Part shown: positions 1 to 64,000 of the stretch, one piece after another
Layout: the number at the start of each line of letters is the position of its first letter
Numbering within the stretch: the first letter of the stretch is position 1
Assembly: GCA_963769605.1 (NCBI GenBank)
Contig: CAVYML010000009.1
Span: 12,579-76,578, forward strand
Direction of reading: 5' to 3'
DNA from: Ignavibacteriota bacterium
GTDB taxonomy: Bacteria; Bacteroidota; Ignavibacteria; UBA10030
Length of the DNA stretch: 64,000 bases
Notes under the pieces: generated by a model
What the model saw: the letters and a program-made list of their open reading frames with translations, nothing else
Told to the model about the DNA's origin: nothing
Databases searched by the model: none
Made by a program: the position numbers and the translations under genes

Positions 1-2287
1 TCAGGATCCTGTTGGTGCCTTCCAGCTTCGCTTTATCCCCCGCCGGATCTTTGGACGCGTTCAGTGCAAGGATTTTCACTTTCGAATCGGAGAAGAGAAT
101 TTTCTCCAGCTCGAGAAGAATTTCCTTCATAATGCTCTTTTCATCCGGATCATCCAGCACATAGCTGTTGGGCTGAAAATCGATTTTATTCCCGATATAT
201 TTCAAAAGAGCAGCTTTGCCGTATTTTGCGGCAATTGCGTTGAAATCAAGGTTCTTGATCGACGGTATATTCTTATAGATTTGCGGAAGCAGGTTCTCGT
301 AAATCTTCGTAAATGCCTTGCTTGCGATGAAGCTTTTTAAATCCGTGCAGCTTCCGACATTCTCGTAAAATTCAAAAACAGAATTTTTCGAACCGCGGAT
401 CGTATTAATCGATACGCCGGATTCTTTCGGGAACGCATGATACAGTGTCTGGATATTGCTGATTGTCAGACTGTTCTTGGATGTTATCTTGAGATTTTTA
501 ATAACATCGAAGTCGGCCAGAACCGAATCGACGAATTCCATATCCGACGATGTCCTGAAGATTTCGTCCAGAATATCTTCCGTCCTTTTTTCCTTTGTTT
601 CCGGATTTGTTTTCGCTTCGTAGAACAGTTTCCAGTACTTGAGAACGATCCGGAGAGAGTTTTCAAATTCCTTTGAAAAAATATCGTAGCTCCGGTCCGA
701 ACCTTCGACATAATCACCGAGAGAGAACCGCAGAAATCCGGTCAGGTACGGAACCACCGAAATGCCGCGCTGCTCTGCAAGCTTTTTCGTAAATTTCTCA
801 AGGTCCTGATAGGAGAAAAATTCTTTCAAAAGGATATTGAAGAGGAACGACCCGTCGGAATCGAGAACTTCAAAATATTTTTCGGCTTGATTTTTTTCTA
901 TCACCTCTTTGGCTATATCTTTTGCCATGTGAAGTCTTTTGATGCACTCACGGCGGAAGAGTTTATTCACTCTAAATGTGTTGATTTCCTTAACGATGTG
1001 ATCCTGATAATACTTGTAGAACGGTTCGCCTTTATATTTAAAATCGTCCGGCAGACCGAGCACATCGAGCTTATCGAGCGACACCAGTTCTTCCAGGAGG
1101 AACACGTGCAGGGGGCTCCCCTCGAACGGCGAAAACCGTTTGATGGGATGATTTTTCTTTTCTCCGGACTTCCTCTCGTCGTAGCTGTCCAATTCGTCGA
1201 TAATATAATTTTCAATCAGCGCTTTTATTTTATACCGCGAGGCGTCCTTCGGAAGTTCCGACTCCATGTTGTCTTTAATTTTTTTCGAAAGCTGCGCAGC
1301 TTCAATTGTATTGACCAGCATAAAGAGGGAATTTGTGTTTCCCTTTTCAATACTGTACTGTTTCCTTGCAAATTCGATAACGTCTTCCCGTGCCGGCGTT
1401 GCAATGAGGGACCCGAGCCGGTTTCCCGTGGCACCGAGATTCTTTGTCGTCGAGAGCGACGAAACGATGCTGATGTTCGGAAGCGAAGTTATATTGTTCA
1501 TCACGTACCGGGAAATGGTACGCCATTTCGGTTCTTCCGGATCGTCGATTTTAATCGCATCGCTGTACGCTTCATCCAGAAGCAGCGTCACCTTATTATT
1601 GTTCATAAACTTAAGGAACTTGATAAGCGCCGGATTGTTGAAATCCGTATATCCGGACGGATTGGACGGATCGTTTATGATGATCGTAAGGTTTTCGCAA
1701 AACCGGTCCCACAGCGTTCCGGTATCGTCGAACAACTGAAATGTGTTTTTCATCCTGTTCAAACGATGGAATAACCGTTCAAAATCGATCCGCTTGTCGT
1801 TGGTCAGTCCGACCTCGAGATCGAACGGATTGATGTCAAACCGGTCGACGGGGAACAGATCTTTGTATTCCCATGAAGCTTCCGTATTGAAAACGATATA
1901 CGGCTTGAGAGCAGTGTTGAACAGAATATCTCGGATGATCATCTGCACATCGTCCGCGATAGAAGTGATATCCAGATTCACCAAATTGTTGATGAATTCT
2001 TTGATTATTTTTTGTTCTTCCGGCGATTTCTTTTGATACGTGTCGTGAATGCCGATATCGATCAGGAAATTTGTAAACCTTCCCTTATTATTCGATTCAT
2101 TCTCGACCTTTGTGATAAATTCCTTGTATTTTTCCAGGAATAAATTGATGCCAAAATTTTTATGATAATGGTTCCTCAGCGTCCGCTGGTATGTATTCGG
2201 AATGATATCAATAATCGTCTTGCACTTTTCGACGATCTTCGCTTCGATGGTTTTTAAGCTCCGCTGAAGCAGGTAGACGCCGTACAT
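1..2287 (-). CDS. Large multidomain protein with a class I/II aminotransferase-fold (PLP-dependent) domain carrying large insertions; partial, continues beyond window start
   Basis: Uninterrupted minus-strand frame from about 2500 down to position 1; it is absent from the ORF track because it has no stop in the window. Translation contains NDPSNPSG, LLLDEAYSD, SLSTTKNLGATGNRLGS and GISVVPYLTGF motifs typical of aminotransferase class I/II. First ATG at 2287, GTG at 2338. The frame is open upstream and overlaps the 3' end of the 2401..3678 ORF. Confidence 0.6.
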   Translation of the reverse strand, partial: MYGVYLLQRSLKTIEAKIVEKCKTIIDIIPNTYQRTLRNHYHKNFGINLFLEKYKEFITKVENESNNKGRFTNFLIDIGIHDTYQKKSPEEQKIIKEFINNLVNLDITSIADDVQMIIRDILFNTALKPYIVFNTEASWEYKDLFPVDRFDINPFDLEVGLTNDKRIDFERLFHRLNRMKNTFQLFDDTGTLWDRFCENLTIIINDPSNPSGYTDFNNPALIKFLKFMNNNKVTLLLDEAYSDAIKIDDPEEPKWRTISRYVMNNITSLPNISIVSSLSTTKNLGATGNRLGSLIATPAREDVIEFARKQYSIEKGNTNSLFMLVNTIEAAQLSKKIKDNMESELPKDASRYKIKALIENYIIDELDSYDERKSGEKKNHPIKRFSPFEGSPLHVFLLEELVSLDKLDVLGLPDDFKYKGEPFYKYYQDHIVKEINTFRVNKLFRRECIKRLHMAKDIAKEVIEKNQAEKYFEVLDSDGSFLFNILLKEFFSYQDLEKFTKKLAEQRGISVVPYLTGFLRFSLGDYVEGSDRSYDIFSKEFENSLRIVLKYWKLFYEAKTNPETKEKRTEDILDEIFRTSSDMEFVDSVLADFDVIKNLKITSKNSLTISNIQTLYHAFPKESGVSINTIRGSKNSVFEFYENVGSCTDLKSFIASKAFTKIYENLLPQIYKNIPSIKNLDFNAIAAKYGKAALLKYIGNKIDFQPNSYVLDDPDEKSIMKEILLELEKILFSDSKVKILALNASKDPAGDKAKLEGTNRIL

Positions 2288-2400
2288 GCGCAGTTGGCCG
2301 CGCCCGCCTCCTTCGACAATAGTTGCAATATGCACCTGTTCGATGTTCGAATAGAAATACGCCTTCGTTCTGGCTTCAAATTCATGAATCAGTTCTTTGT

Positions 2401-3678
2401 TCAGTTTCTGCAACCGCCCGGCTCTTTGCAATTTTGAATGAGAACGATGTAATCGTGGAGCTTCGTCAGAGCGTATTTGTCCTCGATGATTTGTTTTGCA
2501 TAATCGTTGAATTTGAAAAGTGTAATATCTTTCTTCCGGTTGTGTGTTTCGCCGAGCTGTTCCTGTTGGAACTCTTCCAGTTCTTTTTCATAATCAGCTA
2601 TCTTTCTTTCTGCGCAAACCCTGAATTTCTCAAGGCTCGAGTCGTTGACCTTTTCAAAGATCAGCCGGAGGTTCAATTGAGTATTCGCCAACGCACCCAA
2701 TTTTTTCGTATGCACTTTATTGAGCGTGTTGATGATCTTGTTATGAAGCCCGAAAACGAGCGATGTATTCGTACTGCGCGATTCAGGCGAATCATCGACG
2801 ATGACGATGCGCGTCAGATAGGCAAACCATTTGATGTCGTTAAAAACGTTCCTGCGCATTCTCTTCGCTTTTACGATAAAGATGCTTGTCATATCGTTCT
2901 GAATCTGTCCGAAGAGCGCATCGGCATCGGTAAACTCGATCACACGCACATCCTTTGCGTTGAACATTTCCGTCGCAAGGAGTTCGATAACGGTATTTGC
3001 CCCGCCGCCGACAACCGACCTGATAAAGCCGTTCAGTCCTTTGAAATTCACGGTGAGTTCTATCCGGGAAAGAAAATCTCTTGTTTCCGCATTGGTTGTA
3101 TAATGGGTGCTCTGAATAATCATCTGTTCAAGCACATCCATAAAGTAATTCCACTGAGCCTCTTCGATATCGCCGCTGAGACCGATGACATCACGGAATT
3201 TACGCAATTCTCCCGTGTCGTCTCCGAGCACCAATTTGTACATCAAATCAATCTGGGCCTGCGTTACCGGCGGCGTGCCGATGGAATAATCGTGCGCTTT
3301 GAGAATATTCGACGTCTGATGCTTTGCCGTCTCATCCACAAGTTCGGTATCAAGAAACGATTGGAGTTTATTGGCAAAGAACTGTTTCTTAGCCGTATAC
3401 TGAAACGCTTTCGAATCTTCATGCGGGAAAATCATGAGCGACACATCGGTATATCCCGGAATCAGCTCTTTAAGTTCGAGAATGCTTTTATCGATCTCCG
3501 CATGCTGGCGTGCCGGATCATCCGGTTCTTCGCAGCAGAGCCGCACAAAATTTCGTAAACTGTCAACGATATGCTTCGGGAGAAAATTCTCCGCTCGTTC
3601 GCCGAGCAAAGTATAGAGATTGACAAAGTCTCTTGCATCTGACTGCAAGGTTGCGATTGGTTTTCCGGGCAATTGCAT
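2401..3678 (-). CDS. Hypothetical protein (425 aa), directly upstream of, and possibly fused by frameshift to, the aminotransferase-fold protein
   Basis: Long minus-strand ORF with coding-like composition and a VVGGGANTVIELL segment; the plus-strand ORF 2323..3558 is its antisense shadow. Confidence 0.55.
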   Translation of the reverse strand: MQLPGKPIATLQSDARDFVNLYTLLGERAENFLPKHIVDSLRNFVRLCCEEPDDPARQHAEIDKSILELKELIPGYTDVSLMIFPHEDSKAFQYTAKKQFFANKLQSFLDTELVDETAKHQTSNILKAHDYSIGTPPVTQAQIDLMYKLVLGDDTGELRKFRDVIGLSGDIEEAQWNYFMDVLEQMIIQSTHYTTNAETRDFLSRIELTVNFKGLNGFIRSVVGGGANTVIELLATEMFNAKDVRVIEFTDADALFGQIQNDMTSIFIVKAKRMRRNVFNDIKWFAYLTRIVIVDDSPESRSTNTSLVFGLHNKIINTLNKVHTKKLGALANTQLNLRLIFEKVNDSSLEKFRVCAERKIADYEKELEEFQQEQLGETHNRKKDITLFKFNDYAKQIIEDKYALTKLHDYIVLIQNCKEPGGCRN

Positions 3679-4085
3679 GCTGTTCTCTTTGATTTAATAC
3701 TTGATGGTATTGGAGATATTCCGCTTCGCGCTCAAACTTCGAAATCTGCCTTTTTTTGCGAAATGGAAGACTCAAATCTTCTTGAATACTTTAAATATAA
3801 CAAAAAAAGGTTGTTTTGTATATTCCAATTCAAAATGGAATATTTTTTTTTCAGAAGAAAGCCCCGGAACGGCTTAAGAATCGATAGAAAGAGGATTTAT
3901 TGTATTATGGCAACTAAGCGTGGTATTGAAAGATTAAACAATCACCATGTAAAATAGGGAAATTAAGTATCATGCATTCGCACGTTTCAACTGAGATAAA
4001 TGGATCACATTTATGTGATACAAATTTTTTTGGGGGGGCAAAACCGGATAAAAAAGGAATCGTACAAAAACCAATACCGAAGCAT

Positions 4086-4108
4086 CCGCGACGACCCGTC
4101 GCGGCTAC
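4086..4108. repeat. REP-like palindrome, family 2 (CCGCGACGACCCGTCGCGG with CTAC tail)
   Basis: 7-bp stem CGCGACG/CGTCGCG around an ACC loop, followed by CTAC. Near-identical copy at 4953..4975 and a GTAG-headed copy with an expanded loop at 26634..26687. Confidence 0.6.
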
Positions 4109-4175
4109 AGAAAACTACATCAATTGGATCTTGTTCCAACGTTATCTTTGTAGACGCGGGAGTTTCTCACATCCC

Positions 4176-4667
4176 TTACTTCAGTCCGTACCTTTTTAGA
4201 TATAGATATGTCAGATAGGCCGTTCCGGTCATTTCTACCGAGCTTAAAATCGTTTCCAATGTTCGGTATTCCTCCTGCCTGGCAAGATCGCTTTTCCATG
4301 CAGAGATAATATCCGCATTCGCCCTCATCGACGCAGAAGGAATGGGAGTTGAAAGTGTCAGCGCCTGCTCAAGCGAAGAGGGAAGATTCGGCGGAAGCGT
4401 CCTGAGCGACAACGGAATAATTACATTGGCCTTTTGCTTTGATAATTCGGACGTATCGAACTGGCTTTTACCGAGAGATGTATCGCGCATCTGTCCTGTT
4501 GTTTGCTTTTTTTCTCCGACTGCAGTGGAATCTTCCAGCGGCGGTGTTAGAAGTTCCCGTCCATTCGCAGCTAATACAGCCAGGAGAAAAAGACAGAAAA
4601 AAAGAGCAGAATTTATAGATCGACTATAAGGTCGGCTGAAGAAATCAAACAATTTCTTTAATCTCAT
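4176..4667 (-). CDS. Hypothetical secreted protein (signal peptide)
   Basis: 163-aa ORF with an N-terminal hydrophobic segment; no recognisable domain. Confidence 0.35.
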   Translation of the reverse strand: MRLKKLFDFFSRPYSRSINSALFFCLFLLAVLAANGRELLTPPLEDSTAVGEKKQTTGQMRDTSLGKSQFDTSELSKQKANVIIPLSLRTLPPNLPSSLEQALTLSTPIPSASMRANADIISAWKSDLARQEEYRTLETILSSVEMTGTAYLTYLYLKRYGLK

Positions 4668-4741
4668 CTCTACCCTCCTGAAATGGATTTATATATAAAC
4701 GAATTTAAGGAGAAAATGTTGTTAAAAAAACCTTTATGAAC

Positions 4742-4797
4742 GGTGAATGGTAAATGGTGAATGGTGAACTGCAAACGGTAAACTGTAAATAGTAAAC
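4742..4797. repeat. Degenerate heptamer tandem repeat (GGTRAAY)n
   Basis: cggtgaatggtaaatggtgaatggtgaactgcaaacggtaaactgtaaatagtaaac read directly; lies upstream of the 4176..4667 ORF on the minus strand. Confidence 0.5.
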
Positions 4798-4952
4798 AAA
4801 ACAACTAATGAACCAAATAACCAAAGAACTAAGGAAATATAACGGAACACAATTGGCAATAGTTCCCTCTTCCATTTTCCCTTGAGTATTTTAAGTTCCA
4901 TTCAATCTGTGGCCGCGGGCGGCGACCGCGGTGGTTTTTCGTAGAGTAAGAA

Positions 4953-5090
4953 CCGCGACGACCCGTCGCAGCTACAAGGCGCTTCGTTAAGTCTGGCCGT
5001 CCCTGGATCCCGATATAAAACATCGGGATGCTCATTCCGGCTGCAGACTTTGCTTTGCTACGCTCGCTAAGTCTGGCCGGAATGGCACTT
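4953..5090. repeat. Cluster of palindromic units (REP family 2 copy, ATCCCGAT/ATCGGGAT hairpin, CATTCCGGC/GCCGGAATG inverted repeat, duplicated TAAGTCTGGCCG)
   Basis: Several inverted repeats read directly in the intergenic region upstream of the membrane-protein gene at 5093. Confidence 0.5.
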
Positions 5091-5092
5091 GA

Positions 5093-6529
5093 ATGAATCG
5101 TAAAAGAATTCTATTTTTCAATTATATGGAAAAAACCCATAATCTCATCAAGAATCCGCTGCTGATCTTTTTTTTAATCGTTGTCGGTACGATTGGATCT
5201 GTATGGATATTGCTCTCGAACGAATTTTATTATATCGACGAATGCGCGCATTATCTTTACAGTAGGTTCGTTTTCCAGGCGCTGCCGATAACAGTGCAAT
5301 TGTGGCACAGGCCGCTGCCGCAATGGCTGTTCGCCGTCCCCGCGCAATTCGGCCATACATTCACGATGTTCTTTGCCCTGGCGCTCTTCCTCGTTCTTTT
5401 GTTCATCACATGGCGGATTGCAGTCTTGCATGGAATAAAACATGCGGAATGGGTCGTCCTTCTCGTTGGACTTCAGCCTATTCTCTTCGATCTTTCTTAT
5501 GCATGCATGACGGAAATGCCCGCCGCTTTTATGATTGCACTCTCGTATCTTTATCACCTTAAAGGAAAACATGGCTTGAGCCTGACTCTTGCTTCGGCGG
5601 TATTTCTTTGCCGGACGGAAATGTATCTCTTTGCAGGCGTTATGTTTCTTTTTTACGCATGGAAACATGAATGGAAAATACTGCCATTGGTGCTGACCGG
5701 TCCGCTGCTCTGGATCTGCTCATCCGCTGTTATATCGGGAGATGTAATGAGCTTCTTCCGGGAATGGGTGGCTTTTTCAAGCATCGGCAAGTTTATTCCC
5801 GGAGTCTCCGTAACCCACTATTTTATGCACCTGCACAGCATCTTCGGATTGACACAGGTGCTGCTTTTCGCCGCAGGTGCCGGTTTTATTGCTGCCCGAA
5901 AAAGAAGCGCCGAGTTTGGAATTATCTACAGCACCATAACGCTTACACTTATCCTGCACACGCTTGCCGGTGCGGAAATGTTTCATTGGTCTGCAAGCAT
6001 CGGTGAATTGCGATACATCGGAGTCGTAGGCCCGCTCTTCGGAATTGTATCCGTATACGGTTTTGCGGAAATAGCAGACAGGGTACGACCCGCTGCCGGA
6101 CAGCTTCTTTTTTCACTTATCGTGCTCGCCGGGGTTGCGTATCAATGCACTACGGAAACGCATCCGCGGCGATGGGCAAATTACGAAAGAGTCGTAATAA
6201 ATTTAACCAAAGAAATTAGAGCGGAATATCCCGATCTCACGCTGCTGAGTAATCATGCAGTAGTAGCATATATCATGGACGTCCCCCCATGCGGAGGAAA
6301 ACACTTTGCACGACTGACCCTGAAAACACTCAAACAGTATCCGGAATGCATTATCCTGTGGGATCCTTTTTTCTCTCATTCCATTTTTTCCCAGACAAAG
6401 CTGACAAAGGAAAAACTGCTCCAGGATACGACTATAGAAGTTGTGGATCGTTACAAATATTGGAGCGCAGAATATCTTGTCTTGCACAAAAAGGCAAATT
6501 CTGCCCTCACTTCAGGCATAGATTACTAA
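5093..6529 (+). CDS. Polytopic integral membrane protein, possibly GT-C-like glycosyltransferase; function unknown
   Basis: 478 aa with at least 10 hydrophobic helices and a soluble C-terminal domain. Confidence 0.65.
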   Translation: MNRKRILFFNYMEKTHNLIKNPLLIFFLIVVGTIGSVWILLSNEFYYIDECAHYLYSRFVFQALPITVQLWHRPLPQWLFAVPAQFGHTFTMFFALALFLVLLFITWRIAVLHGIKHAEWVVLLVGLQPILFDLSYACMTEMPAAFMIALSYLYHLKGKHGLSLTLASAVFLCRTEMYLFAGVMFLFYAWKHEWKILPLVLTGPLLWICSSAVISGDVMSFFREWVAFSSIGKFIPGVSVTHYFMHLHSIFGLTQVLLFAAGAGFIAARKRSAEFGIIYSTITLTLILHTLAGAEMFHWSASIGELRYIGVVGPLFGIVSVYGFAEIADRVRPAAGQLLFSLIVLAGVAYQCTTETHPRRWANYERVVINLTKEIRAEYPDLTLLSNHAVVAYIMDVPPCGGKHFARLTLKTLKQYPECIILWDPFFSHSIFSQTKLTKEKLLQDTTIEVVDRYKYWSAEYLVLHKKANSALTSGIDY

Positions 6530-6548
6530 ATCGCTGCAACCGGGCGCT

Positions 6549-6959
6549 TCATTCCTTTTTTTGAACAATCCGATTCTTTTTTCTTTTTTCCAAGAAATAG
6601 TCGATGCTAAACTTTCCGGCTCCCCTTGCCGAAATAAATAGGAAGAGGAAGCAATAGAGCATCGCCAACTCTCCGCGGTTCACAATCGGCAGAATTGCAC
6701 CGGTACCGTGAGCCATCCAATATGCCACCGCCATCTGTCCGCTTGTAATGAAAGCCGCCCATCGAGTGAGAAAACCTATCATAATCAGGAACCCTCCGGC
6801 GAATTCAATCGGACCCGCAGTGCCCGCGATAGCCATTGGCATTTGCATTCCCGAGGGCGGAAAATCGAAAAGTTTTTGTGATCCGTGCCATAGAAAAAGG
6901 AAACCCGAGACTATCCTCAGCGCTGTATAAATTTGCGTTTCATATTTTGATAGAAACAT
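6549..6959 (-). CDS. DoxX family membrane protein
   Basis: 136 aa with four TM helices and LRIVSGFLFLWHGSQKL, typical of DoxX. Confidence 0.75.
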   Translation of the reverse strand: MFLSKYETQIYTALRIVSGFLFLWHGSQKLFDFPPSGMQMPMAIAGTAGPIEFAGGFLIMIGFLTRWAAFITSGQMAVAYWMAHGTGAILPIVNRGELAMLYCFLFLFISARGAGKFSIDYFLEKRKKNRIVQKKE

Positions 6960-7229
6960 TTTTCCCTCTTATCTGATTTTCATTCTCTCTTGAGTATGTT
7001 CAATTTGTATCATATTAATAGAACGCACACTCCTGCGTTTTAGTTTCTTCCTAAGCGCAACGGTTGTATTTTATTTTAGCTTTTGTACAGTGAGCAATCT
7101 TTTACCCGTTTATTATCTATTCAGCGGTACAAGAGAGGAAAAACCACAGCAGCAAATCGCTTGATTCTCGTTCATCTTGGCGACGTTCCCTTCCATTTTA
7201 AACATCGTCAAGGAAGAGCGAGGAAGTGA

Positions 7230-7640
7230 TTACTTAAGTTTGTAATAATTTTCGATTTCTTTCTTCAATTCGATATCCGTCAAAAGATATTTGAGGAGTT
7301 TCGGCTGCTTCTTTCCATCGGTAAGAATTGTGCCAAAATCGACAGAGTCGCGGTACACAATAAATGTATTTATTGAATCGATCTGAAACTCGATTTTTCT
7401 ATCGGATAGGTAGCTTGTCTTTATACCGTTCAACCTAAGGAACGGAACAAGCTTGTTCGTGTACGCGGAAAAATCATTGATAGCCTCTTCAGTAAAGTCC
7501 TTTAACGAATCAGCTTCCTCGATCGAAGGCCCGAAGAAGAAAACCTCTTTTTCGGTTGGTTTCCGTCTGTATTGACTTTGCACGGGTATTGTGACGGACA
7601 AAAGAAGCAATAAACTTAAAAGCATATATGATAATTTCAT
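7230..7640 (-). CDS. Hypothetical secreted protein
   Basis: Signal peptide MKLSYMLLSLLLLLSVTIPVQSQ; no known domain. Confidence 0.5.
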   Translation of the reverse strand: MKLSYMLLSLLLLLSVTIPVQSQYRRKPTEKEVFFFGPSIEEADSLKDFTEEAINDFSAYTNKLVPFLRLNGIKTSYLSDRKIEFQIDSINTFIVYRDSVDFGTILTDGKKQPKLLKYLLTDIELKKEIENYYKLK

Positions 7641-7787
7641 AGATTTTCAATCCTCACGCAGCATTATTTGGCTTGACCTTACGCCAGATGTATTTTCATT
7701 ATTAAATTATTGAGATCATAGAGAGCTTCATCGCTGATATGTCCCATTAGTTTCTTTCTGAAATCTGCTGCTTCTTGAAAAAGCTGC

Positions 7788-8381
7788 TTAAGAAGCAGCA
7801 TTTCCAAACACTTGTTTTATGAGGCCCTGAAATCCAGGCTCCATGGTAAATTGGACAGACGGAATTCCCATTGCCATTGCAGCTTCGACGTTCCTGATCC
7901 GGTCATCGATAAACAACAGTTCATCTGCTTTATAACCGCTCCGGTCAAGCAGACACTGATAGATTGCACGGTCAGGCTTCCGCACTCGCGCCTCACTGCT
8001 GATAACGGCTCCGGCAAGCAAGCCGCTGATTTTAAACATCGTTCTTAGCTTAGCCGACCAGCGTCCGATATCATTGGATAAACACCATACCGGAATCCTG
8101 AACAACCCGGCGTTCCTGAGAAAATCCTCGACACCCGGGACAAGAGAATGCCTTGACAGGTAATCGTCCTCAAGCGAAGGATCTAAGTGAACTTTATTCC
8201 AGAATTCGTCGGCATTTATCATGCCAAGGCTCGCATCGAAATACGCCGACGCGATTGTCTTTGCATCGACATTTCCGCCGGCCTCCGTAATGAATGGAAT
8301 TAATAGTTCTGCGACGTCATCTGCGGCCCGGAAAATGACGCCCATCGCATCGAGGACTATACAATGCGTCTTCTTAAGCAT
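7788..8381 (-). CDS. HAD superfamily hydrolase
   Basis: N-terminal VLDAMGVIF (HAD motif I-like) and FIDDRIRNVEAAMAMGI (motif IV-like). Confidence 0.7.
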   Translation of the reverse strand: MLKKTHCIVLDAMGVIFRAADDVAELLIPFITEAGGNVDAKTIASAYFDASLGMINADEFWNKVHLDPSLEDDYLSRHSLVPGVEDFLRNAGLFRIPVWCLSNDIGRWSAKLRTMFKISGLLAGAVISSEARVRKPDRAIYQCLLDRSGYKADELLFIDDRIRNVEAAMAMGIPSVQFTMEPGFQGLIKQVFGNAAS

Positions 8382-8850
8382 AAATATCTATTTTACCGAA
8401 TGGCGATATCTGAGCATAAAGTTTTCCCGATAAACTATCGAGCACCATTGTCGATAGCCCATAGTCATTTAACTTGTTATATATGTAAACCTCCGTCAAA
8501 AAACTATGCTTAAAATATTCCAAACGACATCGCCAGAGTTTGCCGATAACAGAAATGCAAGTACCCGATTCGTTTCTCCGGTACTTCTGAATTAATCCCT
8601 TTTGCATGAGACCGGGCAAAGTATCTGCTGAAAAATGATTTGCTATTCTCCTTTCATCTGATGTATATTCCTTTTTTGAGGAAGATGACGACACCGGAAA
8701 AAATTGCCACATATTTTTCTGAACCGGAACCGGTTTTTCGCCCTGCCAGATCATGAAAATTGCGATCGCAATCAAAATGATGAACGGTATGTTAAGACAA
8801 ATCCTTCGCCACAATCCATTCATCATTTTTCCCTCTATGATATTAATCAA
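8374..8850 (-). CDS. Hypothetical membrane-anchored protein
   Basis: 158-aa ORF overlapping the HAD gene by 8 bp, so likely an operon; one N-terminal TM segment. Confidence 0.45.
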   Translation of the reverse strand: MINIIEGKMMNGLWRRICLNIPFIILIAIAIFMIWQGEKPVPVQKNMWQFFPVSSSSSKKEYTSDERRIANHFSADTLPGLMQKGLIQKYRRNESGTCISVIGKLWRCRLEYFKHSFLTEVYIYNKLNDYGLSTMVLDSLSGKLYAQISPFGKIDIYA

Positions 8851-8964
8851 TAACAGAAATTATGCATTGTATTAGTTATCCAGAAAAAAAGTAAAGCTGT
8901 CATACACAGCCGGAGGCTTTGAACAGACGTCCCGCAATACGGGCCAACATCATCCGATTTCCAG

Positions 8965-9351
8965 TTAATATTTTTCATCTTCAACTTTGTACGGAATAAA
9001 ATCCAGTTGCTTTATAGGAATACCCAGACTTTTTCCATATTCAATAGCGTCTATCCAGCTTGACCTGTCTGTTGTGACATGAAACACTTTATTCCTGAAT
9101 ACAATGATCAACTCATTTCCGCAGTAAAAATGGCAATAGAATTCATGGATCAGATAAAGGAAGCGCTTCGCCATATTTGCCTGAAGCTTCTGAATGAGTA
9201 ATTCGAGGACACTTGAAGCAACTTCCACTTTGAATAAGACGATAATTCCCGGAAGAACGTTCCTCTTACCGACGATCTTCAAATCATCAAAGATTGACCT
9301 GTCCCGTTGGCTTATATTGAGAATAATACCGTGATAATTGTCTTCATTCAT
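8965..9351 (-). CDS. Hypothetical protein
   Basis: 128-aa ORF with coding-like composition; no recognisable motif. Confidence 0.4.
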   Translation of the reverse strand: MNEDNYHGIILNISQRDRSIFDDLKIVGKRNVLPGIIVLFKVEVASSVLELLIQKLQANMAKRFLYLIHEFYCHFYCGNELIIVFRNKVFHVTTDRSSWIDAIEYGKSLGIPIKQLDFIPYKVEDEKY

Positions 9352-9507
9352 TATCCAAAATTCCTGGAATTATTCTCTTTCGAGCAGCCCTTTTTCTATG
9401 AATATGCTTTGTACTAATTCTGAATCCTCGACTGTAAATCCGATTCGAACCCATTTTTTTCGCCGACCCTATTTGTGACTCTGAATCTCGACTGTTCCGT
9501 AAAACAT

Positions 9508-9964
9508 CAAATCGACACTCCACCCGGCGCAGTAAATTTGTCGTCGGCGACGTTTCCGGTATTACGTGTCTCTGCCGGTTCGAAAATGACGACCTCAACT
9601 TCTTCTTCGGCCACGGTCCGATGTTCAATCCCCCGGGTACCACGAGCAGTTCACCGGCATGCAATTCAACTGAATGATCGCGAAAATCGACCCGGAACCG
9701 GCCCTTCCATACAAAAAACATCTCGTCTTGTTCATCATGATGATGCCAAATAAATTCTCCCTTGAACTTGACAAGCTTGACTTCCTGACCATTAAGCTGA
9801 GCCGCCACTTTTGGCCGCCAGTATTCGCTGAAGAGAGAAAACTTATGGTTTAAATTGACTGGAATCGTTGTATCCACCATTGCTGCACCTGTACAAAATT
9901 TATAAGAATCCTGAAGAAATTTTCGGATAAATCCCCAAACAGGAATATCACTTTTTAATGCCAT
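9508..9964 (-). pseudogene. Cupin-domain protein with an apparent frameshift in a C5G3 run (9630..9637)
   Basis: Starts MALKSDIPVWGF at ATG 9964 and has cupin motifs HHHDEQDEMFFVWKGRFRV and HAGELLVVP. The listed frame then degenerates (GGLNIGPWPKKK...). Shifting frame at the CCCCCGGG run restores a typical cupin C-terminus, VVPRGIEHRTVAEEEVEVVIFEPAETRNTGNV..., ending at TGA 9508. Confidence 0.7.
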
Positions 9965-10158
9965 CCGCCGCCGCTGCAATGATTGAAATCTATACGATCC
10001 AGCAGCAAAATGCAAGGGATTTCTATGACTTTTATCAACGTTATAAGTCCGGTTCGCAGCAAGACGCATATACTCTGCCTTTTTTTTAAGCAGGAACTCT
10101 TATATGAATTATTTGTTTTAGTAGAGTCCGGACAAACGAAAGGCAAATTCAAACTACG

Positions 10159-11094
10159 ATGTATATGCATTTTTTCTTCGGAACAAACAAACTTGTACAA
10201 GCTGTCGGCATAGCCGTTATTTTAACCTTATTGCTGCCTGCGATAAGTACGGCCTGTGCATGCGGATGCAATGTCTTCTCAGTCGGCTCGATGTGGATGA
10301 TGCCGTACTCATCCGGTCTCACAATGGCTCTGACATATAATTACATGGATCAGCGCACGGACTGGTCAGGCTGGAACAGCGCTGCAACAAATTTAAACAG
10401 CGATAAAGAAATCAGAACAAGCTTTTATACGCTCGGATTACAGTACATGGAAAGCCGGGATTGGGGCATGATGATAGAAATCCCTGTTTGGGACCGCTTC
10501 TTTACGACAGCAGATAATCTTGGCAACATTGCATCAGCTGAACATGTGTCCATAGCCGATATTCGAATCACTGGCATATACACAGGTCTCTCAGAAGATA
10601 TGTCGACTGGCATTCTCTTGGGCTTAAAACTGCCGACCGGACCTTTTAATCTTTCGCTTTTGGATAGGGATACTCAGATCGGAACGGGGACAACCGACTT
10701 GCTCGTCGGGGGCTATAAGATGGGACAAGAGAATGGATGGGGATGGTATACTCATGCGCAGTTGCAGGTTCCACTTGCCGCCCGTGACGGCTACCTGCCT
10801 GGCGATAACTTTGACTTTAGCATCGGAATGCATTATGATAATCTTGTGGAGATGTGCAGAATAGTACCTATGCTGCAACTTACAGCATCTTTCCGCAGCG
10901 CTGACAGCGGTTTAAACGCAGACCCCGATAACACAGGTTATAAACGGCTTTACATATCTCCCGGTGTTGAAGTAACGGTAAGCAGTCATCTAAGCATCTT
11001 CGGGAATGTGAAGACGCCTCTCATAACGCAAGTGAGAGGTTACCAGCTCGTCGCACCGCTGCTGTCCACAGTAATTTTGAGCTGCCGTTTTTAA
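10159..11094 (+). CDS. Outer-membrane beta-barrel protein (MetA-pathway/transporter-like family)
   Basis: Signal peptide, alternating beta-strand pattern and a C-terminal aromatic residue; N-terminal CACGC cysteine cluster; adjacent to the metal ABC transporter. Confidence 0.55.
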   Translation: MYMHFFFGTNKLVQAVGIAVILTLLLPAISTACACGCNVFSVGSMWMMPYSSGLTMALTYNYMDQRTDWSGWNSAATNLNSDKEIRTSFYTLGLQYMESRDWGMMIEIPVWDRFFTTADNLGNIASAEHVSIADIRITGIYTGLSEDMSTGILLGLKLPTGPFNLSLLDRDTQIGTGTTDLLVGGYKMGQENGWGWYTHAQLQVPLAARDGYLPGDNFDFSIGMHYDNLVEMCRIVPMLQLTASFRSADSGLNADPDNTGYKRLYISPGVEVTVSSHLSIFGNVKTPLITQVRGYQLVAPLLSTVILSCRF

Positions 11095-11158
11095 ATTTAC
11101 AGAACTGCCGCAAAGTATATCGATAATCGATATCTCGATTTGTGCATAACTTAATGAC

Positions 11159-11191
11159 AACCTTGTCAAGGTTACAAACCTTGACAAGGTT
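11159..11191. terminator. Perfect 15-bp-stem hairpin between convergent genes (bidirectional terminator candidate)
   Basis: AACCTTGTCAAGGTT-ACA-AACCTTGACAAGGTT read directly; each arm is itself near-palindromic. Confidence 0.6.
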
Positions 11192-11196
11192 TATAA

Positions 11197-11958
11197 TCAT
11201 TGAGCTACTCCCTCCTTCTTCTTCACCGCCGGAAATAAAAACGCTACAATCAATGCCAGCAAGGCATGAAAAAACACCAATGTATAGCCGGTAGGAAGAT
11301 CGAGGTTATAAGAAACTGCAATCGATAACAGATTCACCGCCGTTCCTACGATCCATGCTACAAGCAGGAGTTTCCATTTATTCAACCGGATGGCAATGAA
11401 CGCCGGAGCAACGAGGAGAGAAAAAACAATGAGCACGCCTGCCAGCCTTACGGAACTGGTGACCGTAGCTGCAAACGACACGAAGAAAAGAGTATCTTTC
11501 CAGAATCCCTTCATGCGCGGGTACACAAATACGAGAATCAATCCGAGCAGTGCATACACGATTGCAGTTTCTATGATGTCCGACCATGGCGTGAAGAGAA
11601 TATCCGAAGCCATGAGCTTGTCGAACATTTCCGTGCCGTGAGCGGATTTGGAGAGCACGATGAACACTCCCGATATACCGAACGCATAGAGCAATCCGAT
11701 AAACGCCTCATGCGAGGCGGTCCGTTTGGCTGCAAGCGCTATGAGCAGTCCGGCAAGAAGAGCAAACGTCAGTGAAACGGGATACAAATACTGACCATCC
11801 AGAAAAAGAATGGAACATGCCGCTCCCAGAGCGGACATCTGCCCTATGGCAAGGTCTGTAAAAATAATTCCCCTCCGGATAATCTCCAGTCCGAAGAAGG
11901 AGTGAATTCCGAGCAGCACCACGGAAAGAACGAATGCGGACAGGAGAATATCAGCCAT
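11197..11958 (-). CDS. znuB: Metal (Zn/Mn) ABC transporter permease, ABC-3/ZnuB family
   Basis: 253 aa with 8 TM helices and ABC-3 permease architecture; overlaps the substrate-binding gene by 8 bp. Confidence 0.8.
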   Translation of the reverse strand: MADILLSAFVLSVVLLGIHSFFGLEIIRRGIIFTDLAIGQMSALGAACSILFLDGQYLYPVSLTFALLAGLLIALAAKRTASHEAFIGLLYAFGISGVFIVLSKSAHGTEMFDKLMASDILFTPWSDIIETAIVYALLGLILVFVYPRMKGFWKDTLFFVSFAATVTSSVRLAGVLIVFSLLVAPAFIAIRLNKWKLLLVAWIVGTAVNLLSIAVSYNLDLPTGYTLVFFHALLALIVAFLFPAVKKKEGVAQ

Positions 11959-12856
11959 TGGTCAGTCTCCTCACGATCTCATCAAAAACACTGAATACAT
12001 TATCCGCTTCTTTCACCGCTCCGACATCATGCGGCAGAATCAGAAGTTTTACATTAAGTTTTTTCGACAGATAAAGCGCTGCGTCCTGCGGATTGTACAC
12101 ATCCTGCAAAATGAATTGCACTTTTTCCCGATCGATTAATTTTTCCACGTCGGCGATATGCTTTGTCGTGGGCGGAATTCCTGGAAGCGGCTCGATTGTG
12201 CCGGCGATAACAAAACCAAACCGGTCTAAGAAGTAATCGAAGATCTTGTGATACTCGACGACCTTGACGCCTTTGAACGGTTTTAATTGCTCTTCCCATG
12301 TTTTCATTTTCTGCTGCCAGAGAGTAAACAATTCCTTGTTGTTCTCTTCGTAGAACGTCTGATTATCCGGATCCAGTTCACTCAATCTTTCGGTTATGGC
12401 TTTTGCAACGATGGGAATATTATCAGGATCCATGAAAAAGTGCGGGTTCCCTTCCGGATGCACATCGCCGAGTTCTCGGGAAACGCTTGTCGGAACGTCG
12501 ATTAAATGCACGTGCATGGAGAGATCTAAAAATCCGCGCTCCCCGGGCTGTACGGCGCCGTTGTTTGCCTGTTTGATGATCTGCGGCAGCCATCCGATTT
12601 CCAGCTGCCCGCCGTTGATGATAAGGAGATCTGCTTTCCGCATTTTGGCAATGTACGACGGTTTTGGAATGATGATATGCGGATTATAATCTCCACGCGC
12701 AAGCGAGACGACTTCGATCCTGTCCTTGCCGATACGCTGGGCAATATCGCCGATATAGCCGTAGGTCGCAACGACCTGCAACTGACCGGAAAAACCGAGC
12801 TGCCCGAACAGCAGCATTAAAAATAAAAGTTTAATAGATTTCATAAAAGACTCCAT
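11951..12856 (-). CDS. znuA: Metal ABC transporter substrate-binding protein, ZnuA/TroA family
   Basis: Signal peptide and cluster-9 SBP fold with a His-rich metal site (HPHFFMDPDN, HVHLID); no ATPase gene in the operon. Confidence 0.8.
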   Translation of the reverse strand: MESFMKSIKLLFLMLLFGQLGFSGQLQVVATYGYIGDIAQRIGKDRIEVVSLARGDYNPHIIIPKPSYIAKMRKADLLIINGGQLEIGWLPQIIKQANNGAVQPGERGFLDLSMHVHLIDVPTSVSRELGDVHPEGNPHFFMDPDNIPIVAKAITERLSELDPDNQTFYEENNKELFTLWQQKMKTWEEQLKPFKGVKVVEYHKIFDYFLDRFGFVIAGTIEPLPGIPPTTKHIADVEKLIDREKVQFILQDVYNPQDAALYLSKKLNVKLLILPHDVGAVKEADNVFSVFDEIVRRLTNG

Positions 12857-13135
12857 ATTATTTACAATTCACATTTTTTCAGTTTTCTGTTTTCCATTTT
12901 CCATTTGCAATTTGAATTTTGCAATTCTTAGAACGCATGTGCGCCATGTGCGCCGATGGTCAGATTCGCCTGCAAAATAACTTGCATGTACGGCTGCTGC
13001 GACCATCCGCCGCCGGAAACCGGCACAGAGCGGCTCTCGTCCCTATCGAACTGAAGACGCAGCCGTGAAAATTCCGTAGGATTATATTCTATCATTGCAG
13101 AATAACGCGGAAGATTTGACGGCATAGATATATTT

Positions 13136-14782
13136 CCCGACTTGTACACAGACGGATAGTTAAGATAAAAACATGCGAAATTAGTTTGAAACGCGTAAAT
13201 TTAACATATGGTGTCATACTAAGGACTTCGTTAGAACATGTTTCATATCCGTACGACAAAAACTGGTTCCGGCGGCACAGCAGTGCAAATTATTCGGTAT
13301 CAAAACCGGAAGATGATCATCATCAAACATCTGGGTAGTACACATGATAAGAAAGATTTAAAAGCCTTAAAAGAAACAGCTACTCTCTGGATTGAGAAGA
13401 CGACCAAACAACAATCATTATTCTCCAACGAATCAGTTTCACCTACACTACAACTCAAGCAATGTCAGTATGTTGGATTTCGCTATGGTTTGATCTACGA
13501 AAGTCTTTATCAACTGTGCAAACTATTTAAATTTCATCGGTTGCGAAACAAGCTCTTGGTAGATTTAGTTATTGCACGCATTATTGAGCCAGGTTCAAAG
13601 ACACAGTCAATAGAATTTCTCAAAGAGTTCATGGGAATAGAACATAAACGTCAGGAACTCTATCGGCAAATTCCAAGGTTTCTGGGTGTGAAAGATACAG
13701 TAGAATCTAAAGTACTGGCGGTTGCTGAAAAAGAATTTGCTTTTACCTTTTCCCTCATCTTTTATGATGTAACTACTTTATACTTTGAGAGTTTTGAATC
13801 AGATGATTTACGCCAATGCGGATTCTCCAAAGATAACAAATTCAATCAACCGCAAATAGTCCTTGGACTTTTAGTGACTATTGATGGTTTTCCAGTAGGG
13901 TATCAAATATTTGAAGGCAATAAATTTGAAGGACACACGTTAATTCCTGTTATTGTGGAATTTAAGCACAAACACAAGGTTGAAAATTTCACTGTGGTTG
14001 CTGACGCTGCTATGATAAGTGATAAAAATATTACCGCACTTGCCTCTGCTCATCTTCAGTACATTGTCGGAGCCAGAATAGCAAATTTGCCACTCAAGCG
14101 TATTGCGGAGATCAGCGCTCAACTTTATCAACGCGATGGCGCAACAATGCGTATGGCAACGGAGCTTGGTGATTTGATCTGTGAATTTTCTGCAAAACGA
14201 TTTGCAAAAGATAAACGAGAGCTGGAAAAACAAATTATTAAAGCTCAGGAGCTTCTCGATAATCCAGGTAGCATCAAAAAAGTAAAATTCATTACCTCCA
14301 AAGATCAAACATATACACTTCATACTGCATTAATAGAGAAGACCAAACTACTACTTGGCATCAAAGGCTATTACACAAATCTGCCGAAGTCGGAAGTCAG
14401 TGATAACATTGTCATTGAGCATTATCATAATCTCTGGCATGTAGAGCAGGCATTTCGCATTGCAAAAAGTGATTTGCAAATGCGTCCCATCTACCACTTT
14501 AAACAAAAGACTATTAAAGCTCATATTCTCATTTGCTTCATGGCATTAGCAATTTGTAAATATATGGAGTTAAAAACGGGAAGATCGACCAAGTCTATTG
14601 TAAAATTATTGAAAGGCGTTACAGATGCTATAATGGTTAATACCCTCACAGGCGAAGAATTTACTCTACGCTCTATACTCATCGATGATGTCAAACAACT
14701 CTTGATAAAAATGGCTCTGTTGCTTTGATTTGGCCGTATTATTTCCCCTCACACGCTTGTCATACTAATTTGGACAAGTCAG
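13136..14782 (+). mobile_element. IS1634-family (IS4-like) insertion sequence, about 1.65 kb, with 18-bp target-site duplication
   Basis: Direct repeat GACGGCATAGATATATTT at 13118..13135 and 14783..14800. Terminal inverted repeats CCGACTTGTACACA (left) and TTTGGACAAGTCAG (right). Confidence 0.8.
13238..14728 (+). CDS. IS1634/IS4-family DDE transposase
   Basis: 496 aa; C-terminal motif HNLWHVEQAFRIAKSDLQMRPIYH is the Y-x2-R-x3-E-x6-K signature of IS4-type transposases; intact ORF. Confidence 0.85.
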   Translation: MFHIRTTKTGSGGTAVQIIRYQNRKMIIIKHLGSTHDKKDLKALKETATLWIEKTTKQQSLFSNESVSPTLQLKQCQYVGFRYGLIYESLYQLCKLFKFHRLRNKLLVDLVIARIIEPGSKTQSIEFLKEFMGIEHKRQELYRQIPRFLGVKDTVESKVLAVAEKEFAFTFSLIFYDVTTLYFESFESDDLRQCGFSKDNKFNQPQIVLGLLVTIDGFPVGYQIFEGNKFEGHTLIPVIVEFKHKHKVENFTVVADAAMISDKNITALASAHLQYIVGARIANLPLKRIAEISAQLYQRDGATMRMATELGDLICEFSAKRFAKDKRELEKQIIKAQELLDNPGSIKKVKFITSKDQTYTLHTALIEKTKLLLGIKGYYTNLPKSEVSDNIVIEHYHNLWHVEQAFRIAKSDLQMRPIYHFKQKTIKAHILICFMALAICKYMELKTGRSTKSIVKLLKGVTDAIMVNTLTGEEFTLRSILIDDVKQLLIKMALLL

Positions 14783-16014
14783 GACGGCATAGATATATTT
14801 TTACCGCCAAGCGAGATGTCGTTCTGCATCAGCAGGTCGTACCGCACGCCGATTTCCCAGAGCTGGTCGAGTTTGAAAACAAGCTGTGCATAAAAACCGG
14901 AATTATGTTTATCCAGACTTTGAAGTGAATCGCCGCCGAATGATTCGTGCCTGTATTCCGTTCCATTCATGACACGATACATATATTCACTTTGAAATCC
15001 GATATATCGAATGGCATCGAGAGTGTACTTGATGGTAAGGTCTGCACCTGCAATATCCGTATTTGCAGCAACTGCGTTTCCAGTATCCCCTAAAGCAGAG
15101 AATCCCGGATCGGCGTTTCTTGTCGTTCCCATGGCATTGGAGATCCCAAACAAGATCGATGCGTCTTCGATATCGAATGATGTACGAACGAATCCGATAT
15201 AAAGATTCGGCCCCTGAACCGGGCTGACGGAAATAATGTTTTTCGGATCGCTGAATCCAGCAGTACCGAAGCTTTGCTGATTTTCGCCGTTTAAAACTTC
15301 CCCGCCGAGTACGAGAAAAAACGGTGTCGGTGCGACCCATGTGGCCTGTGCGCCGATTTCATTCAATCCATCCTCGCCGAATAATGCCATTGAAATGAGC
15401 GGCTGGTTGGCAAAGTCCCAATAATGTTCATGCTGCTCATTGACCCTGCCGAAGCTTGCAAGAAATTTTCCCGCCTTTATTTTAAAACCGTACGGCAATT
15501 TCCTCGTTGAAAAATAGGCCTCTTCCAGACCGGCGCCGTCGGGAGCAAGATCGATAACGGCAAAAAGATCGAAATACGGATCGACAACGGAATAGAGCGA
15601 CATTTCACCGTAGTTGAAATTCAATCCGCGCTGTGCGTTCAATCCGGAAGAACTCGGCTGGTTCAGGAAGGGATAGCTGAAACCTGGAATTGTCAGAGAA
15701 TAATATTTTTCATTTGCCATATCCCGTGCTACGCCGGAAACATCGAGGATGAGCGCAATATCCGGAACATATTTGGACTGATCGAATGCCGATCCTTCTC
15801 TCGATTGTGCCCGTAGTAAACCGGCGGACCAAACGAATAAGAGCAATAATGCAGGAATGCATGTTTTTTGCAGTTTCATAGAAACTCCTCAAAATTTTAA
15901 TAATGACGCCATTGACAACAGTAAAATTATCGGCGTTTGTGATACGATATTGCCGGATCCGAGTCCCACTGCTTTAAAAACAGCGGACGGAACCGGAAGA
16001 TTCCATTCTTGAGG

Positions 16015-16320
16015 TCACGAAAATTGAGGAGGAGCATGCGAAGCGAAAACACGCGTATGGAATGGATGACAAACTCTTTCCGGAAGTGAGACAAAGGCAA
16101 GAAGGACGGGTTCGCGATAGAGAGAGGAACCAGCCGCCGTCTGAATTGAAGGGGCGTAATTGGAAAGCTGGAACGTGCAAATTGTGCAATTGTCCGAATT
16201 TCCGCAATCATGATGATTGTGAAAAGCACTGACAGAAATGCTTGCCAGAAGCAACAAGAGCATCAGCGCCGGAACCGCCTTGAACAGCACACGGCGTTTT
16301 TTTATCAGCATTAGTTTCAT
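16015..16320 (-). CDS. Small secreted His/Cys-rich protein (DUF2946-like; FHNHHDCG...CTIC motif)
   Basis: Start MKLMLIKKRR at 16320 and a signal peptide; paralogous in architecture to 23489..23848. Both sit upstream of an outer-membrane channel gene and downstream of a decamer-repeat array. Confidence 0.5.
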   Translation of the reverse strand: MKLMLIKKRRVLFKAVPALMLLLLLASISVSAFHNHHDCGNSDNCTICTFQLSNYAPSIQTAAGSSLYREPVLLAFVSLPERVCHPFHTRVFASHAPPQFS

Positions 16321-16378
16321 TCCGTCTTTATAATAACGAATATAGCGTTGATTATCAAACACGCAATCAGTTAAGTTC

Positions 16379-16537
16379 CCAATCTGCGTAATCCAAGCAA
16401 TCATCTGCGAAATCTCCTATCTGCGTTCAATCTGCAGCCGGAGGCCTCAGAATGTCATCCCGTGTTAACGGGATTCAACATTTTAAATCATAACCTGTCT
16501 AATCAATCTGCGCCCAATCTGTGGAATCTGAGAAATC
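16379..16537. repeat. Degenerate decamer tandem-repeat array (AATCTGCGTA-like units), locus 1
   Basis: aatctgcgtaatccaagcaatcatctgcgaaatctcctatctgcgttcaatctgcag ... aatcaatctgcgcccaatctgtggaatctgagaaatc. Lies between divergent promoters of the small His/Cys gene (minus) and the fluoride-riboswitch operon (plus). Confidence 0.7.
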
Positions 16538-16569
16538 ATTGATAATGTTCAATGATTTGATTAACTTAA

Positions 16570-16632
16570 ATGAGGCGATGGAGTTCGCCTTAAAATATCC
16601 CGAAGGTTCATCGGGATTGATGACTCCTGCAT
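16570..16632 (+). promoter_or_regulatory. Fluoride riboswitch (crcB RNA motif)
   Basis: GAGGCGAUGGAGUUCGCC...AUCCCGAAGGUUCAUCGGGAU...UGAUGACUCCUGC matches the conserved aptamer elements, including the GGAGU/ACUCC pseudoknot; followed by a stem plus U-run and the crcB RBS. Confidence 0.85.
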
Positions 16633-16683
16633 CGAAGCGAATTGCTTGCGAGGTAGGGGTTTTTCGTTTTATGAGAGGATGAA

Positions 16684-17061
16684 ATGGTTCGCAATTATTT
16701 ATATGTGTTTTTCGGCGGCGGTTTAGGTTCTTCCCTCAGATATTGGCTGTCAGGCGTAATACCGCGCTACACGGGAAGCCAGTTCCCATACGGAATTTTG
16801 ATCGTCAATATCATTGGATGCTTCTTTATCGGATTTCTTATGTCGGCCTTGGAAGAACGATTTCTAATGAATTCTTCACTTCGTGTTTTACTTACAATCG
16901 GCATTATCGGCGGTTTTACAACCTTCTCGACATTCAGTTATGAAACCCTCGCAATGATGCGGGACAGCGAATTTTTAAAAGCTTCCCTCTACGTCGGGCT
17001 TTCTCTTACACTTGGTCTGGGCGGCACATATCTTGGTTCACTTATGGGCAAACTCATTTAA
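16684..17061 (+). CDS. crcB: Fluoride ion channel CrcB/FluC
   Basis: 125 aa with four TM helices and the GFTTFSTFS motif; immediately downstream of the fluoride riboswitch. Confidence 0.9.
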   Translation: MVRNYLYVFFGGGLGSSLRYWLSGVIPRYTGSQFPYGILIVNIIGCFFIGFLMSALEERFLMNSSLRVLLTIGIIGGFTTFSTFSYETLAMMRDSEFLKASLYVGLSLTLGLGGTYLGSLMGKLI

Positions 17062-17077
17062 CCGGAAAAGGTGATCG

Positions 17078-17428
17078 ATGAAACTTTCAGGCGACGGTAA
17101 ACTCTTGCGCATCTTTATCGGTGAATCGGATAAATTTCACCATCAAGCGCTCTTCGAATCCATCATATACGCAGCCAAGGAAAAAAAATTAGCCGGCTGT
17201 ACGGTCTTGCGCGGGATCGAAGGCTATGGCGCCGACAGCCATGTCATACATACGGCAAAAATTTTGAGATTATCCGAAGATCTTCCCATCGTGATCGAAC
17301 TCGTCGACACAGAGGAGAAAATCAGGGCATTCCTGCCTGACATAGAACAAATGATTGAAGCATCGGGCTGCGGAGCGATGATAACACTTGAAAAAGCGGA
17401 AATAATCCGATACAGTCATGGAAAATGA
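17078..17428 (+). CDS. DUF190 domain protein (fluoride-riboswitch associated)
   Basis: 116 aa; DUF190 classically co-occurs with crcB under fluoride riboswitches. Confidence 0.7.
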   Translation: MKLSGDGKLLRIFIGESDKFHHQALFESIIYAAKEKKLAGCTVLRGIEGYGADSHVIHTAKILRLSEDLPIVIELVDTEEKIRAFLPDIEQMIEASGCGAMITLEKAEIIRYSHGK

Positions 17429-17512
17429 TTGCGGACTTGAATATGTCGGTAAAACGAAACAATCCGGCACGGTGTGTGGATGCCAATGAACCCTGCTACG
17501 GAATAACGTTAA

Positions 17513-18832
<1,320 letters not shown>

Positions 18833-19023
18833 CGCTCGATGAGCGGATTGCAAAGATTTGGTGCAGATAATAAATTCCGCATTGAAAGAACAATCTGAGC
18901 AGTTGCCCTATGCAGGTGCATTGTGTTTTATATTTCGATAACGATCGGAGCGGCCTTTGGATTTATCGCTTCGCTCATGGCATTTGTAATAACATGGAAT
19001 GAATGAGAAAAGCATTAATTTGA

Positions 19024-19080
19024 AAACCAGCGGCTTTGGCGCGAATCTCTTCAAGCGGCTGGTTTTACTTTTCTGTTTTT
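19024..19080 (+). terminator. Rho-independent terminator candidate downstream of eno
   Basis: AACCAGCGGCTT...AAGCGGCTGGTT stem with one mismatch, followed by TTTTACTTTTCTGTTTTTTC. Confidence 0.5.
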
Positions 19081-19227
19081 TCTCTTATTGTCGATGCTGA
19101 TCGGCTATATCATTGCACGATATGGTATAAAATAATATCTCACGAAGAAAAATCAGGATTCTCAAAGGAAAGCAGTAAGCATTTATACTTGCTGCTTTCC
19201 AGCATCCATATTATCTGTGTTCCATCA

Positions 19228-19283
19228 GTGAAATCTGTGTAATCAACTATCTGCGTTTAATCTGCGTAATCTGCGCAATCATC
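19228..19283. repeat. Decamer tandem-repeat array, locus 2 (upstream of zupT)
   Basis: gtgaaatctgtgtaatcaactatctgcgtttaatctgcgtaatctgcgcaatcatc. Confidence 0.7.
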
Positions 19284-19360
19284 ATTGCAGCTGCTTGAAG
19301 AGATACGGAAAAATGCTTACTGTTTAGTACCAATGAAATTGTGAATAAAGGAGATCTCTC

Positions 19361-20080
19361 ATGATTGTAATGAGTATTGGTGCAGCTGCGTTTATCGCAA
19401 CTTTTCTCGGAGGATTATTTGCGCTCAAGTTTAAAGACAAGCTGCACCTCATCACGGGATTCAGTGCGGGTGCAATCATCGGCGTTGCGTTCTTCGATCT
19501 TCTTCCAGAAGCTGTTACCCTAAAAAATGAACATCAAGGAATTTCAACGATATCGCTCATGATCGGTATCGGGTTTATCGTCTATATGATTTTAGAGCGA
19601 GCGATTGTTGTGCATTCGTCTCATGAAAGCGGCTGTGAAAATTCCAGACATCGCGGTATTCTTGGTGCGGGCAGCCTCTCAATCCATAGTTTTCTGGACG
19701 GAGTGATTATCGGCCTTGCGTTCCAAATTTCCAATTCAGTCGGAACAATCGTAACGGTGGCGGTTCTTACCCACGATTTCTCCGACGGCATCAATACAGT
19801 AACAATGATTGTGCGAAGCAAAGGAGAACGCAGACAAGCGTTGCGTTGGCTGATTGCAGATGCGTTCGCACCGGTTCTTGGAATTTGCACGACATTCTTC
19901 TATTCTATCCCAAAAGAAGCACTAAGCATCGTCCTAAGCGTTTTCTGCGGATGTTTTATTTATATCGGGGCAAGTGATCTTCTCCCTGAAAGTCATCACG
20001 CCCATCCCAAGACTTTCACAACCTTCATGACGCTTCTTGGTATGGCAACACTCTATGCTGTTATACAAATTGCGGGGTGA
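19361..20080 (+). CDS. zupT: ZIP family metal (Zn/Fe) transporter
   Basis: 239 aa with 8 TM helices and HSxxDG/HDFSDG metal-binding motifs typical of ZupT. Confidence 0.85.
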   Translation: MIVMSIGAAAFIATFLGGLFALKFKDKLHLITGFSAGAIIGVAFFDLLPEAVTLKNEHQGISTISLMIGIGFIVYMILERAIVVHSSHESGCENSRHRGILGAGSLSIHSFLDGVIIGLAFQISNSVGTIVTVAVLTHDFSDGINTVTMIVRSKGERRQALRWLIADAFAPVLGICTTFFYSIPKEALSIVLSVFCGCFIYIGASDLLPESHHAHPKTFTTFMTLLGMATLYAVIQIAG

Positions 20081-20124
20081 GTGGATTGCTGGAAGTACTG
20101 GGGGAAAGTGATAAAAGATGAAGG

Positions 20125-20673
20125 TTAACTGTCCGCAATTATGCCTTCACCCTCTTGTGAGGTATCATGTTTGCAAACGACATCTTCAGGCCACAGCAAT
20201 TGCTTGCCGCTTGCTCTCATCTCATTCATGGTTGACCACATAAACCAGAACGCTATGCCGATACTGATCAAAGAATCAAATTCAGGTCTCCCCGTCATCC
20301 CGACAAGGATACTCGCAAGAACCGGTACTAAAGACACGTACGTATCGCCAAGGTTGTGAATGTACGCCAGCCGAATTGCTGCATTCTGTCTGCGAACATT
20401 CTTTAACGATTGCGCAACAAACCAGTTTCCTAACGCTGCAAGCAGTCCGACAATGGCCGGGGATAGTGCAAGAATCGGAACCGGATAAAAAAAGCGATGG
20501 ATTGCTTGAACAATAAGGATCGCACTTATGAAAATCAATCCGACAGAATTCAGAAGATTGGCAAATCTTTGAAGATTTTTAGAAAGCTTTGCCGCGAGCG
20601 TATAGACAAGATATAGGCACACAAGGGCGAGTTCATCTGAAAGATTGTGAATGCCATCCATAATCAGGCTCAT
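20125..20673 (-). CDS. Cation diffusion facilitator (CDF) family transporter, apparently lacking a canonical start and C-terminal cytoplasmic domain
   Basis: MDGIHNLSDE is the TM2 HxxxD motif. The in-frame upstream extension to about 20850 encodes a CDF TM1 (AHVRKSLAIASSLNSIIFVGEGIAGFKTGS) but contains no ATG/GTG/TTG. A G6 run lies at 20783..20788. Confidence 0.6.
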   Translation of the reverse strand: MSLIMDGIHNLSDELALVCLYLVYTLAAKLSKNLQRFANLLNSVGLIFISAILIVQAIHRFFYPVPILALSPAIVGLLAALGNWFVAQSLKNVRRQNAAIRLAYIHNLGDTYVSLVPVLASILVGMTGRPEFDSLISIGIAFWFMWSTMNEMRASGKQLLWPEDVVCKHDTSQEGEGIIADS

Positions 20674-20893
20674 GCTCCCTGTTTTGAACCCGGCTATTCC
20701 TTCACCGACAAAGATTATGGAGTTTAAGCTTGATGCAATCGCAAGCGACTTGCGAACGTGCGCTATGATTATTTCTAAATTTGGGGGGAGTGAACGATCA
20801 AGCTCACTCCCCAGGTATTCATCAAAAATATTTCGTAATTGCTCAGTGCATTATGAAACAATTGTTTTTTACTGGTTTTCAATCCCCCTTTTT

Positions 20894-20915
20894 CCCCCTT
20901 TTAAACAAAAGGGGG
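20894..20915. terminator. Stem-loop CCCCCTTTT-AAAC-AAAAGGGGG downstream of the TonB-dependent receptor gene
   Basis: Perfect 9-bp stem read directly. Confidence 0.45.
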
Positions 20916-20979
20916 AGACTCTGTAAGAGAGGGGGATTTTTAATCTTTTAAATATCACGTTGAGTAATTACAATATTTC

Positions 20980-23403
20980 TTAAATATGAACGGCAACTTT
21001 AAAAACAACGTTCCGTGGTTCTTCAAAACTTGCTGCGCTGAAATACGCACCTTTAATCAAATGTTCATGATCAAGCAAGTTGGTGACATAGATTGAAGGC
21101 TCAAGTGTAGCGCCTCCCGTCAAATGGAATGTATATCCTCCACCGATATTGAAAATCCATGATGGAGTTGTATGCGCAGCCTGATTAAAATCGAATAATC
21201 CAGTTCCAAACGAGATAGCGTTTCCATTTGTGAGCCCTGATCCGTAAATCGCAACAAGATTGGCAAACCAATCTTGGGGTTGATAATTGAGACCCGTAAC
21301 AATGGAAAGCCGTTGATCGTGATCGAGATCCGTTGCCGGCCCGTCGCTATCAAGCGGTAAGAATCCGCCGCTAATGAGACCGGTTCCGTAGGCGTGAATA
21401 ATCGATGTGTTCATATAACCGGAAAAAGGAATAACAGGATCGCTGTACGAAAGTCCAAGTTCAATACCCGTTGTACGCACTTGTGCAATGTTCACGGGGG
21501 TTTTGATTGCCGACGATCCGATGGTTTGATCATCAACTCCCGGTGTGGCATATTTGTAGAACACGTCGGCCTTACTGCGTAAACCGAATACGAATAGATG
21601 CGTGTATACCGCTTCATAAAAATCATCCCTCTCCGCCAGCGTCGGCACGAGTGCAACGTTTGAGCCGTTGAAATTAACCGCGATAGATTTCAGACCCTCG
21701 ATATTGGTCGGCATGAACATGCGTCCATAATACAAATAGGCCGTATTGTCCTCATCCATTAAAAAATTCCATCGAATGCGCGGACTAATTTGGCTTTGGA
21801 GAGGCATATCCGGAGCAATATGTTGGTCATATCGGGTGCCTAATTCGAACGATGTCCATTCCATGGGATGCCATTCAGCTTGCAGGAACAAGCCGAAATC
21901 CGATCCGCTAAAATCAGTTACCAAAGAAGGGCCAGTGTTGCCGGCAGAATCATGTGAAGTAAAATTTTCCACTCCGGTCGTTGCGCTGAAATTAAAGCCC
22001 GCTTTATACATAAACTCGTGAGAAATCCTCTTGTCAAACGTAGACCGTATACCCAGCGTTGTGAAACTCCGATTCTCTCCAATCAGATATCTGTTCGTGT
22101 CTCCGACAAATTGAGAGAGCGCAGGATCGTTGCTGCCCGGAGAGTAGATCAATCCGCCTTCGCGTGCATAAACACCAGCAAAAAAGTTTGATTCTCGGTC
22201 TGCATCCGCATTGAGGGTGCGGTAATACGAAAGAGTTTGAAACGAGTTTGTTGTGGTCTGCATATCATTGGCAATTTGCTCCACGGAATCAAACGGGATT
22301 TGCGTGTTCGTTCTGCCGAAATTCAAATTTGTCGTTATATAGTCAACGTCACTCAATATATAATCAGCTTTGCCGTACAAAAAATAATCCTGCCCGTGGT
22401 CATGAAATAGTTGTTCGACGGGCTGATCGATGCGGCGATCGGTTTCCTGGCGCGAGCCTGAAATAAAGAAGCCGAGATTACCAACGTGATCGCTCATCGA
22501 TAAAGCCTGGCCGTCGGAATTCAAAGCACGAAACGGCCCAACTCGTTCTGATTCTTCGGATGGATCAGACACTAAGTAGCTTCCTACATATGTCGAAGCA
22601 TCCAGATGAAATGCTCCGGTTGGCACTCGATTTTGCAGATCAATAATTGCGGCATTTTGTCCGCCGTATTCCGCTGAAAATCCTCCCGTGATAAATGTAG
22701 CACGATCTATAACTTTTTGATCGACGACATCATTGAGTCCGCCGAACACGCCAAGCGGGACAGGAAGCCCGTCAACGTAGTAGGTGAATTCTCCATGTTG
22801 CCCCCTAATGTGTACCTCGCCCGTCGGGGCGCGTGCTGCTCCTAAAATGTTTTCCTGTACCAGGTTCGTCATCTGAGCGGTCGGCGTAGGGTGAAATGTT
22901 TCAGATTCGAACACTTGGTTGCCGGTATTGAGATTAATGCTTGAAACGGCAAGTTCCCGCATCCCGACAACTTCCACGTCTTTTTCGGAGTTTCCTTGTG
23001 AGCGAAGAAATATCTGATATGTGGAATGATCGTTATCGATAACGATCGTGTCTGTAAAGGTCTTATAACCGACAAACCATGCTTGAACGGCATAACTGCC
23101 AGGTGCAATATCGCGAAATCGCGCCTGTCCGGCAGGGGATGTAACCTCTTCCGAAATAAACTTTCCATTTCGTTTTAATACGACACGTGCGAGTTCAATA
23201 GGTGTATTCCCGCTGGAATCGCTGACGGCCACTTTCCATTGAATGCCGCGTTCATTTCCGCTTGAGTTTATATCCGATTTATCCGGCGCTTCGGACGATG
23301 GTTTCAATATATAATTATAATGTGCTATTGGGTTCGATAAATTTTGTGCAAAAGAAAAATTAAAGAACACAAGCAAGGTTGTAAGAATAATAATTAAACG
23401 CAT
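20980..23403 (-). CDS. TonB-dependent receptor with N-terminal carboxypeptidase-regulatory-like domain
   Basis: 807 aa with signal peptide, CarbopepD_reg-like segment, plug and beta-barrel ending in an aromatic residue. Confidence 0.85.
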   Translation of the reverse strand: MRLIIILTTLLVFFNFSFAQNLSNPIAHYNYILKPSSEAPDKSDINSSGNERGIQWKVAVSDSSGNTPIELARVVLKRNGKFISEEVTSPAGQARFRDIAPGSYAVQAWFVGYKTFTDTIVIDNDHSTYQIFLRSQGNSEKDVEVVGMRELAVSSINLNTGNQVFESETFHPTPTAQMTNLVQENILGAARAPTGEVHIRGQHGEFTYYVDGLPVPLGVFGGLNDVVDQKVIDRATFITGGFSAEYGGQNAAIIDLQNRVPTGAFHLDASTYVGSYLVSDPSEESERVGPFRALNSDGQALSMSDHVGNLGFFISGSRQETDRRIDQPVEQLFHDHGQDYFLYGKADYILSDVDYITTNLNFGRTNTQIPFDSVEQIANDMQTTTNSFQTLSYYRTLNADADRESNFFAGVYAREGGLIYSPGSNDPALSQFVGDTNRYLIGENRSFTTLGIRSTFDKRISHEFMYKAGFNFSATTGVENFTSHDSAGNTGPSLVTDFSGSDFGLFLQAEWHPMEWTSFELGTRYDQHIAPDMPLQSQISPRIRWNFLMDEDNTAYLYYGRMFMPTNIEGLKSIAVNFNGSNVALVPTLAERDDFYEAVYTHLFVFGLRSKADVFYKYATPGVDDQTIGSSAIKTPVNIAQVRTTGIELGLSYSDPVIPFSGYMNTSIIHAYGTGLISGGFLPLDSDGPATDLDHDQRLSIVTGLNYQPQDWFANLVAIYGSGLTNGNAISFGTGLFDFNQAAHTTPSWIFNIGGGYTFHLTGGATLEPSIYVTNLLDHEHLIKGAYFSAASFEEPRNVVFKVAVHI

Positions 23404-23488
23404 ATTTCCTTCTCCTCGATATAGGAATGAATGAGAACTCCGAAAGAAAATTTTTCAGTGTTCCGTTTTTAAATTGTAAAAAGAGAGA

Positions 23489-23848
23489 TTAACCGAGAAG
23501 AGAAGGCGGACCGCGACGGGAGAAAGAACGAAAGAGATGGTCTTGAATAAGATGCGGAGATGTAATGGTCGGAGCAGTACCAACCACTTGGACCTCGCCA
23601 AAATCCAGCGAGATTTGATCGGGGGCGATTCTGCTGTGTGCTGAGAGACAGATACTGCATTCGGAATGTTCCGACAACGGAATCTGTTTGCAGTGATCGG
23701 CATCTTCATGCGGAAAAAACCGGGCTTCGAATGATCCGCTGGGGACAATGGGATGGTCATGGATGAAATCATGCAGTCCGAAACCGACAAGATGACTCGC
23801 AAGAATAAGGAGAACAAGTATTTTATTTTTTTTCTTCACGGCCATCAT
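23489..23848 (-). CDS. Small secreted His/Cys-rich protein (DUF2946-like; HDFIHDH...HEDADHC...CSIC)
   Basis: 119 aa with signal peptide; immediately upstream of the TonB-dependent receptor; paralogous architecture to 16015..16320. Confidence 0.5.
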   Translation of the reverse strand: MMAVKKKNKILVLLILASHLVGFGLHDFIHDHPIVPSGSFEARFFPHEDADHCKQIPLSEHSECSICLSAHSRIAPDQISLDFGEVQVVGTAPTITSPHLIQDHLFRSFSRRGPPSLLG

Positions 23849-23920
23849 TCTAAGGTGGTTCTTATTATAACGAAGATTTTAACGAGAAGTTCCAAAATAA
23901 TCAAGGTTATGTGCATCATT

Positions 23921-24032
23921 AATTTGCGCAATCAACTATCTTTGTACAATCCGTGAAATCTGCGTAATCAATCTGTACAATCTAATATCTGCGTACAATC
24001 CGTGAAATCTGCGCAATCAATCTGCGTAATCA
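23921..24032. repeat. Decamer tandem-repeat array, locus 3; includes a ~90-bp block repeated at 25003..25092
   Basis: aatttgcgcaatcaactatctttgtacaatccgtgaaatctgcgtaatcaatctgtacaatctaatatctgcgtacaatccgtgaaatctgcgcaatcaatctgcgtaatca; overlaps the pirin stop codon. Confidence 0.75.
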
Positions 24033-24926
24033 TTTTATAAACGTGTCATTCCGCAGATCGTTCATCGCCTGTTTAATTTCTTCCTGAGTATTCATAACAA
24101 TGGGACCGTACCATGCAATAGGTTCTTTAATCGGTTTTCCGGAGACGAGCAGAAAGCGCATCCCCTTCTCTCCCGCCTGCACGGATACCTCATCGCCTTT
24201 ATCGAATAAAATCATAGAACGGTTGCCGAGTTCTGCCTGCTTCGAATTTACGGACCCGACAAGTTCCGTCTGTACTCCTTGAGGCGCCGAAGTTCCGCGA
24301 AAATTTCCGCTTCCATCAAAAATATATGCAAACGTATGCCGGAATGTTTCCACCGGCAAAATTTTCCGTTTTCCCGGCGGCACCCAAACATCCAGATATT
24401 GAGGATCCGCTGCAATGCCTTCTACGGGTCCGATCTTTCCCCGGAAGTTTCCGCAAACGACACGGATGCGAGTACCGTCGTCGTCCATAAGTTCCGGAAT
24501 TTCCTTTGCCCCGATATCCTGATAACGCGGTTTAGTCATTTTTTGTGAAGAAGGAAGATTTGCCCAGAGCTGAAAACCATGCATTCGCCCGTTCGGATCC
24601 CCTTTCGGCATCTCCTGATGAAGTATCCCGCTCCCGGCGGTCATCCATTGAACATCGCCGGCTGCAAGCGTGCCGCTGTTGCCAAGGCTGTCGCCGTGAT
24701 TGACCGATCCGGCAAGCACATACGTAATGGTTTCTATTCCCCGGTGCGGATGCCATGGAAATCCTGCAAGATAATCTTCAGGACGCTCGTTGCGAAAATC
24801 ATCGAAAAGGAGAAACGGGTCGAACTCGGCGGTATCTCCGAAACCGAACGCGCGCTGCAGCTTTACTCCCGCTCCTTCAAGAGTCGGTTTAGTCCGAATG
24901 ATTTGTTTGATAGGCCGTAGAGACAT
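24030..24926 (-). CDS. Pirin family protein (bicupin, quercetin 2,3-dioxygenase-like)
   Basis: Start MSLRPIKQIIRT...; HPHRGIETITYVL motif and two cupin halves. The listed ORF extends to 24992 but the conserved start is at 24926. Confidence 0.85.
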   Translation of the reverse strand: MSLRPIKQIIRTKPTLEGAGVKLQRAFGFGDTAEFDPFLLFDDFRNERPEDYLAGFPWHPHRGIETITYVLAGSVNHGDSLGNSGTLAAGDVQWMTAGSGILHQEMPKGDPNGRMHGFQLWANLPSSQKMTKPRYQDIGAKEIPELMDDDGTRIRVVCGNFRGKIGPVEGIAADPQYLDVWVPPGKRKILPVETFRHTFAYIFDGSGNFRGTSAPQGVQTELVGSVNSKQAELGNRSMILFDKGDEVSVQAGEKGMRFLLVSGKPIKEPIAWYGPIVMNTQEEIKQAMNDLRNDTFIK

Positions 24927-24997
24927 AGATTTGTTCCTTTTAAATCTAAAACAACGAACGCCGCCCGCTTGTTCCTCAATTTGACCGGCCATCTAAG

Positions 24998-25094
24998 ATC
25001 TGTGTACAATCCGTGAAATCTGCGTAATCAATCTGCGCAATCTAATATCTGCGTACAATCCGTGAAATCTGCGTAATCAATCTGCGTAATCAAT
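24998..25094. repeat. Decamer tandem-repeat array, locus 4 (upstream of pirin); ~96% identical over ~90 bp to locus 3
   Basis: atctgtgtacaatccgtgaaatctgcgtaatcaatctgcgcaatctaatatctgcgtacaatccgtgaaatctgcgtaatcaatctgcgtaatcaatac. Confidence 0.75.
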
Positions 25095-25361
25095 ACTCGA
25101 TCCCTACCCGTGTGGCGGTTTTGCACATCCCTGAATGAAGAAACCTTTGGCAGGTATCATTCGTTTTAAGTGTACATGGATTTAAGGGTTTCGCGTCAAA
25201 TTACATTTGCGATAAAAGCAAGGTTTGATTACATTAAAGAGTTACAAAATCAACAACGAAATCCTCTCATAACGTTCTGAAAATAATTTTCTCAAGAATC
25301 GTTATACCATTATTTACTCGTCCGGCATGAGATATATAGGAAAATCTCACCGCATCTGGAA

Positions 25362-25616
25362 TTGTCAGGATTTAATATGAATAAAAGAAAGAAACAAATG
25401 GAAACAGAACAAAAAAATAATACGCTGCATGGCAAGACGCTGGAGGCAATCCTTCAGCACCTTGTAGAGTATTACGGCTGGCAGGAACTTGGACTTCGGA
25501 TCAGAATCAGATGTTTTACGGATAATCCGAGTATGCAGTCCAGTTTAAAGTTTCTGCGCAAAACTCCGTGGGCGCGGGAAAAAGTGGAGACCCTATACCT
25601 CGAGTGCGCCGACTAA
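25362..25616 (+). CDS. VF530/DUF2132 family small protein
   Basis: [53 protein letters not shown] matches the conserved core of this family. Confidence 0.65.
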
Positions 25617-25772
25617 GATCGGACAATAATGCACCGCTTTTCCCAGAACACCCGCAATTTGTTAAAACCGAAGCCAGCTTCACGGACAAATAATTAGGCT
25701 GAAAATTAATTCGTCACCCGCTCAACTCGTCTTATTTTCAAGCCTCCGGCGTTGTGCTGCCGGAACAAGACC

Positions 25773-25865
25773 ATGGATACAACCTTCATTCGAGAAATGA
25801 CCGCTGACGATTACGATCAGACATTTGAACAGACATCGGCTGTTTCAGGAAAAGAAGAGTTTTAA
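25773..25865 (+). pseudogene. Possible N-terminal remnant of a GNAT acetyltransferase (30 codons)
   Basis: MDTTFIREMTADDYDQTFEQ resembles GNAT N-termini but stops after 30 aa. Confidence 0.25.
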
Positions 25866-26012
25866 AACCGCCGCTTTTCGGCAAATACCATGCCACCTGA
25901 AACTATTCCTATCTTGAAACGGTTGTACGGTTAGTGACAAATTCTTGCAGCCGTTGAGACAATGTATAATATCAATATTCCGGAATTTCTACATTTTAAC
26001 AATGGAGGAAAT

Positions 26013-26556
26013 ATGAAAAAATCCTTTTTTACATTGGCCCTTGCTTGCATTATCATGAGCATGCAAATAATTGCTCAAGATAACCATACGATGCAGCAGG
26101 TTCCCGTCGTTAAGCGGGCAATTGCAGTGATTACACCGACAAAAGGGAATACCGTGCACGGAACCGTGACATTCGAACAGGTCGATGGCGGTGTCCGGGT
26201 TGTGGCCAGCCTGACCGGATTAAAACCGGGGAAACATGGATTTCATATTCACGAATTCGGCGATATAAGTTCCGAGGACGGGAAGTTCTGCAGGCGGGCA
26301 TTTTAACCCGATGGGAATGCCGCACAGCATGCCGACGAGCCAAAAACGCCACGCGGGTGATATGGGAAATATCGAAGCTGATGAAAACGGAAACGCACAT
26401 CTCGACTATATCGATCCGGTTATGAAACTCGACGGGGATCATCCCATCATCGGTCATGCCGTCATTATTCACGAAAAAGAAGACGATTTTAAAACGCAGC
26501 CGACAGGAAATGCGGGGCCAAGAATCGGATACGGGGTCATCGGAATCGCAAAATAA
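26013..26556 (+). pseudogene. sodC: Cu/Zn superoxide dismutase (SodC) with frameshift at about 26286..26290
   Basis: Frame 1 gives the signal peptide and ...GFHIHEFGDISSEDGK; frame 2 continues SAGGHFNPMGMP...HAGDMGNIEAD...NAGPRIGYGVIGIAK. Deleting one T from AAGTTCTGC joins them into a complete SodC. Confidence 0.8.
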
Positions 26557-26633
26557 ATCAGACCGATCCTAAAATTTTAAAAATGCTCTGTTCAGGATAA
26601 TTATAATCGGATGTTTGATCAGCTTTATCACTT

Positions 26634-26687
26634 TGTAGCCGCGACGGGCTTGCCCGACCTGCATTATCCTTTGGCGGGTCGTCGCGG
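26634..26687. repeat. REP-like palindrome, family 2 copy with expanded loop (GTAGCCGCGACGGG...GGGTCGTCGCGG)
   Basis: Same arms as the 4086 and 4953 copies, with a 27-nt insertion; between convergent sodC and the PAP2 gene. Confidence 0.55.
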
Positions 26688-26749
26688 TTTTATCAGGATG
26701 AGGCAGCTGACCGCGGAAAATGGAAAAACATTTTTGGGTTATCAACTCA

Positions 26750-27571
26750 TCAAAATTCCATTGCAAACCCAAAGCCGTTTGGAGTCAAGAAGATCCTGGT
26801 CGAACAATGACTTGACGATTTTTCGTCATCGTCATGCGCAACAGCCGTTCCGACACTCGTACCGATAAAAGCGCCGAGGAAAACGTCGGAAAGCCAATGC
26901 TGGTCATGATAGATCCGGGCTGCACCTGTCAAACCGGCAAGCGTATACAAGCCTATCGACGCTGCGGTATTGTTTATCCGCTCCGAAAGAACTGAAGAAA
27001 GTGTAAAAGCAACTGCGACGTGTCCGGAAGGAAACGATAAATAATTGTCGCTGAACTGTACTCCATGGAATCGCACGTTTCCTTCATTCATATACGGACG
27101 GGCTCGGCCGAATGTATATTTAATCACGCTCGTTACAACGCCTGTCCAGAAAAGCGATTCCAGAAGCATTGTTCCTGTTTTACGAATTTCCGGCGTGCCG
27201 AATAACAGCCCTGCACTGTAAATTGAACCGGAAATGATTATCGCATCTGCCGTTGCACCGTATTGCTCGGTTATATTCAAAACGTCGTCGTTAAATGTTG
27301 AACGGCTGCGCCCTGCAAACGACCGGACGGACTGGTCGGCAAAAAAGAGCGCTGCCGTGGTTCCCGCAACAACCCCAGCTGTTATAAGCGATGACCCGTC
27401 CGGATGCGTCACTTCATGAAAGCGAAGAGCGATACAATCGATAAAATCCCTGCTGTCGGAACAAAATATTCCGGAAAGTTTTGTCGAAGCAGTGTCCCGG
27501 TCCGCGTTCTGACACTGCACAGTGTCGGACAACGCCGCAAAAATAGATATGTAAAGAATGATACGGTTCAT
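26750..27571 (-). CDS. PAP2 superfamily phosphatase
   Basis: KYTFGRARP, PSGH and ARIYHDQHWLSD are the three PAP2 signature motifs; signal peptide. Confidence 0.85.
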   Translation of the reverse strand: MNRIILYISIFAALSDTVQCQNADRDTASTKLSGIFCSDSRDFIDCIALRFHEVTHPDGSSLITAGVVAGTTAALFFADQSVRSFAGRSRSTFNDDVLNITEQYGATADAIIISGSIYSAGLLFGTPEIRKTGTMLLESLFWTGVVTSVIKYTFGRARPYMNEGNVRFHGVQFSDNYLSFPSGHVAVAFTLSSVLSERINNTAASIGLYTLAGLTGAARIYHDQHWLSDVFLGAFIGTSVGTAVAHDDDEKSSSHCSTRIFLTPNGFGFAMEF

Positions 27572-27590
27572 GATTAATCCGGAAAATTCT

Positions 27591-28394
27591 CTATCGAATA
27601 ATGATGAGTTTCGATCTTACCGCATAAGCGCTGAAATATCCCAGAGCTCCGCCGTTGAAGTTCGATGGTGGATTTGCGGGAGATGTAGCTAACGAACTAT
27701 TGTTCAGGACCTGTACCAGCGTTCTGAAATAGTTATAAACATTTTCATCGATGCATTGAAGCTGGACCGAAACAGAATCCCCGGTCCGCAGCGTATCCGT
27801 ATTTGCAAATAATGTACTTGTGATTTCATAGCCGTCCTGCAGCCGGTCGCTGACAAGGAAAATGAATTTTTGCGGAACGCCGTTTTTGATTTCCACAAAT
27901 CGATAATAATTCTGAATTCCGGTCGGGTCGCGGAAGTGGACCTCGATATCCTTTGTATTGTTCGGCCCGAACGATAAATTACCTTCAGTGAGAGAATCGA
28001 TTGTCACAGGAGGCGGCATAGTTGATGCAGCAGTATAAGTGGTTCCGTTCGACAGCACGGCAAGCGTATAGGTTCTTCCCGGGACACCCTGCATGTGGGA
28101 AGAGGTGTAAGTTCCCGAAGAAGTTTCCGTGAGAAGTTCGGAATTTCCAAGATTATCGCTCAATGTCACGGCTGCACCGCTCACTGGCGGAAATACGTTC
28201 GGTTGATCGTACTCCACTGTTTGCGATAATGTCACACGGTATGGACCCGGCTGATCGGTTATTATTCCCTCTATGACGATAACCGGAGCAGAAGAATTAA
28301 GATCCACCTGAATGACCTTCTGGCATGAAAAAAATACTGCACTGCATGCCGCAAACAGAAGAATCGAAAATATATTTTTGGGCAACGACTTCAT
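27591..28394 (-). CDS. DUF4249-like lipoprotein (partner of the TonB-dependent receptor)
   Basis: Lipoprotein signal ...LLFAACSAVFFSCQK at start 28394; sits 4 bp downstream of the TBDR stop, the classic TBDR+DUF4249 pair. Confidence 0.65.
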   Translation of the reverse strand: MKSLPKNIFSILLFAACSAVFFSCQKVIQVDLNSSAPVIVIEGIITDQPGPYRVTLSQTVEYDQPNVFPPVSGAAVTLSDNLGNSELLTETSSGTYTSSHMQGVPGRTYTLAVLSNGTTYTAASTMPPPVTIDSLTEGNLSFGPNNTKDIEVHFRDPTGIQNYYRFVEIKNGVPQKFIFLVSDRLQDGYEITSTLFANTDTLRTGDSVSVQLQCIDENVYNYFRTLVQVLNNSSLATSPANPPSNFNGGALGYFSAYAVRSKLIIIR

Positions 28395-28398
28395 TTGG

Positions 28399-30756
28399 TC
28401 AGAACCTGAAATTATATGTAATGGATGGAACAAATCTGAACAGCGATGTCTCAACCGCCTGCGTCCTTGTGGGATCATTCGGATCTACCTGGAACTGAAT
28501 CGAAAATGCATTTTCGCGGCCATAGGCATTGTACAATGAGAATGTCCAACTCGATCTTTCCCCCTGCCATGTAGCGCCGAGATCGAGCCGGTGATAGGCA
28601 GGCATGCGGTTAGCATTGCGCTGGGAGTAAGAAGGAACTGTAGTATCGAGAATCTTATATTTTCCGCTCGGGAATGTGACTGCATTTCCCGTATTATAGA
28701 CCCATGCTGCGGAAAATGTCCATTTGTCCGTTAGCTGGTACAGAGCGACAATGGAAATATCATGCGTCTCGTCCTGATGTGCAGGATAATAATTGCCGTT
28801 GTTGATTCCCGGAATTCTCAACTCCGTGCGCGAGAGCGTATATCCGATCCAGCCGTTCAGACGTCCGTATTTTTTTTTCAGGAAAAGTTCCAGACCGTAC
28901 GCCCTTCCCTGCCCGTAAAGCAAATCCGATTCCACATTTTCATTTAGAGTTATCTGAGCCCCGTCCTTGTAATCGATCTGGTTCTGGAGAAATTTAAAAT
29001 AAGTCTCCGCCGAAAATTCATACGTGTTGTCTTCGAAGTTTCGGAAATATCCAAGCGACACTTGATCCGCAATTTCCGGTTTAACATTATTGCTGCTGGG
29101 AATCCACCTGTCTGTCGGATTGCTGGCGGTAGAAGTGGAGAGAAGATGGAGGTTCTGCGTCGACCGCCCGTATGAAGCTTTCATCGAGCTTACATCGTCT
29201 AAGATGTAATTCACCGCAACCCGGGGCTCAAGATTGAAATAAGTTTGTATAAATTTTCCCGAACCGTAGGAAACGGAATCAACCGTTTGTCCGCCATCGC
29301 TGTATGTGTAGAAAACACCAGGTCCGAGTATGCTGAAAGATGAAAAGCGGGCTCCGTACTGAACATTCACGGCCGGAGACAGCTTGTAGTCATGACTGAT
29401 ATACAGAGAATTCTCCCATGAATATTTTTGTGTAAGCTGCAATGTGGTGGTTTGAACGCTGTTTGCGAGCGTGGCTGTTCCCGGAACGACGGAATGATAG
29501 ACCGAGTTCAAACCGAATATCAATCCGTTATCTGAATCGAAAAAATACTGGAAGTCCTGTTTGATCCCGAAATCCTTTATATCCGAGACGAGACTCATGT
29601 TGTTGCCTGCAAAATTCGCATTGACGGTGTAATCGTAGGTGCTGTAAATAAACGACGTGTTCGAGAACATTTTTTCATTGAACAGATGGTTCCAGCGCAG
29701 CGTTGCTGTGGAATTTCCCCAATCGATGCCGAATGTACTGCCGAAACCTAGCACGTCTTTTCCGAAATAGCCGGAGAGATAGATCCTGTCGTTTTCTCCG
29801 ACCTCGTAATTTGCTTTTGCATTCAGGTCGTAGAAATAGAGCTGCGTCTGATTGATCAAACTGTCTCTCGAAAGCTTAAGGAACAAATCTAAGTATGTCC
29901 GTCTTCCGGAGATAGAAAACAACCCTTTGTCCTCGACGATCGGACCTTCAACGGTCAGCCTTGACGCTATCAAGCCTATACCACCGCTCACGTCGTAGTC
30001 CTTTGTATTGCCCTCTTTCATTTTTATATCGAGCACAGAAGAAAGACGTCCGCCGTATTCTGCCGGCATTTCTCCCTTGTACATAGTAACGTCTTTGATG
30101 GCATCCGAATTGAAAACGGAAAAGAAACCGAGAAGATGCGAAGCGCTGTAGACGGTGGCTTCATCGAGAAGAATGAGATTCTGATCGGCTGCCCCGCCGC
30201 GGACGTAAAATCCTGTATTGCCGTCTCCTCCCGATTTTATGCCGGGCAGAAGCTGAACGGTTTTAATCACATCCTTTTCGCCCAGCAGAACGGGAATGTC
30301 CTGTATAGACTTTACATCCAATTTTTCCATTCCCATTTGCACGGTCTTAACATTGTCGTCCTTTTTTTCACCCGTAACCACAACTGCCTTCTGCTCCACT
30401 CCTTTTTCCACAAGGCCGACATGAAGTTTTATGTTCCGGTTCACGACGACTTGCTGCAAAAAGGGCGTATATCCCATAAAACGCACGGTGACTGTATATA
30501 TTCCTTCCGGAATGGTCAGCGAATAAAATCCGTACACATTGGAGACCGTTCCCGTTTGCGGCAGTTCACTCAGCATAATAGTTGCTCCGATTAAAGCTTC
30601 GCCGGTCTTGGAATCTTTAACATAACCGCTGATCGTATGCTTTTTACGGACCTGTTCCGTTTGTGCTGTTAAGGTCGATGCAAATATTATCACCAATAGC
30701 ATGCCGATAGCTGTTTTTACCATTATATCCTTAAGAAAGTACCGGCATGTGATCAT
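28399..30756 (-). CDS. TonB-dependent receptor with N-terminal carboxypeptidase-regulatory-like domain
   Basis: 785 aa with CarbopepD_reg-like segment (ISGYVKDSKTGEALIGATI), plug and barrel; likely true start MVKTAIG... at 30723. Confidence 0.85.
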   Translation of the reverse strand: MITCRYFLKDIMVKTAIGMLLVIIFASTLTAQTEQVRKKHTISGYVKDSKTGEALIGATIMLSELPQTGTVSNVYGFYSLTIPEGIYTVTVRFMGYTPFLQQVVVNRNIKLHVGLVEKGVEQKAVVVTGEKKDDNVKTVQMGMEKLDVKSIQDIPVLLGEKDVIKTVQLLPGIKSGGDGNTGFYVRGGAADQNLILLDEATVYSASHLLGFFSVFNSDAIKDVTMYKGEMPAEYGGRLSSVLDIKMKEGNTKDYDVSGGIGLIASRLTVEGPIVEDKGLFSISGRRTYLDLFLKLSRDSLINQTQLYFYDLNAKANYEVGENDRIYLSGYFGKDVLGFGSTFGIDWGNSTATLRWNHLFNEKMFSNTSFIYSTYDYTVNANFAGNNMSLVSDIKDFGIKQDFQYFFDSDNGLIFGLNSVYHSVVPGTATLANSVQTTTLQLTQKYSWENSLYISHDYKLSPAVNVQYGARFSSFSILGPGVFYTYSDGGQTVDSVSYGSGKFIQTYFNLEPRVAVNYILDDVSSMKASYGRSTQNLHLLSTSTASNPTDRWIPSSNNVKPEIADQVSLGYFRNFEDNTYEFSAETYFKFLQNQIDYKDGAQITLNENVESDLLYGQGRAYGLELFLKKKYGRLNGWIGYTLSRTELRIPGINNGNYYPAHQDETHDISIVALYQLTDKWTFSAAWVYNTGNAVTFPSGKYKILDTTVPSYSQRNANRMPAYHRLDLGATWQGERSSWTFSLYNAYGRENAFSIQFQVDPNDPTRTQAVETSLFRFVPSITYNFRF

Positions 30757-31070
30757 TCCGCATCGTTTGAACTAAAATGCTGCCGACATCAATGAAAAAT
30801 TAAAGTTTAGTTCCGGATATTGACCGGTTTGTATAGAGAAAAAATCCCCTTGTCTTGTCCGCAAAAACGAACAGTACCAAATGTGTCCTGCCATTATAAA
30901 TGATACATTATTTTTATTAGTTTCGCTACTCTAAAGCTGTTCCTGTATATCTCTGAGGATACAATTCATTCAATCGATATCCAATGCATCTCGCTCCCGG
31001 CCGGCCGCACTAATTTTGATTTGTCCGGCTGTGAACCGAACTCTACGGAGCCGGACCATTGGAATTTTTA

Positions 31071-31094
31071 GGACACACTGGCATGTGTCCCTAC
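31071..31094. repeat. REP palindrome, family 1 (GGACACACTGGCATGTGTCC + CTAC)
   Basis: Overlaps the flotillin-like gene stop; the CTAC tail supplies the minus-strand TAG. Related to the copy at 33516..33539. Confidence 0.65.
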
Positions 31095-32911
31095 GAAGTT
31101 TTCTTCTTCGGGGTTTCCGGATTTTCTTTTTCTAATTTTTCTTTAATGACCATGGCCAGCAGCATATTTACAAGCGAGCCGCCGCCATCGGCGCCGGCAG
31201 CGCCGCCTGCAATAATTTCCGGGACTAATTTCTGGCCGCTTGTCGAAAGATGTCTGGCAACTTCAATGGCAGCATAATTCCCGGACTCCATCGACTGGAT
31301 TTTTTGCCTGATCACATCTGCTTCAGCCATTCCGACCGCTTTGATTTTTTCTCCTTCCGCCATACCGACGGTCTTCAGCACCATCGCATCGGCATCGGCA
31401 TTGACGGTTTTGGATTTCGCTTCGCCTTCGGCCTTTTTAACCGCTGCCTGAGCTTCATATTCGTTGATTTGAACTTTCCGTTCTGCGTCGACGACCCGTG
31501 CTTGTGTATCCGCAAGCGATTTGGCTTGCTGCAGGTCTTTGCGGACACCTTCCGCCTCGCGCTGCGTCTGGTATGTCACTTTTTCCTGCTCTGCAATCTT
31601 GCGATCCGTTAAAGTCTTCATAAGATCTTCAGGCGGTACGATGTCTCCGATAAGCGTATCGACCGCGCCGACGTTGTAATCTTCAAGAGCCTTGGAAATA
31701 CTTTCTCTTGCATCTTCCTGGCGTTCTTTTCTTCCTTTGAGAAATTCTATAACGTCCGATCCCTGCGCAGCATTGCGGAAATAGTTGCCGATGGTCGGCT
31801 CCAAAACCTGTGTAACTAAATTCGCCACGCTTCCGAAACGTGCAATAACTTTGGGCGCGTCCGTGCGGGGAATATGGATAATCTGACTGACATCGAGATT
31901 GAACTTAAAACCGTCGGAAGAACGCACCGTAATGGTCGAAAGTTTTTCATCGAGCTTGTGCGCTTCCGTTTTCCCGGTTGCCCAATTCAGCACGACATTC
32001 GCTGTGGGCACGATTTCGACTTTATGCGTAAACGGATTGATAGGATATTTGCCCGGATCTAAAGGTTCGACCCAGACGCCTTTCTGACCTCGAATCACTA
32101 AATTTCCGTGCTTAAATGCATCGCCGGTGACATCGACGCCTGTTTCGCCTACATATGCTATCACGACTCCGACATTGGCAATCGGCACAGTGGTCATATC
32201 CATCGATTCAACGGTGGCGAACCGTGGATTGATAAAATATCTGCCGGCGAGCATCACCTGCTCCTGAAGCCCCTTGAAACCGCCGCCGTCGATGAAGGCC
32301 TGAGCATCCTGAAACATGTTATGACCGGGAATTTCCTTGCCGGCAATTTCGTCTTTCGCAAGCGCTTTGCCTTCTTTCGTCGTTACCACGCCGACCTTGT
32401 TGTCCGGAATTTCAAGAACTGTTTCTTCGACGACCGAGAAAATAGACGAGTTAATTCTGTATGTCCCCGGCGGAATCACCGTTATCTGGGGTCCTCGTTC
32501 GCCTCCATTTGTAAGGAATCCTCTTGCATTTTGGAACGCATCACACTCGACGCGCCTGGCAAGGACCCTGCCGTCCTTTAACGGACGCCCGTCTTTTGCT
32601 TCGACGATGCCGATATATCCTTCTTTAATCGTCCTGAATTTTTCGAGCGAAATGTTGTACTGCCACGGCCAGAGCCAAAAATGGAGGCCCGGCGCAAGCG
32701 TATCGGCCTGATAACCGGCTTCGCCGTTGAGGGCAATAATCGCTCCGTCGGGAAGCGTTCGATGTGAGCCGAAGATGACGAATCTTTTATTGACGATGCC
32801 GATTGCATCATTGGGAATAATAATTATTCCGAAAAAGCGCAGCACCAATTTGTAACAAAAAATGATGAGGACGATTAAAACAATCCATAAATAACCGAGC
32901 ATCGTTTCCAT
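31091..32911 (-). CDS. SPFH/Band-7 flotillin-like protein
   Basis: 606 aa with N-terminal TM helix, SPFH domain, coiled coil with EA-rich repeats (EAQAAVKKAEGEAK) and a basic tail. Confidence 0.75.
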   Translation of the reverse strand: METMLGYLWIVLIVLIIFCYKLVLRFFGIIIIPNDAIGIVNKRFVIFGSHRTLPDGAIIALNGEAGYQADTLAPGLHFWLWPWQYNISLEKFRTIKEGYIGIVEAKDGRPLKDGRVLARRVECDAFQNARGFLTNGGERGPQITVIPPGTYRINSSIFSVVEETVLEIPDNKVGVVTTKEGKALAKDEIAGKEIPGHNMFQDAQAFIDGGGFKGLQEQVMLAGRYFINPRFATVESMDMTTVPIANVGVVIAYVGETGVDVTGDAFKHGNLVIRGQKGVWVEPLDPGKYPINPFTHKVEIVPTANVVLNWATGKTEAHKLDEKLSTITVRSSDGFKFNLDVSQIIHIPRTDAPKVIARFGSVANLVTQVLEPTIGNYFRNAAQGSDVIEFLKGRKERQEDARESISKALEDYNVGAVDTLIGDIVPPEDLMKTLTDRKIAEQEKVTYQTQREAEGVRKDLQQAKSLADTQARVVDAERKVQINEYEAQAAVKKAEGEAKSKTVNADADAMVLKTVGMAEGEKIKAVGMAEADVIRQKIQSMESGNYAAIEVARHLSTSGQKLVPEIIAGGAAGADGGGSLVNMLLAMVIKEKLEKENPETPKKKTS

Positions 32912-32940
32912 AAGAACCTCCTCTTGAAATATGATTTAAG

Positions 32941-33498
32941 TTATTTCCCGTGTTGTTGATTTTGAACGCTGTTGGGATTTTCTTCATCTTCCTGCCATTT
33001 CAAAGGATTATGAATAATATAATCCCGAATTTTGTTCAAAGAATCGTCGTTCCGGATGATGTGTTCATAATAATTCTTTTGCCAAACAGGAATTCCAGGT
33101 ATTGCACGATATTCATTAATCCGTTTTGTAGCGGCCGCTTTGAATAAACGAACGATGGTTGGTATCGAATTGGATGTTGGTTTGCCAAATTGTTCTTTCG
33201 TAGGGGCACGTTGCAACGTGCCCCTACATTCTATCAAAACAATAATGCCATGAATATGATTTGGCATTATCACAAACGAATCCAATTCAACCTCTGGACG
33301 GATATCTTTCGTTTTATACCATTCTTCCTGCACAATCTTACCAATCTTATTCAACTGCATCTCTTCTTGCATAATTTCCCCGAACAGACATTTCTTTTCA
33401 TGCGTGCATATTGTTATAAAATATGCACCTGGCGACGAATAACTATATTCTTTTAAACGTATAGATTTACGATGATGAATTGCCGGATCGTATTTCAT
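32941..33498 (-). CDS. REP-associated tyrosine transposase (RAYT, IS200/IS605 TnpA-like)
   Basis: HuH motif MPNHIHGII and catalytic Tyr region YIIHNP. Flanked by GTAG/CTAC-type REP palindromes and contains an internal 28-bp perfect palindrome at 33200..33227. Confidence 0.8.
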   Translation of the reverse strand: MKYDPAIHHRKSIRLKEYSYSSPGAYFITICTHEKKCLFGEIMQEEMQLNKIGKIVQEEWYKTKDIRPEVELDSFVIMPNHIHGIIVLIECRGTLQRAPTKEQFGKPTSNSIPTIVRLFKAAATKRINEYRAIPGIPVWQKNYYEHIIRNDDSLNKIRDYIIHNPLKWQEDEENPNSVQNQQHGK

Positions 33499-33515
33499 TT
33501 GGCTTCACCTTCGGT

Positions 33516-33539
33516 GGGACACACGCCGTGTGTCCCTAC
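33516..33539. repeat. REP palindrome, family 1 (GGGACACACG CCGTGTGTCCC + TAC)
   Basis: Perfect 11-bp inverted repeat with CTAC tail, 18 bp upstream of the RAYT start. Confidence 0.7.
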
Positions 33540-33568
33540 AAAATTGTTTGAAAATTGCCGTTTAAAAT

Positions 33569-35419
33569 TCATTTTATTCCCGGTCCTAAGACAATATCCA
33601 TTGTCAATGCAGACGGAACTTTAGATTTCATTCTCACGTCTATCGTAATCGCTGTTATAAATATTTGCATCCGCAAATTTCCGTGTTCAACGGACAGCTG
33701 CATGGAGTCCTCGGGGGGCAGGATGTTTACATATTCACGTAGATCCGGCAGGCTGCAGAGAAGCGAGATTCGGTCTTTCAGATCGACAGAAAAGCTGCTG
33801 CCTGCACCGGAAACCGGCATAAACAATATCTTTGCAGTATCCAGCGAAATATTCCAGCGGTCATTCCCGAAATCGATTTTAAATTTTTTCTTTGCCCGGT
33901 TGACTGTAATATTTTTTGCCAAATAACGATAGCCCTCCAGCGGAACGACAACCATAGAATCGCTCCGGAATGTATACGTCCTTGTACGTTCATTGCTGTC
34001 CGAGCCTTCCCACACATCCACATAAGGCACGCCAAGAAGCTGCGCAATGCGTCTTGGGTTATCATTCCGGTTGTACCATCCGTTTCGAGAGTGATTCGCG
34101 CATACAGTATCGATTCGTTCTGCAAACCACGGCTGAAGGACTTCTACACCGTGCGTTTTCGTCAGATAGCGGGTCAGAGCGCTGATACGCTTGACATCCG
34201 CAAAAGGAATTTCATTTTTCGCTTTATGCGCTTTACCGTTCATTAAGAGATTATTCTTTGTCAGAATTTGTTCAAGCCGCTGCATTTGATTGTTTTTGGA
34301 AATGCTGAAAGCTCCCCACGGACCGAATGAGACCAGCAATGCAATGGCACATAAACTGAGAGGAATCAATTTTATGCTTTTCGTTTTACTCAGAAGAAAA
34401 TAGAGTGAGATTGCTGCGAGCCATAATCCCAGGACGATGATAAAATACCGCAATTCGGTAATGCCGTAATCTGAAATACGCCGCCAGACCGCCAGCAGAA
34501 GCAGTGCGGTCAGTGGAAGAACGAAAACATAGAACCAGCGCCACGCTGCAGACATCCAGGCATTTTCCCTGCGATCTTTAATGGGATGAATAAGCAGGAG
34601 CGAAAATATTCCTGTCGTTGAAAAGCCGAGCACGAGATAGCCCACCCAGCCTTTGGGCCAGTCCCATTGAATTATAATCTTCCCCATATATGCATAGAGA
34701 ATGCAAAGGTACACTGCAACGAGCGGAATCATGACGTACTGCGTAAAGACTTTCAATCCTTTAGGATAGTTTACGTCCGTATCCGATGCATTGGCACCGC
34801 GGGGAATGCCGCTGAGAAAAAACCATGTATTGAAGAGTCCGGCGAGAAGCCACCAGAGCTGAAAATAACGTTCTCCCCTTATTTCGACGGCAAACAATTG
34901 GTTGACGGCCAACAGGGCGACAGCCATACCCGTATAGAGCACGGTAGTATAAAGCGCAGCAGTGACAAAGCGCAGGAAAAGCGTTTTGTTGAATTCCCAG
35001 AATGCGGCAATTCGTCCGCGCTCCATAAACGCCGCGAAAGCAACGAACATGTGTGCCGCAATGATAAAGAGAAAATATCGAATAACATGGATAGATGCCG
35101 ATTCAAAGATATCCCTAGGTAAAAGCAGATAGTATACAATCAGGAGAAACAACGCGCACAGTTTTACAATAAGCGCACGGCTGAAGCTCCATTTCTTATT
35201 TTCTGCAATAAGCTGAAGAGCAATGAAGAAAGAAATGCCGAGGAAAGCGATTGCTGCGGCATTATACAGCCAGCGGATGCCGTAAGATGCATGCATTTCA
35301 TTCTGGACAATAATAATTGCGCTTGCAGTGCCTGCTGCAGCCGATAGAATTGTAAACGGAAAGCGTTTATATGTATCGAATGCTTCTTTCCAGAGCTGAC
35401 GAAGAGACGGTAGTTTCAT
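33569..35419 (-). CDS. Large polytopic membrane protein (DUF4153-like)
   Basis: 616 aa with about 12 TM helices plus a C-terminal soluble domain. Confidence 0.55.
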   Translation of the reverse strand: MKLPSLRQLWKEAFDTYKRFPFTILSAAAGTASAIIIVQNEMHASYGIRWLYNAAAIAFLGISFFIALQLIAENKKWSFSRALIVKLCALFLLIVYYLLLPRDIFESASIHVIRYFLFIIAAHMFVAFAAFMERGRIAAFWEFNKTLFLRFVTAALYTTVLYTGMAVALLAVNQLFAVEIRGERYFQLWWLLAGLFNTWFFLSGIPRGANASDTDVNYPKGLKVFTQYVMIPLVAVYLCILYAYMGKIIIQWDWPKGWVGYLVLGFSTTGIFSLLLIHPIKDRRENAWMSAAWRWFYVFVLPLTALLLLAVWRRISDYGITELRYFIIVLGLWLAAISLYFLLSKTKSIKLIPLSLCAIALLVSFGPWGAFSISKNNQMQRLEQILTKNNLLMNGKAHKAKNEIPFADVKRISALTRYLTKTHGVEVLQPWFAERIDTVCANHSRNGWYNRNDNPRRIAQLLGVPYVDVWEGSDSNERTRTYTFRSDSMVVVPLEGYRYLAKNITVNRAKKKFKIDFGNDRWNISLDTAKILFMPVSGAGSSFSVDLKDRISLLCSLPDLREYVNILPPEDSMQLSVEHGNLRMQIFITAITIDVRMKSKVPSALTMDIVLGPGIK

Positions 35420-35421
35420 TT

Positions 35422-35736
35422 TTAGGCTTCCTTTTTATTACGAACAATTTGCATACTCTCCGAAGGCGCTTCCGGCCCAAGCAGCACGGCAATGCATCGT
35501 GTCTCTTTATTATTCTCGAATGCAAATTTCAGAGTCATGGTAAACGGCACACACAAAACCATACCGATAAGGCCAAGGCTGGGGATATAGTTGAATAAAA
35601 ATGCAATGAAACCCCAGAGAACTGGAAACAACACAAGAAAAGACTGCGCCTGATAGATGCCCCAGATAATTACAACAAATGCGGCGGCGGTAAAAAGGAA
35701 GCTTGTTCCATGTTTAATATTTTTCTGATCTGTCAT
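35422..35736 (-). CDS. Small membrane protein
   Basis: 104 aa with 3 TM helices; 2-bp gap to the downstream gene, so an operon. Confidence 0.5.
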   Translation of the reverse strand: MTDQKNIKHGTSFLFTAAAFVVIIWGIYQAQSFLVLFPVLWGFIAFLFNYIPSLGLIGMVLCVPFTMTLKFAFENNKETRCIAVLLGPEAPSESMQIVRNKKEA

Positions 35737-35858
35737 AATTTTTCCGTTTGCAGCTTGGTACTTTTTTACTGCTGTCTTTTAGCTTTCGGTTTTAATCTTA
35801 ACAAACAGAGCGTTCACAATGTAACAATAAGAATCATTATAAGATTATTTTTTCAACT

Positions 35859-36461
35859 TCATCCTTTTTTCCATCGCTGCTCATTACGAACTTTATACAG
35901 CCTTTCCGTAAAACCCCCTTCCTGAACAAATTGCTCTTCGAGCACATGCAACAGCTGGTCCAGCAGGTAGTTTGTTTGGTGAATGACACAGACAATGGTG
36001 TTTGCAGCAACCTCTGCCGGACATTGCTCCACATAGGTCATATAAGTCTTATAAGACCTATTGTTTTCAAAAGCCAGGGCTCTGATTTCTTTTGCTTTAG
36101 AATGCTCTTTTCCCCAAAGCGGCAAATTATGCTGCCGCAAATAGTCGTGATAGTCCAAGAGCAATTCTTCCAAACTTGCCCTTGCAACGCCCACAAGCTT
36201 TAGTTCTGTTTTTTTAGAAGTGCCGGAGGCCATGCTTCCTTCGGCAATATTTTGTTTACCACTCCGGGCTACCTGCACCATTTGATCTACAGTTCTGGAT
36301 CGCTTATCGATAAACCGTTCACAAAATTTTACTGTAGCATCGTACACAATCTCCACCATTTGATACGATTTGAGATTTCGGTATCCTCCATGCGGCGGAA
36401 TTAATCTTTTGTCTTCTGATAACTCCATCTTCTCCCCCTTTGGAATTAATGATTGAAGCAA
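35859..36461 (-). CDS. Four-helix-bundle protein (23S-rRNA IVS-like family) with C-terminal extension
   Basis: KSYQMVEIVYDATVKF...NIAEGSMASGTSKKTELKLVGVARASLEELLLDY matches the four-helix-bundle family. Confidence 0.7.
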   Translation of the reverse strand: MLQSLIPKGEKMELSEDKRLIPPHGGYRNLKSYQMVEIVYDATVKFCERFIDKRSRTVDQMVQVARSGKQNIAEGSMASGTSKKTELKLVGVARASLEELLLDYHDYLRQHNLPLWGKEHSKAKEIRALAFENNRSYKTYMTYVEQCPAEVAANTIVCVIHQTNYLLDQLLHVLEEQFVQEGGFTERLYKVRNEQRWKKG

Positions 36462-36475
36462 AAATTTTAATTATT

Positions 36476-37054
36476 CTATTTTTTCGGACGTGATTCGGGG
36501 GGAATCATTCCGTTGACGCGATAATACACTACCAACTGCCCGTAATGTTCGCCTGCATGTTCAAGCGTACCCAGCCAGCCGAACCATGCATGAATCATAA
36601 TATTGGCCCACGGATATTTAATCTCGCGCGTCAATCCGCTGTCCCCCTGCGCTTTGATCAACTCTGCGCCGTCGGCGACTGCCTGCTTTATAAGCTTTAC
36701 AATGTCGGATTTTGTCGTGTACTTTTTCTTCAAGGAATCCTCGTTCCCGCCGAACTCCATCGTTTTCCCTCCGATCGCGCTCATCATGACATACTCGTCT
36801 CCGGCAACATGAATAAGACTTTCTCCGAACGTCCGTTGATCCTTCTGTGCTTTAAATCCGTACTTATCCTCCGGAAAATCTTCCGCCATAGCGACCAATT
36901 TTCTACCGATATCGTTCCATGCCCATAACATTTCATGAGATGGACTATTAACAGGTCTGGGAGGTTCGACCGGTTTATTCGCTTGACCCGAAGCAAATGT
37001 AACGAACAGCACCGCGAGTCCGGAAAACATGAGAGCAGAAATAAATTTAGACAT
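36476..37054 (-). CDS. DinB/YfiT-like (DinB_2) superfamily protein, secreted
   Basis: Signal peptide; His triad context HVAGDEY...HAGEHYGQL. Confidence 0.65.
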   Translation of the reverse strand: MSKFISALMFSGLAVLFVTFASGQANKPVEPPRPVNSPSHEMLWAWNDIGRKLVAMAEDFPEDKYGFKAQKDQRTFGESLIHVAGDEYVMMSAIGGKTMEFGGNEDSLKKKYTTKSDIVKLIKQAVADGAELIKAQGDSGLTREIKYPWANIMIHAWFGWLGTLEHAGEHYGQLVVYYRVNGMIPPESRPKK

Positions 37055-37407
37055 GAGATAATCCTTTCTTAAGAGAGGTGATTTATTTATGATTGCCTTC
37101 GAGTATTTCGGAATAATACAGATTATTGGATTCTAAGGATTTTTTTGATCAAAAACCGCAATACTCCTTGCAATCGTGATCGCGTTTTTTATGTGAGGAC
37201 CCTTAGATTCACACTTTACAAGATGGATGGAGATAAACTGAATACTCTATAATATTACCAAACTGTCGGACACCTTCGCAAAGTGTCACTGCTGTTGGAC
37301 TTGATCTTTGGAACTTTTGTGTTGAAGAATTCGTCTCTTAACAATTAAACCTGTTGCATTATTCACAGGTCTAATGAATAGCAACAAACAATATGCGTGG
37401 AGCAGTT

Positions 37408-37848
37408 ATGACGCACAAAATTATTTCATTCGCCATTCTTCTTATGGCTCTCGGCCTCTTCGGATGCGCCTCCGGCGGTTATACACGAATTGCCAAAGAT
37501 CATTCTATGCAGCGCGACACTCTCAGGAGAATGTCGCAGCAGGATGTCATAAATATGTCGAAAGCCGGCGTGAGCGACAGCCTGATTATCGTCATGATGG
37601 ATGCAACAAACACCTGGTTCCATTTGAAGTCCCAGGACGTTATCGATCTAAAAAATGCCGGCGTGAGCGAGAAGGTGATTGCTGCTATGATGCAGCCGCC
37701 AAGCCCGCCATCAAACCAATCGGGCAATTCAAATACAGTGATGTACTACGCTTATCCGCCCTATTATTGGTATGACGGATATTATCCATATTGGTATTAT
37801 CCAGGAGTTTCCGTGAGAGCAGGCATTCGCGGCGGCTTTCATCATTGA
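37408..37848 (+). CDS. Lipoprotein with internal tandem repeat and Tyr/Pro-rich C-terminus
   Basis: Lipobox LFGCASG. Repeats DVINMSKAGVSDSLIIVMM and DVIDLKNAGVSEKVIAAMM. Tail YYAYPPYYWYDGYYPYWYYPG. Confidence 0.6.
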   Translation: MTHKIISFAILLMALGLFGCASGGYTRIAKDHSMQRDTLRRMSQQDVINMSKAGVSDSLIIVMMDATNTWFHLKSQDVIDLKNAGVSEKVIAAMMQPPSPPSNQSGNSNTVMYYAYPPYYWYDGYYPYWYYPGVSVRAGIRGGFHH

Positions 37849-37894
37849 CAGTTCCATGAACAGATATCTTCAGATCTGACTGGAACACAAAAAA

Positions 37895-37928
37895 GGGGAT
37901 GCGCATTTTTGTCAAGATGCGCATCCCC
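37895..37928. terminator. Perfect 12-bp-stem hairpin (GGGGATGCGCAT...ATGCGCATCCCC), bidirectional terminator candidate
   Basis: Preceded by an A-run and followed by GCCGAATT; lies between the lipoprotein gene and the DoxX operon. Confidence 0.6.
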
Positions 37929-38363
37929 GCCGAATTATCTCGTTTTCATTTTTCTGGAAACGAAGACAGTTGGTGGTATTGTTTAAATCACCAGACTGTC
38001 AAACAAGGCTCTCAAGCAAGCGCCTGTCAAGCTGCATTTTTGATAGGCGCTTGAGAGCAAAAGAAGGAACTTTATGTCAAGCATATTTCTAAAAATAGTT
38101 TTAAATTTCTGCCGCTTCTTTTATACTCCACATTACATCGCTTCATTTTCGAACCAATCAATGCAGATTTCAAAACACTTAGCCTTTGCTTTAACTTTTT
38201 TCGCTCGCATATTAGCATTCTTCCCGCTTGCACCGCATTATTCGGCGCTCATATTAACGCTCTTTCCGTTTATCTCGCATTACTGCGAAATATTGCTGCG
38301 TCACTCCGGATTCCTGCGTCCCGTCATCAGCATTATTTCAAAATGCTTCATCCTCGCAACGAA

Positions 38364-38858
38364 TCAGTCCGCGCGGCTGTGAAGATCCTTATTCGGCGAT
38401 GTCTTTTTTAGAATGAAAAGTTCATCCAGCGACCACCGGCCTGAGCCGGCAATCAGCAGAAAAATCGATCCAAGAATCATAGACAAATCTACGCGCGCTT
38501 CATGCGCCATTGTCCAAAATCCTTTTTCCATAAGCATCGGAATCTTTGTCGTTGTAATTGCGACAAGCATATCGATAACCAGCGGAAGAGCGGCAAGGCG
38601 TATGTACAAACCAAACAGCACCATGACGCCGCACACTATCTCTACAACACCGACGAAAGGAGCCGTCATTTCCGGTACCGGAATTCCGATCTTTATAAAT
38701 CTGCCGATTCCCAGTGCGTCAGGGAAAAGAAATTTCTGAATACCCTCGGAAAGAAAAACCGTCCCCACTATTATTCTGATAAGAATAATTGCACTCTGAA
38801 CCTTGCCGGTTTCTCTGCGGATATTGAAAGAACGATCGCTTTGAGGCATACTTCCCAA
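38364..38858 (-). CDS. DoxX family membrane protein
   Basis: 164 aa with 4 TM helices and IVGTVFLSEGIQKF. Confidence 0.75.
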   Translation of the reverse strand: MGSMPQSDRSFNIRRETGKVQSAIILIRIIVGTVFLSEGIQKFLFPDALGIGRFIKIGIPVPEMTAPFVGVVEIVCGVMVLFGLYIRLAALPLVIDMLVAITTTKIPMLMEKGFWTMAHEARVDLSMILGSIFLLIAGSGRWSLDELFILKKTSPNKDLHSRAD

Positions 38859-38863
38859 TTCCT

Positions 38864-39616
38864 TTAGATTGTAAGCTGATATCCGATATATCCCGTTATC
38901 GTTGCAGTGCCGGATAAACTATGACCAATTGAAAGCAACAAATGATTTGTCTCGTCGAAATTTATGTATCCGCCGAGATTGAACGATCCGACAGCTTCAG
39001 CATCCGGTGTATTCGTAGTCTGGTAACACAACTCTCCGCCAAGCGTAACGACTTTCGAAAAATCGTATTGCAGCTCCCATCCCGTAAAAATCCAATTCTG
39101 CTGCCCGGGCGCCGGATTATACCAAAACCCTCCTCCGCCGTACGTTGTCCAGTTTCCCCAGCTTTTCTGTATCCAGACAGGAACATAGATCTGAGCTTTT
39201 CCCACGCCTAACTGTTTATTTTCATTCCCTGTGGGAAGTTCGGCTAATGGAAAAATTCCTATTTGCGGCATATTGTCGGTTTCTTCAACAAAGCGGTATT
39301 TAACGCCTATCTCTGTATCGGAGTATCCATATTGTACGTCGTCCAAACTACGTACATATCCAAAGGGAGCGACAAGATGGAGCTGCACGTCCGGAACAAT
39401 ACCGTAATTGATCTCAAAGTGAGGAAGCGTTGCACTCGTTGCATCTTTTTCGAATTGCTGCATAGAAGCGATATAGAATTCCCAATGCTGATAATCCACA
39501 GGCTGCGGATCATCTGTCCTAAAAGGCGGACCGGCAGATGCGTCTGGAGTTGTTGATAAAAGGAATAATATGCCGGTACAACACAATGGAAATGGAAATG
39601 GAAATCGAATTCTCAT
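38864..39616 (-). CDS. Outer-membrane beta-barrel, MetA-pathway/transporter family
   Basis: Signal peptide then PPFRTDDPQPVDYQHWEFY, the conserved N-terminal motif of this family; 5-bp gap to DoxX. Confidence 0.7.
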   Translation of the reverse strand: MRIRFPFPFPLCCTGILFLLSTTPDASAGPPFRTDDPQPVDYQHWEFYIASMQQFEKDATSATLPHFEINYGIVPDVQLHLVAPFGYVRSLDDVQYGYSDTEIGVKYRFVEETDNMPQIGIFPLAELPTGNENKQLGVGKAQIYVPVWIQKSWGNWTTYGGGGFWYNPAPGQQNWIFTGWELQYDFSKVVTLGGELCYQTTNTPDAEAVGSFNLGGYINFDETNHLLLSIGHSLSGTATITGYIGYQLTI

Positions 39617-39759
39617 ATCGTCCAATCCTCGATATCATAGAAAACGCATCAACCGAAAAACCGGTTCCATTGCTCTATGAAATGGTAATTTGCAGCATAC
39701 GCCCGAACACCACCGCGGTCACCCTCCCAAGGCGGGCGAGCCACCCGCGGCTGCAAGGC

Positions 39760-40227
39760 TTATGCTTCTTTCACAGCTGAAAGAATATAATCGGTAACAG
39801 GCGGCTTTAGTCCCTGCAGCCGAATTATTCTGTTCAACTGCGCCCGATGATGAATGGAATGATAATTAATCTGAAGTATCACATCCCGTATCATCGCAGT
39901 GTATTGTTTACCGTCTTTGGGTCTTGGGAACGCGACTCTTTCTTCCAGCGATTCTTCACTGCGGCCTTCGAGAAACGACAGCCATTTGTCGACGCTTTCG
40001 ATCCATCGGGCGCCGAGTTCCTCCGGCGCATACGCCGGACCCGTCCAATTAAGCTGCGAATCATCCACCGCATGTGTAATCCTGTTCAGCCATTTATCCT
40101 GAGCAGTTATAAAATGACCGAAAAGCTTAATCGATTCTTCTTTATCCGGCAGCTGCAAAACGGTCTCGAGGAGTTTTGTGTTCGCCCATTTATTGAATTT
40201 AAAAAAATCGATAAGGTATTGTTTCAT
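39760..40227 (-). CDS. DinB family protein
   Basis: HFITAQDKWL and YHSIHHRAQ motifs of the DinB/YfiT four-helix-bundle metal-binding fold. Confidence 0.75.
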   Translation of the reverse strand: MKQYLIDFFKFNKWANTKLLETVLQLPDKEESIKLFGHFITAQDKWLNRITHAVDDSQLNWTGPAYAPEELGARWIESVDKWLSFLEGRSEESLEERVAFPRPKDGKQYTAMIRDVILQINYHSIHHRAQLNRIIRLQGLKPPVTDYILSAVKEA

Positions 40228-40255
40228 TGTCAGCATATCGTCTCCTTGCTGTTTG

Positions 40256-42085
40256 TTAGAGATTCAGACTTTTTATTAAATCGCCTCGTTGCATAGAGCG
40301 CAGCTCCGTTTTCAGCTCCTCACGCTTTTCCTTTTTATAAAGAAAAAAGAATAGCTGCTGCATTTTCTTTTCTCTAACCGTACACGGTACGGCAACTTTT
40401 TTCAATGTGTACGGATCGAATCCGGCATAGTACATCACGGATCCAAGCGTCATCGGTGTCGGTGTAAAATCCTGAACCTGTTCAAGATTAAGATGAAGCT
40501 TTCCAGCCTCTATCGCAAGTTCCGCCATCTCATCGAGTCCGCAGTCCGGCAGGCTCGATATAAAATACGGTATCAATTGCTGATTTAATCCGTATTCATC
40601 GGAGAGTGCAGTAAACCGCTCATGGAGATGAATATAACTTTCAAACGGCGGTTTGCGAAGCAGTTTTAAAACTTTGCCGGATGTATGCTCCGGCGCCACT
40701 TTAAGGCGCCCTGATACATGATGCACCACAAGTTCTTTCAGGTACTCAATCGCCGATGCAGACACTGGCTTGTTTTTCGGATCGATGATAAGGTCGTAGC
40801 GTATGCCGCTTCCGATGGTTATTTTTTTTATGCCTTTGATGCTCCGGGCTTCGTGGTAAACTTCGAGCAATGCCTTATGATCCGTACCAAGATTCTTGCA
40901 CACGGATGGATATATGCAAGACGGGCGCCTGCATGCAGCGCATTGTTCTTTTTCGAAGCCTTCCATCTTGTACATATTTGCCGATGGACCGCCAAGGTCG
41001 GTTATATGACCCTTAAAGGAAGGCTTGTCTGCAATAGCTTTGAGTTCCTTGATAATGGAATGCTTCGATCGGCTGGAAATAAATTTTCCCTGGTGGGCGG
41101 AAATTGTGCAAAATGAGCATCCGCCGAAACATCCCCGATGTATCGTGACGGAATCTTTGATCATTTCAAATGCAGGTATCGGTTCCTTGCCGCGGTACCG
41201 CGGATGCGGCAGGCGCGTAAATGGAAGATCGTAGATCCGATCCATCTCTTCTTCGGAAAGCGGCGGATATACCGGATTGATAATAATCCATCGATCCCTG
41301 TTTTTTTCCGCCAGAATCTTTTGTTTTATTTTATTGGACTCTTCTTCCGTTCGAACGAAATTTTTGGCAAACGCTTTCGGGTCAATGAGACATTCATCAT
41401 AGGAAGCAAGGAGAATCGCATCTTTCATATCGGATGGAAACTCATTCGCCGGAAATGCCGTTTGAGGAACGTTCGTAATATTTTCAATTTCCTCTCCGTC
41501 CCGGAGTCTCTTTGCAACTTCGACGATAGATTTTTCCGACATCCCGTACAAAAGCAGATCCGCTCCGGAATCGACAAGAATAGAAGGTTTGAGAGAATCG
41601 CTCCAATAATCATAATGAGTCAAACGACGGAGAGAGGCTTCTATGCCGCCGAGGATCAGCGGGATATCCGTATAAAGTGATTTCAGAATTTTTGAATAGA
41701 TTGTTGCGGCATAATCGGGACGCTGTCCCGCTTTGTTGCCGGGCGTGTAGGCATCATTGGAGCGGAGACGTTTGTTCGCCGTATAATGATTGATCATGGA
41801 ATCCATGTTGCCGGCGCTGACTCCGAAGAACAATTTCGGAACTCCAAGTTTTTTAAAATCCCTTAAATCGTCGCGCCAGTTCGGCTGCGGGACTATTGCA
41901 ACCCGATATCCCTCATGCTCCAGCACCCTTGCGATGACAGCTGTTCCGAATGAAGGATGATCGACAAACGCATCACCGGTAAAAAGAATGACATCGGCTC
42001 GATCCCAGCCGAGATCCTTCATCTCTTTTATAGAGGTCGGGAAAGATACTTTTCTTTCGCTTTTATGATGGGGAGAATACTTCAT
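40256..42085 (-). CDS. ygiQ: YgiQ family radical SAM protein (UPF0313)
   Basis: 609 aa; N-terminal FTGDAFVDHPSFGTAVIARVLE and the radical SAM cysteine region RGCFGGCSFC. Confidence 0.9.
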   Translation of the reverse strand: MKYSPHHKSERKVSFPTSIKEMKDLGWDRADVILFTGDAFVDHPSFGTAVIARVLEHEGYRVAIVPQPNWRDDLRDFKKLGVPKLFFGVSAGNMDSMINHYTANKRLRSNDAYTPGNKAGQRPDYAATIYSKILKSLYTDIPLILGGIEASLRRLTHYDYWSDSLKPSILVDSGADLLLYGMSEKSIVEVAKRLRDGEEIENITNVPQTAFPANEFPSDMKDAILLASYDECLIDPKAFAKNFVRTEEESNKIKQKILAEKNRDRWIIINPVYPPLSEEEMDRIYDLPFTRLPHPRYRGKEPIPAFEMIKDSVTIHRGCFGGCSFCTISAHQGKFISSRSKHSIIKELKAIADKPSFKGHITDLGGPSANMYKMEGFEKEQCAACRRPSCIYPSVCKNLGTDHKALLEVYHEARSIKGIKKITIGSGIRYDLIIDPKNKPVSASAIEYLKELVVHHVSGRLKVAPEHTSGKVLKLLRKPPFESYIHLHERFTALSDEYGLNQQLIPYFISSLPDCGLDEMAELAIEAGKLHLNLEQVQDFTPTPMTLGSVMYYAGFDPYTLKKVAVPCTVREKKMQQLFFFLYKKEKREELKTELRSMQRGDLIKSLNL

Positions 42086-42413
42086 CGTTTACCCGGTCAT
42101 TATGTATAAGAACCTATGTAATATAAGCTATATAATCAGCAATTTCCTTAGTCTGTCTATCGCGGGAACCCCGAACGCTCCAATGCGGTTACACAAATAT
42201 TATGAAGGCAAGGAACAATATGGAATTACGATTCAGAACAGAGGCATCGATCAATACAGATGTACCCTCCGCAGAACCATGGCGGAGATCTCGCTTTGAT
42301 ACGGATATTGATCGAGCTTCGGGATCTATCGTTCAAAGTTTCTTCATGCAGCAGTCTCCTGACAGAACGATAAAAACCGCAATACGGAAACGATATTTGA
42401 TGAAATGCGCATC

Positions 42414-42851
42414 ATGAAAAACGAATCCTTCGTTATCGAAAGAACATACAACGCTCCTATTTTAAAAGTATGGAAAGCAATCACCGACAGGAACAATATA
42501 AAGCAGTGGTATTTCGATATTGCCGAGTTCAAACCCGAAAAAGATTTTGAATTCCGGTTCTCCGGCGGAACGGAGAATAGAAAGTACATGCATTTGTGTA
42601 AAGTCACCGAAATAATAATCGGCAGAAAGCTTACATACAGATGGCGGTACGACGGCTATGAGGGAGATTCAGTCGTCACGTACGAATTGTTCGAAGAAGC
42701 GGAAAAAACCAGATTAAAGCTCATATACATCGGCCTGGAATCTTTCCCGACGGACAATCCCGATTTTGCAAAAGAAAGGTTTGCTGAGGGATGGACATAT
42801 ATTATTGGTACATCGTTGGAAAGGTTTTCTGAAAAACCTGTGCCGATTTAA
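42414..42851 (+). CDS. SRPBCC/AHSA1-like domain protein
   Basis: FVIERTYNAPILKVWKAITD start typical of Activator-of-Hsp90-ATPase-like SRPBCC proteins. Confidence 0.7.
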   Translation: MKNESFVIERTYNAPILKVWKAITDRNNIKQWYFDIAEFKPEKDFEFRFSGGTENRKYMHLCKVTEIIIGRKLTYRWRYDGYEGDSVVTYELFEEAEKTRLKLIYIGLESFPTDNPDFAKERFAEGWTYIIGTSLERFSEKPVPI

Positions 42852-43121
42852 GAATCATGTATCTTCGAAGCGGTTTGATAACGAAAGGTTGTCATTGCAG
42901 ATGAGGCGAAAAATGAGACTGTGTCGAATCTCTTCAATGACTGATCTTCATTAAAATTTCACTGTGTTCCCCCCTCAATTCGGGAACAAATAAAACTATC
43001 ATGGTGATAAGCTACAAATGTAAGGACAGTGATTCGTATCAAAAGATAAATGTTTTTTCCCGATTACCGATTTCGCAGTTCATGAGACGACTATCTGAAC
43101 AATAATAAAGGAGATACAAAA

Positions 43122-43562
43122 ATGAGATTCATGATGTTTATGATCCCCCGCGTTTATCAGGGCGGAAAAGGCAAAAGAGCCGGGAAAAATTTTACACCGC
43201 CTGCCGACGCGGTAGAAAAAATGACTAAGTACAATGAGGAATTGACAAAAGCCGGAGCTCTGCTCTCCCTTGATGGACTCCATCCTATTGAAAAAGGAGG
43301 CCGTGTATCGTTCTTCAAAGGAAAAACGACTTTAACGGACGGATCCTTCATAAAATCGAAGGAAGTGTTCGGCGGGTATTGGATGGTCCAGTTTAAATCA
43401 AAAAAAGAAGCTATGAAATGGGCAAAGCGTGTACCGGCAGAGGACGGCGATATAATCGAAGTCCGGCAAGTATTCGAGATGTCGGATTTTCCGCCGGATG
43501 TCCGGAAGGCCGGCCAGAGTCCGACAATTCAGGCGCAGTCCGCGAAGCATCGAAATAAATGA
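43122..43562 (+). CDS. YciI-like (YCII-related, dimeric alpha/beta barrel) protein
   Basis: GALLSLDGLHP...GGYWMVQFKSKKEAMKWAKRVP resembles the YCII-related domain. Confidence 0.55.
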   Translation: MRFMMFMIPRVYQGGKGKRAGKNFTPPADAVEKMTKYNEELTKAGALLSLDGLHPIEKGGRVSFFKGKTTLTDGSFIKSKEVFGGYWMVQFKSKKEAMKWAKRVPAEDGDIIEVRQVFEMSDFPPDVRKAGQSPTIQAQSAKHRNK

Positions 43563-43649
43563 TTTGACCAATATAGCCGGCCACAATAAATGCGTATAGT
43601 CGAAGAAAACACGGCGACATATATTGGTACTGGTTATTCCGAAAAATAA

Positions 43650-43754
43650 CTAGAGACGTGGACGAGAACTCATGAATTGAAAATAGATGTCGTAAATCCG
43701 TCTTAGAATGAGATACGAATTGCCGCGGAACCAACTTTTCGTCCACGTCTCTAG
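43650..43754. mobile_element. MITE-like element or structured RNA: 105 bp bounded by perfect 16-bp inverted repeats
   Basis: CTAGAGACGTGGACGA at 43650..43665 and TCGTCCACGTCTCTAG at 43739..43754 read directly; no ORF inside. Confidence 0.45.
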
Positions 43755-43820
43755 GAATGGAATGTCGGAAAACGACAGATGAAGATTTATGAGAGATCGA
43801 CAATCTTTAAGGAAAATCAT

Positions 43821-44312
43821 ATGCAGAAAATAATCCCTTTCTTATGGTTCGATAATCAAGCCGAAGAAGCCATGAACTTCTATATCTCCGTCTTTAAAGA
43901 TTCAAAAATACTCAACGTTACACGCTACGGAGAAGCGGGACCAGGACCGAAAGGATCGGTCATGACAGCGATGTTCCGGATCGAAGGTCAGGAATTCATG
44001 GCCCTGAACGGCGGTCCGATATTCAAGTTCTCGCAAGCTATATCTTTTTTTGTCAAATGCGAGTCCCAGATAAAAATAGACAGACTGTGGGAAAAACTTT
44101 CCGCAGGCGGAGAAAAACAGCAATGCGGATGGCTAAAAGACAAATACGGCATTTCATGGCAGATCGTGCCTCTTGTCCTGGGAAAAATACTGAACGACAA
44201 AGATCCTGAAAAATCGAAAAGAGTTATGCAGGCAATGCTGAAAATGAACAAACTGGATATCAAAGCTTTAAAACAAGCGCATGGACAGAAGCCGGCGGAA
44301 ACGCAGCTCTGA
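43821..44312 (+). CDS. VOC/glyoxalase-fold protein (PhnB / 3-demethylubiquinone-9 3-methyltransferase-like domain)
   Basis: Start MQKIIPFLWFDNQAEEAMNFY... typical of this VOC subfamily. Confidence 0.7.
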   Translation: MQKIIPFLWFDNQAEEAMNFYISVFKDSKILNVTRYGEAGPGPKGSVMTAMFRIEGQEFMALNGGPIFKFSQAISFFVKCESQIKIDRLWEKLSAGGEKQQCGWLKDKYGISWQIVPLVLGKILNDKDPEKSKRVMQAMLKMNKLDIKALKQAHGQKPAETQL

Positions 44313-44325
44313 TTCGCGGAGAAGA

Positions 44326-45357
44326 TCAAGGAATTGCGACGGCAAAGAATTCCACATCGTGATCCGATGTGATTTTATACTGTGACAGCGCGGCCGGCAG
44401 AAAAAACGATTCTCCTGAAGAAAATTTTTCGACCTGCTCTTTCCCGCCGGAAGTCCAGTGCACTTCCAGCATTCGCTTTGTTATCAAATACACGCCCGGC
44501 CTGTCGCCGGATTCAAACTGCCGATGGAAACTTTCCGTTTGCCCAAACCGGGATACTTCAAATTCTTTCGCAGTTGTCCGATAGGTCGTTTCCCCGCTTT
44601 CCGGTCCAGCCTGCATAACCGGACATTCTGCAAAATTGTACCGGACAATATCGAGCAGCGCCGCCACATCTTTAAATTTATTCGTCAGTCCGGCCCGAAC
44701 GACATTATCCGAATTCGCCATGCATTCAACTATATTTCCTTTGATATATGCATGTGGAATACCGGCATCCGTAAAAATTGCCTGTCCCGGTTTTAGTTGT
44801 ACCAAATTGAAAAAGAAAAACGACAACAGCCCGACATCATCGCCAAACAACCGATGCTGTTCTAAAAATTGTTCTTCTTCCGGCGAACGGAACGCTTGAG
44901 CCTTCATCCGTTCCACTATTCGGGAAATGCAGGCGGTTAAAAGTTCTTTATCTTCCGCATGCTGCATGACGGCTTCATATATTTTTTTAATCGAGTTTTC
45001 TTCCGATGTCATGTCTTTACTTTGCAGGATTTCATCTGACAGTTCCTGCCCGACAAGTTTGCTTAATTCCGGCAAAGACTCAAGATTTTTCCGGATAATT
45101 CGGGCTGGTTTAAATCCGGCAAGAGCAATAAGCGAATCCAGTGCGATAGCAACTTCCGGCTTGTGATTATCGTCCGGATAATTTTTCGGATCTCTTGCAT
45201 GCAGCTTCCGTGCCTGTAATTTGTTCGGATGCGTTTGAATGGAAAGTGCATGGGCAGCAGAAAGAACCTTGAGCAGAAACGGAAACTTCTTCGAAAAATG
45301 TTCGCAGACATACGATCCCAGGCATTCCAAAGGGTAATGTTCAATGACATGATTCAA
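44326..45357 (-). CDS. manA: Mannose-6-phosphate isomerase, class I (conserved N-terminus extends to about 45550 without a canonical start)
   Basis: LSIQTHPNK and HAYIKGNIVECMANSDNVVRAGLT motifs. In-frame upstream translation gives ...KPYKLYNAIKNYEWG...YAELWIGAHPKAPS, matching PMI N-termini, but holds no ATG/GTG/TTG before the upstream stop (only CTG). Confidence 0.8.
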   Translation of the reverse strand: MNHVIEHYPLECLGSYVCEHFSKKFPFLLKVLSAAHALSIQTHPNKLQARKLHARDPKNYPDDNHKPEVAIALDSLIALAGFKPARIIRKNLESLPELSKLVGQELSDEILQSKDMTSEENSIKKIYEAVMQHAEDKELLTACISRIVERMKAQAFRSPEEEQFLEQHRLFGDDVGLLSFFFFNLVQLKPGQAIFTDAGIPHAYIKGNIVECMANSDNVVRAGLTNKFKDVAALLDIVRYNFAECPVMQAGPESGETTYRTTAKEFEVSRFGQTESFHRQFESGDRPGVYLITKRMLEVHWTSGGKEQVEKFSSGESFFLPAALSQYKITSDHDVEFFAVAIP

Positions 45358-45853
45358 AGGAATTCTCGAGCCGTCTATTTCAATTTCAGACGGCGCTTTC
45401 GGATGAGCACCTATCCAGAGCTCCGCATACGGCGTATCAGGTTCTGCCTGAATGCCAAGAAAACGAGGAATATAGGCGGACTCGTTTCTTGTTCCCCATT
45501 CATAGTTCTTTATAGCGTTGTAAAGTTTGTACGGTTTGGAAGAAAAATGCTTCAGGACGGTTTTCCTATCTCAAATGAATTGCAAATGTATTGATCATTT
45601 TACAACCTTTTTGCTATTCAGAAATGTACTCAGAATTGATCAAGAGAAAAAGGGAATACAAACAATTCAGACACGCCTCTCATCCGCGTCCCTGCAACCG
45701 GGGCATTCCCGTATGAAACATATCCGTCAATAGACGGCATGGATGATATATTTCTATCAAAGAGAGTTCCGGCACTCCAAGGACGATATTCGGATATTCC
45801 AAAATGTGGCAGGTTGGAAGAGATGGTCATCCTTAATAAAAGGAGAACAAAAA

Positions 45854-46000
45854 ATGAAACTGATTTTAATCTGTAAACGCAATATCACACAGGTCAGTTA
45901 TAAGAAGCTCAATTTTACAAACCCTCGTTTAAGAGAATCGCATTGCTCCGAAAACTTTAAAAACGCCGCAAAACTGAACACGGCCTTTTCAGCCGATTAA
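45854..46000 (+). CDS. Small basic Cys-containing ORF (48 aa) with strong RBS
   Basis: aaaaggagaacaaaaaATG; MKLILICKRNITQVSYKKLNFTNPRLRESHCSENFKNAAKLNTAFSAD. Confidence 0.3.
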   Translation: MKLILICKRNITQVSYKKLNFTNPRLRESHCSENFKNAAKLNTAFSAD

Positions 46001-46015
46001 ATAAAGATATATATC

Positions 46016-46044
46016 TTGCTATTGAGGCAGAAAGGGTCTATACT
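46016..46044 (+). promoter_or_regulatory. Near-consensus sigma70-type promoter (TTGCTA, 17 bp spacer, TATACT)
   Basis: Read directly; it would initiate a ~450-nt untranslated RNA preceding the repeat-protein gene at 46506. Confidence 0.4.
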
Positions 46045-46505
46045 AAATAAGTCGACACAGTCCACTATTCTCGCCAATTGAGCGGGTATTGGAGTCGGAA
46101 ACATCTTTTGGAAGAATTGCCTCTGCATCTTTTCTTTTTCATTCATCCATTCTGAAGCTTCTACCAACGGACAATGTTTCACTCCGATGCGATAGGGTGA
46201 AAAGTTCGACGTGTTTATCGGCTTAAGGAATTGGATGGAAATTATTCATATACATACCCAAAACTGAGTTCTGAGGCGTTAAAATCTTGAGAATACAAGG
46301 TTACGATGGCTGCGCTCTTGCGTTTTCCGGGCATGTTTAAGATGTGCCGCCGGAGACACCGGGGACAGCTTATAAAGACGTACTTAGAGCTCATAAAGGG
46401 TTTGTCAATAAATCTCGAATGGCATATCCCGACAGCAGAGAATCCGGATTTCCTATTTTATAGTTATCTATTAATTTAAGTACACTTTTTTTAACGGCAA
46501 ATATC

Positions 46506-46790
46506 ATGACATATACAATGCGCGGTCCTGATTTGTACGACACACACAATCGAAAAATTGCTGTCACACGCGGCGCAGGAATTTATGACCGCGACAACCG
46601 AAGGGTTGCAACGATCCGCGGCAACAATCTTTTCGATTCGGACGATAGGAAGTTGATGACAGTCCGGGGATCGTTTATTTATGACGCCGGCAATAAACGA
46701 GTGGCCTCGCTGGTGGAGGCAGAGGATGCCATCACTGGAGCGAGTGTCGGCATGCTGTCCGTTGCACTCTGGTATTGCTTTATACGGTAA
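46506..46790 (+). CDS. Small protein made of four tandem ~16-aa repeats (G-x2-[IL]-[YF]-D-x2-[ND]-[RK]-[RK]-[IVL]-A-[TS]-[IV]-R-G), YD-repeat-like
   Basis: PDLYDTHNRKIAVTRG / AGIYDRDNRRVATIRG / NNLFDSDDRKLMTVRG / SFIYDAGNKRVASLVE read from the translation. Confidence 0.45.
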   Translation: MTYTMRGPDLYDTHNRKIAVTRGAGIYDRDNRRVATIRGNNLFDSDDRKLMTVRGSFIYDAGNKRVASLVEAEDAITGASVGMLSVALWYCFIR

Positions 46791-46855
46791 ATCCGCTGAG
46801 AAGATGGCTCTAAAAATTATCAGAGTACAGGTTCAATTCACAGACCCAAACTTTT

Positions 46856-47494
46856 TTACCGCTTCTGCTCGGTAAATACGAAGTCTTTTGGATTATATCC
46901 CTGGAATTTTAGTATTTCGAAAATTTTATCTTGATCTTCCTGAGAAAGAGCGGGCAGACGGCCAAGTATCCATCCGTACTTGCGGGTCGGCGCACCAACA
47001 ACAGCATACCGGTAATCTTTATCCAATCCGATAATCCAATAATCTCCCCAAAACAATTGTATGCCGAGCAGTCGGACGAAACTGACCTCTAACTTTGAAT
47101 TAGTCACTGTGTCCACTCTTCGTGCTATTCCCTTCGCCTCATCAATAGTTCCATCGCTTTGGGTGCATCGGTTGATGACATCGATTCTTCCATCGGCCCT
47201 GATGCTGTATTCAGCAGTCGTATTGCACGCACATTGCTTTTGAAAGCTATTGGGAATCTTTGCGATCTCATACCAGGTTCCGACATATTTATTTAGATTG
47301 ACCGAGTCTACTGTGACCGGTTCTGCATGGTTGGAACTCGAGGATGATGTATCCATGGATTGACTCCAGGAAAATTGAGTAAATAATAATCCGCAGAAGA
47401 ATAATCTCCCGAGGAAGGCTGAGAATTTTCTTTGAATAGTTCCCGGCAGCCGCACGATCGCTCCACCTTGATTTACAACTCTCTTCATGTTCAT
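46856..47494 (-). CDS. blc: Bacterial lipocalin (Blc)
   Basis: YVGTWYEIAKIP and GDYWIIGLDKDYRYAVVG lipocalin motifs. Confidence 0.85.
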   Translation of the reverse strand: MNMKRVVNQGGAIVRLPGTIQRKFSAFLGRLFFCGLLFTQFSWSQSMDTSSSSSNHAEPVTVDSVNLNKYVGTWYEIAKIPNSFQKQCACNTTAEYSIRADGRIDVINRCTQSDGTIDEAKGIARRVDTVTNSKLEVSFVRLLGIQLFWGDYWIIGLDKDYRYAVVGAPTRKYGWILGRLPALSQEDQDKIFEILKFQGYNPKDFVFTEQKR

Positions 47495-47587
47495 TATCTT
47501 TGTCTTTCTCCCAAAAATGTTTCAGTGCAAATTTAATGCTTTCACTATCTATTGGCAAATCAATAATGCTTCATTGCTGCGGTTAAA

Positions 47588-48442
47588 TTACACTTTATCA
47601 ATTTTGAACGATGTCATCGCTAAAGAACCTGCGACCGTTTTATCGTTAAAGAGACTCACTTTTTCCCCATCTTCTCTCAATGCTAAAGCGTAAAGCATCG
47701 GCAAATAATGCTCCGGAGTCGGAATTGCCAATTGGAAAGCCTTCCCTTGCGATTGATAATGTATAAGAGATCGATGGTCTCCATTCAGAATATATTTTTT
47801 CATTTTCTCGCCGGCCTCAAGCGCCCATTCATATCCATATTCTGCCGCATCCAGCTTTTCCCATGCAAGCAGTCCGAGATTGTGAACCATGTTCCCGCTT
47901 CCGACGATCAACACGCCCCTGCTGCGAAGTAATGAAAGCTCTTTTGCCAGGTCATAATGATCTTGAGGCGCACCGTTGTAATTTAAGCTCATTTGGACGA
48001 TCGGAACATCGGCAGCAGGGTAAAGATGTTTGACCACGCTCCAGCATCCATGATCAAGTCCCCATTTTTCATCCAAAGCAATCTTGGTCATTTGAATGTC
48101 ATTTTTTAATTCTTTTGCCAATTGGGGACTTCCCGGCGCGGGATATTGGACCTCATACAATTCTTTCGGAAAGCCGCTGAAATCATGAATGGTCTTCGGT
48201 TTTTCCATTGCCGTTACGCATGTCCCTTTTGTTTCCCAATGCGCCGATATGCAGAGAATGGCTTTCGGTTTCGGAATCTCCCTTGCAATTTTTTTCCATC
48301 CATCGACAAACTCATTTTCTTCAACGGCATTCATTGGACTGCCATGACCTAAAAAAAGCACGGGCATCCTTTTCCGGCCGCTCAAAGTGCCGGTACTCGT
48401 GACAGGTGTATCCGATTCCATCGCTTCTCCTCGATGATGCAA
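47588..48442 (-). CDS. ygiD: 4,5-DOPA dioxygenase extradiol-like (YgiD family)
   Basis: MPVLFLGHGSPMNA...ISAHWET motifs; the conserved start may be at 48367. Confidence 0.85.
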   Translation of the reverse strand: MHHRGEAMESDTPVTSTGTLSGRKRMPVLFLGHGSPMNAVEENEFVDGWKKIAREIPKPKAILCISAHWETKGTCVTAMEKPKTIHDFSGFPKELYEVQYPAPGSPQLAKELKNDIQMTKIALDEKWGLDHGCWSVVKHLYPAADVPIVQMSLNYNGAPQDHYDLAKELSLLRSRGVLIVGSGNMVHNLGLLAWEKLDAAEYGYEWALEAGEKMKKYILNGDHRSLIHYQSQGKAFQLAIPTPEHYLPMLYALALREDGEKVSLFNDKTVAGSLAMTSFKIDKV

Positions 48443-48452
48443 AAATTATACT

Positions 48453-49013
48453 TCAATGCCGATCATGAAGCTCATCTAATTTTTTTCGTAAAATGTTCAG
48501 AGTGTAGGATATTTGATGCTCAATGGTTCTCACACTCACCCGGAATATTTCGGCAATTTCTTTGTTGGACTTTCCTTCAAGCCTGCTGAGAAGAAATACT
48601 TCCCTGCATCTTTGAGGAATATCTGTTTTTATTATCGTATCGATTTCCTCCTGCAGTATCTTTAAATGCAGGGCTTTTTCCGGATCGTCTCCTTCTGATA
48701 AAGACGGATACGGCAGTTCATCCTCCAATCTTTCCCTGACCTTTACATGTTTCACATAATCGCGGAGAAGATTTCCGCTGATGCGCAGAACATAAGCCGC
48801 AAAACTAAGATGCGGTTTCAGCGAACTGCGATGATTCCACACATTGATGAATGTCTCTTGAACAATATCGTGTGCAATATCCGCCTGTCGTATATAGAAT
48901 ACTACGTACCTGAAAACGACCGGCTGGTAGCGATCGAACAGTATCCGAAACGCATCCATGTCGGAATTCTTTACTTTTTCCAGAAGCTGCGATTCTGTGA
49001 CCTTCTGTTCCAT
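48453..49013 (-). CDS. RNA polymerase sigma-70 factor, ECF subfamily
   Basis: Region 2 (DIVQETFINVW) and region 4 (EIAEIFRVSVRTIEHQISYTLNILRK) signatures. Confidence 0.85.
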   Translation of the reverse strand: MEQKVTESQLLEKVKNSDMDAFRILFDRYQPVVFRYVVFYIRQADIAHDIVQETFINVWNHRSSLKPHLSFAAYVLRISGNLLRDYVKHVKVRERLEDELPYPSLSEGDDPEKALHLKILQEEIDTIIKTDIPQRCREVFLLSRLEGKSNKEIAEIFRVSVRTIEHQISYTLNILRKKLDELHDRH

Positions 49014-49249
49014 AATCCCGGGATAAAGTCAAGTTTGGAAATATTTGCTATCAAGATAAGCCGGACAAACCGGACTTGCAATAACCCGGACATTTTTTTA
49101 GGATATATCCATAAAATTTATCTCGATCAAGACTATAGGTACCCGGGAATGTATAGTCGTTATATGTATGCATTCCGATACAATTGTTTTCCGGGCATAA
49201 TTGCAATGGATTTTTATCGAATTGCTGCTTAAAGACTCAAGAGGACGCT

Positions 49250-50281
49250 ATGAAAAAAGCCGCAATAGTATTGATCTTTTCGTTGGTCTTCATCGGCTGC
49301 AGAAAGAACGAACTTACATCGGAGTCGGAACAGTTTATTTCTACCTCGTTTATATGCACCGATACGCTGGGGAATGTCCGCACGGAGTTTGAACCGTTTG
49401 AGAAGTTTGATTTGATTTTTACAATGATCAACAAAACGGGAAAAGATCAATCTTACCGATCTACAACTCCAGGATCGGAGATTATTATCTCCCAGGGTGA
49501 TTCGATTGTCTCTTCCGAATTTTATGGACTTGTGTTTCCACACGTACTTCTTTCCGGAGTGCTAAAATCCGATTCTTCGACCATAAACCGATTCCGTGGA
49601 CCGTTCAATAGTCTGAGTTCTCAATCAATGCTTGGGCCGGGATCATATGTTGCGAACGTGAGCATGCACTTGAGCTTCGACAGTACAACCGTCGAAAAAC
49701 CGCAAGACATAACTTTGACAATCCGCGGTAATTTCGTTATCGCCGACAAACCGAATATTTATCTTTACCCGTTAAAGGCGTGCAGTCTATCCGTACATCT
49801 CCAATTTCCATCAGGAGGTTCGGTCATTCAATCTATACCGTCCTATGGTAACGGATGGAATGTTTTGGTAGACACGACCGGAAAGATCGATCAGAAGTAC
49901 GACTACCTTTTCTATGAAGGCTCGACTCCGGACGCCTATCAATATACAACGGGCTGGGTTGTGAGCAAAGATACTCTGGCATCATTTTTTTCGAACACAC
50001 TTCTTCAAGCCGGTTTCAGCGAACGAGAGAAAAACGATTTTATAGAATACTGGGCCCCGCGCTTGACGGATTCTTCGTACTATATCGTCTATCCTCAGTT
50101 TACCGCCGATATCGAAAAAGTGATTCGGCTGAACGTTTCGCAAACACCCGATAATATGCTCAGACTTTTTTACGTCGTACATGGAACAAACGGTTCTTCG
50201 GCGACACTTTCTCAACCTATTATTCCTGAATTTCACAGAACCGGATTTGTAGCGGCCGAATGGGGTGTAATACTGAAATAA
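49250..50281 (+). CDS. Hypothetical lipoprotein
   Basis: Lipobox LVFIGCRK; 344 aa, no known domain. Confidence 0.5.
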   Translation: MKKAAIVLIFSLVFIGCRKNELTSESEQFISTSFICTDTLGNVRTEFEPFEKFDLIFTMINKTGKDQSYRSTTPGSEIIISQGDSIVSSEFYGLVFPHVLLSGVLKSDSSTINRFRGPFNSLSSQSMLGPGSYVANVSMHLSFDSTTVEKPQDITLTIRGNFVIADKPNIYLYPLKACSLSVHLQFPSGGSVIQSIPSYGNGWNVLVDTTGKIDQKYDYLFYEGSTPDAYQYTTGWVVSKDTLASFFSNTLLQAGFSEREKNDFIEYWAPRLTDSSYYIVYPQFTADIEKVIRLNVSQTPDNMLRLFYVVHGTNGSSATLSQPIIPEFHRTGFVAAEWGVILK

Positions 50282-50466
50282 ACATAGCGAAGGAAGCCGG
50301 CAGATGTTCAGACACAATGATGTACAATCGAATTGGGGAACAAAAACCCTATGAATATTTTCTTGAGTACATTACTATCGGGAACAATCGACCTGCAACA
50401 TAATGTGATATAGGCAGAAAGGACGGTATAATCGTTATATAATAGAGCACAACAAGGAGATGATCT

Positions 50467-51705
50467 ATGATAAAACGCTATGGAATGATACTCGTAATGC
50501 TGGCTGTTTTTGCATCATGCCGGCAAAACCCGGTCGCTTTAAAAGCGGTTAACCCGATAGATCCCGTCAATTCACCTGCAAGATCCGTTATCGACGCAGG
50601 AAACAGCTTCGGTTTCAAGCTCTTCAATCAAGTAAACAATAGAGAAGCAGGTGAAAATGTGTTTATATCTCCATTTAGTGTTTCTATGGCATTCGGCATG
50701 CTTCTCAACGGTGCGAACGGCTCTACGCTTGACTCATTGGAACGGGCTCTTGGCGATGCAGGCATGTCGTTGATTGATATAAACAATGCGTACGAAAGCA
50801 GCTCAGTTTATTTGACGACTCTTGACGCTCATGTCACTTTCCAAAATGCCAATTCTATATGGTATAGAGACGGATTTCCGGTATTGCCGAATTTCGTGAA
50901 TGTGAATAAAAGTTATTTTGACGCAGATGTGGATTCTTTAAATTTTACACTTCCCAGCGCAGCTCAAACAATCAATAATTGGGTGGACACAAAGACAAAC
51001 GGTAAGATCCCGACGATCATCGATGGCACTATCCCCGCCTCAGCAGTAATGTATATCATCAATGCTGTTTATTTTAAAGCCGCATGGACATACAAATACG
51101 ATTCGTCAAACACAAAAGATGCATCCTTTACCTGTGAAGATGGGAGCATTGCAACATGCAAGCTCATGAGTCAGGAAGATACATTGGCGTATTACGAAGA
51201 TAATTCCGTACAGGCAATAGATATACCGTACGGCGACCGGTCGTTCAGTATGACAGTGGTTATGCCTCCTGCCGGAACTTCCATCGATCAGTTTGCATCG
51301 ACACTCACTCAAGAACAATGGAATGCAATAGTGAACAAATTGGACTCTGCACGGGTCGATCTCTATATGCCTAAATTTGAACTAATATTTTCCAAGTCGT
51401 TGATTGACGAATTGAAGTCGCTCGGTATGGGAATAGTCTTTGATCCCTTAAGGGCGAACCTTACTCATATAAGCCCGGCGGGGTTATCTGTGTCCGAGGT
51501 ATTGCACAAAACATATGTGGATGTCAACGAGGAAGGAACGGAAGCGGCAGCAGTGACATTGATAGGGGTCACTACAGGAGTTGGGATTCCAAATGGATCT
51601 GAAATTAAAGTCATGAGGATTGATCACCCCTTTATTTTTGCGATACGCGAGCATCAATCGGGAACGATTCTTTTTATCGGAAAAATCGTCAATCCGAATC
51701 CTTAA
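50467..51705 (+). CDS. Serpin (serine protease inhibitor) family lipoprotein
   Basis: Lipobox FASCRQ; serpin motifs NAVYFKAAW and hinge/reactive-loop region EEGTEAAAVT...DHPFIFAIRE. Confidence 0.85.
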   Translation: MIKRYGMILVMLAVFASCRQNPVALKAVNPIDPVNSPARSVIDAGNSFGFKLFNQVNNREAGENVFISPFSVSMAFGMLLNGANGSTLDSLERALGDAGMSLIDINNAYESSSVYLTTLDAHVTFQNANSIWYRDGFPVLPNFVNVNKSYFDADVDSLNFTLPSAAQTINNWVDTKTNGKIPTIIDGTIPASAVMYIINAVYFKAAWTYKYDSSNTKDASFTCEDGSIATCKLMSQEDTLAYYEDNSVQAIDIPYGDRSFSMTVVMPPAGTSIDQFASTLTQEQWNAIVNKLDSARVDLYMPKFELIFSKSLIDELKSLGMGIVFDPLRANLTHISPAGLSVSEVLHKTYVDVNEEGTEAAAVTLIGVTTGVGIPNGSEIKVMRIDHPFIFAIREHQSGTILFIGKIVNPNP

Positions 51706-51909
51706 AGTCAACAATCTATTTTGATAAAATGGGGGAACAAAATTCGACGGAATTTCTCGGATGAAACAAATAATCTCGGCGATACTTCTTCATAAAAGAA
51801 TATGCATACAGGTTAATTTATTGCGTGTAAAAAGTGAATGAACCGGAGAACGGACAACAAAAGATGCAATCATTTGGAATCAAGAAGGATTGATAGAAAG
51901 GGAAAGGAT

Positions 51910-52368
51910 ATGAGAAACATTATTTTCATTTTTTCTCTTACACTTATCATTAACGGCTGCAGAATGAACGGCAATCCTGTAGCATCGACGGACAACCCTT
52001 CCTTAAGCATCAATTCGGTTCAGGACAGTTTGCAATATACATTTGAGATTAATAAAGCCAACTTTGAAGCTGATGATACGTTAAAAACGGCATTAACCGT
52101 AACGAATATTGGAACGGTTCCGGATACGATATTGGTACCCGGTTGCAATGGCGGGATGCCGTGGACATTAAAAAATGACAGCGGAATAACGGTAAATTGG
52201 GGACCGCGGGTTATCTGCGATCATGTTGCGATGGAAGTCCTTGAATCGAATCAGTCCGCTGTAATCGGCGAAATATATGAACCCATTATGGAGATGTCAG
52301 ATAATCAAACGGGTTCCTTTGTGTTCAGTACAATTTTTAATCTGTCCTTAAATTTACATGTGCAATGA
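51910..52368 (+). CDS. Hypothetical lipoprotein
   Basis: Lipobox LIINGCRM; 152 aa. Confidence 0.5.
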   Translation: MRNIIFIFSLTLIINGCRMNGNPVASTDNPSLSINSVQDSLQYTFEINKANFEADDTLKTALTVTNIGTVPDTILVPGCNGGMPWTLKNDSGITVNWGPRVICDHVAMEVLESNQSAVIGEIYEPIMEMSDNQTGSFVFSTIFNLSLNLHVQ

Positions 52369-52614
52369 ATTCGACAATTCAATTTATTTTTCAAATCATG
52401 AAGAACGATTCCATCAGCACAGGATCATGTCAAGTTCCTGTTCCCTTTCTATCGTCCAGCGGAGCAGCAATGAATCCAGGGACACATCCCCTTTATTATT
52501 ATTCCATTGAGAATAGCTATGAACCTTTTTAACGATATTCATCTCAAATATCTCTTGAATTGCAACCAATATTTTTTCATGATACAGAAGACGGCATCTC
52601 CGGAGGAGTGAACG

Positions 52615-53544
52615 ATGTTTAGAATACGATTTGTAGATTGGCTGAAATCTTTGCGCCGACCGCATCATTCAAATGATATATCCCAAGCGGTCGAAGATTC
52701 TCTACGAACAAGCGCAAAGCAAATTCAGATGCTTGATCCGGAAACAGAAAAGCAATGGCAGAGAATGCAAGCCGGACTTGCAGCAGAACAAAATTCTTCA
52801 AACATCCGGCACACTACCGTCCCGGTCATTCTTTGGAAACCTGCAATTTCTTTTGCTCTTGCGGCTTTTATCCTGATTGCAGGAGGAATATTCTTATTTC
52901 ATTCCAGCACCGCCAGGACCTACGAGACGGCAAAGGGCCAGCAATCTAAAATGACTCTTCCCGACGGCAGTGAGGTCATACTGAACCACACTTCGGAATT
53001 AACAGCCTATCATTCGCTTTTTGAACGCATTCGCCGTGTTTCATTAAAAGGAGAAGCTTTCTTTCAAGTGAAGAAAAATGGCAAACCTTTTATCATCACA
53101 ACCGATGCCGGCACTGTTCAAGTCCTGGGTACACAGTTCAATGTCCGTGTACGTGACGGACGGATGGAAGTAGCTGTTATCAGCGGTACCGTGAAAATAA
53201 CCGGCTTGCGAAACGGCATCGACAGCAGCATCATTCTCTCGCAGGGACAATTTTCCATCTGTGCAAAAAATGATTTTCCGGAATTATCCGGACATGTGCC
53301 TTTTTCCGAATATCCCGGCTGGCTGCATGGAACATTCATGTTCTACCGTACCAACCTTCTCTCAGCGTATAAAGAAATCGAATCGCAATTCGACATCAGC
53401 ATATTCGAGGAGGGACACCAATCGTCCGAAGAAACGATTACAGGTACCATCGACGGACGGAGCGCTGAGTGTGCTCTCACTGCACTTGTCCGGCTCACAG
53501 GAAAACACTTTCGCCATGAAGGCAATAGTTATATTATTTATTAG
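52615..53544 (+). CDS. FecR family anti-sigma factor / sensor
   Basis: TM segment then FecR domain motifs LPDGSEVILNHTSEL, GEAFFQV and TVQVLGTQFNV. Confidence 0.8.
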   Translation: MFRIRFVDWLKSLRRPHHSNDISQAVEDSLRTSAKQIQMLDPETEKQWQRMQAGLAAEQNSSNIRHTTVPVILWKPAISFALAAFILIAGGIFLFHSSTARTYETAKGQQSKMTLPDGSEVILNHTSELTAYHSLFERIRRVSLKGEAFFQVKKNGKPFIITTDAGTVQVLGTQFNVRVRDGRMEVAVISGTVKITGLRNGIDSSIILSQGQFSICAKNDFPELSGHVPFSEYPGWLHGTFMFYRTNLLSAYKEIESQFDISIFEEGHQSSEETITGTIDGRSAECALTALVRLTGKHFRHEGNSYIIY

Positions 53545-56014
53545 CGTCATTTTCATTGGAATACCTGGAATCGCTGCAGCACAGGCATCCGGCGGTCATA
53601 CATCTTTTCGATTCGAGAATGTACCGCTTCGGACGGCCCTCGATTCACTCATGCCGCAATATCCCGAATCCATTGTATACTTAGATAAAGATGTCGAAGG
53701 CAGGTTTGTCACGGCAGATTGTGTCAACTGCAGCTTTGAACAGGCGCTGGATAATATTCTCTATAGTACGGGTTTGATGTGGATACGAATAGGAAATCAA
53801 GTCGTTCTCAGAGAACAAGAGATGCAGGATACACGCAGGGAGGGAACAATTTCGGGGACGGCAAAGGATTCGCTCACTGGAGATCAGATCGCGGGTGCAA
53901 GTATCATTCACCGGGATTCTTCCGGGAGCGACAACAATTCCGTACGTTCATGGTGTTCCACAAATAATTTCGGATTTTTTTCGCTTCCTCATATCAGATC
54001 GGGATCCTATGTACTGGCAGTGCGTGCCCTCGGCTATGTTCCTGCAGAACGCAGCATCGAAGTCAAGGACAGCACATCTATCCGGCGCGATATTGATATG
54101 ATGCAAAAGGATATTGTATTGAACGGGGTTACCATTGAAGGCCGCCGCATGGCGATGACATCGACGGAGGGTATTTCCCACGGTGTGTACATGCGTTCCA
54201 TACCGACAGATCCTAATCAATATTCGATCGATGGAGGCAGGATTTACAATCCATCTCATTTCGGAGGAGTGCAAAGCACTTTCAATTCCGAAGCATTGAA
54301 CGAAGTACAGATCGTTCAGGGCGGACTTCCGCCGGATTACGGGGGCCGCATCGGAGGTATTGTGGATTACTCACTGCGTGATGGAAACCGGGAACAGCTG
54401 TCCGGTTCGTTCAGTGCAGGAACCTTGGAATCAAGTCTCTCTCTGGAGGGACCGCTCGATGCCGCCACGACATTTCTGATGTCAGGCCGGGCCGGATATA
54501 TTAATTCCTCCATTCAATTATTTCATCCGGGAGATTCTCTTTCCCGCATGGGTTCTTCCGAATACGTTGCAAAGCTGTCGCATCGATTGTCCGGCAGCCA
54601 GCAAGTATCGCTCAGCGGGTATTGGGGAACCGATTCATACGCAGGTGAAGCCGCGGGACCGGGCGATCGCATTAATAATAATTTTTCCTGGAATAACGGC
54701 ATGCTGGATCTTCGATGGATCGGAATTGTCTCGCCTTCTTTATTTCTCTACTCATCCCTTGTGTACAGCAGTTACAGTTTTAACCTCGGACATAATCTTG
54801 TTCAAAGCTCAATTCCATATTCCGGCGCTCCGCTTTCTTCCGATTACACAATTCAGGATGTCTGTTATCGTGCACATGGAGAAGATTATTACGACAGGGA
54901 TCATACCGTATGCGCGGGGATAGAACTTATTCACCATACCATGAATGCAAATATAAGTCAGTTTTCCAGTCAGATTGCTTCTTACACCCTCCAAAATTAT
55001 TCTACGTGGGAAACGTCGGTTTATCTTCAGGACAAATGGAAAATATTCCCGCGTGTAACGGCGGAAATCGGCGCACGGGCGACCGACTTTTCAGGCGCCC
55101 AGGGATCTTTCTCCTCCGTCGATCCCAGGTTTTCCCTGCATGCAGATCTCAACGATCAAACACTCCTGTACGGCTCCCTGTCGACTATCACTCAATTTGT
55201 TCATCCCTATAACAACAGCGGCGTGTTCCTTCTCTATCCGGCTCTTTTTTGGTATCCGTCTACTGAAAAAATCCGACCGACAATGTCGTCCCAGAGCACA
55301 ATCGGAATCGAACGAGATATACTTGATAATGCATACAATTTATCTGCCGAAACGTATTACAGGATTATCAACAACTTCCATGAATTTGCACTCGATACGA
55401 CATCAAGAATAGTGAAAGACCTCGACGACGCAATTATTTTCGGATCTGCAAAAACCTACGGGATACTGTGTATTCTTCAAAAACGCACAGGCAATTTGAC
55501 CGGTGCGATCAGCTATAATCTTTCATGGTCATTTGAATCATTTGCACAAATTAATGGAGGGGCGGAATTTCTCCCGCCATTTGACCGCAGACACGAGATT
55601 CAAATAACCGGCGAGTATAAGGCATATCAAAACTGGACATTCGGTGCGCTCTGCGTCTTTGCGTTAGGACAGTCGTCTTCGATAACACCATTGATACTTC
55701 CATCCCCAGCAAAAGCAGAATCGCAAAACACAGTCCACCCTGTCGCCATGCGCGAAAACGATGAACTCATGGATGTTAACGGCAACCGCCTGCCCGGTTT
55801 CCAGAGACTTGAATTGAATATTGTTCGATATTTTTCATTCAATCGTTTACCATGTCAACTGTCCTTCCGTTTCATGAACAGCTACGGACTTCAGGATCCC
55901 TTTATCTGGAATCTGGAGAAGAGTAATGCTTCAATTCTGCAATGGAATGCAACACTCCGGTATGCCGGTCTGTTCCCGCTCTATCCGTCTCTTGAATTTA
56001 CGATGCGATTCTGA
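53516..56014 (+). CDS. TonB-dependent receptor with N-terminal STN signalling domain and CarbopepD_reg-like domain (FecA/SusC-like transducer)
   Basis: Start MKAIVILF...; STN domain (FRFENVPLRTALDSL...QVVLREQE), Cna-like regulatory domain, plug and barrel; overlaps the FecR gene end. Confidence 0.85.
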   Translation: MKAIVILFISVIFIGIPGIAAAQASGGHTSFRFENVPLRTALDSLMPQYPESIVYLDKDVEGRFVTADCVNCSFEQALDNILYSTGLMWIRIGNQVVLREQEMQDTRREGTISGTAKDSLTGDQIAGASIIHRDSSGSDNNSVRSWCSTNNFGFFSLPHIRSGSYVLAVRALGYVPAERSIEVKDSTSIRRDIDMMQKDIVLNGVTIEGRRMAMTSTEGISHGVYMRSIPTDPNQYSIDGGRIYNPSHFGGVQSTFNSEALNEVQIVQGGLPPDYGGRIGGIVDYSLRDGNREQLSGSFSAGTLESSLSLEGPLDAATTFLMSGRAGYINSSIQLFHPGDSLSRMGSSEYVAKLSHRLSGSQQVSLSGYWGTDSYAGEAAGPGDRINNNFSWNNGMLDLRWIGIVSPSLFLYSSLVYSSYSFNLGHNLVQSSIPYSGAPLSSDYTIQDVCYRAHGEDYYDRDHTVCAGIELIHHTMNANISQFSSQIASYTLQNYSTWETSVYLQDKWKIFPRVTAEIGARATDFSGAQGSFSSVDPRFSLHADLNDQTLLYGSLSTITQFVHPYNNSGVFLLYPALFWYPSTEKIRPTMSSQSTIGIERDILDNAYNLSAETYYRIINNFHEFALDTTSRIVKDLDDAIIFGSAKTYGILCILQKRTGNLTGAISYNLSWSFESFAQINGGAEFLPPFDRRHEIQITGEYKAYQNWTFGALCVFALGQSSSITPLILPSPAKAESQNTVHPVAMRENDELMDVNGNRLPGFQRLELNIVRYFSFNRLPCQLSFRFMNSYGLQDPFIWNLEKSNASILQWNATLRYAGLFPLYPSLEFTMRF

Positions 56015-56047
56015 CAGAGAAGAGACAGACAGCAGCATCGTCCTCAT

Positions 56048-57253
56048 TTATTTTACCAGCCTGAGCATGAATACTTCGTGTGATGGAATTATTAATTTGA
56101 GAGATTTGCCGGTCGTTCCGATATCCTTTTGAGCCCAGCAATCGCGCAAAGTATAAGTCTGCTTATCGAACCGCAGATCCAAATTTGTAAGAGCATCGTG
56201 GATGACCTGGCCATTCCATACATAATTAAATTCGGCAGGCTCTGGTCCGCGATTAAAAAAGCACACAGCCCAATCGCCGTTCTTCAAGGGTTTATACCAT
56301 ACTTCTACGTTATCAATTTTGCTCTGTCTAAAACCCTGGACTCCTGATGAATCCTGATCGATTGCAATAACTTCCTTGTTCGTAAGAATATCAAGAATAT
56401 TCTTCGGCATCTTTCTTAAATCATTGCCTGCAATAAGCGGAGCCGCCAGCATTGCCCACAATGAAAAATGCGCCCGGCTCTCGCCTATCGTAAGACTTCC
56501 ATTTCCAACTTCGAGCATATCCGGATCGTTCCAGTGGCCTGACCCGGCATATTTGCGAAGGCCTTCCTGCATATCGAAAATTTGCATGATTCCGTATGAA
56601 TTGTACGCGCCGCCGTGCGTATCGAGACAATCCCAGCAAGCCGTAATATCTCCGGTCGTTCTCCAAAGATGACCGACAGATGCAGCCCAGGCCCATGGCT
56701 TATTATTTCCCCATTCACATATACTGAATATCATGGGCCGCCCGGCAGCATGGATCGCATCTCTCATCGTCGTATAAGCGCCCACCGCATCGATTCCTTC
56801 AGAGTTGCACCAGTCATATTTCAGATAGTCGCATCCCCAGCGGGCAAACATAATCGCATCCTGGAATTCATGGCCGCGGCTGCCCATAAAACCTCCGCAT
56901 GTAGTATAGCCCGCGTCGGAATAGAGACCCAATTTTAATCCTTTCGAGTGAATATAATCTGATAATGCTTTTAATCCGGAAGGAAATCTGCCTTGATCAA
57001 CAATAAGAAAACCGAGACTGTCGCGTGAACCCGTCCAGTTGTCATCAATGATGATGTATTGGTAGCCGGCATCCTTCATACCCGTCGATACGATTAAATC
57101 CGCCATCTCACGAATTATTTTTTCATTAAATTTTCCGGCAAATGTGTTATACGTGTTCCATCCCATCGGTGGAGTCATAGCGAGACCGTCGAATTTTTGC
57201 GCGCAACAGTTCACCGAAAAAAAGAAAATAAAAAGTATTCCGAAGCATTTCAT
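56048..57253 (-). CDS. Alpha-galactosidase, GH27 family
   Basis: PPMGWNTYN, DDNW, LKYDWC and CEWG motifs; signal peptide. Confidence 0.9.
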   Translation of the reverse strand: MKCFGILFIFFFSVNCCAQKFDGLAMTPPMGWNTYNTFAGKFNEKIIREMADLIVSTGMKDAGYQYIIIDDNWTGSRDSLGFLIVDQGRFPSGLKALSDYIHSKGLKLGLYSDAGYTTCGGFMGSRGHEFQDAIMFARWGCDYLKYDWCNSEGIDAVGAYTTMRDAIHAAGRPMIFSICEWGNNKPWAWAASVGHLWRTTGDITACWDCLDTHGGAYNSYGIMQIFDMQEGLRKYAGSGHWNDPDMLEVGNGSLTIGESRAHFSLWAMLAAPLIAGNDLRKMPKNILDILTNKEVIAIDQDSSGVQGFRQSKIDNVEVWYKPLKNGDWAVCFFNRGPEPAEFNYVWNGQVIHDALTNLDLRFDKQTYTLRDCWAQKDIGTTGKSLKLIIPSHEVFMLRLVK

Positions 57254-57360
57254 GGTCTTAATCCAATGTTTGGTTATGAGGATTTGTTAATGTCGATTTG
57301 AGCGGATATCTTTTCTTTCCATAAATTAGGATTGAATTCTGCCTTTAGCAATCTCCTTCT

Positions 57361-58437
57361 TCATTTCGGCGGATAGACAAAATAAAGCTGCATTCCTTCC
57401 TCTGAACAATATTTTATTTTTCCAGTTTTATATGGTACAAAAAATTTTTCACCGGTCTTGAGTTCGTATTTTTTCGTTAAAGATTCTATTTGTCCACCGC
57501 CTTTGGTCACCATCCCTATATAAAACGAATCTGCTTCCTTGCGATAAAGATCATTGACGTCTAATTTATCGATTGAGAAACAAGGAGTTTTTTTTCTATC
57601 AACCAAATTATACTCGCTGCTTTTTTCTTGAATATGAATATTTTCCGGTGAACAGAATAAATTCCGTTTTATGTCTTCCGGAGAAATCGTGCTGAAATCT
57701 ATCATCTCTAGCGCGAAATCAATTCCTCTTCCCATAAACCTTGATTGTTCCGGCAAAACATATCCTCCTCGATCAAATTCCAGCCGAACGACAAAATCGG
57801 TCGGTTCCATTATTTCGGCCATAAAAATGCCTTCCCCGATTGCATGCGGCAATCCGCCGGGAACAATAAAAACATCTCCGGGGGAAACCGGGATCTTATC
57901 GAAGCAGGATGAGAGCCGGGGAATATTCTGATCTTGAACGACTTCCCTAAAAATCTCTTTAGAGAGAGGATGCTGAAAACCTATATAAACATACGGATTT
58001 TTGACTTCTTCCCTGATGTTTAAAATAATATAAACTTCTGTTTTTCCGGAGTTACTGTTTAAATATTTTTGGGAAAAAGATGGAGTCGGATGCGCTTGTA
58101 TATGCAGGCGAATTGCGGAGTCAAGAAATTTTGTAAGGAATTGTGTATTGGGCCCATATTTTGCATAATGGCTGTCGCCCAGCAAGTCCAGCGGAAACTG
58201 CCGGAACAGGTCTTTGAGAAAGAATGAATTTCCTTCAATTTCTACTTTCGAAAATCCTTCATCCGGGATGTTCTCGCGGCCGATGTTTTTTGCTTTTACC
58301 GTTGATGCTATCCAGTCTTCCGGAAAATGACCATCCGACGGCGAAGAACTGCCTTCCAGCAGATCTAAATACCTGCCCCCGGAATATGTCCTCCAGACTC
58401 TGTTGGGCTTTAACATTAGTATATCCGGAATAATCAT
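57361..58437 (-). CDS. Class I mannose-6-phosphate isomerase-like cupin protein
   Basis: HIQAHPT, GKTEVYIIL and PGGLPHAIGEGIFMAEIMEPTD motifs of the type I PMI fold. Confidence 0.75.
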   Translation of the reverse strand: MIIPDILMLKPNRVWRTYSGGRYLDLLEGSSSPSDGHFPEDWIASTVKAKNIGRENIPDEGFSKVEIEGNSFFLKDLFRQFPLDLLGDSHYAKYGPNTQFLTKFLDSAIRLHIQAHPTPSFSQKYLNSNSGKTEVYIILNIREEVKNPYVYIGFQHPLSKEIFREVVQDQNIPRLSSCFDKIPVSPGDVFIVPGGLPHAIGEGIFMAEIMEPTDFVVRLEFDRGGYVLPEQSRFMGRGIDFALEMIDFSTISPEDIKRNLFCSPENIHIQEKSSEYNLVDRKKTPCFSIDKLDVNDLYRKEADSFYIGMVTKGGGQIESLTKKYELKTGEKFFVPYKTGKIKYCSEEGMQLYFVYPPK

Positions 58438-58520
58438 GCTTTTGAACTCTCCGATCTTATATACTCAGCAGCATAACTGAACAACAAAGAACTACGCACT
58501 ACGAACTACGAACTAAGACA

Positions 58521-59813
58521 CTATCTTATTTTTTTTATCTCTACGTTCCTTATCTCTCCGCCGAGAACAAACACCGATATCACTCCCAAAGGAACGAGTA
58601 AGGCTCCCATTATAAAAACCGGCACATAAGTCTTCGCGCTAAGAACAGGAATAAGCCATGTGCTGAAAACCAGAACGCCAAGCACTGCGCTCATCCCTCC
58701 GAAGCCGGCAAGTGAACCGACAGAGCGCCCGGAAAAATAATCGCTTGGAAGCGTTTGTATATTATTCATTGCTATTTGAAAACCGCCGAGAACCGCCGCC
58801 ATCAACACAACGGCCAGAAACGGAGAATTCGCAAAAGCCGTAAGAAGAAAAGCTGGAATCATGATTGTACCGCCAATGACGACTGACCATTTACGGGCTT
58901 TATCGACAGACCATCCTTTATGAATCATATTCCCCGACCACCATCCTCCTGCAATACACCCGACCGCTCCGCCAAGGTACGGCACCCAGGCAAAAAAACC
59001 TATCTGTTTAATATTGAAGCCAAACCGCTCTACAAGAAAAATCGACAGCCAATTGACGAACAGCCACCAGATTGGATCGAGAAAAAATCTTGAAACGATA
59101 ACCGACCAGCTTTGTTTGTATGTAAGAATCTCTCCCCACGCAGGAACATATTCATCTGAAGAATGATTCATGTTCCCTGACTTTTGACCGGTCAAAATAT
59201 AACGGCGCTCATCTTCACTCATCCAGGGATGCGCTGCCGGGCCGCATTTATAGAGAATCCACCACGGTATAATCCAGAGCATTCCGCAGCTACCGATGAC
59301 GATAAAAGTCGCTTTCCAACCGGCTAATAAATACAACGCAGCGACAATCGGAGCAGAAAGAACGGCTCCAAGCGAAGAACCTGTATTAAAGATCCCTTGA
59401 GCAAGCGCACGTTCCTTGATTGGGAACCACTCTCCGCTCGCTTTAGTTCCTCCCGGAAAATTTCCGGCTTCACTCAATCCAAGTAAAGCGCGAAATCCGG
59501 AAAAACTAAAAATACCGCGGGCGGCTCCGTGCAGCATGCACGCAATCGACCAGACGGATATGCTCAGCACAAATCCGATGCGAATTCCCACCCAATCGAA
59601 CATCCTGCCGGTCAACGCCTGACCTATTCCATAAGCGATCATAAACGCAGCCACAATTGACGCATATTGATCTTTGTTCAGGTTCAAATCTTTAGAAATG
59701 CCCGGCCACATGATCGCAAGCGAGGAGCGATCGATGTAATTGATGATGGTTGCAATTCCAATGAGACCGATAATCAACCATCGCAGTTCCTTAATTTTTT
59801 TTATTGGAACCAT
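58521..59813 (-). CDS. MFS transporter (ACS/hexuronate ExuT-like subfamily)
   Basis: 12 TM helices; N-terminal IINYIDRSSLAI motif. Confidence 0.8.
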   Translation of the reverse strand: MVPIKKIKELRWLIIGLIGIATIINYIDRSSLAIMWPGISKDLNLNKDQYASIVAAFMIAYGIGQALTGRMFDWVGIRIGFVLSISVWSIACMLHGAARGIFSFSGFRALLGLSEAGNFPGGTKASGEWFPIKERALAQGIFNTGSSLGAVLSAPIVAALYLLAGWKATFIVIGSCGMLWIIPWWILYKCGPAAHPWMSEDERRYILTGQKSGNMNHSSDEYVPAWGEILTYKQSWSVIVSRFFLDPIWWLFVNWLSIFLVERFGFNIKQIGFFAWVPYLGGAVGCIAGGWWSGNMIHKGWSVDKARKWSVVIGGTIMIPAFLLTAFANSPFLAVVLMAAVLGGFQIAMNNIQTLPSDYFSGRSVGSLAGFGGMSAVLGVLVFSTWLIPVLSAKTYVPVFIMGALLVPLGVISVFVLGGEIRNVEIKKIR

Positions 59814-59987
59814 CTCGCTTCGTTACTTTCATTCATCGATGAATATTTCTGTCTGTTCCCGATCGGCATAAAGCGCTCGCGACTAACGAACCCGATTTTT
59901 TCGCCGATCATAAGTTAGTTATTTTTGATCCATAGTATTCTTTTCACTAAGTTTAATATAGATCACTTTTAGGGGCAGATCAAGATT

Positions 59988-60236
59988 ATGAATGATAAAG
60001 TCGATATTTCCACTCCTTCTGAAAAATGCAGAAGCTGCGGATCGGCATTAGCCGGTAATTATTGCAGCACATGCGTGGAAAAGAGATTTAATCCTCGCTA
60101 TGATTTGTCAATCGGCAAGTTTATAGAGCACAGCGTCGATATTTTCATTCATCTTGACTCCAAAGTATTCAAAACTTTTAAAATGCTTTTCTTTTATTCG
60201 TACTGGAACTGTATCGTGAAAGCATTACGGTGTTAA
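59988..60236 (+). CDS. Small zinc-ribbon protein (CxxC...CxxC)
   Basis: CRSCGSALAGNYCSTC motif; 82 aa; upstream of the GH74-like gene. Confidence 0.35.
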   Translation: MNDKVDISTPSEKCRSCGSALAGNYCSTCVEKRFNPRYDLSIGKFIEHSVDIFIHLDSKVFKTFKMLFFYSYWNCIVKALRC

Positions 60237-60306
60237 CCTTGTTTATTTTGTAAGCGGTTGTCCGGAATGAGTGAGCGAACTCTTCCGGGGAAAAAAAGGT
60301 GAGATC

Positions 60307-62601
60307 ATGACTCGCAAATTCGATCCTGCAGCAGTATGGATATTCCTTTTCATAAACACATTATTTTCTATTTCTTCGTTTGCCGGGAATCATTCGAGCG
60401 GCTCCGATATTCAATTTCGGTGGACGAGTTCTGAATTCGGCGGCGGCGGTTATGTTACCGGAATACTGCAGCATCCCGATCATCCTGATATCCTTTATAT
60501 CAGAACCGATGTCGCGGGAGTTTTTAAGAGCGTTGACGGCGGTAAAAGCTGGAAGGCAATTAATAATGGAATGACCGAAGGATATCACCATAATGTAGAA
60601 TCTTTTGCCATGAGTTTAATGGATCCCGATGTTTTGTTCCGTGCTTCGGGCGAAGCTCGCGGTCATGTAATGGTCTCCGCGGTACACAAATCGAGCGACG
60701 GAGGAATGACCTGGAAACTTGTGACCGATAAACCAGACTTTTTCGGAAACGGAGCGATAAGATTTTATGGCGAGAAAATCGGCGTCGATCCCTTCGACCG
60801 AAGTTTTATTGCAGCAGCAAGCAATATGAAAGGAATCTGGATCAGTCATGATGAAGGCGAAACATGGAAGTATGCCGGGCTTCAAGGCGAGCCTTTCTGC
60901 TGTCTGGGGTTTCATCCATCTGTAAAAAATATGATCTATGCCGGAACGCTCGATTCTTTGCCGTTCGCAGCTTATTTATACCCGGACGGTTCATACAAAA
61001 GAGAAAAGATCGGCAGGCTTTACCGATCAACGACTATGGGTAAGTCATGGGACATCCTCTTTGAGAAAAAAGGAACAAGTTTTACAAATTTGGCATTCGA
61101 TAAAGATGATCCTGCTGCGATTCTCGCTGCATTCCGCAACGATGGGATCTACAAATCCACCGACGGCGGAAAAACATTCATCAAGAAAACAACATCTCTG
61201 GGAATGGCCGATTTTTCGACTCTCTCTTCCGATCCGAATAACAGCTCGGTTTTTTATGCAGCAGTCGGCCAGGGCCCGTCGCCGAATAACTATGCCGATA
61301 TTCCGATCTACGGATCGAATGACAAAGGCGAAACCTGGCACATCATCAAAAGGAATTATTCCTGGAACGACTTCAAACATTTTGCACCTCAATATCAACG
61401 GCCCGAGCAAATCGGCTGGGCGATTTCAAAATTTGTCGTTGATAACAAAATTCCGAATAAATTCTATCTGATGGATTGGTTCGGAATTTGTACGAGCGAA
61501 GACTCATGCCAGACGTGGGACGCTCATGAATTCAAAGGAATAGGAAATATTTGTCTTGAAATGATCACTGCCGATCCTGTTGTACCGGATAAAGTAATGT
61601 TTGCAGGTGCGGACGGCCAGCCTTGCATAAGCCGCGACGGGGGCAAGACATATTCGACTTTTCCCGCATTGGACGCGGCACAAAACTATTATTGCAGTAC
61701 TGTCATCTGCCCGTCTCAATTCAAAACAGGTCTTATGGTCTACGGCGTGACCAATAGTTCGGAACGTCTCAGCGCCATTTGCATAACGGAAGACGACGGT
61801 AAACACTGCAAAGTTGTCGTTCATCTGAAAAAAGGACTCTTTGTCCAAGCGATAAAAGAAGACCCTTTCCATAAAGGCGTGTTCTTCGCTTATATAGATG
61901 GTGTAGTCTATGACGGCGCAGGCCTGTATAAATCCGTCGATTGGGGCGGAACATGGGAAAAGATGAAACTTCCAATGCTCGACAACCTGAAGACATTGCC
62001 TGTACGAAAGGATTTTATCGAAAGCGAATTGCTGGCTGTAACGGCTTATCAGGTAAAAAATATTTGCGGAACAAATCAATTGTTATGCATTGATCCGATC
62101 CGGGAGAATACAATCTATTTCGGTGAAGCCAATAAAGGGATTTTCACAACATCCGACGGCGGAAAATCGTGGCGCGTCATCGGTGAAAGCCTGCCTTTTA
62201 GAAAGGACACCGCATCGATTCTCAATGTCATTAAAGCTGATCCAAAGAGGCCGGGCTGGCTTTATGCCGGTTTCATTCACGAGGGATTGTGGCGCAGCAA
62301 GGATTACGGAAAATCCTGGCAAAAGCTTTTCCCGTCGGATAATCGCATTTTTAATGCGAGCGCCGTTGCAGTCGGCGGTCGATCCGGCAATGAAGTTTAC
62401 GTGGCAAGCGAACCGCTCTACTGGTCGAGATCGGAATCTGCCGTCTATGCCAGTTTTGATAGCGGTCAGTCATGGACAAACATTTACGACAAAACGCTCG
62501 GCGCGCTTCGATGGAAAGGTATCGATGTCGATAATAAAACCGGAAACCTGTACGGCGTTACCAACGGCAATTCGGCTTTTTATTCGGAGAGAATCAAATA
62601 A
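60307..62601 (+). CDS. BNR/Asp-box repeat glycoside hydrolase (GH74-like)
   Basis: Multiple S-x-D-G-G-x-T/S-W Asp-box repeats across two beta-propeller halves; signal peptide. Confidence 0.75.
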   Translation: MTRKFDPAAVWIFLFINTLFSISSFAGNHSSGSDIQFRWTSSEFGGGGYVTGILQHPDHPDILYIRTDVAGVFKSVDGGKSWKAINNGMTEGYHHNVESFAMSLMDPDVLFRASGEARGHVMVSAVHKSSDGGMTWKLVTDKPDFFGNGAIRFYGEKIGVDPFDRSFIAAASNMKGIWISHDEGETWKYAGLQGEPFCCLGFHPSVKNMIYAGTLDSLPFAAYLYPDGSYKREKIGRLYRSTTMGKSWDILFEKKGTSFTNLAFDKDDPAAILAAFRNDGIYKSTDGGKTFIKKTTSLGMADFSTLSSDPNNSSVFYAAVGQGPSPNNYADIPIYGSNDKGETWHIIKRNYSWNDFKHFAPQYQRPEQIGWAISKFVVDNKIPNKFYLMDWFGICTSEDSCQTWDAHEFKGIGNICLEMITADPVVPDKVMFAGADGQPCISRDGGKTYSTFPALDAAQNYYCSTVICPSQFKTGLMVYGVTNSSERLSAICITEDDGKHCKVVVHLKKGLFVQAIKEDPFHKGVFFAYIDGVVYDGAGLYKSVDWGGTWEKMKLPMLDNLKTLPVRKDFIESELLAVTAYQVKNICGTNQLLCIDPIRENTIYFGEANKGIFTTSDGGKSWRVIGESLPFRKDTASILNVIKADPKRPGWLYAGFIHEGLWRSKDYGKSWQKLFPSDNRIFNASAVAVGGRSGNEVYVASEPLYWSRSESAVYASFDSGQSWTNIYDKTLGALRWKGIDVDNKTGNLYGVTNGNSAFYSERIK

Positions 62602-62746
62602 GCACGAGAACAATATCGCTCGTATAAACGGATCGGTTCATGGATAAGTTCTCTTCCGTACCGTGAAGTATTCTTTTATCCGGAAGACAATGACAAAGAA
62701 TTTAACAAAGGCAGTTATGAAAAACGAATTCATTCTTTTTACGTTT

Positions 62747-64000
62747 ATGTTTTTTTCGCCGGCACATTATGTGCGAAAGCTTTCAACGACAGCGCTTCCA
62801 CCGTGGTTGTTTATCCTGCCCCGCCGGGTTTAACGACAAGCGGCATCTATTCGCTTAAAGCAAATAATCGGGATATCTGGACGGAAAAATTCCGGACAAC
62901 TATGGATATCGACAAGTTTCCGGATTGGTTTTTAGAGCTTTACACACGGGTTCAGCAAGAAGTTCATCAAGCGAGTTTTTCCTGCGATGGTAAAGTACAG
63001 ATTTCCATACGTGTTCCCAGCGCGATTAAAAACGTCATCATTCACCCGGCGAGCCGCGGAATACAACCGCAGGTGAACGGCAATATATTGACCTTCACCC
63101 TCCCCGGACCCGATAAAATATATATCGAAATTGACAGCCTTCCTCCCCTCTTTGTTTTTGCCGATCCTCTTGAACATGAAAATATTTCTCCGAACGGTCC
63201 GGGTGTTCATTATTTCGGTCCCGGTGTCCACCGGCCGGGGTATATCACATTGAAGGACAACGAGACGGTGTACATAGCGGCAGGTGCGATTGTCTACGGA
63301 GGTATTCGTGCAAATGGAGTTCATAATATCCGGGTTGCAGGCCGCGGTATTCTCGACGGCGGTTTTGAGTTCAAACAAATGGTGCTGGTTGAAAATTGTA
63401 AAGACGTCCTTTTCGAAGACGTGATGATTCGCAACGGTGACGGATGGACGAATACGCTTGTCAATTGCGACATGCTGCGTTACGACAATGTAAAGGTGTT
63501 AAGTTTCGGCCCCGGCGGAGATGGAATCGACCCTCTCGGTTCGAAAAAAATTGTAATCTCCAGCTGCTTCTTCCGCTGCACCGACGATTGTATCGCAATC
63601 AAAGCTCCGGCACGGGATCAAATTGTCGACGACGTAGTAGTTTCCGATAATACAATGATCGGCTTTGCTTTCAGCGACGGAGTTACGATTGGTTTTGAAA
63701 CCAATGCAGTTTCCATCAGCAATATCACTGTTCGTAATTGCGATGTGATACTTGCACGCGGGGGCAGCCGCGTTGAAGGGCACAGCGGGTTCAGCATCAT
63801 TTGCGACGGACCGGCTGTTATCGACAATGTTCTGTATGATAACATACGGGTTGAGAAATCAGAAATAAAGCTGTTCGAACTGCAAATAACCGACGGCACT
63901 AAATACGGATCAGGCCCTCCCGGACACATCAAGAACATTACACTGAAGAATATTTCGTGGGCGCACGAAGGTCCTCTTATTCTTAAAGGATTTGACGAGA
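62747..64000 (+). pseudogene. Right-handed beta-helix glycoside hydrolase (GH28/GH49-like), 3' partial, with apparent frameshift in a T7 run (62750..62756)
   Basis: ATG at 62747 opens MFFSPAHYV...* in frame 2 and stops after 18 codons (the upstream ATG at 62717, MKNEFILFTF, is in frame 3 and stops after 3 codons). Frame 1 reads FFAGTLCAKAFNDSASTVVVYPAPPGL... to the window end. One extra T in the run gives a signal peptide MFFFAGTLCA-KA joined to the hydrolase. Confidence 0.7.

Follow-up and report, generated by a model that had tools for sequence, protein, structure and literature searches.

What role do two small, histidine- and cysteine-rich open reading frames (ORFs) play when each of them heads a gene for an outer-membrane protein? 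The question is raised by two such ORFs, A and B, in a 64,000-nucleotide stretch of DNA from an uncultured Ignavibacteriota bacterium, which is referred to in its entirety as the window. Here, A and B are proposed to be cis-acting, metal-sensing leader peptides of the CruR/CutF (DUF2946-like) kind, which probably switch on the outer-membrane gene that follows. What is inferred in this proposal is the pausing itself, the identity of the metal and whether the metal turns expression on or off.

ORF A occupies positions 16015..16320 of the minus strand, the limits given in the initial annotation, and encodes 101 residues. The sequence SAFHNHHDCGNSDNCTIC is present within it. The frame stays open up to 16404, yet the homologues begin at the Met-Lys of 16320. 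The ORF comprises an export signal, the cluster FHNHHDC-x5-CTIC, a spacer of 46 residues, HAPP, QFS and the stop codon. The CxxC codons (C45-T-I-C48) lie at 16177..16188 on the minus strand and the HAPP codons, a putative arrest site marked by an invariant motif with synonymous codons, at 16027..16038 on the same strand. ORF B (23489..23848, minus strand, 119 residues) contains HDFIHDH, HEDADHC and CSIC. It is made up of an export signal or membrane anchor, H30, HEDADHC, C64-S-I-C67, a 44-residue spacer, RGPP, SLLG and the stop codon. Here, the CxxC codons are at 23648..23659 (minus strand) and the RGPP codons at 23504..23515 (minus strand), the latter being a putative arrest site because of the position of the motif and the published arrest strength of RGPP. 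As read from the sequence, both ORFs open with a basic N-terminus that leads into a hydrophobic stretch, and the initial description of two small His/Cys-rich ORFs with a signal peptide is thus borne out at both positions.

Both ORFs represent conserved protein families, with 68 homologues for A and 20 for B. C45 and C48 of leader A are invariant in alignments A2 and A4, and the CxxC of leader B is invariant in alignments A1 and A3. In addition, further His, Asp and Cys residues upstream of the CxxC are invariant. Among close relatives, family A is well conserved over its whole length, as would likewise be expected if the mature protein folded and had a function.

Judged by sequence, leaders A and B have the defining features of the CruR/CutF (DUF2946) arrest peptides in common, namely a signal for export, a CxxC-containing His/Cys cluster and a spacer of fixed length that leads to an xxPP motif near the stop codon. 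The spacer between CxxC and xxPP is 46 residues long in 67 of 67 members of family A, and 44 residues long in 36 of 43 members of family B, where the spacing is fixed even though the intervening sequence is poorly conserved. The C-terminal motif is HAPP in 67/67 members of family A, with a tail of three residues in 66 of the 67; in family B it is RGPP in 41 and RAPP in two (n = 43), and leader B has a tail of four residues. When all six frames of the window were considered, A and B were the only ORFs with [RH][AG]PP at most 12 residues before the stop. For comparison, the spacer of CruR is 45 residues, a length that varies by no more than 1–2 residues across over 2000 DUF2946 proteins, and its RAPP is found three residues before the C-terminal end (PMC9426467). 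Another study ranks RGPP first in arrest strength among the RAPP-like motifs and describes an enrichment of small secreted RAPP/RGPP uORFs ahead of TonB-dependent receptor genes (PMC12992588). As the Arg of the motif is described as irreplaceable, the HAPP of leader A departs from the rule and may not arrest in the same way.

The initial annotation likened the two loci to pairs of a DUF2946 protein and a TonB-dependent receptor. This likeness holds for the architecture and for sub-threshold matches in the family, but the two window proteins themselves miss the Pfam threshold and do not match PF11162 (DUF2946). In the wider B family, 15 of 25 members match the PF11162 model end to end, all of them sub-threshold (best E 4.1e-5), and one member reaches 22.2 bits against a cut-off of 23.7. 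Paralogy of A and B, which had also been claimed, was not shown. BLASTP of A against B gave an E of 0.098 with an alignment confined to the CxIC motif, and profile–profile comparison (hhalign) gave a probability of 0.6%, or 48.6% (E 1.8e-4) with broader profiles.

The gene behind leader A is split. A 366-residue ORF (14779..15879) starts 135 nt after ORF A and represents the 5′ part (14783..15879, minus strand) of a gene which encodes a 428-residue secreted, β-rich, putative outer-membrane protein. The 3′ part (12928..13135, minus strand) ends in GAHGAHAF. Separating the two is an IS1634-family insertion (13136..14782, plus strand; transposase 13238..14728), which is flanked by an 18-bp target duplication, GACGGCATAGATATATTT, at 13118–13135 and 14783–14800, confirming that this gene is IS-disrupted. 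The orthologues are 66–89% identical, are always found behind leader A, and have invariant H423 and H426. Searches of Pfam, NCBIfam and the PDB with the 428-residue protein gave no match and the AlphaFold models were unusable, so that the earlier label of porin-like barrel is not established. Next come a ZnuA-type substrate-binding protein (11951..12856, minus strand; Pfam PF01297, E 5e-45) and a ZnuB-like ABC-3 permease (11197..11958, minus strand; Pfam PF00950 and synteny). The order leader A, outer-membrane protein, ZnuA, ABC-3 is present in every locus with a long enough contig. A distant B-type leader (L007) also heads a homologue of the outer-membrane protein, followed by ZnuA and ABC-3.

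The gene behind leader B, separated from it by 85 nt, encodes a TonB-dependent receptor (20980..23403, minus strand) with CarboxypepD_reg, Plug and barrel domains, as the initial annotation had it, and orthologues of this receptor stand behind leader B in seven loci. A ZIP-family metal transporter gene (19361..20080, plus strand) is part of the context and recurs beside the leader B–receptor unit in several other loci; a CDF fragment is also among the neighbours. In an alignment, the ZnuA-type protein has His where PsaA and MntA have Glu205, the third metal-ligand position. With its three-His ZnuA, ABC-3 permease, ZIP gene and CDF fragment, the metal context, as read only from neighbouring genes, points to zinc rather than to the copper of the initial annotation. 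Overall, the locus looks like a zinc-uptake island.

In both families, the Pro and tail codons of the leader pair with the downstream Shine–Dalgarno (SD) sequence in minimum free energy (MFE) folds and in alignment folds. In leader A, the anti-SD segment CUCCUCAA (16024..16031, minus strand) falls in the Pro-Pro-Gln codons and pairs with UUGAGGAG (15885..15892, minus strand), the SD region of the outer-membrane gene, whose predicted P(unpaired) is 0.01. The intergenic region A (15880..16014, minus strand, 135 nt) is structured, with two internal hairpins in the RNAalifold consensus fold. In leader B, the anti-SD segment CCUUCUCUUCUCGG (23493..23506, minus strand) spans the second Pro codon through the tail; in the alignment fold, it is one strand of a closing helix of 13 bp. 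The intergenic region B (23404..23488, minus strand, 85 nt) has an internal hairpin, and its SD, UCGAGGAGAAGG at 23408..23419, also has a predicted P(unpaired) of 0.01.

In strength, the leader A duplex exceeds 98.7% of synonymous recodings. For leader B, the duplex has an energy of −17.4 kcal/mol (null mean, −11.6), which 2.2% of recodings reach. The duplex beats synonymous recodings in 10 of 15 A loci and 6 of 7 B loci (fraction at or below the observed value, 0.002–0.054), these statistics being nominal as the loci are phylogenetically related and CCU Pro codons are inherently complementary to SDs of the GGAGG type. Likewise, the SD behind the leaders has a median predicted P(unpaired) of 0.005 versus 0.37 for 35 other genes, with a nominal Mann–Whitney p of 1e-6. 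Ala-Pro-Pro-Gln is encoded in leader A by the minor codons GCT CCT CCT CAA; genome-wide, CCT accounts for 19% and CAA for 43%, yet CAA is present in 15/15 loci. Two distant loci carry compensatory changes: in L020, where the Pro codons are CCG CCG, pairing with UAGGAGUAU falls to the tail AUACUCCUA, and in L023, whose start site lacks an SD, GGAUAUGC at that site pairs with the tail GCAUAUCC. Both the minor-codon choice and the compensatory changes support leader–SD pairing. Further support for a structured RNA came from the hairpins of intergenic region A, where 13 pairs are changed on both sides compared with 7.0 ± 1.5 in shuffles (0 of 500 reach the observed number), and 85.6% of alignment cells are paired versus about 40% in slid controls. 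When the ribosome footprint was masked in silico, the SD was freed only in part, with P(unpaired) of 0–0.46, a result that counts against the mechanism proposed below.

A promoter-like site, TTGATA-N17-TATTAT (16330..16358, minus strand; 10/12 matches), ends 9 nt before the start codon of leader A and is conserved across loci. Arrays of short GCAGATT repeats are located upstream of leader A (16381..16512, minus strand) and between the pirin gene and leader B (23929..24032, minus strand; a 49-bp unit present twice), and both are lineage-specific. Further copies of the repeat lie upstream of the pirin gene and close to the ZIP gene; the more distant homologous loci lack it. The initial annotation of decamer-repeat arrays before both ORFs is therefore right as to the arrays but not as to regular decamers, since the AATCTGCG/GCAGATT motif is spaced irregularly at 9–29 nt. 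The array upstream of leader A is probably not part of the mechanism.

In the mechanism proposed, each leader would act as a small exported nascent chain that senses a metal and stalls the ribosome making it close to the stop codon. Leader A would do so at the head of an operon for the 428-residue outer-membrane protein, ZnuA and the ZnuB-like permease, and leader B ahead of the TonB-dependent receptor gene. With the ribosome at the codons for R-G-P-P (leader B) or H-A-P-P (leader A) near the C-terminus, the Cys/His cluster would be 44–46 residues behind, just out of the exit tunnel. The pause-site and tail codons would supply the anti-SD strand of a long-range helix in which the downstream ribosome-binding site is buried, so that a paused ribosome would keep this helix open and the channel would be translated. 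Release of the pause would lead to termination 3–4 codons further on, the helix would re-form and translation would be off. By analogy with CruR, metal bound to the emerged Cys/His cluster would release the pause, so that the uptake channels would be made only under metal scarcity. The metal sensed is most likely Zn(II).

Several other explanations need to be weighed against regulation by leader peptides. That the ORFs are fortuitous, with an RNA leader as the sole conserved element and a peptide without a role, is extremely improbable. The intergenic RNA is indeed structured and conserved, but the motif amino acids are invariant while their codons vary synonymously (seven codon combinations each for APP and GPP), which makes A and B more than chance ORFs. 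Moreover, frame and length are kept in 110 homologues, and a protein-level search of 1.84 billion representatives recovered family B, members of less than 50% identity reaching E values as low as 1e-24. It is quite unlikely that A and B are stable periplasmic or membrane-anchored metal-binding proteins (metallochaperones or adaptors) that pass metal to or from the channel, with the PP motif and the spacing being structural. Such a protein would account for the export signal and invariant His/Cys cluster of both, for the 49–75% identity over most of the length of family A, and for the strictly conserved gene order with channels. It would not account for a fixed spacing over the variable spacer of family B, for a motif 3–4 codons before the stop exactly as in characterised arrest peptides, or for RGPP, which is strongly avoided in ordinary proteins. 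In addition, the leader 3′ end pairs with the downstream ribosome-binding site and the codon bias agrees, the leaders evolve much faster than their cargo (35–76% versus 66–97% identity), and CruR and CutF are undetectable as mature proteins. The initial suggestion of metallophore or metal-delivery adaptors is not supported, given that the studied DUF2946 proteins are cis-acting arrest peptides and that the pairing fits regulation. The two roles, stable protein and leader, are not mutually exclusive.

With a leader role preferred, its mode of action and its metal can still be read differently. The leaders could act exactly like CruR, with the ribosome stalled at xxPP blocking Rho-dependent termination and the SD helix secondary or irrelevant. 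Their CruR-like form, a cargo that is an uptake receptor, and intergenic regions of conserved length (128–150 nt in A and 80–94 nt in B; 162 nt for CruR) agree with this. Nonetheless, it is judged unlikely, because these regions are highly structured with covarying hairpins, are not C-rich and G-poor like typical Rho loading sites (C 28 and G 29 in A; C 15 and G 12 in B), and contribute the SD itself to the pairing. The Rho-dependent and SD-helix mechanisms could coexist. As to the metal, copper or another such as Mn or Fe is a rather unlikely choice. The studied DUF2946 members respond to copper, CxxC counts among the classic Cu(I) sites, the gene of a Cu/Zn superoxide dismutase is nearby (25962..26556), a divergent HMA P-type ATPase adjoins leader A in one locus (L003), and the best PDB matches of the ZnuA-type protein are Mn binders. 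These points are countered by a third ligand of His rather than Glu, which is the zinc-type pattern, by the ZIP and CDF genes, and by the extra invariant His, giving a Cys2His2-like ligand set. Furthermore, none of the loci examined had a gene for PCuAC, CopZ, CusF or a multicopper oxidase, and copper specificity is already known not to extend to all CutF-like proteins.

Zinc-sensing leaders of this type would differ from known zinc regulation. In Zur-regulated outer-membrane zinc uptake (ZnuD; Caulobacter ZnuK/ZnuM; PMC4176598) and ZnuABC, an outer-membrane receptor or channel is likewise tied genetically to an ABC importer of the ZnuA type and to a ZIP transporter. Those systems are under transcriptional Zur control, whereas the window has a putative translational leader and no Zur box was recognised in it. 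Unlike ZnuABC, there is no adjacent ABC ATPase, and the 428-residue protein has no detectable relative among the characterised families.

One close likeness is to CruR (Bp2923, DUF2946/PF11162) of Bordetella pertussis, a copper-responsive upstream regulator of the TonB-dependent transporter BfrG (PMC9426467). Here too, a small exported protein heads the operon of an outer-membrane uptake receptor, with CxxC, a distance of some 45 residues (B, 44; A, 46) from there to a C-terminal R-A/G-P-P 3–4 residues before the stop, a long intergenic region ahead of the receptor gene and, in the wider B family, sub-threshold end-to-end PF11162 matches. The window proteins differ in lacking such a match themselves, in the extra invariant His/Asp/Cys upstream of CxxC, in a zinc-type (ZnuA, ABC-3, ZIP) rather than copper-type context, and in the His of leader A in place of the essential Arg. 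CruR acts in Proteobacteria via Rho-dependent termination, whereas in this Ignavibacteriota host the intergenic RNA is structured and predicted to bury the downstream SD. A second group is that of the RAPP/RGPP arrest peptides ApdA, ApdP, ApcA and SecM (PMC12992588, PMC10951233). Leader B, whose small, signal-bearing ORF has RGPP close to the C-terminus and precedes a TonB-dependent receptor gene, is exactly of the published uORF class, which was described bioinformatically. By the same accounts, Arg is irreplaceable in every tested context, whereas leader A has HAPP, and its cargo (an unclassified outer-membrane protein with ZnuA and ZnuB) is a combination that the consulted passages on the class do not mention.

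Also among the closest known systems is CutF of Rhodobacter capsulatus, the CutF-like/DUF2946 nascent-chain copper sensor of the cutFOG operon (bioRxiv 10.1101/2022.11.11.516240, 10.1101/2025.02.05.636593). CutF likewise has a Sec signal, a Cys metal motif and a proline motif in the last 15 residues, and an mRNA structure shields the SD of the next gene until a stalled ribosome opens it. Both window leaders pass the published list-B/D filters for CutF-like proteins. CutF has CxxxC, whereas the window leaders have CxxC. The CutF cargo is a detoxifying multicopper oxidase that metal turns on, whereas the window cargo is uptake machinery and metal is thus expected to turn it off. Finally, the anti-SD of CutF is a separate intergenic stem-loop, whereas in the window the arrest-site and tail codons themselves would provide it.

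Leaders A (16015..16320(-)) and B (23489..23848(-)) are small His/Cys-rich proteins of 101 aa and 119 aa. The best-supported reading is that both are metal-sensing translational leader peptides, which would control outer-membrane uptake genes in a probable zinc island. The initial annotation had proposed metal-delivery adaptors instead, a role for which no support was obtained. Leader A reads MKLMLIKKRRVLFKAVPALMLLLLLASISVSAFHNHHDCGNSDNCTICTF...FASHAPPQFS and leader B reads MMAVKKKNKILVLLILASHLVGFGLHDFIHDH...FPHEDADHCKQIPLSEHSECSICLS...FSRRGPPSLLG, each followed directly by its stop codon. By eye, the N-terminus of leader A comprises KKRR, then VPALMLLLLLASISVSA, then FH, and that of leader B comprises KKKNK, then ILVLLILASHLVGFGL; these basic and hydrophobic stretches look like export signals. 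Both proteins carry a CXXC motif whose cysteines are invariant in the family alignments: C45 and C48 in leader A, and C64 and C67 in leader B, where the wider alignment is included. In addition, H34 is invariant and H36, D38 and C39 are semi-conserved in leader A, while H30, H47, D49 and C53 are invariant in leader B.

Homologues of leader A number 68, and the genome contigs with a leader of this family are all Ignavibacteriota/'Bacteroidota' MAGs, several of them named fen or SPRUCE isolates. For leader B, 20 homologues at 51-99% identity were found; when 1.84 billion cluster representatives were scanned in full with HMMER, 24 came up at E < 1e-3. Both leaders are more than chance ORFs. In family A, the C-terminal motif is H-A-P-P and lies 46 residues from the CxxC in 67/67 members, and it is followed by 3 residues in 66/67. 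In family B, the motif is R-G-P-P in 41 members and R-A-P-P in 2; here, the distance from the CxxC is 44 residues in 36/43 members (range 41-45), with 4 residues after the motif in 36/43. The spacer sequence of family B itself is poorly conserved. When the 64-kb window was searched in six frames for [RH][AG]PP at <=12 residues from a stop, only leaders A and B were recovered. Across loci, the leaders diverge much faster than their cargo, with identities of 35-76% versus 66-97%.

The common architecture noted in the initial annotation is borne out by a precise match in motif order and spacing. The accompanying claim that the two are paralogous could not be substantiated, as neither BLASTP nor profile-profile comparison was able to show homology. 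BLASTP of leader A against leader B aligned only the CxIC motif (E 0.098). Narrow family profiles gave a probability of 0.6%, and broad ones gave 43-49% (E about 2e-4) over the signal, one His and the CxxC. Among the related loci fetched from other genomes (L001-L023), the closest long contig, L001/L013, has a frameshifted leader A homologue (13067..13370) that is called as 81 aa without HAPP, and the remainder was found by tblastn in another frame. Split pirin and receptor genes on the same contig also point to assembly errors or decay.

Each leader is the first gene of a unit on its own strand. The gene that begins 135 nt beyond leader A is split by an IS1634-family element (13136..14782; transposase 13238..14728), which is flanked by 18-bp target duplications. 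In-silico removal of the element restores a 428-aa secreted protein ending in GAHGAHAF. With this insertion, the A operon of this genome has an inactivated gene for the putative outer-membrane protein; the gene is uninterrupted in the fetched loci wherever the contig covers it. Further downstream, the unit also encodes a ZnuA-family binding protein (11951..12856; PF01297, E 5e-45) and an ABC-3 permease (11197..11958; PF00950, E 6e-12). No ZnuC-like ABC ATPase adjoins these two genes in any locus examined, the window included. Set beside ZnuABC, a zinc importer of cluster A-I, the unit has a ZnuA-family protein with His aligned at the ligand positions and an ABC-3 permease, and no adjacent ATPase.

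The gene that lies 85 nt beyond leader B encodes a TonB-dependent receptor (20980..23403; barrel domain PF00593, E 2.3e-13). The receptor has an N-terminal CarboxypepD_reg domain and a Plug match (PF07715) at 18.3 bits, under the cut-off of 23.9, and it has no PDB sequence relative at E <= 1e-3. Nearby are genes for a ZIP transporter, a pirin, a truncated CDF cation-efflux protein (20125..20673(-); 182 aa, covering profile positions 25-198 only, with stops in frame just upstream) and a Cu/Zn superoxide dismutase-like protein. The last is split over two frames on the plus strand (25962..26306 and 26311..26556) by a frameshift or an assembly error.

Synteny was compared over 20 related loci. Leader A, the putative outer-membrane protein (427 aa in this set), ZnuA and ABC-3 occur in fixed order in every locus with a sufficiently long contig, and leader B followed by a receptor orthologue occurs in seven. 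In L005, L010, L017 and L018, the A unit (leader, 427-aa protein, ZnuA, ABC-3) runs straight into the B unit (leader, receptor). In L007, a distant B-type leader with 33% identity stands before a 26%-identical homologue of the 427-aa protein, with ZnuA and ABC-3 after it; other leaders of the B type, also distant, precede either receptors or an unclassified protein of 390 aa. In L023 (366..596 and 606..962), which belongs to a distant lineage, a gene for ribosomal protein L28 is followed after 10 nt by a B-type leader and then by a TonB-dependent receptor. This L28 was considered as a marker of the Zur regulon or zinc starvation and proved uninformative, being indistinguishable from an ordinary L28 with one Cys.

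For the 427/428-aa protein, neither sequence nor profile searches gave a match in Pfam, NCBIfam or the PDB; its homologues are named 'hypothetical protein' in every source. AlphaFold gave a pLDDT of 28.8 from the single sequence and of 32.4 from 7 sequences, the latter a beta-rich, unreliable model. The protein has a signal peptide and ends in Phe. Four His residues are invariant, H150/H152 in NEQHEHYW and H423/H426 in GAHGAHAF, and this includes the L007 homologue, given here as 30% identical. Of the IS-disrupted, porin-like barrel proposed in the initial annotation, the disruption is real and the barrel putative.

The mRNA was analyzed by folding the last 45 nt of each leader together with the intergenic region that follows. 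The Shine-Dalgarno (SD) region of the next gene, UUGAGGAG (15885..15892), is the pairing partner of the Pro-Pro-Gln codons CUCCUCAA (16024..16031) in family A, and this anti-SD/SD helix closes a domain holding two internal hairpins. In these hairpins, 13 pairs are changed on both sides versus 7.0 +/- 1.5 in shuffles (reached in 0/500), and 85.6% of cells are paired in the fold versus about 40% with partners slid. The corresponding helix of family B is 13 bp long: CCUUCUCUUCUCGG, which spans the second Pro codon and the tail, is paired there with UCGAGGAGAAGG, and the fold again includes an internal hairpin that covaries.

As CCU codons are inherently complementary to an SD, the anti-SD pairing was tested in four ways. 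Under synonymous recoding, the real duplex beats all but 0.2-5.4% of recodings in 10/15 loci for A and all but 1.5-2.9% in 6/7 loci for B. The genes of the window prefer CCG (50%) and CAG (57%), and the leader A codons are GCT CCT CCT CAA in most loci, with CAA in 15/15. There is also compensation: L020 uses CCG CCG, yet a perfect pairing forms between its tail AUACUCCUA and UAGGAGUAU. L023 is without an SD; there the tail GCAUAUCC pairs with GGAUAUGC beside the start codon, and 0.45% of recodings reach this. In L021, CCUUCUUCUCUUC pairs with GAAGAGGAG. Finally, 45 SD-bearing genes from the window and five loci were compared for the predicted probability that the SD is unpaired. For the ten genes that follow leaders, this is 0.00-0.04 (median 0.005), versus a median of 0.37 for the other 35, a difference with a nominal p of 1e-6 in which orthologues are not independent. 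In silico, the value is 0.01 for both window genes that follow leaders. When the footprint of a ribosome placed at the first Pro codon is masked in the fold, the SD is released only in part (0-0.46).

In the proposed mechanism, leaders A and B would each act as a nascent-chain sensor. With the ribosome at the xxPP motif, the Cys/His cluster would lie 44-46 residues back, just out of the exit tunnel. The paused ribosome would occupy the anti-SD strand and so leave the downstream ribosome-binding site free. Release of the pause would lead to termination 3-4 codons on, and the helix would close. For uptake genes under the logic of CruR, a known regulatory arrest peptide, bound metal would relieve the pause and the channel would not be made. 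A purely Rho-based read-out of the pause is less likely, as the intergenic regions are structured and not C-rich. Intrinsic terminators were also sought in the intergenic regions, and the one weak candidate, after leader A, is not above shuffled expectation. The sole Rfam match, a fluoride riboswitch, has no relation to the leaders.

For the metal sensed by these putative leader peptides, our best guess, inferred from context, is zinc. In alignment, the ZnuA-type protein has His at the first, second and third N-terminal ligand positions, and the third faces PsaA/MntA Glu205, the ligand position that separates Zn-type from Mn/Fe-type cluster A-I proteins. A ZIP gene recurs beside leader units in several other loci. 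Added to the CxxC, the extra His, Asp and Cys residues of the leaders give a combination of Cys and His that is typical for Zn sites. The invariant His pairs of the 427-aa protein point the same way. Copper, or some other metal, is a serious contender, and to our knowledge metal-sensing arrest peptides have been characterized experimentally only for copper and only in Proteobacteria. No copper-chaperone or oxidase gene was found in any locus, and the copper assignment of the initial annotation went unsupported, the neighbours and the binding-protein ligands being zinc-like.

Several further elements lie upstream of the leaders. A sigma-70-like promoter, TTGATA-N17-TATTAT (16330..16358(-)), recurs in conserved form across the loci; with its end a mere 9 nt from the start codon of leader A, it suggests a nearly leaderless mRNA for the leader. 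A conserved box in this region, TTTGATAATCAAYGC, was considered as a Zur/Fur box and is better explained as the -35 element of that promoter. Elsewhere in the window, the box does not recur significantly (8 matches at <=3 mismatches versus 7.1 expected). Upstream of leader B, at about 23865..23893(-), is a GGAAC-N16/17-CGTTA box that resembles an ECF-sigma-type promoter and is also seen in L001, L010, L014 and L018. Divergent from leader A is the fluoride riboswitch (RF01734, 16565..16636(+); 45.1 bits, E 6.5e-10), which precedes a crcB-like gene and a small ORF (16684..17061, 17078..17428). A 53-aa ORF (16521..16682) overlaps this riboswitch and is probably spurious.

The decamer arrays described in the initial annotation do precede both ORFs, and they consist not of decamers but of AATCTGCG/GCAGATT motifs (GCAGATT on the minus strand) at an irregular spacing of 9-29 nt. 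The window holds 11 exact copies versus 3.6 expected, all on one strand. The four arrays lie upstream of leader A (16381..16512), near the ZIP gene (19249..19275), between pirin and leader B (23929..24032) and upstream of pirin (24991..25095), the last two having a 49-bp unit in common. All four adjoin metal-related genes. The arrays are sparser in close relatives and missing from distant loci, so they are treated here as lineage-specific repeats and probably do not belong to the leader mechanism; the same pattern rules them out as a conserved metal-regulator operator.

The broadest interpretation is a tentative one and in our judgement rather unlikely to hold in full. It is that the island encodes the first Zn-responsive arrest peptides of the CruR/CutF kind, that HAPP is a new core, that the arrest codons double as the anti-SD and that the His-rich 428-aa protein is an undescribed outer-membrane Zn channel feeding ZnuA/ZnuB. 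If true, a core with His in place of an 'irreplaceable' Arg would raise the possibility of a metal- or protonation-sensitive arrest core. Under the main reading, families A and B would extend the range of metal-sensing arrest peptides to another phylum and, probably, another metal. One locus would offer a side-by-side comparison of the canonical RGPP core and the HAPP core, and, with the paused codons serving as the anti-SD, the output would lend itself unusually well to simple tests. The unannotated, putative outer-membrane protein family is flagged as the likely entry point for a ZnuA-type importer in Ignavibacteriota. For annotation, such ORFs should be labelled regulatory leaders and not periplasmic metal-binding proteins.

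DUF2946 (PF11162) is the CruR family, with hallmarks that include an export signal and CXXC (Roy et al. 2022, PMC9426467). Against its gathering score of 23.7 bits, neither leader of the window had a match. In family A, 1/29 members matched, at E 0.098, and the family lies outside the PF11162 model. Sub-threshold matches were found for 4/21 close and 15/25 wider B members (best E 4.1e-5); taken one by one, B members scored 12.9-22.2 bits, and all matches reach the last profile position. These scores weakly link leader B to PF11162. The DUF2946 lead of the initial annotation was a good one as regards architecture and the end-to-end matches of wider B members, while both leaders fall short of the PF11162 threshold. 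Searches of Pfam and NCBIfam gave no direct assignment of either leader, only a weak LIC10965_fam match for A (E 0.17), and searches of the literature for a zinc-responsive CruR-like system brought up nothing relevant.

CruR is a cis-acting uORF: while the ribosome is arrested at RAPP, the TonB-dependent transporter downstream can be expressed, and copper sensed via the CXXC lifts the arrest. The CXXC-RAPP spacing is 45 residues, kept within 1-2 in >2000 proteins (PMC9426467). Leaders A and B, at 46 and 44 residues, are within this range, and like CruR they head same-strand metal-homeostasis operons. The RAPP of CruR lies about 3 residues from the C-terminus. Leader B has RGPP with a 4-residue tail, and leader A has HAPP at the same position with a 3-residue tail, the Arg being replaced by His. 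According to a study from the Chiba laboratory (PMC12992588), RGPP is the strongest RAPP-like arrest core. RAPP/RGPP is described there as depleted from proteomes and enriched near the C-terminus of small secreted proteins, with uORFs of this type over-represented upstream of TonB-dependent receptors. As a small secreted RGPP ORF upstream of such a receptor, leader B fits this described class and appears to be a new member of it. A third leader type of 87 aa occurs in L005 (10588..10851) and L006 (2956..3219), where 43 aa separate CIVC from LRAPP and 10 residues follow the motif. This leader has the canonical RAPP, lies upstream of a second TonB-dependent receptor, then ExbB-ExbD-TonB, and is without a Pfam match or a counterpart in the window.

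Leader A appears to be a variant, with a HAPP core and, as cargo, an unclassified, putative outer-membrane protein and a ZnuA-type importer. ApcA, ApdA, ApdP and SecM have an Arg-Ala/Gly-Pro core, which leader B matches with RGPP and which leader A, having HAPP, matches without the Arg. All 19 Arg substitutions abolish arrest in these four peptides. Leader A would have either a new arrest core, or plain Pro-Pro slowing, or no arrest. The filters used for CutF-like proteins (Ozturk et al. 2023) include a PP in the last 15 residues, which is 3 residues from the C-terminus in leader A and 4 in leader B, a signal peptide, and a same-strand next gene at <=1000 nt, here 135 nt and 85 nt downstream. 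In CutF of Rhodobacter, from the same family as CruR, stalling opens a stem-loop masking the SD of cutO, and a comparable SD-shielding mRNA structure is predicted in silico for both leaders. The scheme proposed here would combine the sensing logic of CruR with an output of the CutF/SecM type.

Follow-up and report, generated by a model that had tools for sequence, protein, structure and literature searches.

Within the 64,000-nt stretch of Ignavibacteriota DNA analyzed here (hereafter, the window), a minus-strand pirin gene lies in company with genes of a metal homeostasis island, which includes genes for ZnuA/ZnuB, a TonB receptor, CDF, ZIP, and Cu/Zn SOD, as well as crcB-DUF190-enolase behind a fluoride riboswitch. 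Precomputed hits to PF02678 and PF05726 on an identical protein place the product in the pirin family, and a protein search returned thousands of homologues at E<=1e-100. A longer pirin ORF that reaches 24992 has a start that is not conserved, and the homologues share the 298-aa length of the shorter form. The gene is paired with a divergent gene of the VF530 family on one side, and on the other side it is followed by a gene whose 119-aa product is His/Cys-rich and distantly paralogous to the 129-aa protein encoded at 16015-16404. Pirin itself is accompanied by two nearly identical tracts of tandem units, one immediately 3' of the gene (T_DN) and the other upstream of its start codon (T_UP). 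The coordinates of these and related features are collected in Table 1.

Table 1. Genes, repeat tracts, and other features around pirin in the window
Feature	Position	Strand	Remarks
Composite module tract-H1 hairpin-tract	16382..16540	-	H1 hairpin at 16441-16495
Third tract	19213..19285	-	Adjoins hairpin H2 (19167-19200); flanked by the enolase and ZIP genes
119-aa His/Cys-rich protein gene	23489..23848	-	First gene after T_DN; no Pfam or NCBIfam family
T_DN	23941..24032	-	3' of pirin, upstream of the 119-aa/TonB receptor operon; ~2 x 49-nt units
Pirin gene	24030..24926	-	298 aa, Pirin and Pirin_C domains; called as 298 aa in L026/L027/L028
Promoter-like element GGAAC-N14-CGTTG	24952..24975	-	Upstream of pirin; read from the sequences
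T_UP	25001..25092	-	Upstream of the pirin ATG by 74 nt; similarity spans ~24990-25095
VF530-family gene	25377..25616	+	Divergent from pirin; pairing kept in all syntenic relatives

The presence of near-identical blocks on both sides of pirin, noticed in a preliminary description of this DNA, is borne out by the sequence itself, the repeat search, the alignment, and a direct count, all of which agree. By alignment and direct count, 4 of the 92 positions differ between 23941-24032 and 25001-25092 (at 23942, 23976, 23977, and 24014; the differences are T/G, T/C, A/G, and C/T), while the slightly shorter pair 23943-24032 and 25003-25092 differs at 3 of 90 positions (96.7% identity). Beyond the blocks, the repeat search and the alignment detect weaker similarity that extends the pair to about 105-108 nt at ~91-92% identity, and weaker tract-like sequence continues from T_DN on to ~23925. 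A 33-nt probe taken from the blocks has two matches in each block and none elsewhere in the window, against a chance expectation of 0.00 in 100 shuffles. The internal unit had been described as a duplication of ~31 bp; the actual period reported by TRF for both blocks is 49 nt (2.0-2.2 copies, 89-92% matches), together with a 13-nt sub-period, and the ~31 nt correspond to the best-conserved part of the unit, which is a stretch of 33 nt. Each 49-nt unit is in turn composed of 9-13-nt subunits of the GATTNNNCA type, and the text of the plus strand reads as a chain of such 9-13-nt subunits, each with an AATC end.

The description of pirin as precisely flanked by the blocks is accurate at its 3' end only. 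There, the stop codon does lie inside the downstream block, which in the sense of pirin is the left block, since the gene is on the minus strand: the left block closes with 24030-24032, whose reverse complement is the TGA, so that the stop codon makes up the first three bases of T_DN in the sense of pirin. The unit length of 49 nt is not divisible by three, and stop codons interrupt the tract in each of the three frames. At the 5' end, in contrast, a conserved leader/promoter region of 74 nt separates the block edge (25001) from the ATG (24926). This region holds the motif GGAAC-N14-CGTTG, with a spacer that is constant in length and variable in sequence among the window and the relatives L112 and L116; this pattern suggests that the motif is a promoter-like element of pirin. 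T_UP is placed ~20 nt upstream of it. Scans for sigma-70 promoters and for terminators gave matches at chance level. Identical two-block loci are present in the separate assemblies L026, L027, and L119, therefore the arrangement is not an assembly artefact.

The two blocks are members of a larger family. The core AATCTGCG occurs 11 times on the plus strand of the window and not once on the minus strand, versus 3.6 occurrences expected for the two strands combined. Clusters of ATCTG-type units delimit five tracts, all in one orientation (16382-16440, 16496-16540, 19213-19285, ~23925-24035, and ~24990-25095); they are all located within 16.4-25.1 kb, and the remaining ~55 kb of the window has no tract. 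The whole 49-nt unit is found at high identity only in the pirin pair, and the other tracts have 9-13-nt subunits. No cluster was detected by the same criterion in 823 kb of unrelated loci, and nhmmer profiles of the 49-nt unit matched only the window (range 16364-25091) and its relatives. Judged from these sequences, the tract family appears to be specific to this Ignavibacteriota lineage.

Some of the tracts are linked to a conserved module, H1, which consists of a hairpin and, after it, GACATTCTSAGGCCTCCGGCTG|CAGATT. H1 has one copy in the window and two each in L112 and L116, and it is also present in L007 and L109. Its folding is stronger than that of shuffled sequence (z about -2.4 to -2.5), and its stem has compensatory changes between copies, as read from the sequences. 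The tracts fold no better than shuffles (z of +1.2 and +1.5 in the sense of pirin, and -1.5 and -0.35 in the other sense), and the repeat search found no inverted repeat in them. On the minus strand, the composite module of H1 and two tracts precedes the 129-aa/znu operon, and on the plus strand it precedes the fluoride riboswitch. That riboswitch was the only Rfam match at the gathering threshold, with nothing at the tracts or H1, and the H1 tail AGGCCTCCGGCTGCAGATTG had 0 matches in viral contigs. A small plus-strand ORF in H1 (MSSRVNGIQHFKS) with a strong GGAGG-ATG was rejected as a gene, as it is not conserved in L116.

A protein search with pirin gave a graded series of relatives, whose contigs were collected, and one relative (L007) was recovered by a probe scan of genome contigs. 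An exact look-up of the pirin protein identified L026, L027, and L028 as contigs of the same strain. In the other syntenic relatives, the identity of the pirin coding sequence to that of the window is 95.0% (L109), 88.7% (L007), 86.8% (L110), 86.7% (L112), and 79.7% (L116). Of the pirin loci that are more distant, L125 and L127 lack synteny, and the partly syntenic L128 has no tract. The 80 metagenome pirin loci at 70-76% identity, mostly from soil, served as negative background, and none of them has tracts. The scan of genome contigs with the family probe GTGAAATCTGYGYAATCAA gave 25 single matches versus ~17 calculated for chance; only L007, an Ignavibacteriota metagenome-assembled genome, is a real relative, and the other 24 are close to the chance number.

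The divergent VF530-pirin pair is retained in L109, L110, L112, L007, and L116, that is, in every syntenic relative down to 80% identity, and in all syntenic relatives a tract follows the pirin stop codon on the 3' side. The 5' tract is found only in the same-strain contigs (L026/L027/L119) and in L109. The alignment with L007 has a clean gap of ~94 nt at the 5' block, with the spacer otherwise alignable; the sequences upstream of pirin in L110 and L112 have no tract; and L116 has a tract-like seed of ~25 nt, CGCAGATGGCAGATTGATTT, at the equivalent 5' position. The 5' block is restricted to the same-strain contigs and L109, while all the syntenic relatives have pirin; we regard this block as a lineage-specific novelty. 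The preliminary description had named pirin with the same two repeats in all relatives as the pattern that would speak against mobility of the gene; all the syntenic relatives indeed have pirin, but only the closest have both repeats.

Comparison of the tracts at the level of units provides further detail on their history. In the window each of the two tracts comprises 2 units, compared with about 3 in L109, and the 3' tract of L110 has 1 unit. The extra T_DN unit of L109 has CACTGATT in common with the more distant L007, suggesting that the window lost a unit. In the window and L109 the units cluster by position and not by genome: in both of them, the T_DN units end in GTACAGATT and the T_UP units in G[CT]GCAGATT. 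The divergence between the T_UP and T_DN units (3-7% in the window, ~10% in L109) is similar to the divergence of the neighbouring spacer between the window and L109 (~5%), thus there is no sign of strong later homogenisation. The 5' copy has the same junctions in the window and L109, namely ...gatcgagtat|TGATTAC and GATGG|CCGG, which indicates a single origin before their split. It starts with the same TGATTACGCAGATT that holds the pirin stop in the 3' copy, and in L109 a tract with the same TGATTACGCAGATT start also stands after the stop of the TonB receptor gene. The common start suggests that the tract has a defined 5' end and was copied from there onward.

The explanation that we favor, with a probability of roughly 0.7, is that the 5' block is a recent ectopic copy, ~105 nt long, of an old 3' tract, made when pirin was already in place. 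It builds on the repeat itself, its distribution among relatives, the copy boundaries common to the window and L109, and the variation in copy number. The old tract would start at the pirin stop codon and fill the spacer before the 119-aa/TonB receptor operon. In a recent common ancestor of the window strain and its 95%-identical relative L109, ~105 nt from the TGATTACGCAG start onward would have been copied to a site ~1 kb away that lies ~20 nt before the promoter-like element, within the variable portion of the VF530-pirin spacer. The copying was probably a template switch or a gene conversion that started from microhomology, and not a transposition, and whole units may later have been gained or lost in both copies by replication slippage or unequal recombination. 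Pirin, which would not have been brought in by the repeats, would now be located between direct repeats long enough for homologous deletion.

The timing of the 5' copy rests on few genomes, since L109 is the sole relative between 89% and 100% identity, and the insertion boundaries are uncertain to ~10-15 nt due to the poor conservation of the adjoining spacer. The nearest relative differs between segments; given such reticulate histories, recombination could have carried the two-tract segment from one lineage to another. It is also possible that there was a small ancestral 5' tract, comparable to the CGCAGATGGCAGATTGATTT seed of L116, that was later overwritten by conversion from the 3' tract.

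At the scale of the island, blastn synteny reveals four gene orders among the window, L007, L112, and L116. Written in the direction of pirin, with T for a tract, they are pirin-[H1/T]-small gene-znu in L116; pirin-[T]-119aa-TonB-[T/H1/T]-small gene-znu in L007; pirin-[T/H1/T]-H2-(enolase lost)-DUF190-crcB-[T]-small gene-znu in L112; and [T]-pirin-[T]-119aa-TonB-CDF-ZIP-[T]-H2-enolase-DUF190-crcB-[T/H1/T]-129aa-...IS...-znu in the window. The large indels between them have six breakpoints in window coordinates (16362/3, 16507/8, 19135/6, 20979/80, 23975/6, and 24028/9). The TonB receptors of L109 and L007 have 88% identity to one another and ~71% identity to that of the window, suggesting that the TonB block was replaced in the window strain.

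The preliminary description had found the repeats consistent with recombination-mediated insertion, duplication, or excision of a pirin cassette, or with duplication of a promoter region. As a mobile cassette, pirin would enter or leave by recombination between the repeats, either through Campbell-type integration of a circle with pirin and one repeat or through pop-out deletion. Direct repeats of 92 nt with ~96% identity around ~1 kb would in principle be enough for RecA-dependent deletion, and the relatives differ in whether other gene blocks of the island occur between tract modules. Insertion of pirin is nevertheless contradicted by its constant position in all the syntenic relatives, with nucleotide identities as low as 80% and including the relatives with one tract, and by its divergence, which follows that of its flanks. 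Excision is unsupported: look-ups with the exact 119-aa and VF530 proteins yielded no excision junction and no contig that joins the flanks of pirin without pirin, the short-read contigs L028, L121, and L124 merely stop inside tracts, as expected for an assembly break, and Pfam scans of about 50 window ORFs detected no recombinase nearby. We consider a pirin cassette highly improbable; the suggested duplication holds for the repeat, a copied tract, and fails for pirin itself. Gain and loss of repeat-bounded segments seems to fit the neighbouring gene blocks at the scale of the island, rather than pirin. It is hardly credible that the tracts are REP/BIME-type elements mobilised by the RAYT-like Y1 transposase that is encoded in the window at 32941-33498. 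This protein matches NCBIfam REP_Tyr_transpos with E 2.6e-19 (69.5 bits, below the cut-off of 80) and TnpA-REP of PDB 4er8 with E 0.0055, but its hairpins (GTAGGGRCAC... at 31085, 33200-33227, and 33530) have no sequence in common with the tracts. Moreover, the tracts lack inverted repeats and any folding beyond that of shuffled sequence, and there is no GTAG-stem in the tract, H1, or H2.

Two other readings concern the function of the tracts more than the origin of the 5' block. The tracts and H1 may be recombination hot spots that delimit exchangeable cassettes, like the mosaic repeats of Neisseria, an unlikely yet not negligible reading under which the new 5' tract would be a by-product of hot-spot recombination; this is compatible with the ectopic copy that we favor. 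Each of the six breakpoints is in or beside a tract, H1, or H2 module, the junction in every relative has such a module, and the TonB receptor block was apparently exchanged in the window strain. However, viable breakpoints fall anyway between operons, where the modules sit, so that the coincidence is only suggestive; the breakpoints are re-used and represent few independent events; one boundary of the TonB replacement is between the 119-aa and receptor genes, outside a tract; and no pair of empty and filled sites was found between very close strains. The other reading, which we regard as unlikely, is that the tract is a cis-regulatory module, for example an array of regulator binding sites for metal-uptake operons. 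As the copied tract is the upstream region of the next operon and landed a short way upstream of the promoter-like element of pirin, the two blocks could represent a promoter-region duplication, which would bring pirin under the same control as the 119-aa/TonB operon. In line with this, tracts (in the CAGATT direction) precede small, paralogous genes for His/Cys-rich proteins that stand first in metal-uptake operons of the window, L007, L112, and L116, and the ECF-sigma-like -35 motif GGAAC(TT) often comes immediately after the tract. Every tract is inside the one metal-homeostasis island, tracts are kept at orthologous positions across ~20% divergence, and the next ATG is at a similar distance from the block edges (74 nt for T_UP, ~92 nt for T_DN). 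Against a regulatory role, unit number, sequence, and spacing differ considerably between strains (GATT spacings of 4, 9, and 18 nt), which is ill-suited to a fixed operator, and no gene lies downstream of the tract at 19213-19285 when it is read that way. Known operator consensus sequences were not recognised in the tracts, sigma-70-type matches are at chance, and no regulator gene was identified in the window. Resemblances to IHF, DnaA-box, XerC/dif-arm, CsrA (GGA), RNase E (RN|WUU), and Rho rut sites are partial in each case, and we claim none of them. Both roles would meet if the tract/H1 modules were functional cassette junctions, namely preferred sites of homologous recombination and possibly shared upstream regulatory arrays that operate without a dedicated recombinase; the operon-sized cassettes, which would be gained, lost, and exchanged among Ignavibacteriota strains, would be 119-aa/TonB receptor, CDF-ZIP, crcB-DUF190-enolase, and znu. 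We view this proposal, too, as doubtful.

With regard to known systems, the tracts appear to be repeats of the minisatellite or mosaic intergenic kind. MIRU-VNTR loci consist of tandem intergenic units of 40-100 bp, with several loci per genome and strain-variable copy numbers (PMC3184786, PMC3635867). The tracts are similar in having an intergenic unit of 49 nt, several loci, and 2 versus about 3 copies between strains, and here the tract is flush with the stop codon of the upstream gene. In contrast to MIRU-VNTR, they belong to a different phylum, and no sequence relation is expected. MIRU copies are scattered genome-wide; within the window, the five tracts lie in 9 kb. MIRUs contain small coupled ORFs, whereas the stops in all three frames leave none in the tracts. 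BIMEs are mosaics of short intergenic modules that are placed after genes and associated with recombination (PMC3184786). The combination of tract, H1 hairpin, and H2 hairpin is a comparable intergenic mosaic; however, REPs are G+C-rich imperfect palindromes, while the tract is non-palindromic and unstructured. No stem-loop palindrome with a 5' GTAG was found in the tracts, and GTAG hairpins are found only around the RAYT-like gene. The NIMEs, intergenic arrays of repeat units that surround variable loci, have been proposed to promote recombination (PMC3184786). The modules described here are likewise at gene-order breakpoints, where they may have a role in recombination. The units of NIMEs are bounded by inverted repeats of ~20 bp (dRS3), in contrast to the tracts, which no inverted repeats bound.

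Several types of mobile or diversifying elements were considered and rejected. Like MITEs, the tracts are short, non-coding, and multi-copy, they occupy intergenic positions, and they can arise at a new site. They lack terminal inverted repeats and a stable fold, and the junctions of the 5' copy (gagtat|TGATT ... GATGG|ccgg) show no duplicated target site. An integron cassette was rejected, as there is no attC-like inverted repeat, and no integrase or recombinase was detected by Pfam among about 50 window ORFs. For a diversity-generating retroelement, Pfam scans found no reverse transcriptase, the differences between the repeats are not adenine-specific, and the repeats are non-coding apart from the stop codon.

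For genome annotation, this locus illustrates that direct repeats placed neatly around a gene need not mean a mobile cassette: in the comparative loci analyzed here, the repeat appears to have moved and the gene to have stayed. The tracts constitute a previously undescribed local repeat family in the Ignavibacteriota, which are known almost only from metagenomes. The copy number in this family is strain-variable, its tracts break short-read assemblies, and it marks the rearrangement points of a zinc/metal and fluoride homeostasis island. If the tracts are recombination or regulatory modules, they would offer a simple means of recombinase-free shuffling and co-regulation of uptake operons; and if the modules do act as cassette junctions, the new 5' tract would have just made pirin such a cassette.

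The intergenic tandem-repeat arrays (tracts) begin with TGATTRCRCAG, located 0-6 nt past the upstream gene's stop codon, and each of the three reading frames through them meets a TGA stop within about 65 nt. Two hairpin modules, H1 and H2, are joined or adjacent to some of these tracts. In the conserved H1 module, the tail AGGCCTCCGGCTGCAGATTG is invariant, and the stem carries compensatory changes among copies (ATCCCG/CGGGAT, ATTTCG/CGGAAT, and ATCATGC/GCATGAT), with a fold z-score of about -2.4 to -2.5. H1 had no match in Rfam. A sequence related to H1, AGCCGGAGGCCT, is present in L128, a contig with a more distant pirin locus that lacks tracts. The H2 hairpin was found again in L112, a relative's contig (~3150-3190), 3' of pirin at a rearranged junction. 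The enolase gene is mostly absent from the same contig.

Features identified in the window and in contigs of relatives (L-numbers)
Feature	Position	Strand	Details
Fluoride riboswitch	16565-16636	+	Rfam RF01734, 45.1 bits, E 2.8e-9
crcB, DUF190, enolase genes	16684-17061, 17078-17428, 17543-18832		downstream of fluoride riboswitch
H1 hairpin module	16441-16495
H1 copies in relatives	L007 2963-3027; L109 14222-14296; L112 3030-3110, 8333-8419; L116 10909-10983, 14577-14649
H2, long perfect hairpin GGAAAGCAGTAAGCATTTATACTTGCTGCTTTCC	19167-19200		adjoins tract
TGATTRCRCAG tract starts	24030-24035, 25090-25095; L109 14179-14200
IS1634-family insertion sequence	13127-14809; transposase ORF 13238-14728	+	NCBIfam E 1.3e-95
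RAYT-like Y1 transposase	32941-33498	-	REP_Tyr_transpos 69.5 bits (cut-off 80, not reached); PDB 4er8 TnpA-REP E 0.0055
GTAG-type REP hairpins	31085-31094, 33200-33227, 33530-33539		RAYT-like gene region
Small membrane-anchored His/Cys-rich protein genes	23489-23848; 16015-16404 (likely start 16320)	both -
Small His/Cys-rich protein genes, relatives	L116 11076-11423; L128 ~4000-4400		uncalled gene in L128

The IS1634-family element, which L007, L112 and L116 lack, lies between a 366-aa gene and znuA and interrupts the small-protein/znu operon. The 366-aa gene is probably truncated, because its version in relatives encodes 426-428 aa. A second transposase gene, the RAYT-like one, contains a perfect 28-nt palindrome GTAGGGGCACGTTGCAACGTGCCCCTAC in its coding sequence, and the RAYT-SPFH gene pair is flanked on both sides by GTAG-type REP hairpins. 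The Cu/Zn superoxide dismutase gene is broken at ~26283 into two ORFs (25962-26306 and 26311-26556) by a single extra A (GGGAAG in the window vs GGGAG in L026); in this same-strain contig, otherwise 100% identical, the gene is intact (180 aa). Either the gene is truly frameshifted in the window or the extra A is an error of sequencing.

The TonB receptor gene of the window (20980-23403, minus strand) is only ~71% identical to its counterparts in L109 and L007, which share 88% identity with each other, while the adjacent pirin gene is 95% identical between the window and L109. These comparisons suggest replacement of the TonB receptor block in the window strain. A 130-nt piece 3' of the receptor gene (20835-20966) contains a G/C-run hairpin; its L109 counterpart is found at a different place, between the 119-aa gene (the first after the tract 3' of pirin) and the TonB receptor gene.

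The small His/Cys-rich proteins share an H-x-D...C-x-I-C core and a C-terminal PP motif and were not assigned to any family in Pfam or NCBIfam. Their genes are always first in metal-uptake operons (TonB receptor or znu), and the two window copies have 29% identity. ATAACGA motifs resembling the palindrome ATAACGTTCTGAAAATAATTTTCTCAAGAATCGTTAT are located upstream of the 119-aa gene (~23866-23890). The operator-like palindrome itself lies in the spacer between pirin and the divergent VF530 gene (25269-25305), is kept in all relatives as far as L116, and may be a regulator binding site.

What the first reader, a model, noticed from the sequence alone, without database searches (positions are those of the whole stretch)
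31071..33539. REP/RAYT locus: tyrosine transposase flanked by GTAG/CTAC REP palindromes plus a 28-bp perfect palindrome inside its own coding sequence
The IS200-like RAYT gene (HuH motif, Tyr motif) is flanked by REPs of one family (GGGACACACGCCGTGTGTCCCTAC at 33516; GGACACACTGGCATGTGTCCCTAC at 31071, overlapping the flotillin-like gene stop). Unusually, the RAYT gene itself carries GTAGGGGCACGTTGCAACGTGCCCCTAC at 33200-33227, a perfect palindrome with the same GTAG/CTAC termini that encodes CRGTLQRAP. This could be an in-gene recognition or autoregulatory site, or a REP captured into the ORF.
Basis: partly seen in the sequence, partly recalled or inferred. Interest (0 to 1): 0.6.

Follow-up and report, generated by a model that had tools for sequence, protein, structure and literature searches.

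The report
RAYT gene carrying its own REP
A domesticated transposase-like gene (RAYT) carries, in frame inside its own coding sequence, a copy of the small DNA hairpin (REP) that such enzymes act on; this arrangement was already described in 2018 as the hallmark of this RAYT subclass, so this locus is a typical new member.

Summary
In detail: all three sequences are at the stated coordinates and are far beyond chance. The 185-aa ORF (32941-33498, minus strand) is a HuH/Y1 nuclease of TnpA_Y1 subclass 2.4, which equals RAYT group 4. Quentin et al. 2018 (PMC6006769) already reported this subclass's hallmark: in-frame REP insertions between the HuH and Tyr motifs, including "double-foot" REPs (5' GTAG ... 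CTAC 3'). The window's 28-bp palindrome is one of these, so the finding is a new member of a known kind.

New here: 13 of 16 genes of the window's subclade share the identical 28-mer. In a 10-gene codon alignment, third codon positions inside the palindrome match in 333/333 comparisons, against 48% elsewhere. Other subclades read the same kind of DNA in a different frame. Palindrome type tracks protein phylogeny. The encoded peptide lies in the only low-confidence loop of the model. So the DNA or RNA hairpin is maintained, not the peptide.

The same palindrome class also occurs intergenically and in frame inside unrelated genes. The window shows no large REP population.

Side observation: close relatives often sit inside type I restriction-modification operons; this locus does not.

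The parts
32941..33498 (-). RAYT / TnpA_REP gene (185 aa), TnpA_Y1 subclass 2.4 = RAYT group 4
   Evidence: ORF. NCBIfam REP_Tyr_transpos E = 2.6e-19, 69.5 bits, below the 80-bit cutoff. Pfam Y1_Tnp 22.3 bits against a 23-bit cutoff. AF2 model pLDDT 83.4, best Foldseek hit 4ER8_A at E = 1.7e-7. 7985 homologues with E <= 0.001.
33250..33261 (-). HuH motif codons (N80-H81-I82-H83)
   Evidence: Read from the sequence. N80, H81 and H83 are invariant in the 50-sequence alignment A1. Matches the subclass 2.4 signature NH[IFV]H.
33200..33227 (.). In-frame 'double-foot' REP: a perfect 28-bp palindrome with a GTAG foot on both strands, read as (C)RGTLQRAP(T)
   Evidence: Identical 28-mer in 13 of 16 genes of the subclade. 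Third-position identity 333/333 inside against 2037/4272 outside. The only model segment with pLDDT below 50, residues 93-104, overlaps the encoded peptide (residues 91-100).
33079..33084 (-). W139-Q140, start of the GTAG-binding segment (WQKNYYEHIIR)
   Evidence: Aligns to W94-Q95...E100-H101...R104 of 4ER8. Those residues are listed as GTAG contacts in PMC6006769.
33004..33021 (-). Catalytic Tyr motif Y160-I-I-H-N164-P165 (class 2 signature Y---NP)
   Evidence: Aligns to Y115...N119-P120 of 4ER8. Y160 is invariant and N164/P165 are nearly invariant in A1.
33516..33539 (-). Canonical single-foot REP: 5' GTAG followed by a GGGACACACG/CGTGTGTCCC hairpin on the gene strand, 18 nt upstream of the ATG and about 30 nt after the stop of the DUF4153 gene
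   Evidence: DNA fold -9.7 kcal/mol, z = -3.9. The same stem type, GTAGGGACAC...GTGTCC, is listed for subclass 2.4 in Table S1 of PMC6006769.
31071..31094 (-). Second canonical REP of the same family (GTAG followed by a GGACACA...TGTGTCC hairpin); its foot supplies the TAG stop of the SPFH gene
   Evidence: DNA fold -6.8 kcal/mol, z = -4.0.

Best explanation
The ORF encodes a REP-associated tyrosine transposase, a HuH/Y1 single-strand DNA nuclease-ligase, of TnpA_Y1 subclass 2.4 (RAYT group 4). Such enzymes bind GTAG-footed DNA hairpins (REPs) in single-stranded DNA and cut and rejoin beside them.

The 28-bp palindrome is a 'double-foot' REP of the type that belongs to this RAYT subclade. It sits in frame in the disordered loop between the HuH strand and the next helix (the beta3-alphaC loop), where roughly 10 extra residues do not disturb the fold. 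The two hairpins at 33516 and 31071 are canonical single-foot REPs of the kind associated with the same subclass.

The in-gene REP is not just a decaying passenger. Its nucleotide sequence, not its peptide, is held constant across very divergent genes, and each RAYT subclade keeps its own palindrome type.

What is shown: the identity of the protein and of the elements, the loop location, nucleic-acid-level conservation, co-divergence, and dispersal of the same element elsewhere.

What is inferred: that the in-gene REP is a substrate or recognition site for the enzyme it helps encode. It would be kept intact either by direct selection (for self-regulation, or so that gene and substrate always travel together) or by repeated enzyme-mediated renewal from sister copies.
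For: Protein identity:
- NHIH, WQ and YIIHNP match the subclass 2.4 signatures in Table 1 of PMC6006769.
- The GTAG-contact residues and the catalytic Y and N align to 4ER8.
- The fold matches 4ER8 best.

A family feature:
- 40 of 74 homologous genes have a perfect stem of at least 9 bp in the HuH-WQ segment, against 4 of 74 in nearly twice as much remaining gene sequence.
- 88 of the 118 close homologues in which both motifs could be located (of 120) encode RGT..RAPT at this spot, and most of the rest are near variants.
- The phenomenon is published.

Nucleic-acid-level constraint:
- Ten genes with 51-71% amino-acid identity and GC3 of 0.30-0.65 show third-position identity of 333/333 inside the palindrome against 2037/4272 outside.
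- The conserved block ends exactly at the 28 nt.
- L003 carries a compensatory G>A plus C>T change that alters two residues but keeps the pairing.
- Footed palindromes use both stop-free frames, 20 as VGA.. and 5 as xRG.., and never the frame that creates TAG.
- 10 of 13 stem pairs covary across 22 palindrome types.

Cognate relationship:
- The palindrome arm tracks the loop-masked protein distance (Mantel r = 0.55; 0 of 5000 permutations as high).
- In 28 of 49 loci the same arm also lies just outside the gene.

Loop location: the only model segment with pLDDT below 50 is residues 93-104.

Activity at the site: 35 of 118 close homologues have the loop expanded by 6-30 residues, with tandem half-site repeats such as TQRAPT-TQRAPT in examples like L001.
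Against: - No experiment shows that this enzyme binds or cuts this palindrome.
- The window has no REP population to act on: 8 footed hairpins against 3.7 +/- 1.9 in shuffles, 5 of them at this locus. The internal stem type has no second copy in 64 kb.
- The protein falls below the curated cutoffs of NCBIfam NF047646 and Pfam PF01797.
- Some members of another subclade lack the palindrome cleanly, with a HuH-WQ distance of 44 aa against 54. It is therefore dispensable for at least some RAYTs.
- Sequence identity across phyla could come from renewal by extragenic copies, which do exist in L204, L205 and L210, rather than from selection on the in-gene copy itself.
Confidence: 0.8

Rival explanations
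1. Passive passenger. A mobile REP happened to land in the only loop of the RAYT that tolerates extra residues, and it has no role for the gene. This is the reading offered in PMC6006769: a peripheral extension with little impact on activity.
For: - The loop is disordered in the model.
- One subclade shows clean 30-nt presence/absence.
- The same palindrome class sits in frame in unrelated real genes: kinase, ABC transporter, CbiG, PUA domain and DUF7948. Most copies are nowhere near a RAYT: 76 of 83.
Against: - A neutral insert should decay at synonymous sites like the rest of the gene. Instead identity is 333/333 against 48%.
- 13 of 16 subclade genes from several phyla keep the identical 28-mer.
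- Palindrome type co-diverges with the protein.
- In L001, L002, L060, L068, L201, L203, L206, L208, L209, L211 and L212 the in-gene copy is the only copy within 2-4 kb.
Confidence: 0.15
2. Autoregulatory hairpin. The stem-loop in the mRNA, or in single-stranded DNA bound by the RAYT itself, limits expression of a potentially genotoxic nuclease.
For: - The hairpin is strong on both strands and as RNA, at -23.9 kcal/mol.
- It is conserved at the nucleic-acid level.
- From my own knowledge, not tested here: IS200 restrains its transposase with mRNA structure.
Against: - There is no expression data.
- A mid-ORF hairpin is a weak translational block.
- Strict Watson-Crick symmetry on both strands, with GTAG feet on both, points to DNA recognition rather than to a sense-strand RNA. 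The selection of sequences biases this point.
- Some RAYTs of the subclass do without it.
Confidence: 0.2
3. Built-in seed copy. Carrying one REP inside the ORF guarantees that enzyme and substrate are inherited and horizontally transferred together, so the pair can re-establish REPs in a new genome.
For: - Subclass 2.4 is patchily distributed, consistent with horizontal transfer (PMC6006769). The identical palindrome occurs in records annotated as Meiothermus, Chloroflexi, Atribacteria, Ignavibacteriales and others.
- The in-gene copy is often the only local copy.
- Palindrome type is subclade-specific.
- The exact 28-mer also exists intergenically elsewhere.
Against: - Selection acting only at transfer events seems too weak to keep 28 of 28 nt.
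- There is no evidence that an in-gene copy can be copied out.
- Group 4 RAYTs have small REP populations, about 14 copies of flanking 16-mers (PMC5581495).
Confidence: 0.2
4. The conserved entity is the peptide RGTLQRAPT, a functional protein motif, and the palindrome is incidental.
For: The peptide is present in 88 of 118 parsed close homologues. G93, A98, P99 and T100 are invariant in A1.
Against: - All third positions are fixed irrespective of genome GC3.
- Conservation stops at the palindrome ends rather than at codon boundaries.
- Other subclades read the same kind of DNA in the other frame, as VGA....PL or VGA....APT.
- The same peptides appear in unrelated proteins wherever the REP is inserted.
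- The segment has pLDDT below 50.
Confidence: 0.03

Closest known systems
TnpA_Y1 subclass 2.4 / RAYT group 4 with in-gene REP insertions (Quentin, Siguier, Chandler, Fichant 2018, PMC6006769; Bertels et al. 2017, PMC5581495)
   Same: - NH[IFV]H / WQ / Y..NP motifs and a length of about 190 aa.
- A variable beta3-alphaC insert and no C-terminal extension domain.
- Canonical long REPs with three G-C pairs at the stem base, plus 'double-foot' REPs (GT[AG]G ... C[TC]AC).
- REP inserted in frame between HuH and Y.
- Bacteroidetes among the main hosts, and small REP populations.
- Both of the window's stem types are in their Table S1.
   Different: - Nothing essential differs. The Y motif reads YIIHNP rather than the consensus YIxNNP.
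- The flanking REPs are direct, and one is separated from the gene by an SPFH gene.
- The paper treats the insert as tolerated. The synonymous-site conservation, frame usage and co-divergence shown here are not in that paper or in anything else I could search.
E. coli TnpA_REP / REPtron (PDB 4ER8; subclass 2.2, RAYT group 2)
   Same: - HuH/Y1 fold; best structural match, TM 0.54/0.60.
- GTAG-contact residues conserved: W, Q, E, H and R.
- GTAG-footed hairpins next to the gene.
   Different: - Only 21% identity.
- HuH motif is NHIH, not DHLH.
- About 23 extra residues between the HuH strand and the WQ segment.
- No bulged long REPs or BIME arrays.
- The REP lies inside the gene.
- Below the NCBIfam equivalog cutoff.
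IS200/IS605 transposase TnpA (IS608, ISDra2)
   Same: Same fold and catalytic logic (ranks 2-30). Hairpin recognition in single-stranded DNA, per the literature summarised in PMC8266576.
   Different: - The Tyr motif is Y---NP, not Y---Q.
- Single copy in the window, with no tnpB.
- No left-end/right-end pair bounding just the gene, so it is not an insertion sequence.
REP or palindromic-element insertions inside protein-coding genes (Di Nocera et al. 2013, PMC3733652; Rickettsia palindromic elements, from my own knowledge)
   Same: A short palindromic repeat inserted in frame that adds a peptide to a protein without destroying it. I saw the same class inside a kinase, an ABC transporter, CbiG and others.
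   Different: Here the host gene is the enzyme family that processes such repeats. The insert is nearly universal and sequence-invariant within a whole gene subclade rather than sporadic.
REPIN (two inverted REPs with a spacer; Bertels and Rainey 2011)
   Same: A symmetric element that presents the REP on both strands. PMC6006769 notes that a double-foot REP could arise from an inverted dimer by central deletion.
   Different: There is no spacer and only a single 12-14 bp stem. It is not associated with group 2 or group 3 RAYTs.

Membership tests
TnpA_Y1 subclass 2.4 (= RAYT group 4) | HuH motif NH[IFV]H | tested here: met
   N80-H81-I82-H83; invariant N, H and H in A1; signature from Table 1 of PMC6006769.
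TnpA_Y1 subclass 2.4 (= RAYT group 4) | W motif WQ, with conserved GTAG-contact residues (E. coli W94, Q95, E100, H101, R104) | tested here: met
   W139, Q140, E145, H146 and R149 align to those residues of 4ER8; W99 is replaced by Y144. Residue list.
TnpA_Y1 subclass 2.4 (= RAYT group 4) | Y motif YIxNNP (class 2: Y---NP) | tested here: met
   Y160-I-I-H-N-P165. Y---NP is kept, and the fourth position is H instead of the consensus N. The same position varies among the 120 homologues.
TnpA_Y1 subclass 2.4 (= RAYT group 4) | Variable-length insertion between beta3 and alphaC | tested here: met
   Coil between strand 81-88 and helix 112-131 in the model, with pLDDT below 50 at residues 93-104. 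About 23 residues more than 4ER8 between the aligned blocks. HuH-WQ length is 58-89 aa among homologues.
TnpA_Y1 subclass 2.4 (= RAYT group 4) | 8-residue insertion at the end of alphaB | not tested
   No residue-level structural alignment to 4ER8 was made for that helix.
TnpA_Y1 subclass 2.4 (= RAYT group 4) | REP types: canonical long REPs with 3 G-C pairs at the stem base and/or double-foot REPs; REP inserted in frame in the gene | tested here: met
   Flanking GTAG-GGGACACA... hairpins and the internal GTAG...CTAC palindrome. The same stem types are in their Table S1.
TnpA_Y1 subclass 2.4 (= RAYT group 4) | Assignment by the authors' own MCL clusters or HMM profiles | not testable with these tools
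   Their profiles are not available here.
NCBIfam NF047646 REP_Tyr_transpos (equivalog) | Score at or above the curated cutoff of 80 bits | tested here: not met
   69.5 bits, E = 2.6e-19. Homologous, but outside the curated equivalog.
Pfam PF01797 Y1_Tnp | Score at or above the gathering cutoff of 23 bits | tested here: not met
   22.3 bits. Many close homologues do carry the precomputed PF01797 hit, and the fold matches.
IS200/IS605 insertion sequence | Y---Q tyrosine motif, left-end and right-end hairpins bounding the element, multiple copies, frequent tnpB | tested here: not met
   Y---NP motif; one copy in 64 kb; neighbours are DUF4153 and SPFH.
REPtron (E. coli type) | tnpA_REP flanked on both sides by REPs or BIMEs, typically in inverted orientation, with a large genomic REP family | tested here: inconclusive
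   Two flanking REPs exist, but they are in direct orientation, and one lies beyond the next gene. Only 64 kb could be surveyed.
REPIN | [quoted passage not shown] | tested here: not met
   A single perfect 28-bp palindrome without a spacer.

The most novel reading that the evidence does not exclude
The in-gene REP is a selected cis-element rather than a tolerated passenger. In this reading, this RAYT subclade is a self-contained 'enzyme plus substrate in one ORF' module whose hairpin must stay intact.

In many lineages the module is wired into type I restriction-modification operons (hsdS-RAYT-hsdR/M) or defence islands. That hints at a role in single-strand DNA processing linked to defence or to R-M maintenance, rather than in spreading REPs.
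Probability: 0.25. Interest if true: 0.65.

Novelty: new member of a known kind. Interest (0 to 1): 0.35.

Why it matters
As found, it matters little, because the arrangement is a published hallmark of one RAYT subclass. It does give a clean, well-resolved example in a Bacteroidota/Ignavibacteria-like genome.

What could matter is the evidence that the hairpin is held constant at the nucleic-acid level across phyla, and that each subclade keeps its own type. That turns 'tolerated insertion' into a testable claim that a nuclease gene needs its own target inside it.

What RAYTs do for their hosts is still unknown, so a conserved cis-site and a recurrent position inside type I R-M operons are concrete handles for experiments.

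Tried and rejected
- **Chance palindrome:** rejected.
- **Peptide-level conservation:** rejected by third-position identity and frame usage.
- **Conserved RAYT-SPFH or RAYT-DUF4153 gene pair, or a REP-bounded two-gene mobile unit:** neither neighbour is found next to any of 86 related loci.
- **Promoter or terminator role for the three hairpins:** consensus matches are at chance level, and none coincides with them.
- **Known RNA family:** only a sub-threshold Ysr251 match outside the elements.
- **Known defence-system protein:** no PADLOC match for the RAYT, SPFH or DUF4153 proteins.
- **Phage origin:** only 17 viral contigs carry the palindrome class, and none of those copies is in a RAYT gene.
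- **Literature on RAYTs in hsd operons, or follow-up on double-foot REPs:** nothing found.
- **Local R-M or defence context in the window:** absent; neighbours are TonB-dependent receptors, pirin, PAP2, DinB and radical SAM.
- **Genome-wide REP census:** not possible.
Full report
**Observation**

- The 28-bp element GTAGGGGCACGTTG|CAACGTGCCCCTAC (33200-33227) is a perfect palindrome. It lies inside the minus-strand ORF 32941-33498 and is read as C-R-G-T-L-Q-R-A-P-T, residues 91-100.
- A perfect palindrome of this length is expected about 2.4e-4 times in 64 kb.
- It folds at -15 kcal/mol as DNA on either strand and at -23.9 kcal/mol as RNA. No shuffle comes close.
- The two outer hairpins, at 33516-33539 and 31071-31094, share GTAGGGACACA on the gene's strand.
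- GTG[TC]CCCTAC occurs only at these three sites in the window, apart from one single-mismatch hit at 53409.
- Both outer hairpins point the same way as the gene.
- The downstream hairpin is 1.85 kb away, behind an SPFH/Band_7 gene. Its GTAG foot supplies that gene's TAG stop.

**The protein**

- It has NHIH (80-83), WQ (139-140) and YIIHNP (160-165).
- Against PDB 4ER8 (E. coli TnpA_REP), the segment WQKNYYEHIIRN...DYIIHNP aligns to W94-Q95...E100-H101...R104...Y115...N119-P120. These are the GTAG-contact residues and the catalytic Tyr and Asn (residue roles from PMC6006769).
- An AlphaFold model built on 50 homologues has pLDDT 83.4. It matches 4ER8 best and then the IS200/IS605 transposases.
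- The curated sequence models fall just short: NCBIfam REP_Tyr_transpos 69.5 bits against 80, and Pfam Y1_Tnp 22.3 bits against 23.

**The palindrome is a family feature**

- Eighty related loci from many phyla were fetched. The gene could be parsed in 74 genes (73 of these loci plus the window). Of these, 40 have a perfect stem of at least 9 bp in the segment between HuH and WQ. Only 4 have one in the rest of the gene, which is nearly twice as long.
- Typical forms are GTAGGGGC-(variable, self-complementary centre)-GCCCCTAC.
- Both motifs could be located in 118 of the 120 closest protein clusters. These clusters are 54-70% identical to the window protein, with source names including Meiothermus, Atribacteria, Chloroflexi, Nitrospira, Hydrogenedentes and Ignavibacteriales.
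- Of the 118, 88 encode RGT..RAPT at this spot, and most of the rest are near variants.

**Already known**

- Quentin, Siguier, Chandler and Fichant (2018, PMC6006769) define TnpA_Y1 subclass 2.4, which equals RAYT group 4 of Bertels et al. 2017.
- Their criteria are the motifs NH[IFV]H / WQ / YIxNNP, a variable insert between beta3 and alphaC, canonical long REPs and 'double-foot' REPs (5' GT[AG]G plus 3' C[TC]AC).
- They regard the insert as a peripheral extension with little effect on activity.
- Their Table S1 lists both of the window's stem types for this subclass.
- Bertels et al. report only about 14 copies of flanking 16-mers per replicon for group 4. That fits the low density seen here.
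- I found no later work on the in-gene REP.

**What I can add**

*Conservation is at the nucleic-acid level.*
- Ten genes of the window's subclade have 51-71% pairwise amino-acid identity and GC3 from 0.30 to 0.65. At columns with identical residues, third codon positions match in 333/333 comparisons inside the palindrome and in 2037/4272 elsewhere.
- Among fully conserved residues, 5 of 5 inside the palindrome use one codon in all ten genes, against 6 of 40 outside.
- The invariant block stops exactly at the 28 nt. The preceding codon is T/G/A-GT, and the last codon is AC-G/A/C.
- With six more loci, 13 of 16 genes carry the identical 28-mer. The three variants are:
  - a central-loop change (L002);
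  - a compensatory G>A plus C>T pair that changes two residues but keeps the pairing (L003);
  - a foot change (L207).

*Other subclades read the same kind of DNA in the other open frame.*
- Of 25 footed palindromes, 20 are read as VGA.. and 5 as xRG... None uses the frame in which GTAG would create a TAG stop.

*Stems covary.*
- Across 22 distinct palindromes, 10 of 13 stem pairs change on both sides. The high percentage paired is partly by selection.

*Palindrome type follows the protein tree.*
- With the loop masked, the Mantel correlation is r = 0.55, with 0 of 5000 permutations as high.

*Loop location.*
- The encoded peptide overlaps the only segment of the model with pLDDT below 50.

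*The site is unstable.*
- 35 of 118 close homologues have the loop expanded by 6-30 residues, with tandem half-site repeats visible in examples such as L001.

*Clean absence in one subclade.*
- Some members lack the element, with a HuH-WQ distance of 44 aa against 54.

**The element elsewhere**

- Of 83 copies examined, 76 have no RAYT in the fetched DNA.
- Several copies are in frame inside real genes, read as VGAxxxxPL or RGTxxRAPT: a Ser/Thr kinase domain, an ABC transporter, CbiG, a PUA domain and DUF7948.
- The window's exact 28-mer occurs intergenically in L112 and L142.
- It also occurs just outside the RAYT gene in L204 and L210, and as a foot-compensated variant in L205.
- In 28 of 49 loci the internal arm recurs within 3 kb, mostly within 150 nt of the gene ends.
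- In many loci of the window's subclade, however, the in-gene copy is the only one nearby.

**The window**

- A descriptor search for GT[AG]G-footed hairpins finds 8, against 3.7 +/- 1.9 in shuffles. Five of them are at this locus.
- The other three form a second family at 4086-4976.
- The neighbouring genes are ordinary and are not shared with any relative.
- Promoter-like, terminator-like and Rfam signals are at chance level.

**Mechanism**

Established for the family (literature):
- TnpA_REP binds GTAG-footed hairpins in single-stranded DNA.
- It cleaves and rejoins next to them.

Shown here:
- This gene is such an enzyme of subclass 2.4.
- The 28-mer is a REP of the type specific to its subclade.
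- It sits in a disordered loop.
- It is maintained as nucleic acid.

Inferred:
- The enzyme recognises its in-gene REP.

Why the REP is maintained remains open. The candidates are self-regulation, guaranteed co-inheritance of enzyme and substrate, and enzyme-driven renewal from sister copies. Pure neutrality fits poorly with the synonymous-site data, and a peptide function is essentially excluded.

**Side observation**

- In the window's subclade, 6 of 12 looked-up loci have the RAYT directly beside type I R-M genes, often with overlapping stop and start codons. The orders seen are hsdM-hsdS-RAYT-hsdR, hsdR-hsdS-RAYT-hsdM, SIR2/DUF87-RAYT-hsdR, and an hsdM fragment followed by RAYT.
- Two more lie in defence-island-like settings.
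- Among the 80 broader loci, hsd genes flank the RAYT in L039, L051, L053, L063 and L065.
- No paper in the library mentions this. This window's locus has no such context.

**Verdict**

The feature is the published hallmark of its subclass, so the locus is a new member of a known kind and of modest interest. The nucleic-acid-level conservation and the R-M linkage are the parts worth taking further.

Noticed in passing
L201 745-4570; L202 1-4320; L204 1-2597; L208 252-7728; L210 1-4627; L212 3706-4666; also L039, L051, L053, L063, L065: Close relatives of the window's RAYT are repeatedly embedded in type I restriction-modification operons, typically hsdS-RAYT-hsdR/M and sometimes with overlapping stop and start codons. 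This holds for 6 of 12 looked-up loci of the subclade. Two more (L203, L209) sit among toxin-antitoxin, Schlafen-like, OLD-like and MmeI-type genes. No PADLOC model and no paper found covers this. The window's own locus lacks it.
   Followed up: partly
L083 aa 103; L155 aa 323; L159 aa 372; L151 aa 35; L124 aa 332: The same double-foot palindrome class (GTAGGGGCACG-N6-CGTGCCCCTAC) is inserted in frame inside unrelated, Pfam-confirmed genes: a Ser/Thr kinase domain, an ABC transporter ATPase, CbiG, a PUA-methyltransferase and DUF7948. It adds VGAxxxxPL or RGTxxRAPT peptides. Most copies in the metagenome sample (76 of 83) have no RAYT nearby.
   Followed up: partly
window 4086-4109, 4909-4931, 4953-4976: A second GTAG-footed hairpin family, TGTAGC[CT]GCGACGGGTCGTCGCGG on the minus strand. 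Two copies are 96% identical, and there is also a GTGG-footed variant. They flank a 163-aa ORF (4176-4667, minus strand). They look like REPs of another stem type in the same genome.
   Followed up: partly
window 31091-31094: The TAG stop codon of the SPFH/Band_7 gene (31091-32911, minus strand) is part of the GTAG foot of the downstream REP. The REP therefore defines, or coincides exactly with, the end of that ORF.
   Followed up: no
window 11159-11191: A 33-bp near-perfect AT-rich palindrome, AACCTTGTCAAGGTT-ACA-AACCTTGACAAGGTT, with a 15-bp stem that is the longest in the window. It lies between convergent ORFs (10159-11094 plus strand; 11197-11958 minus strand) and looks like a bidirectional terminator.
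   Followed up: partly
P0004, P0014, P0027, P0028, P0007, P0003; L001 1108-1165; L053; L073: Many homologues carry tandem duplications of one arm of the palindrome, for example TQRAPT-TQRAPT, (STPxAPT)x4 or RGTLH-GRGTLQRAPT. In 35 of 118 close homologues the loop is lengthened by 6-30 residues. This suggests slippage or aberrant cleavage-ligation at the in-gene hairpin.
   Followed up: partly
L205, 24 nt upstream of the RAYT gene: A copy of the 28-mer with a compensated foot change, GTACGGGCACGTTGCAACGTGCCCGTAC (GTAC...GTAC instead of GTAG...CTAC), sits right next to a RAYT that carries the standard form inside.
   Followed up: no
window 35859-36461 (minus strand); L205 620-988: A 23S_rRNA_IVP-like (four-helix-bundle) protein gene lies about 2.4 kb from the RAYT in the window. 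The hit is weak, 27 bits against a 33.8-bit cutoff. A gene of the same family lies about 1 kb from the RAYT in L205. This may be coincidence.
   Followed up: no
window 1-64000: GC skew of the plus strand is negative in 12 of 16 4-kb bins. If that marks the plus strand as lagging, then the minus-strand sequence is the lagging-strand template, which is the strand exposed as single-stranded DNA. The minus strand carries the GTAG feet of both flanking REPs. The signal is weak and no origin is in view.
   Followed up: no

Follow-up and report, generated by a model that had tools for sequence, protein, structure and literature searches.

The locus analysed here raises the question of what lies between manA and a lipocalin gene in a 64,000-nt stretch of Ignavibacteriota DNA (called the window; all positions are counted in it), where a promoter-like site is followed by several hundred nucleotides of apparently untranslated sequence and by the gene of a small repeat protein. 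The comparison with related loci (numbered L005, L020 and so on) points to a structured leader RNA on the strand of the repeat protein gene, and the repeat protein itself is a member of an already known family, the 4-fold beta-flower proteins (PF21784).

The interval between manA and the lipocalin gene

The interval is bounded on the left by manA, encoding a class I mannose-6-phosphate isomerase (44326-45552, minus strand), and on the right by the gene of a Blc-type lipocalin (46856-47494, minus strand; PF08212, 150.5 bits). The gap of about 950 bp (45553-46505) contains no long ORF, and the longest ORFs in this region are only one of 85 aa (45743-46000) and the 94-aa ORF of the repeat protein, as expected from the preliminary description of a gene-poor region. 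Its size, earlier given as about 900 bp, is here measured as about 950 bp, with the homology of manA extending in frame to about 45552. The first start codon of a canonical type in manA is a TTG at 45357, and 57 residues precede it. When the ORF was taken from this TTG, the match to TIGR00218 (210 bits) covered profile positions 58-353 only, and the full 408-aa in-frame translation was aligned with relatives across residues 1-408.

The lipocalin gene is convergent with the beta-flower gene, and this synteny was observed in every leader-bearing lineage (L005, L020, L085, L095, and L100-L109). The closest loci from genomes belong to Ignavibacteriota/Ignavibacteriae MAGs, with manA identities of 85% and 79%, and among 80 manA loci from genomes the cassette with leader and flower gene was present in only L005 and L020. 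An insertion of three SRPBCC genes separates manA from the cassette in L020, where the leader still adjoins the flower gene. The gene context of the leader is made up of the beta-flower gene, the lipocalin gene and a gene for a LigB-type dioxygenase, and no ligand is suggested by these.

Just upstream of the promoter, a conserved block (45955-45995) consists of AAAAC[CT]TTAAAAACGCC and, behind it, a short G+C hairpin between runs of A and T. This block is conserved in L005 and L020, and in L020 it comes directly after the end of the inserted SRPBCC gene. Terminator-like sites were located by a terminator scan on the minus strand at 45984-45965 and 45995-45981, and the block looks like a bidirectional terminator or insulator, as far as its sequence suggests.

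The two small reading frames

The 48-aa ORF (45854-46000, plus strand), proposed earlier as a peptide gene behind a strong ribosome binding site, is present, and so is an AGGAG motif 8 nt upstream, but no conserved gene was found at this position. L095 has about 95% identity in this part, and there a 1-nt indel around codon 40 replaces the 48-aa ORF with a 124-aa frame running through the promoter. No counterpart was found in L005 or L020 by tblastn, and no match was obtained in Pfam, NCBIfam, PADLOC or PHROGs. On these grounds the ORF was treated as very probably spurious.

The 94-aa ORF (46506-46790, plus strand) encodes the 4-fold beta-flower protein. The four tandem 16-aa repeats that had been described for it can be read directly in its sequence (LYDTHNRKIAVTRGAG / IYDRDNRRVATIRGNN / LFDSDDRKLMTVRGSF / IYDAGNKRVASLVEAE), each forming a beta-hairpin, and they are followed by a hydrophobic C-terminus with a helix. 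No tandem repeat was detected at the DNA level by TRF, so the repeat exists only at the protein level. The protein scored almost alike on the 4-fold and 5-fold beta-flower models, with 26.1 bits against PF21784, marginally above the cut-off of 25, and 26.9 bits against PF21785, below the cut-off of 38. The identical 94-aa sequence in NCBI is named 4-fold beta-flower protein, the precomputed Pfam assignment agrees, and all of its close homologues (26/26) match both PF21784 and PF21785. The earlier suggestion of a likeness to YD/Rhs repeat units did not hold up, since neither RHS_repeat (PF05593) nor any other YD family gave a match at E <= 1, and PF21784 was matched instead. Rhs/YD-repeat proteins do share with it short repeats in which a Tyr/Phe-Asp pair occurs and which form beta-hairpins, but they build shells of hundreds of residues, whereas the protein here has 94 aa and is predicted to form a closed four-petal barrel.

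The beta-flower fold was defined from AlphaFold models (Durairaj et al. 2023, PMC10584680), where the families PF21784 (Bflower) and PF21785 (Bflower_2) share the clan CL0395 with the Tubby C-terminal domains, a C-terminal hydrophobic helix is enclosed by the barrel in many members, and a semi-conserved [DNEQ]xxG motif is located at the hairpin tip. An AF2 model of the 94-aa protein built on homologues reached a pLDDT of 93.1 and a pTM of 0.82. The strand pairs of this model are 17-22/25-28, 33-38/41-44 and 49-54/57-60, together with 3-6/9-11 and 65-68, and a C-terminal helix (83-93, MLSVALWYCFI) was modelled with high confidence. The turns of the protein are YD-x2-[ND]-[RK] and [TI]RG-x2, with conserved Asp/Asn and Gly residues in a spacing unlike the literal [DNEQ]xxG. 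The best neighbours of the model among solved structures were the Tubby-like protein At5g01750 and Tubby itself, and structural similarity places the protein in the Tubby-like clan CL0395 at the level of the fold, a relationship that was already described for the beta-flower (PMC10584680). A PDB sequence search with the family profile returned nothing significant, and the protein had no match in PADLOC or PHROGs.

With other beta-flower proteins the 94-aa protein shares the size of about 95 aa, the Arg/Lys-rich tandem beta-hairpin "petals" and the C-terminal hydrophobic helix, without an essential difference. The subfamily found here is very tightly conserved, with an ALWYCFIR C-terminus that is invariant among the close homologues. 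Between lineages in which the neighbouring proteins share 78-85% identity, the flower protein keeps 95-98%, and the substitutions in its ORF are concentrated at third codon positions; judged by this comparison, it is under strong purifying selection. A literature search on beta-flower function and on Ignavibacteria riboswitches gave nothing relevant beyond PMC10584680.

The promoter block and the leader

The promoter-like site is part of the block CTTGCTATTGAGGCAGAAAGGGTCTATACT (46014-46044, plus strand), with the -35 element TTGCTA at 46016-46021 and the -10 element TATACT at 46039-46044. The two hexamers and their 17-nt spacing are present as reported, but the description as a textbook, near-consensus promoter was too strong, because only 9/12 consensus positions are matched, against a consensus that may not apply to Ignavibacteriota, and sites of such quality occur at chance level (6 in 2.3 kb vs 4.9 +/- 2.4 in shuffles). 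Support for a real promoter comes from the conservation of the whole block upstream of beta-flower genes, and not from the consensus match. All leader-bearing lineages (window, L095, L005, L020, and L085) share the consensus CTTGCyrTTGnnGnnGAAAGGGTCTATACT. The block is also kept in L086, L087 and L090, where it lies 41-123 nt upstream of the flower ATG without a long leader and where the flower genes are more distant (62-70% protein identity). Altogether, 7 lineages keep the block in front of a beta-flower gene, and among 97 loci the 13-mer AAGGGTCTATACT was found only next to flower genes. No match to the promoter pattern was obtained in viral contigs; the one viral-contig match to an 18-mer (L098) was a high-G+C chance match and was rejected by the covariance model. 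This conservation is good comparative evidence and supports a promoter that functions in this gene family, and the conservation of the promoter spacer hints at a further constraint, for instance an operator or an extended -10 element.

Between the promoter and the flower ORF lies the leader of 461 nt (46045-46505, plus strand), close to the earlier estimate of about 455 nt. Leader-bearing loci are the window, L095, L005 (with L099), L020 (with L089, L097, and L100-L109) and L085 (with L096); they make up four deep lineages and eight distinct sequences from one small clade. The distance from promoter to ORF in these lineages is 420-656 nt, of which about 370 nt can be aligned in all. The identity of the leader to that of the window is 75-77% in L005 and L020 and 62% in L085, while the flanking genes, at their four-fold degenerate sites, reach 54-75% (L005/L020) and 44-59% (L085). 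Within the leader, the 3' domain reaches 79-82% (L005/L020) and 70% (L085), with invariant runs of 15-20 nt. As measured in these alignments, the leader is at least as conserved as the flanking four-fold degenerate sites, and its 3' domain is more so. The linker between the 3' domain and the start codon (46419-46505, plus strand), delimited by the alignment of lineages, is A+U-rich, and its length to the ATG is about 70-90 nt in most lineages but about 296 nt in L085.

The mismatches of the leader per codon position (19/30/31, 28/26/31, and 42/48/50 in pairwise comparisons) have no codon periodicity, and in the same comparisons the mismatches of the flower ORF were 7/3/31, 3/0/25, and 19/10/46. 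The indels in the leader (1, 13, 4, 5, and 20 nt) are mostly not multiples of three. No ORF common to the lineages was found within it, each candidate frame being interrupted in at least two or three lineages. By the pattern of its substitutions and indels, the leader is non-coding.

The element has a narrow distribution. A covariance model search found no further copy in the window and in 954 kb of related loci, blastn gave no match of the leader to plasmids and phages, and a metagenome scan with the leader pattern returned only a duplicate of L020. In the protein database, only two 90%-identity clusters contain flower proteins at least 76% identical to the 94-aa protein, and all members of both clusters were traced to contigs. 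The leader is a clade-specific insertion relative to L086, L087 and L090, and over the sequences searched the element appears to be restricted to a small clade.

Structure, strand and possible role of the leader RNA

The 5' half of the leader (46045-46254, plus strand) has strongly conserved blocks of sequence, and at 46108-46167 a hairpin (UUGGAAGAAUUGC ... GAAGCUUCUACCAA) encloses a pyrimidine-rich loop of some 30 nt. Each pair of this hairpin is either invariant or altered in one partner only. Folded alone, the consensus of this half was weak, at -17 kcal/mol and a covariation term of +1.24; the hairpin is plausible as a model, and the overall fold of the 5' half was not supported by consensus folding.

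For the 3' domain (46255-46418, plus strand), the RNAalifold consensus is a three-way junction. Its helices are P1 (CCC at 46257-46259 with GGG at 46398-46400), P2, a 16-bp helix of 46264-46279 with 46377-46393 (UGAGUUCUGRGNCGUU and its partner strand), the short hairpin P3 (about 46281-46301) and the long bulged hairpin P4 (46308-46369), all on the plus strand. A covariance model built from this consensus (R1), covering the 3' domain, scored all homologues at 162-171 bits. Over the eight distinct sequences, 95.6% of the cells in the 51 pairs are canonically paired, compared with 35-46% in a slid control where partners were moved by 1-3 columns. Compensatory double changes were found at 6 pairs, against 0-2 in the slid controls, and this number was reached by 0/500 shuffles; these six pairs come from four deep lineages and were counted on the sequences from which the structure was derived, and the shuffle comparison is inflated by relatedness, since unstructured related sequences can also exceed shuffles. 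Many helix positions are invariant and hence uninformative on structure. The consensus model argues for a conserved three-way junction in at least the 3' domain (46255-46418).

The RNA was assigned to the plus strand, which is that of the flower gene, because of the invariant G-U pairs on this strand (e.g., columns 63/111, 65/109, and 83/91) and because of the asymmetry in folding energy (z = -1.5 against shuffles on the plus strand and +0.9 on the minus strand). The several local hairpins noted earlier are therefore not significant in the single sequence (z = -1.5), whereas the comparative evidence for structure is. The suspicion of a structured non-coding leader and the call for a check by conservation and covariation were both answered in the positive, with the leader and the ORF kept in relatives and with compensatory base-pair changes on the plus strand. 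The existence of a conserved structured RNA on the plus strand is considered likely.

The reading preferred here, to which a probability of about 0.55 is given, is a cis-acting structured 5' UTR leader. The beta-flower gene would be transcribed from the sigma-70-like promoter at 46016-46044, which is conserved with the gene family, and in a small Ignavibacteriota clade the approximately 460 nt of non-coding sequence between promoter and ORF would give an mRNA with a long 5' leader. The leader, which appears to be under purifying selection, would act in cis on the flower mRNA and set the amount of beta-flower protein, either by offering a ligand, a protein or an sRNA a place to bind or as a module for stability or processing. 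We infer where transcription starts, that leader and ORF are transcribed together, and whatever regulation may follow. The simplest account is one transcript carrying a long structured 5' UTR, given a promoter that goes with the gene family and the lack, in every lineage, of a terminator between the structured core and the ORF. Since an expression platform was not found and the linker is variable, a binding platform or a stability or processing module fits better than a classical compact riboswitch, and an sRNA cut out of the 5' UTR would be compatible too.

The same promoter could also give rise to a free-standing sRNA, trans-acting or protein-sequestering and released by processing or Rho-dependent termination, with the flower ORF read through passively or transcribed from its own weak promoter. 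This is unlikely. The structured core is self-contained, its distance to the ATG is unconserved (88 nt in the window vs 296 nt in L085), and a weak promoter-like site lies over the ATG (46491-46519), but this site is one of several chance-level matches. Of what an independent sRNA would have, the conserved promoter is present, but the RNA strand of four lineages (window, L005, L020 and L085) gave no intrinsic terminator, and none follows the core in any lineage. The element always lies exactly between the flower promoter and the ORF and occurs nowhere else in the 954 kb of related DNA, which further argues against an sRNA. Conservation at the DNA level, through transcription-factor sites or the fixed remnant of an inserted element with incidental helices, is improbable. 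It would account for the promoter spacer and the block at 45955-45995, both conserved beyond the needs of a plain promoter, for the clade-specific insertion relative to L086, L087 and L090, and for the many invariant helix positions that are silent on structure. The compensatory and G-U-preserving changes are strand-specific, however, and 95.6% pairing is retained at about 70% identity of the domain; the window and the related loci hold no second copy, and similarity to plasmids or phages was not detected.

The two other accounts have lower probabilities still. A functional RNA on the minus strand, that is, an antisense transcript ending at the terminator-like hairpin 45984-45955, is very improbable: the terminator-like sites upstream of the promoter do lie on that strand and are followed by a conserved T-run, but many invariant G-U pairs of the plus strand would become A-C mismatches, minus-strand folding was no better than shuffled, and the covariance model scored on the plus strand only. 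Small protein genes hidden in the gap, or the remains of a decayed gene (the 48-aa ORF, 46089-46226 and 46306-46479), are hardly credible. ORFs of 45-57 aa do exist in the gap of the window, tblastn identities reach 51-77% in L005 and L020, and in L095 and L005 long open frames run across the promoter and on through the leader's 5' half. The tblastn matches, however, are in overlapping frames and on both strands, as nucleotide conservation alone predicts. The frames are broken by stops in the window, L020 and L085, a third-position bias is lacking and indels shift the frames, and the conserved ATG at 46306 reads ATA in L085, while in L020 a 1-nt insertion behind it shifts the frame.

The preliminary description left the RNA without a family, in line with the Rfam search, which gave no credible match. 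None of the 4227 families of Rfam 15 matched the whole window at gathering thresholds, none matched at E <= 1 over 45000-47500, and a search with the L085 leader gave no match either. At E <= 10, only snR75 (16.6 bits vs 40) and MEG8_1 (10.8 bits vs 70) were returned, far below gathering; both are eukaryotic families and were dismissed as chance-level matches. The tRNA/tmRNA scan found nothing. Of the two parts of a riboswitch, a conserved structured aptamer in the 5' UTR has its counterpart in the junction fold, on a predicted transcript, and an expression platform (terminator/antiterminator or start-site sequestering) was not detected; 47-61% of the start region is unpaired, and no conserved pairing partner was found for it.

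The leader resembles long structured bacterial 5' UTRs and orphan riboswitch candidates, such as the motifs that comparative genomics has recovered from intergenic DNA and that Rfam collects, in being a conserved non-coding element that lies between a promoter and one gene family on the gene strand. It also has a multi-helix junction in which compensatory changes occur and in which the sequences of internal loops and junction are highly conserved. It differs in that it matches none of the Rfam families, gave no sign of an expression platform and is known from four deep lineages only; typical aptamers are also much shorter than the approximately 370 nt conserved here. That the leader represents a riboswitch class of its own, or a riboregulator responding to a protein or an sRNA, which serves the beta-flower gene alone is a doubtful proposal. 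If it were correct, the signal sensed would be the first functional handle on the beta-flower fold, and both the Tubby-like fold and the lipocalin gene conserved next door would make a lipid-, envelope- or stress-related cue conceivable.

Among RNAs, it would be one more orphan structured 5' UTR, useful and unsurprising, and the narrow distribution of the leader limits its wider importance. The novelty is modest and consists of a narrowly distributed candidate RNA of a familiar kind, the beta-flower protein family being already known. The subfamily-wide promoter and the clade-specific leader indicate that the expression of the tightly conserved flower protein is probably controlled, and the leader offers an experimental entry point into the beta-flower proteins.

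Promoter block and flower gene in related lineages

The spacer of the promoter ahead of the gene encoding the 94-aa beta-flower protein (the flower gene), TTGnnGnnGAAAGGGTC, was kept at window positions 46014-46044 and at the homologous sites, in seven lineages altogether, and this conservation exceeds the needs of a plain sigma-70 promoter. A gene encoding an ECF sigma factor lies near the promoter on the minus strand (48453-49013) and is syntenic in the window and in L095, a close relative. The promoter block was retained in the three flower-gene loci L086 (3317-4432), L090 (278-1457) and L087 (1666-4285), which lack the long non-coding leader that separates promoter and flower gene in the window. 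In L086 and L090, a gene encoding a LysE-family exporter adjoins the flower gene in divergent orientation, and in L087 such a gene is located two genes upstream of the flower gene.

Rearrangement and sequence divergence among loci with the long leader

In L020 (4206-5605), and also in L100-L109, an insertion of three genes encoding SRPBCC/AHSA1-type proteins separates manA from the flower cassette. The boundary of this insertion lies exactly where the conserved block upstream of the promoter begins. In the metagenome-assembled genome carrying L005, the flower ORF (4629-4949) encodes 106 aa and terminates in ...ALWYLLYSLTKLNGLRQLEI, which replaces the ALWYCFIR end that is invariant in the other homologues. 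The altered end reflects either an error (a frameshift or a misassembly) or a genuine absence of the C-terminal motif from this protein.

Approximately 190 bp of the window (45656-45845), found in part in L005, are missing from L095, and the ends of this deletion fall within AAAAGG[GA]A direct repeats. The nucleotide identity between the window and L095 over 44326-48442 was mosaic, with 100% in ligB, 99.1% in the lipocalin gene, 97.9% in the flower gene, about 95% in the leader and 92.2% in manA. This pattern points to strains that are close relatives having recombined recently.

The 5' end of manA and the fluoride riboswitch

For manA in the window, the first canonical start is the TTG at 45357, and the initial 57 residues are encoded in frame 5' of this codon (45357-45560, minus strand). 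No ATG, GTG or TTG occurs between the upstream TGA and the TTG at 45357, and the homologous start position is ATG in L020 and TTG in L005. Translation of manA in the window may begin at CTG or at some other non-canonical codon, or the window may contain an error. Just upstream of manA, the short tandem repeat CAAATGAATTG is present in two copies (45572-45593); it is kept in L095 with one mismatch and may be part of the manA control region.

The only Rfam family detected across the 64-kb window was the fluoride riboswitch RF01734, located on the plus strand at 16565-16636, where it scored 45.1 bits (gathering score, 34).
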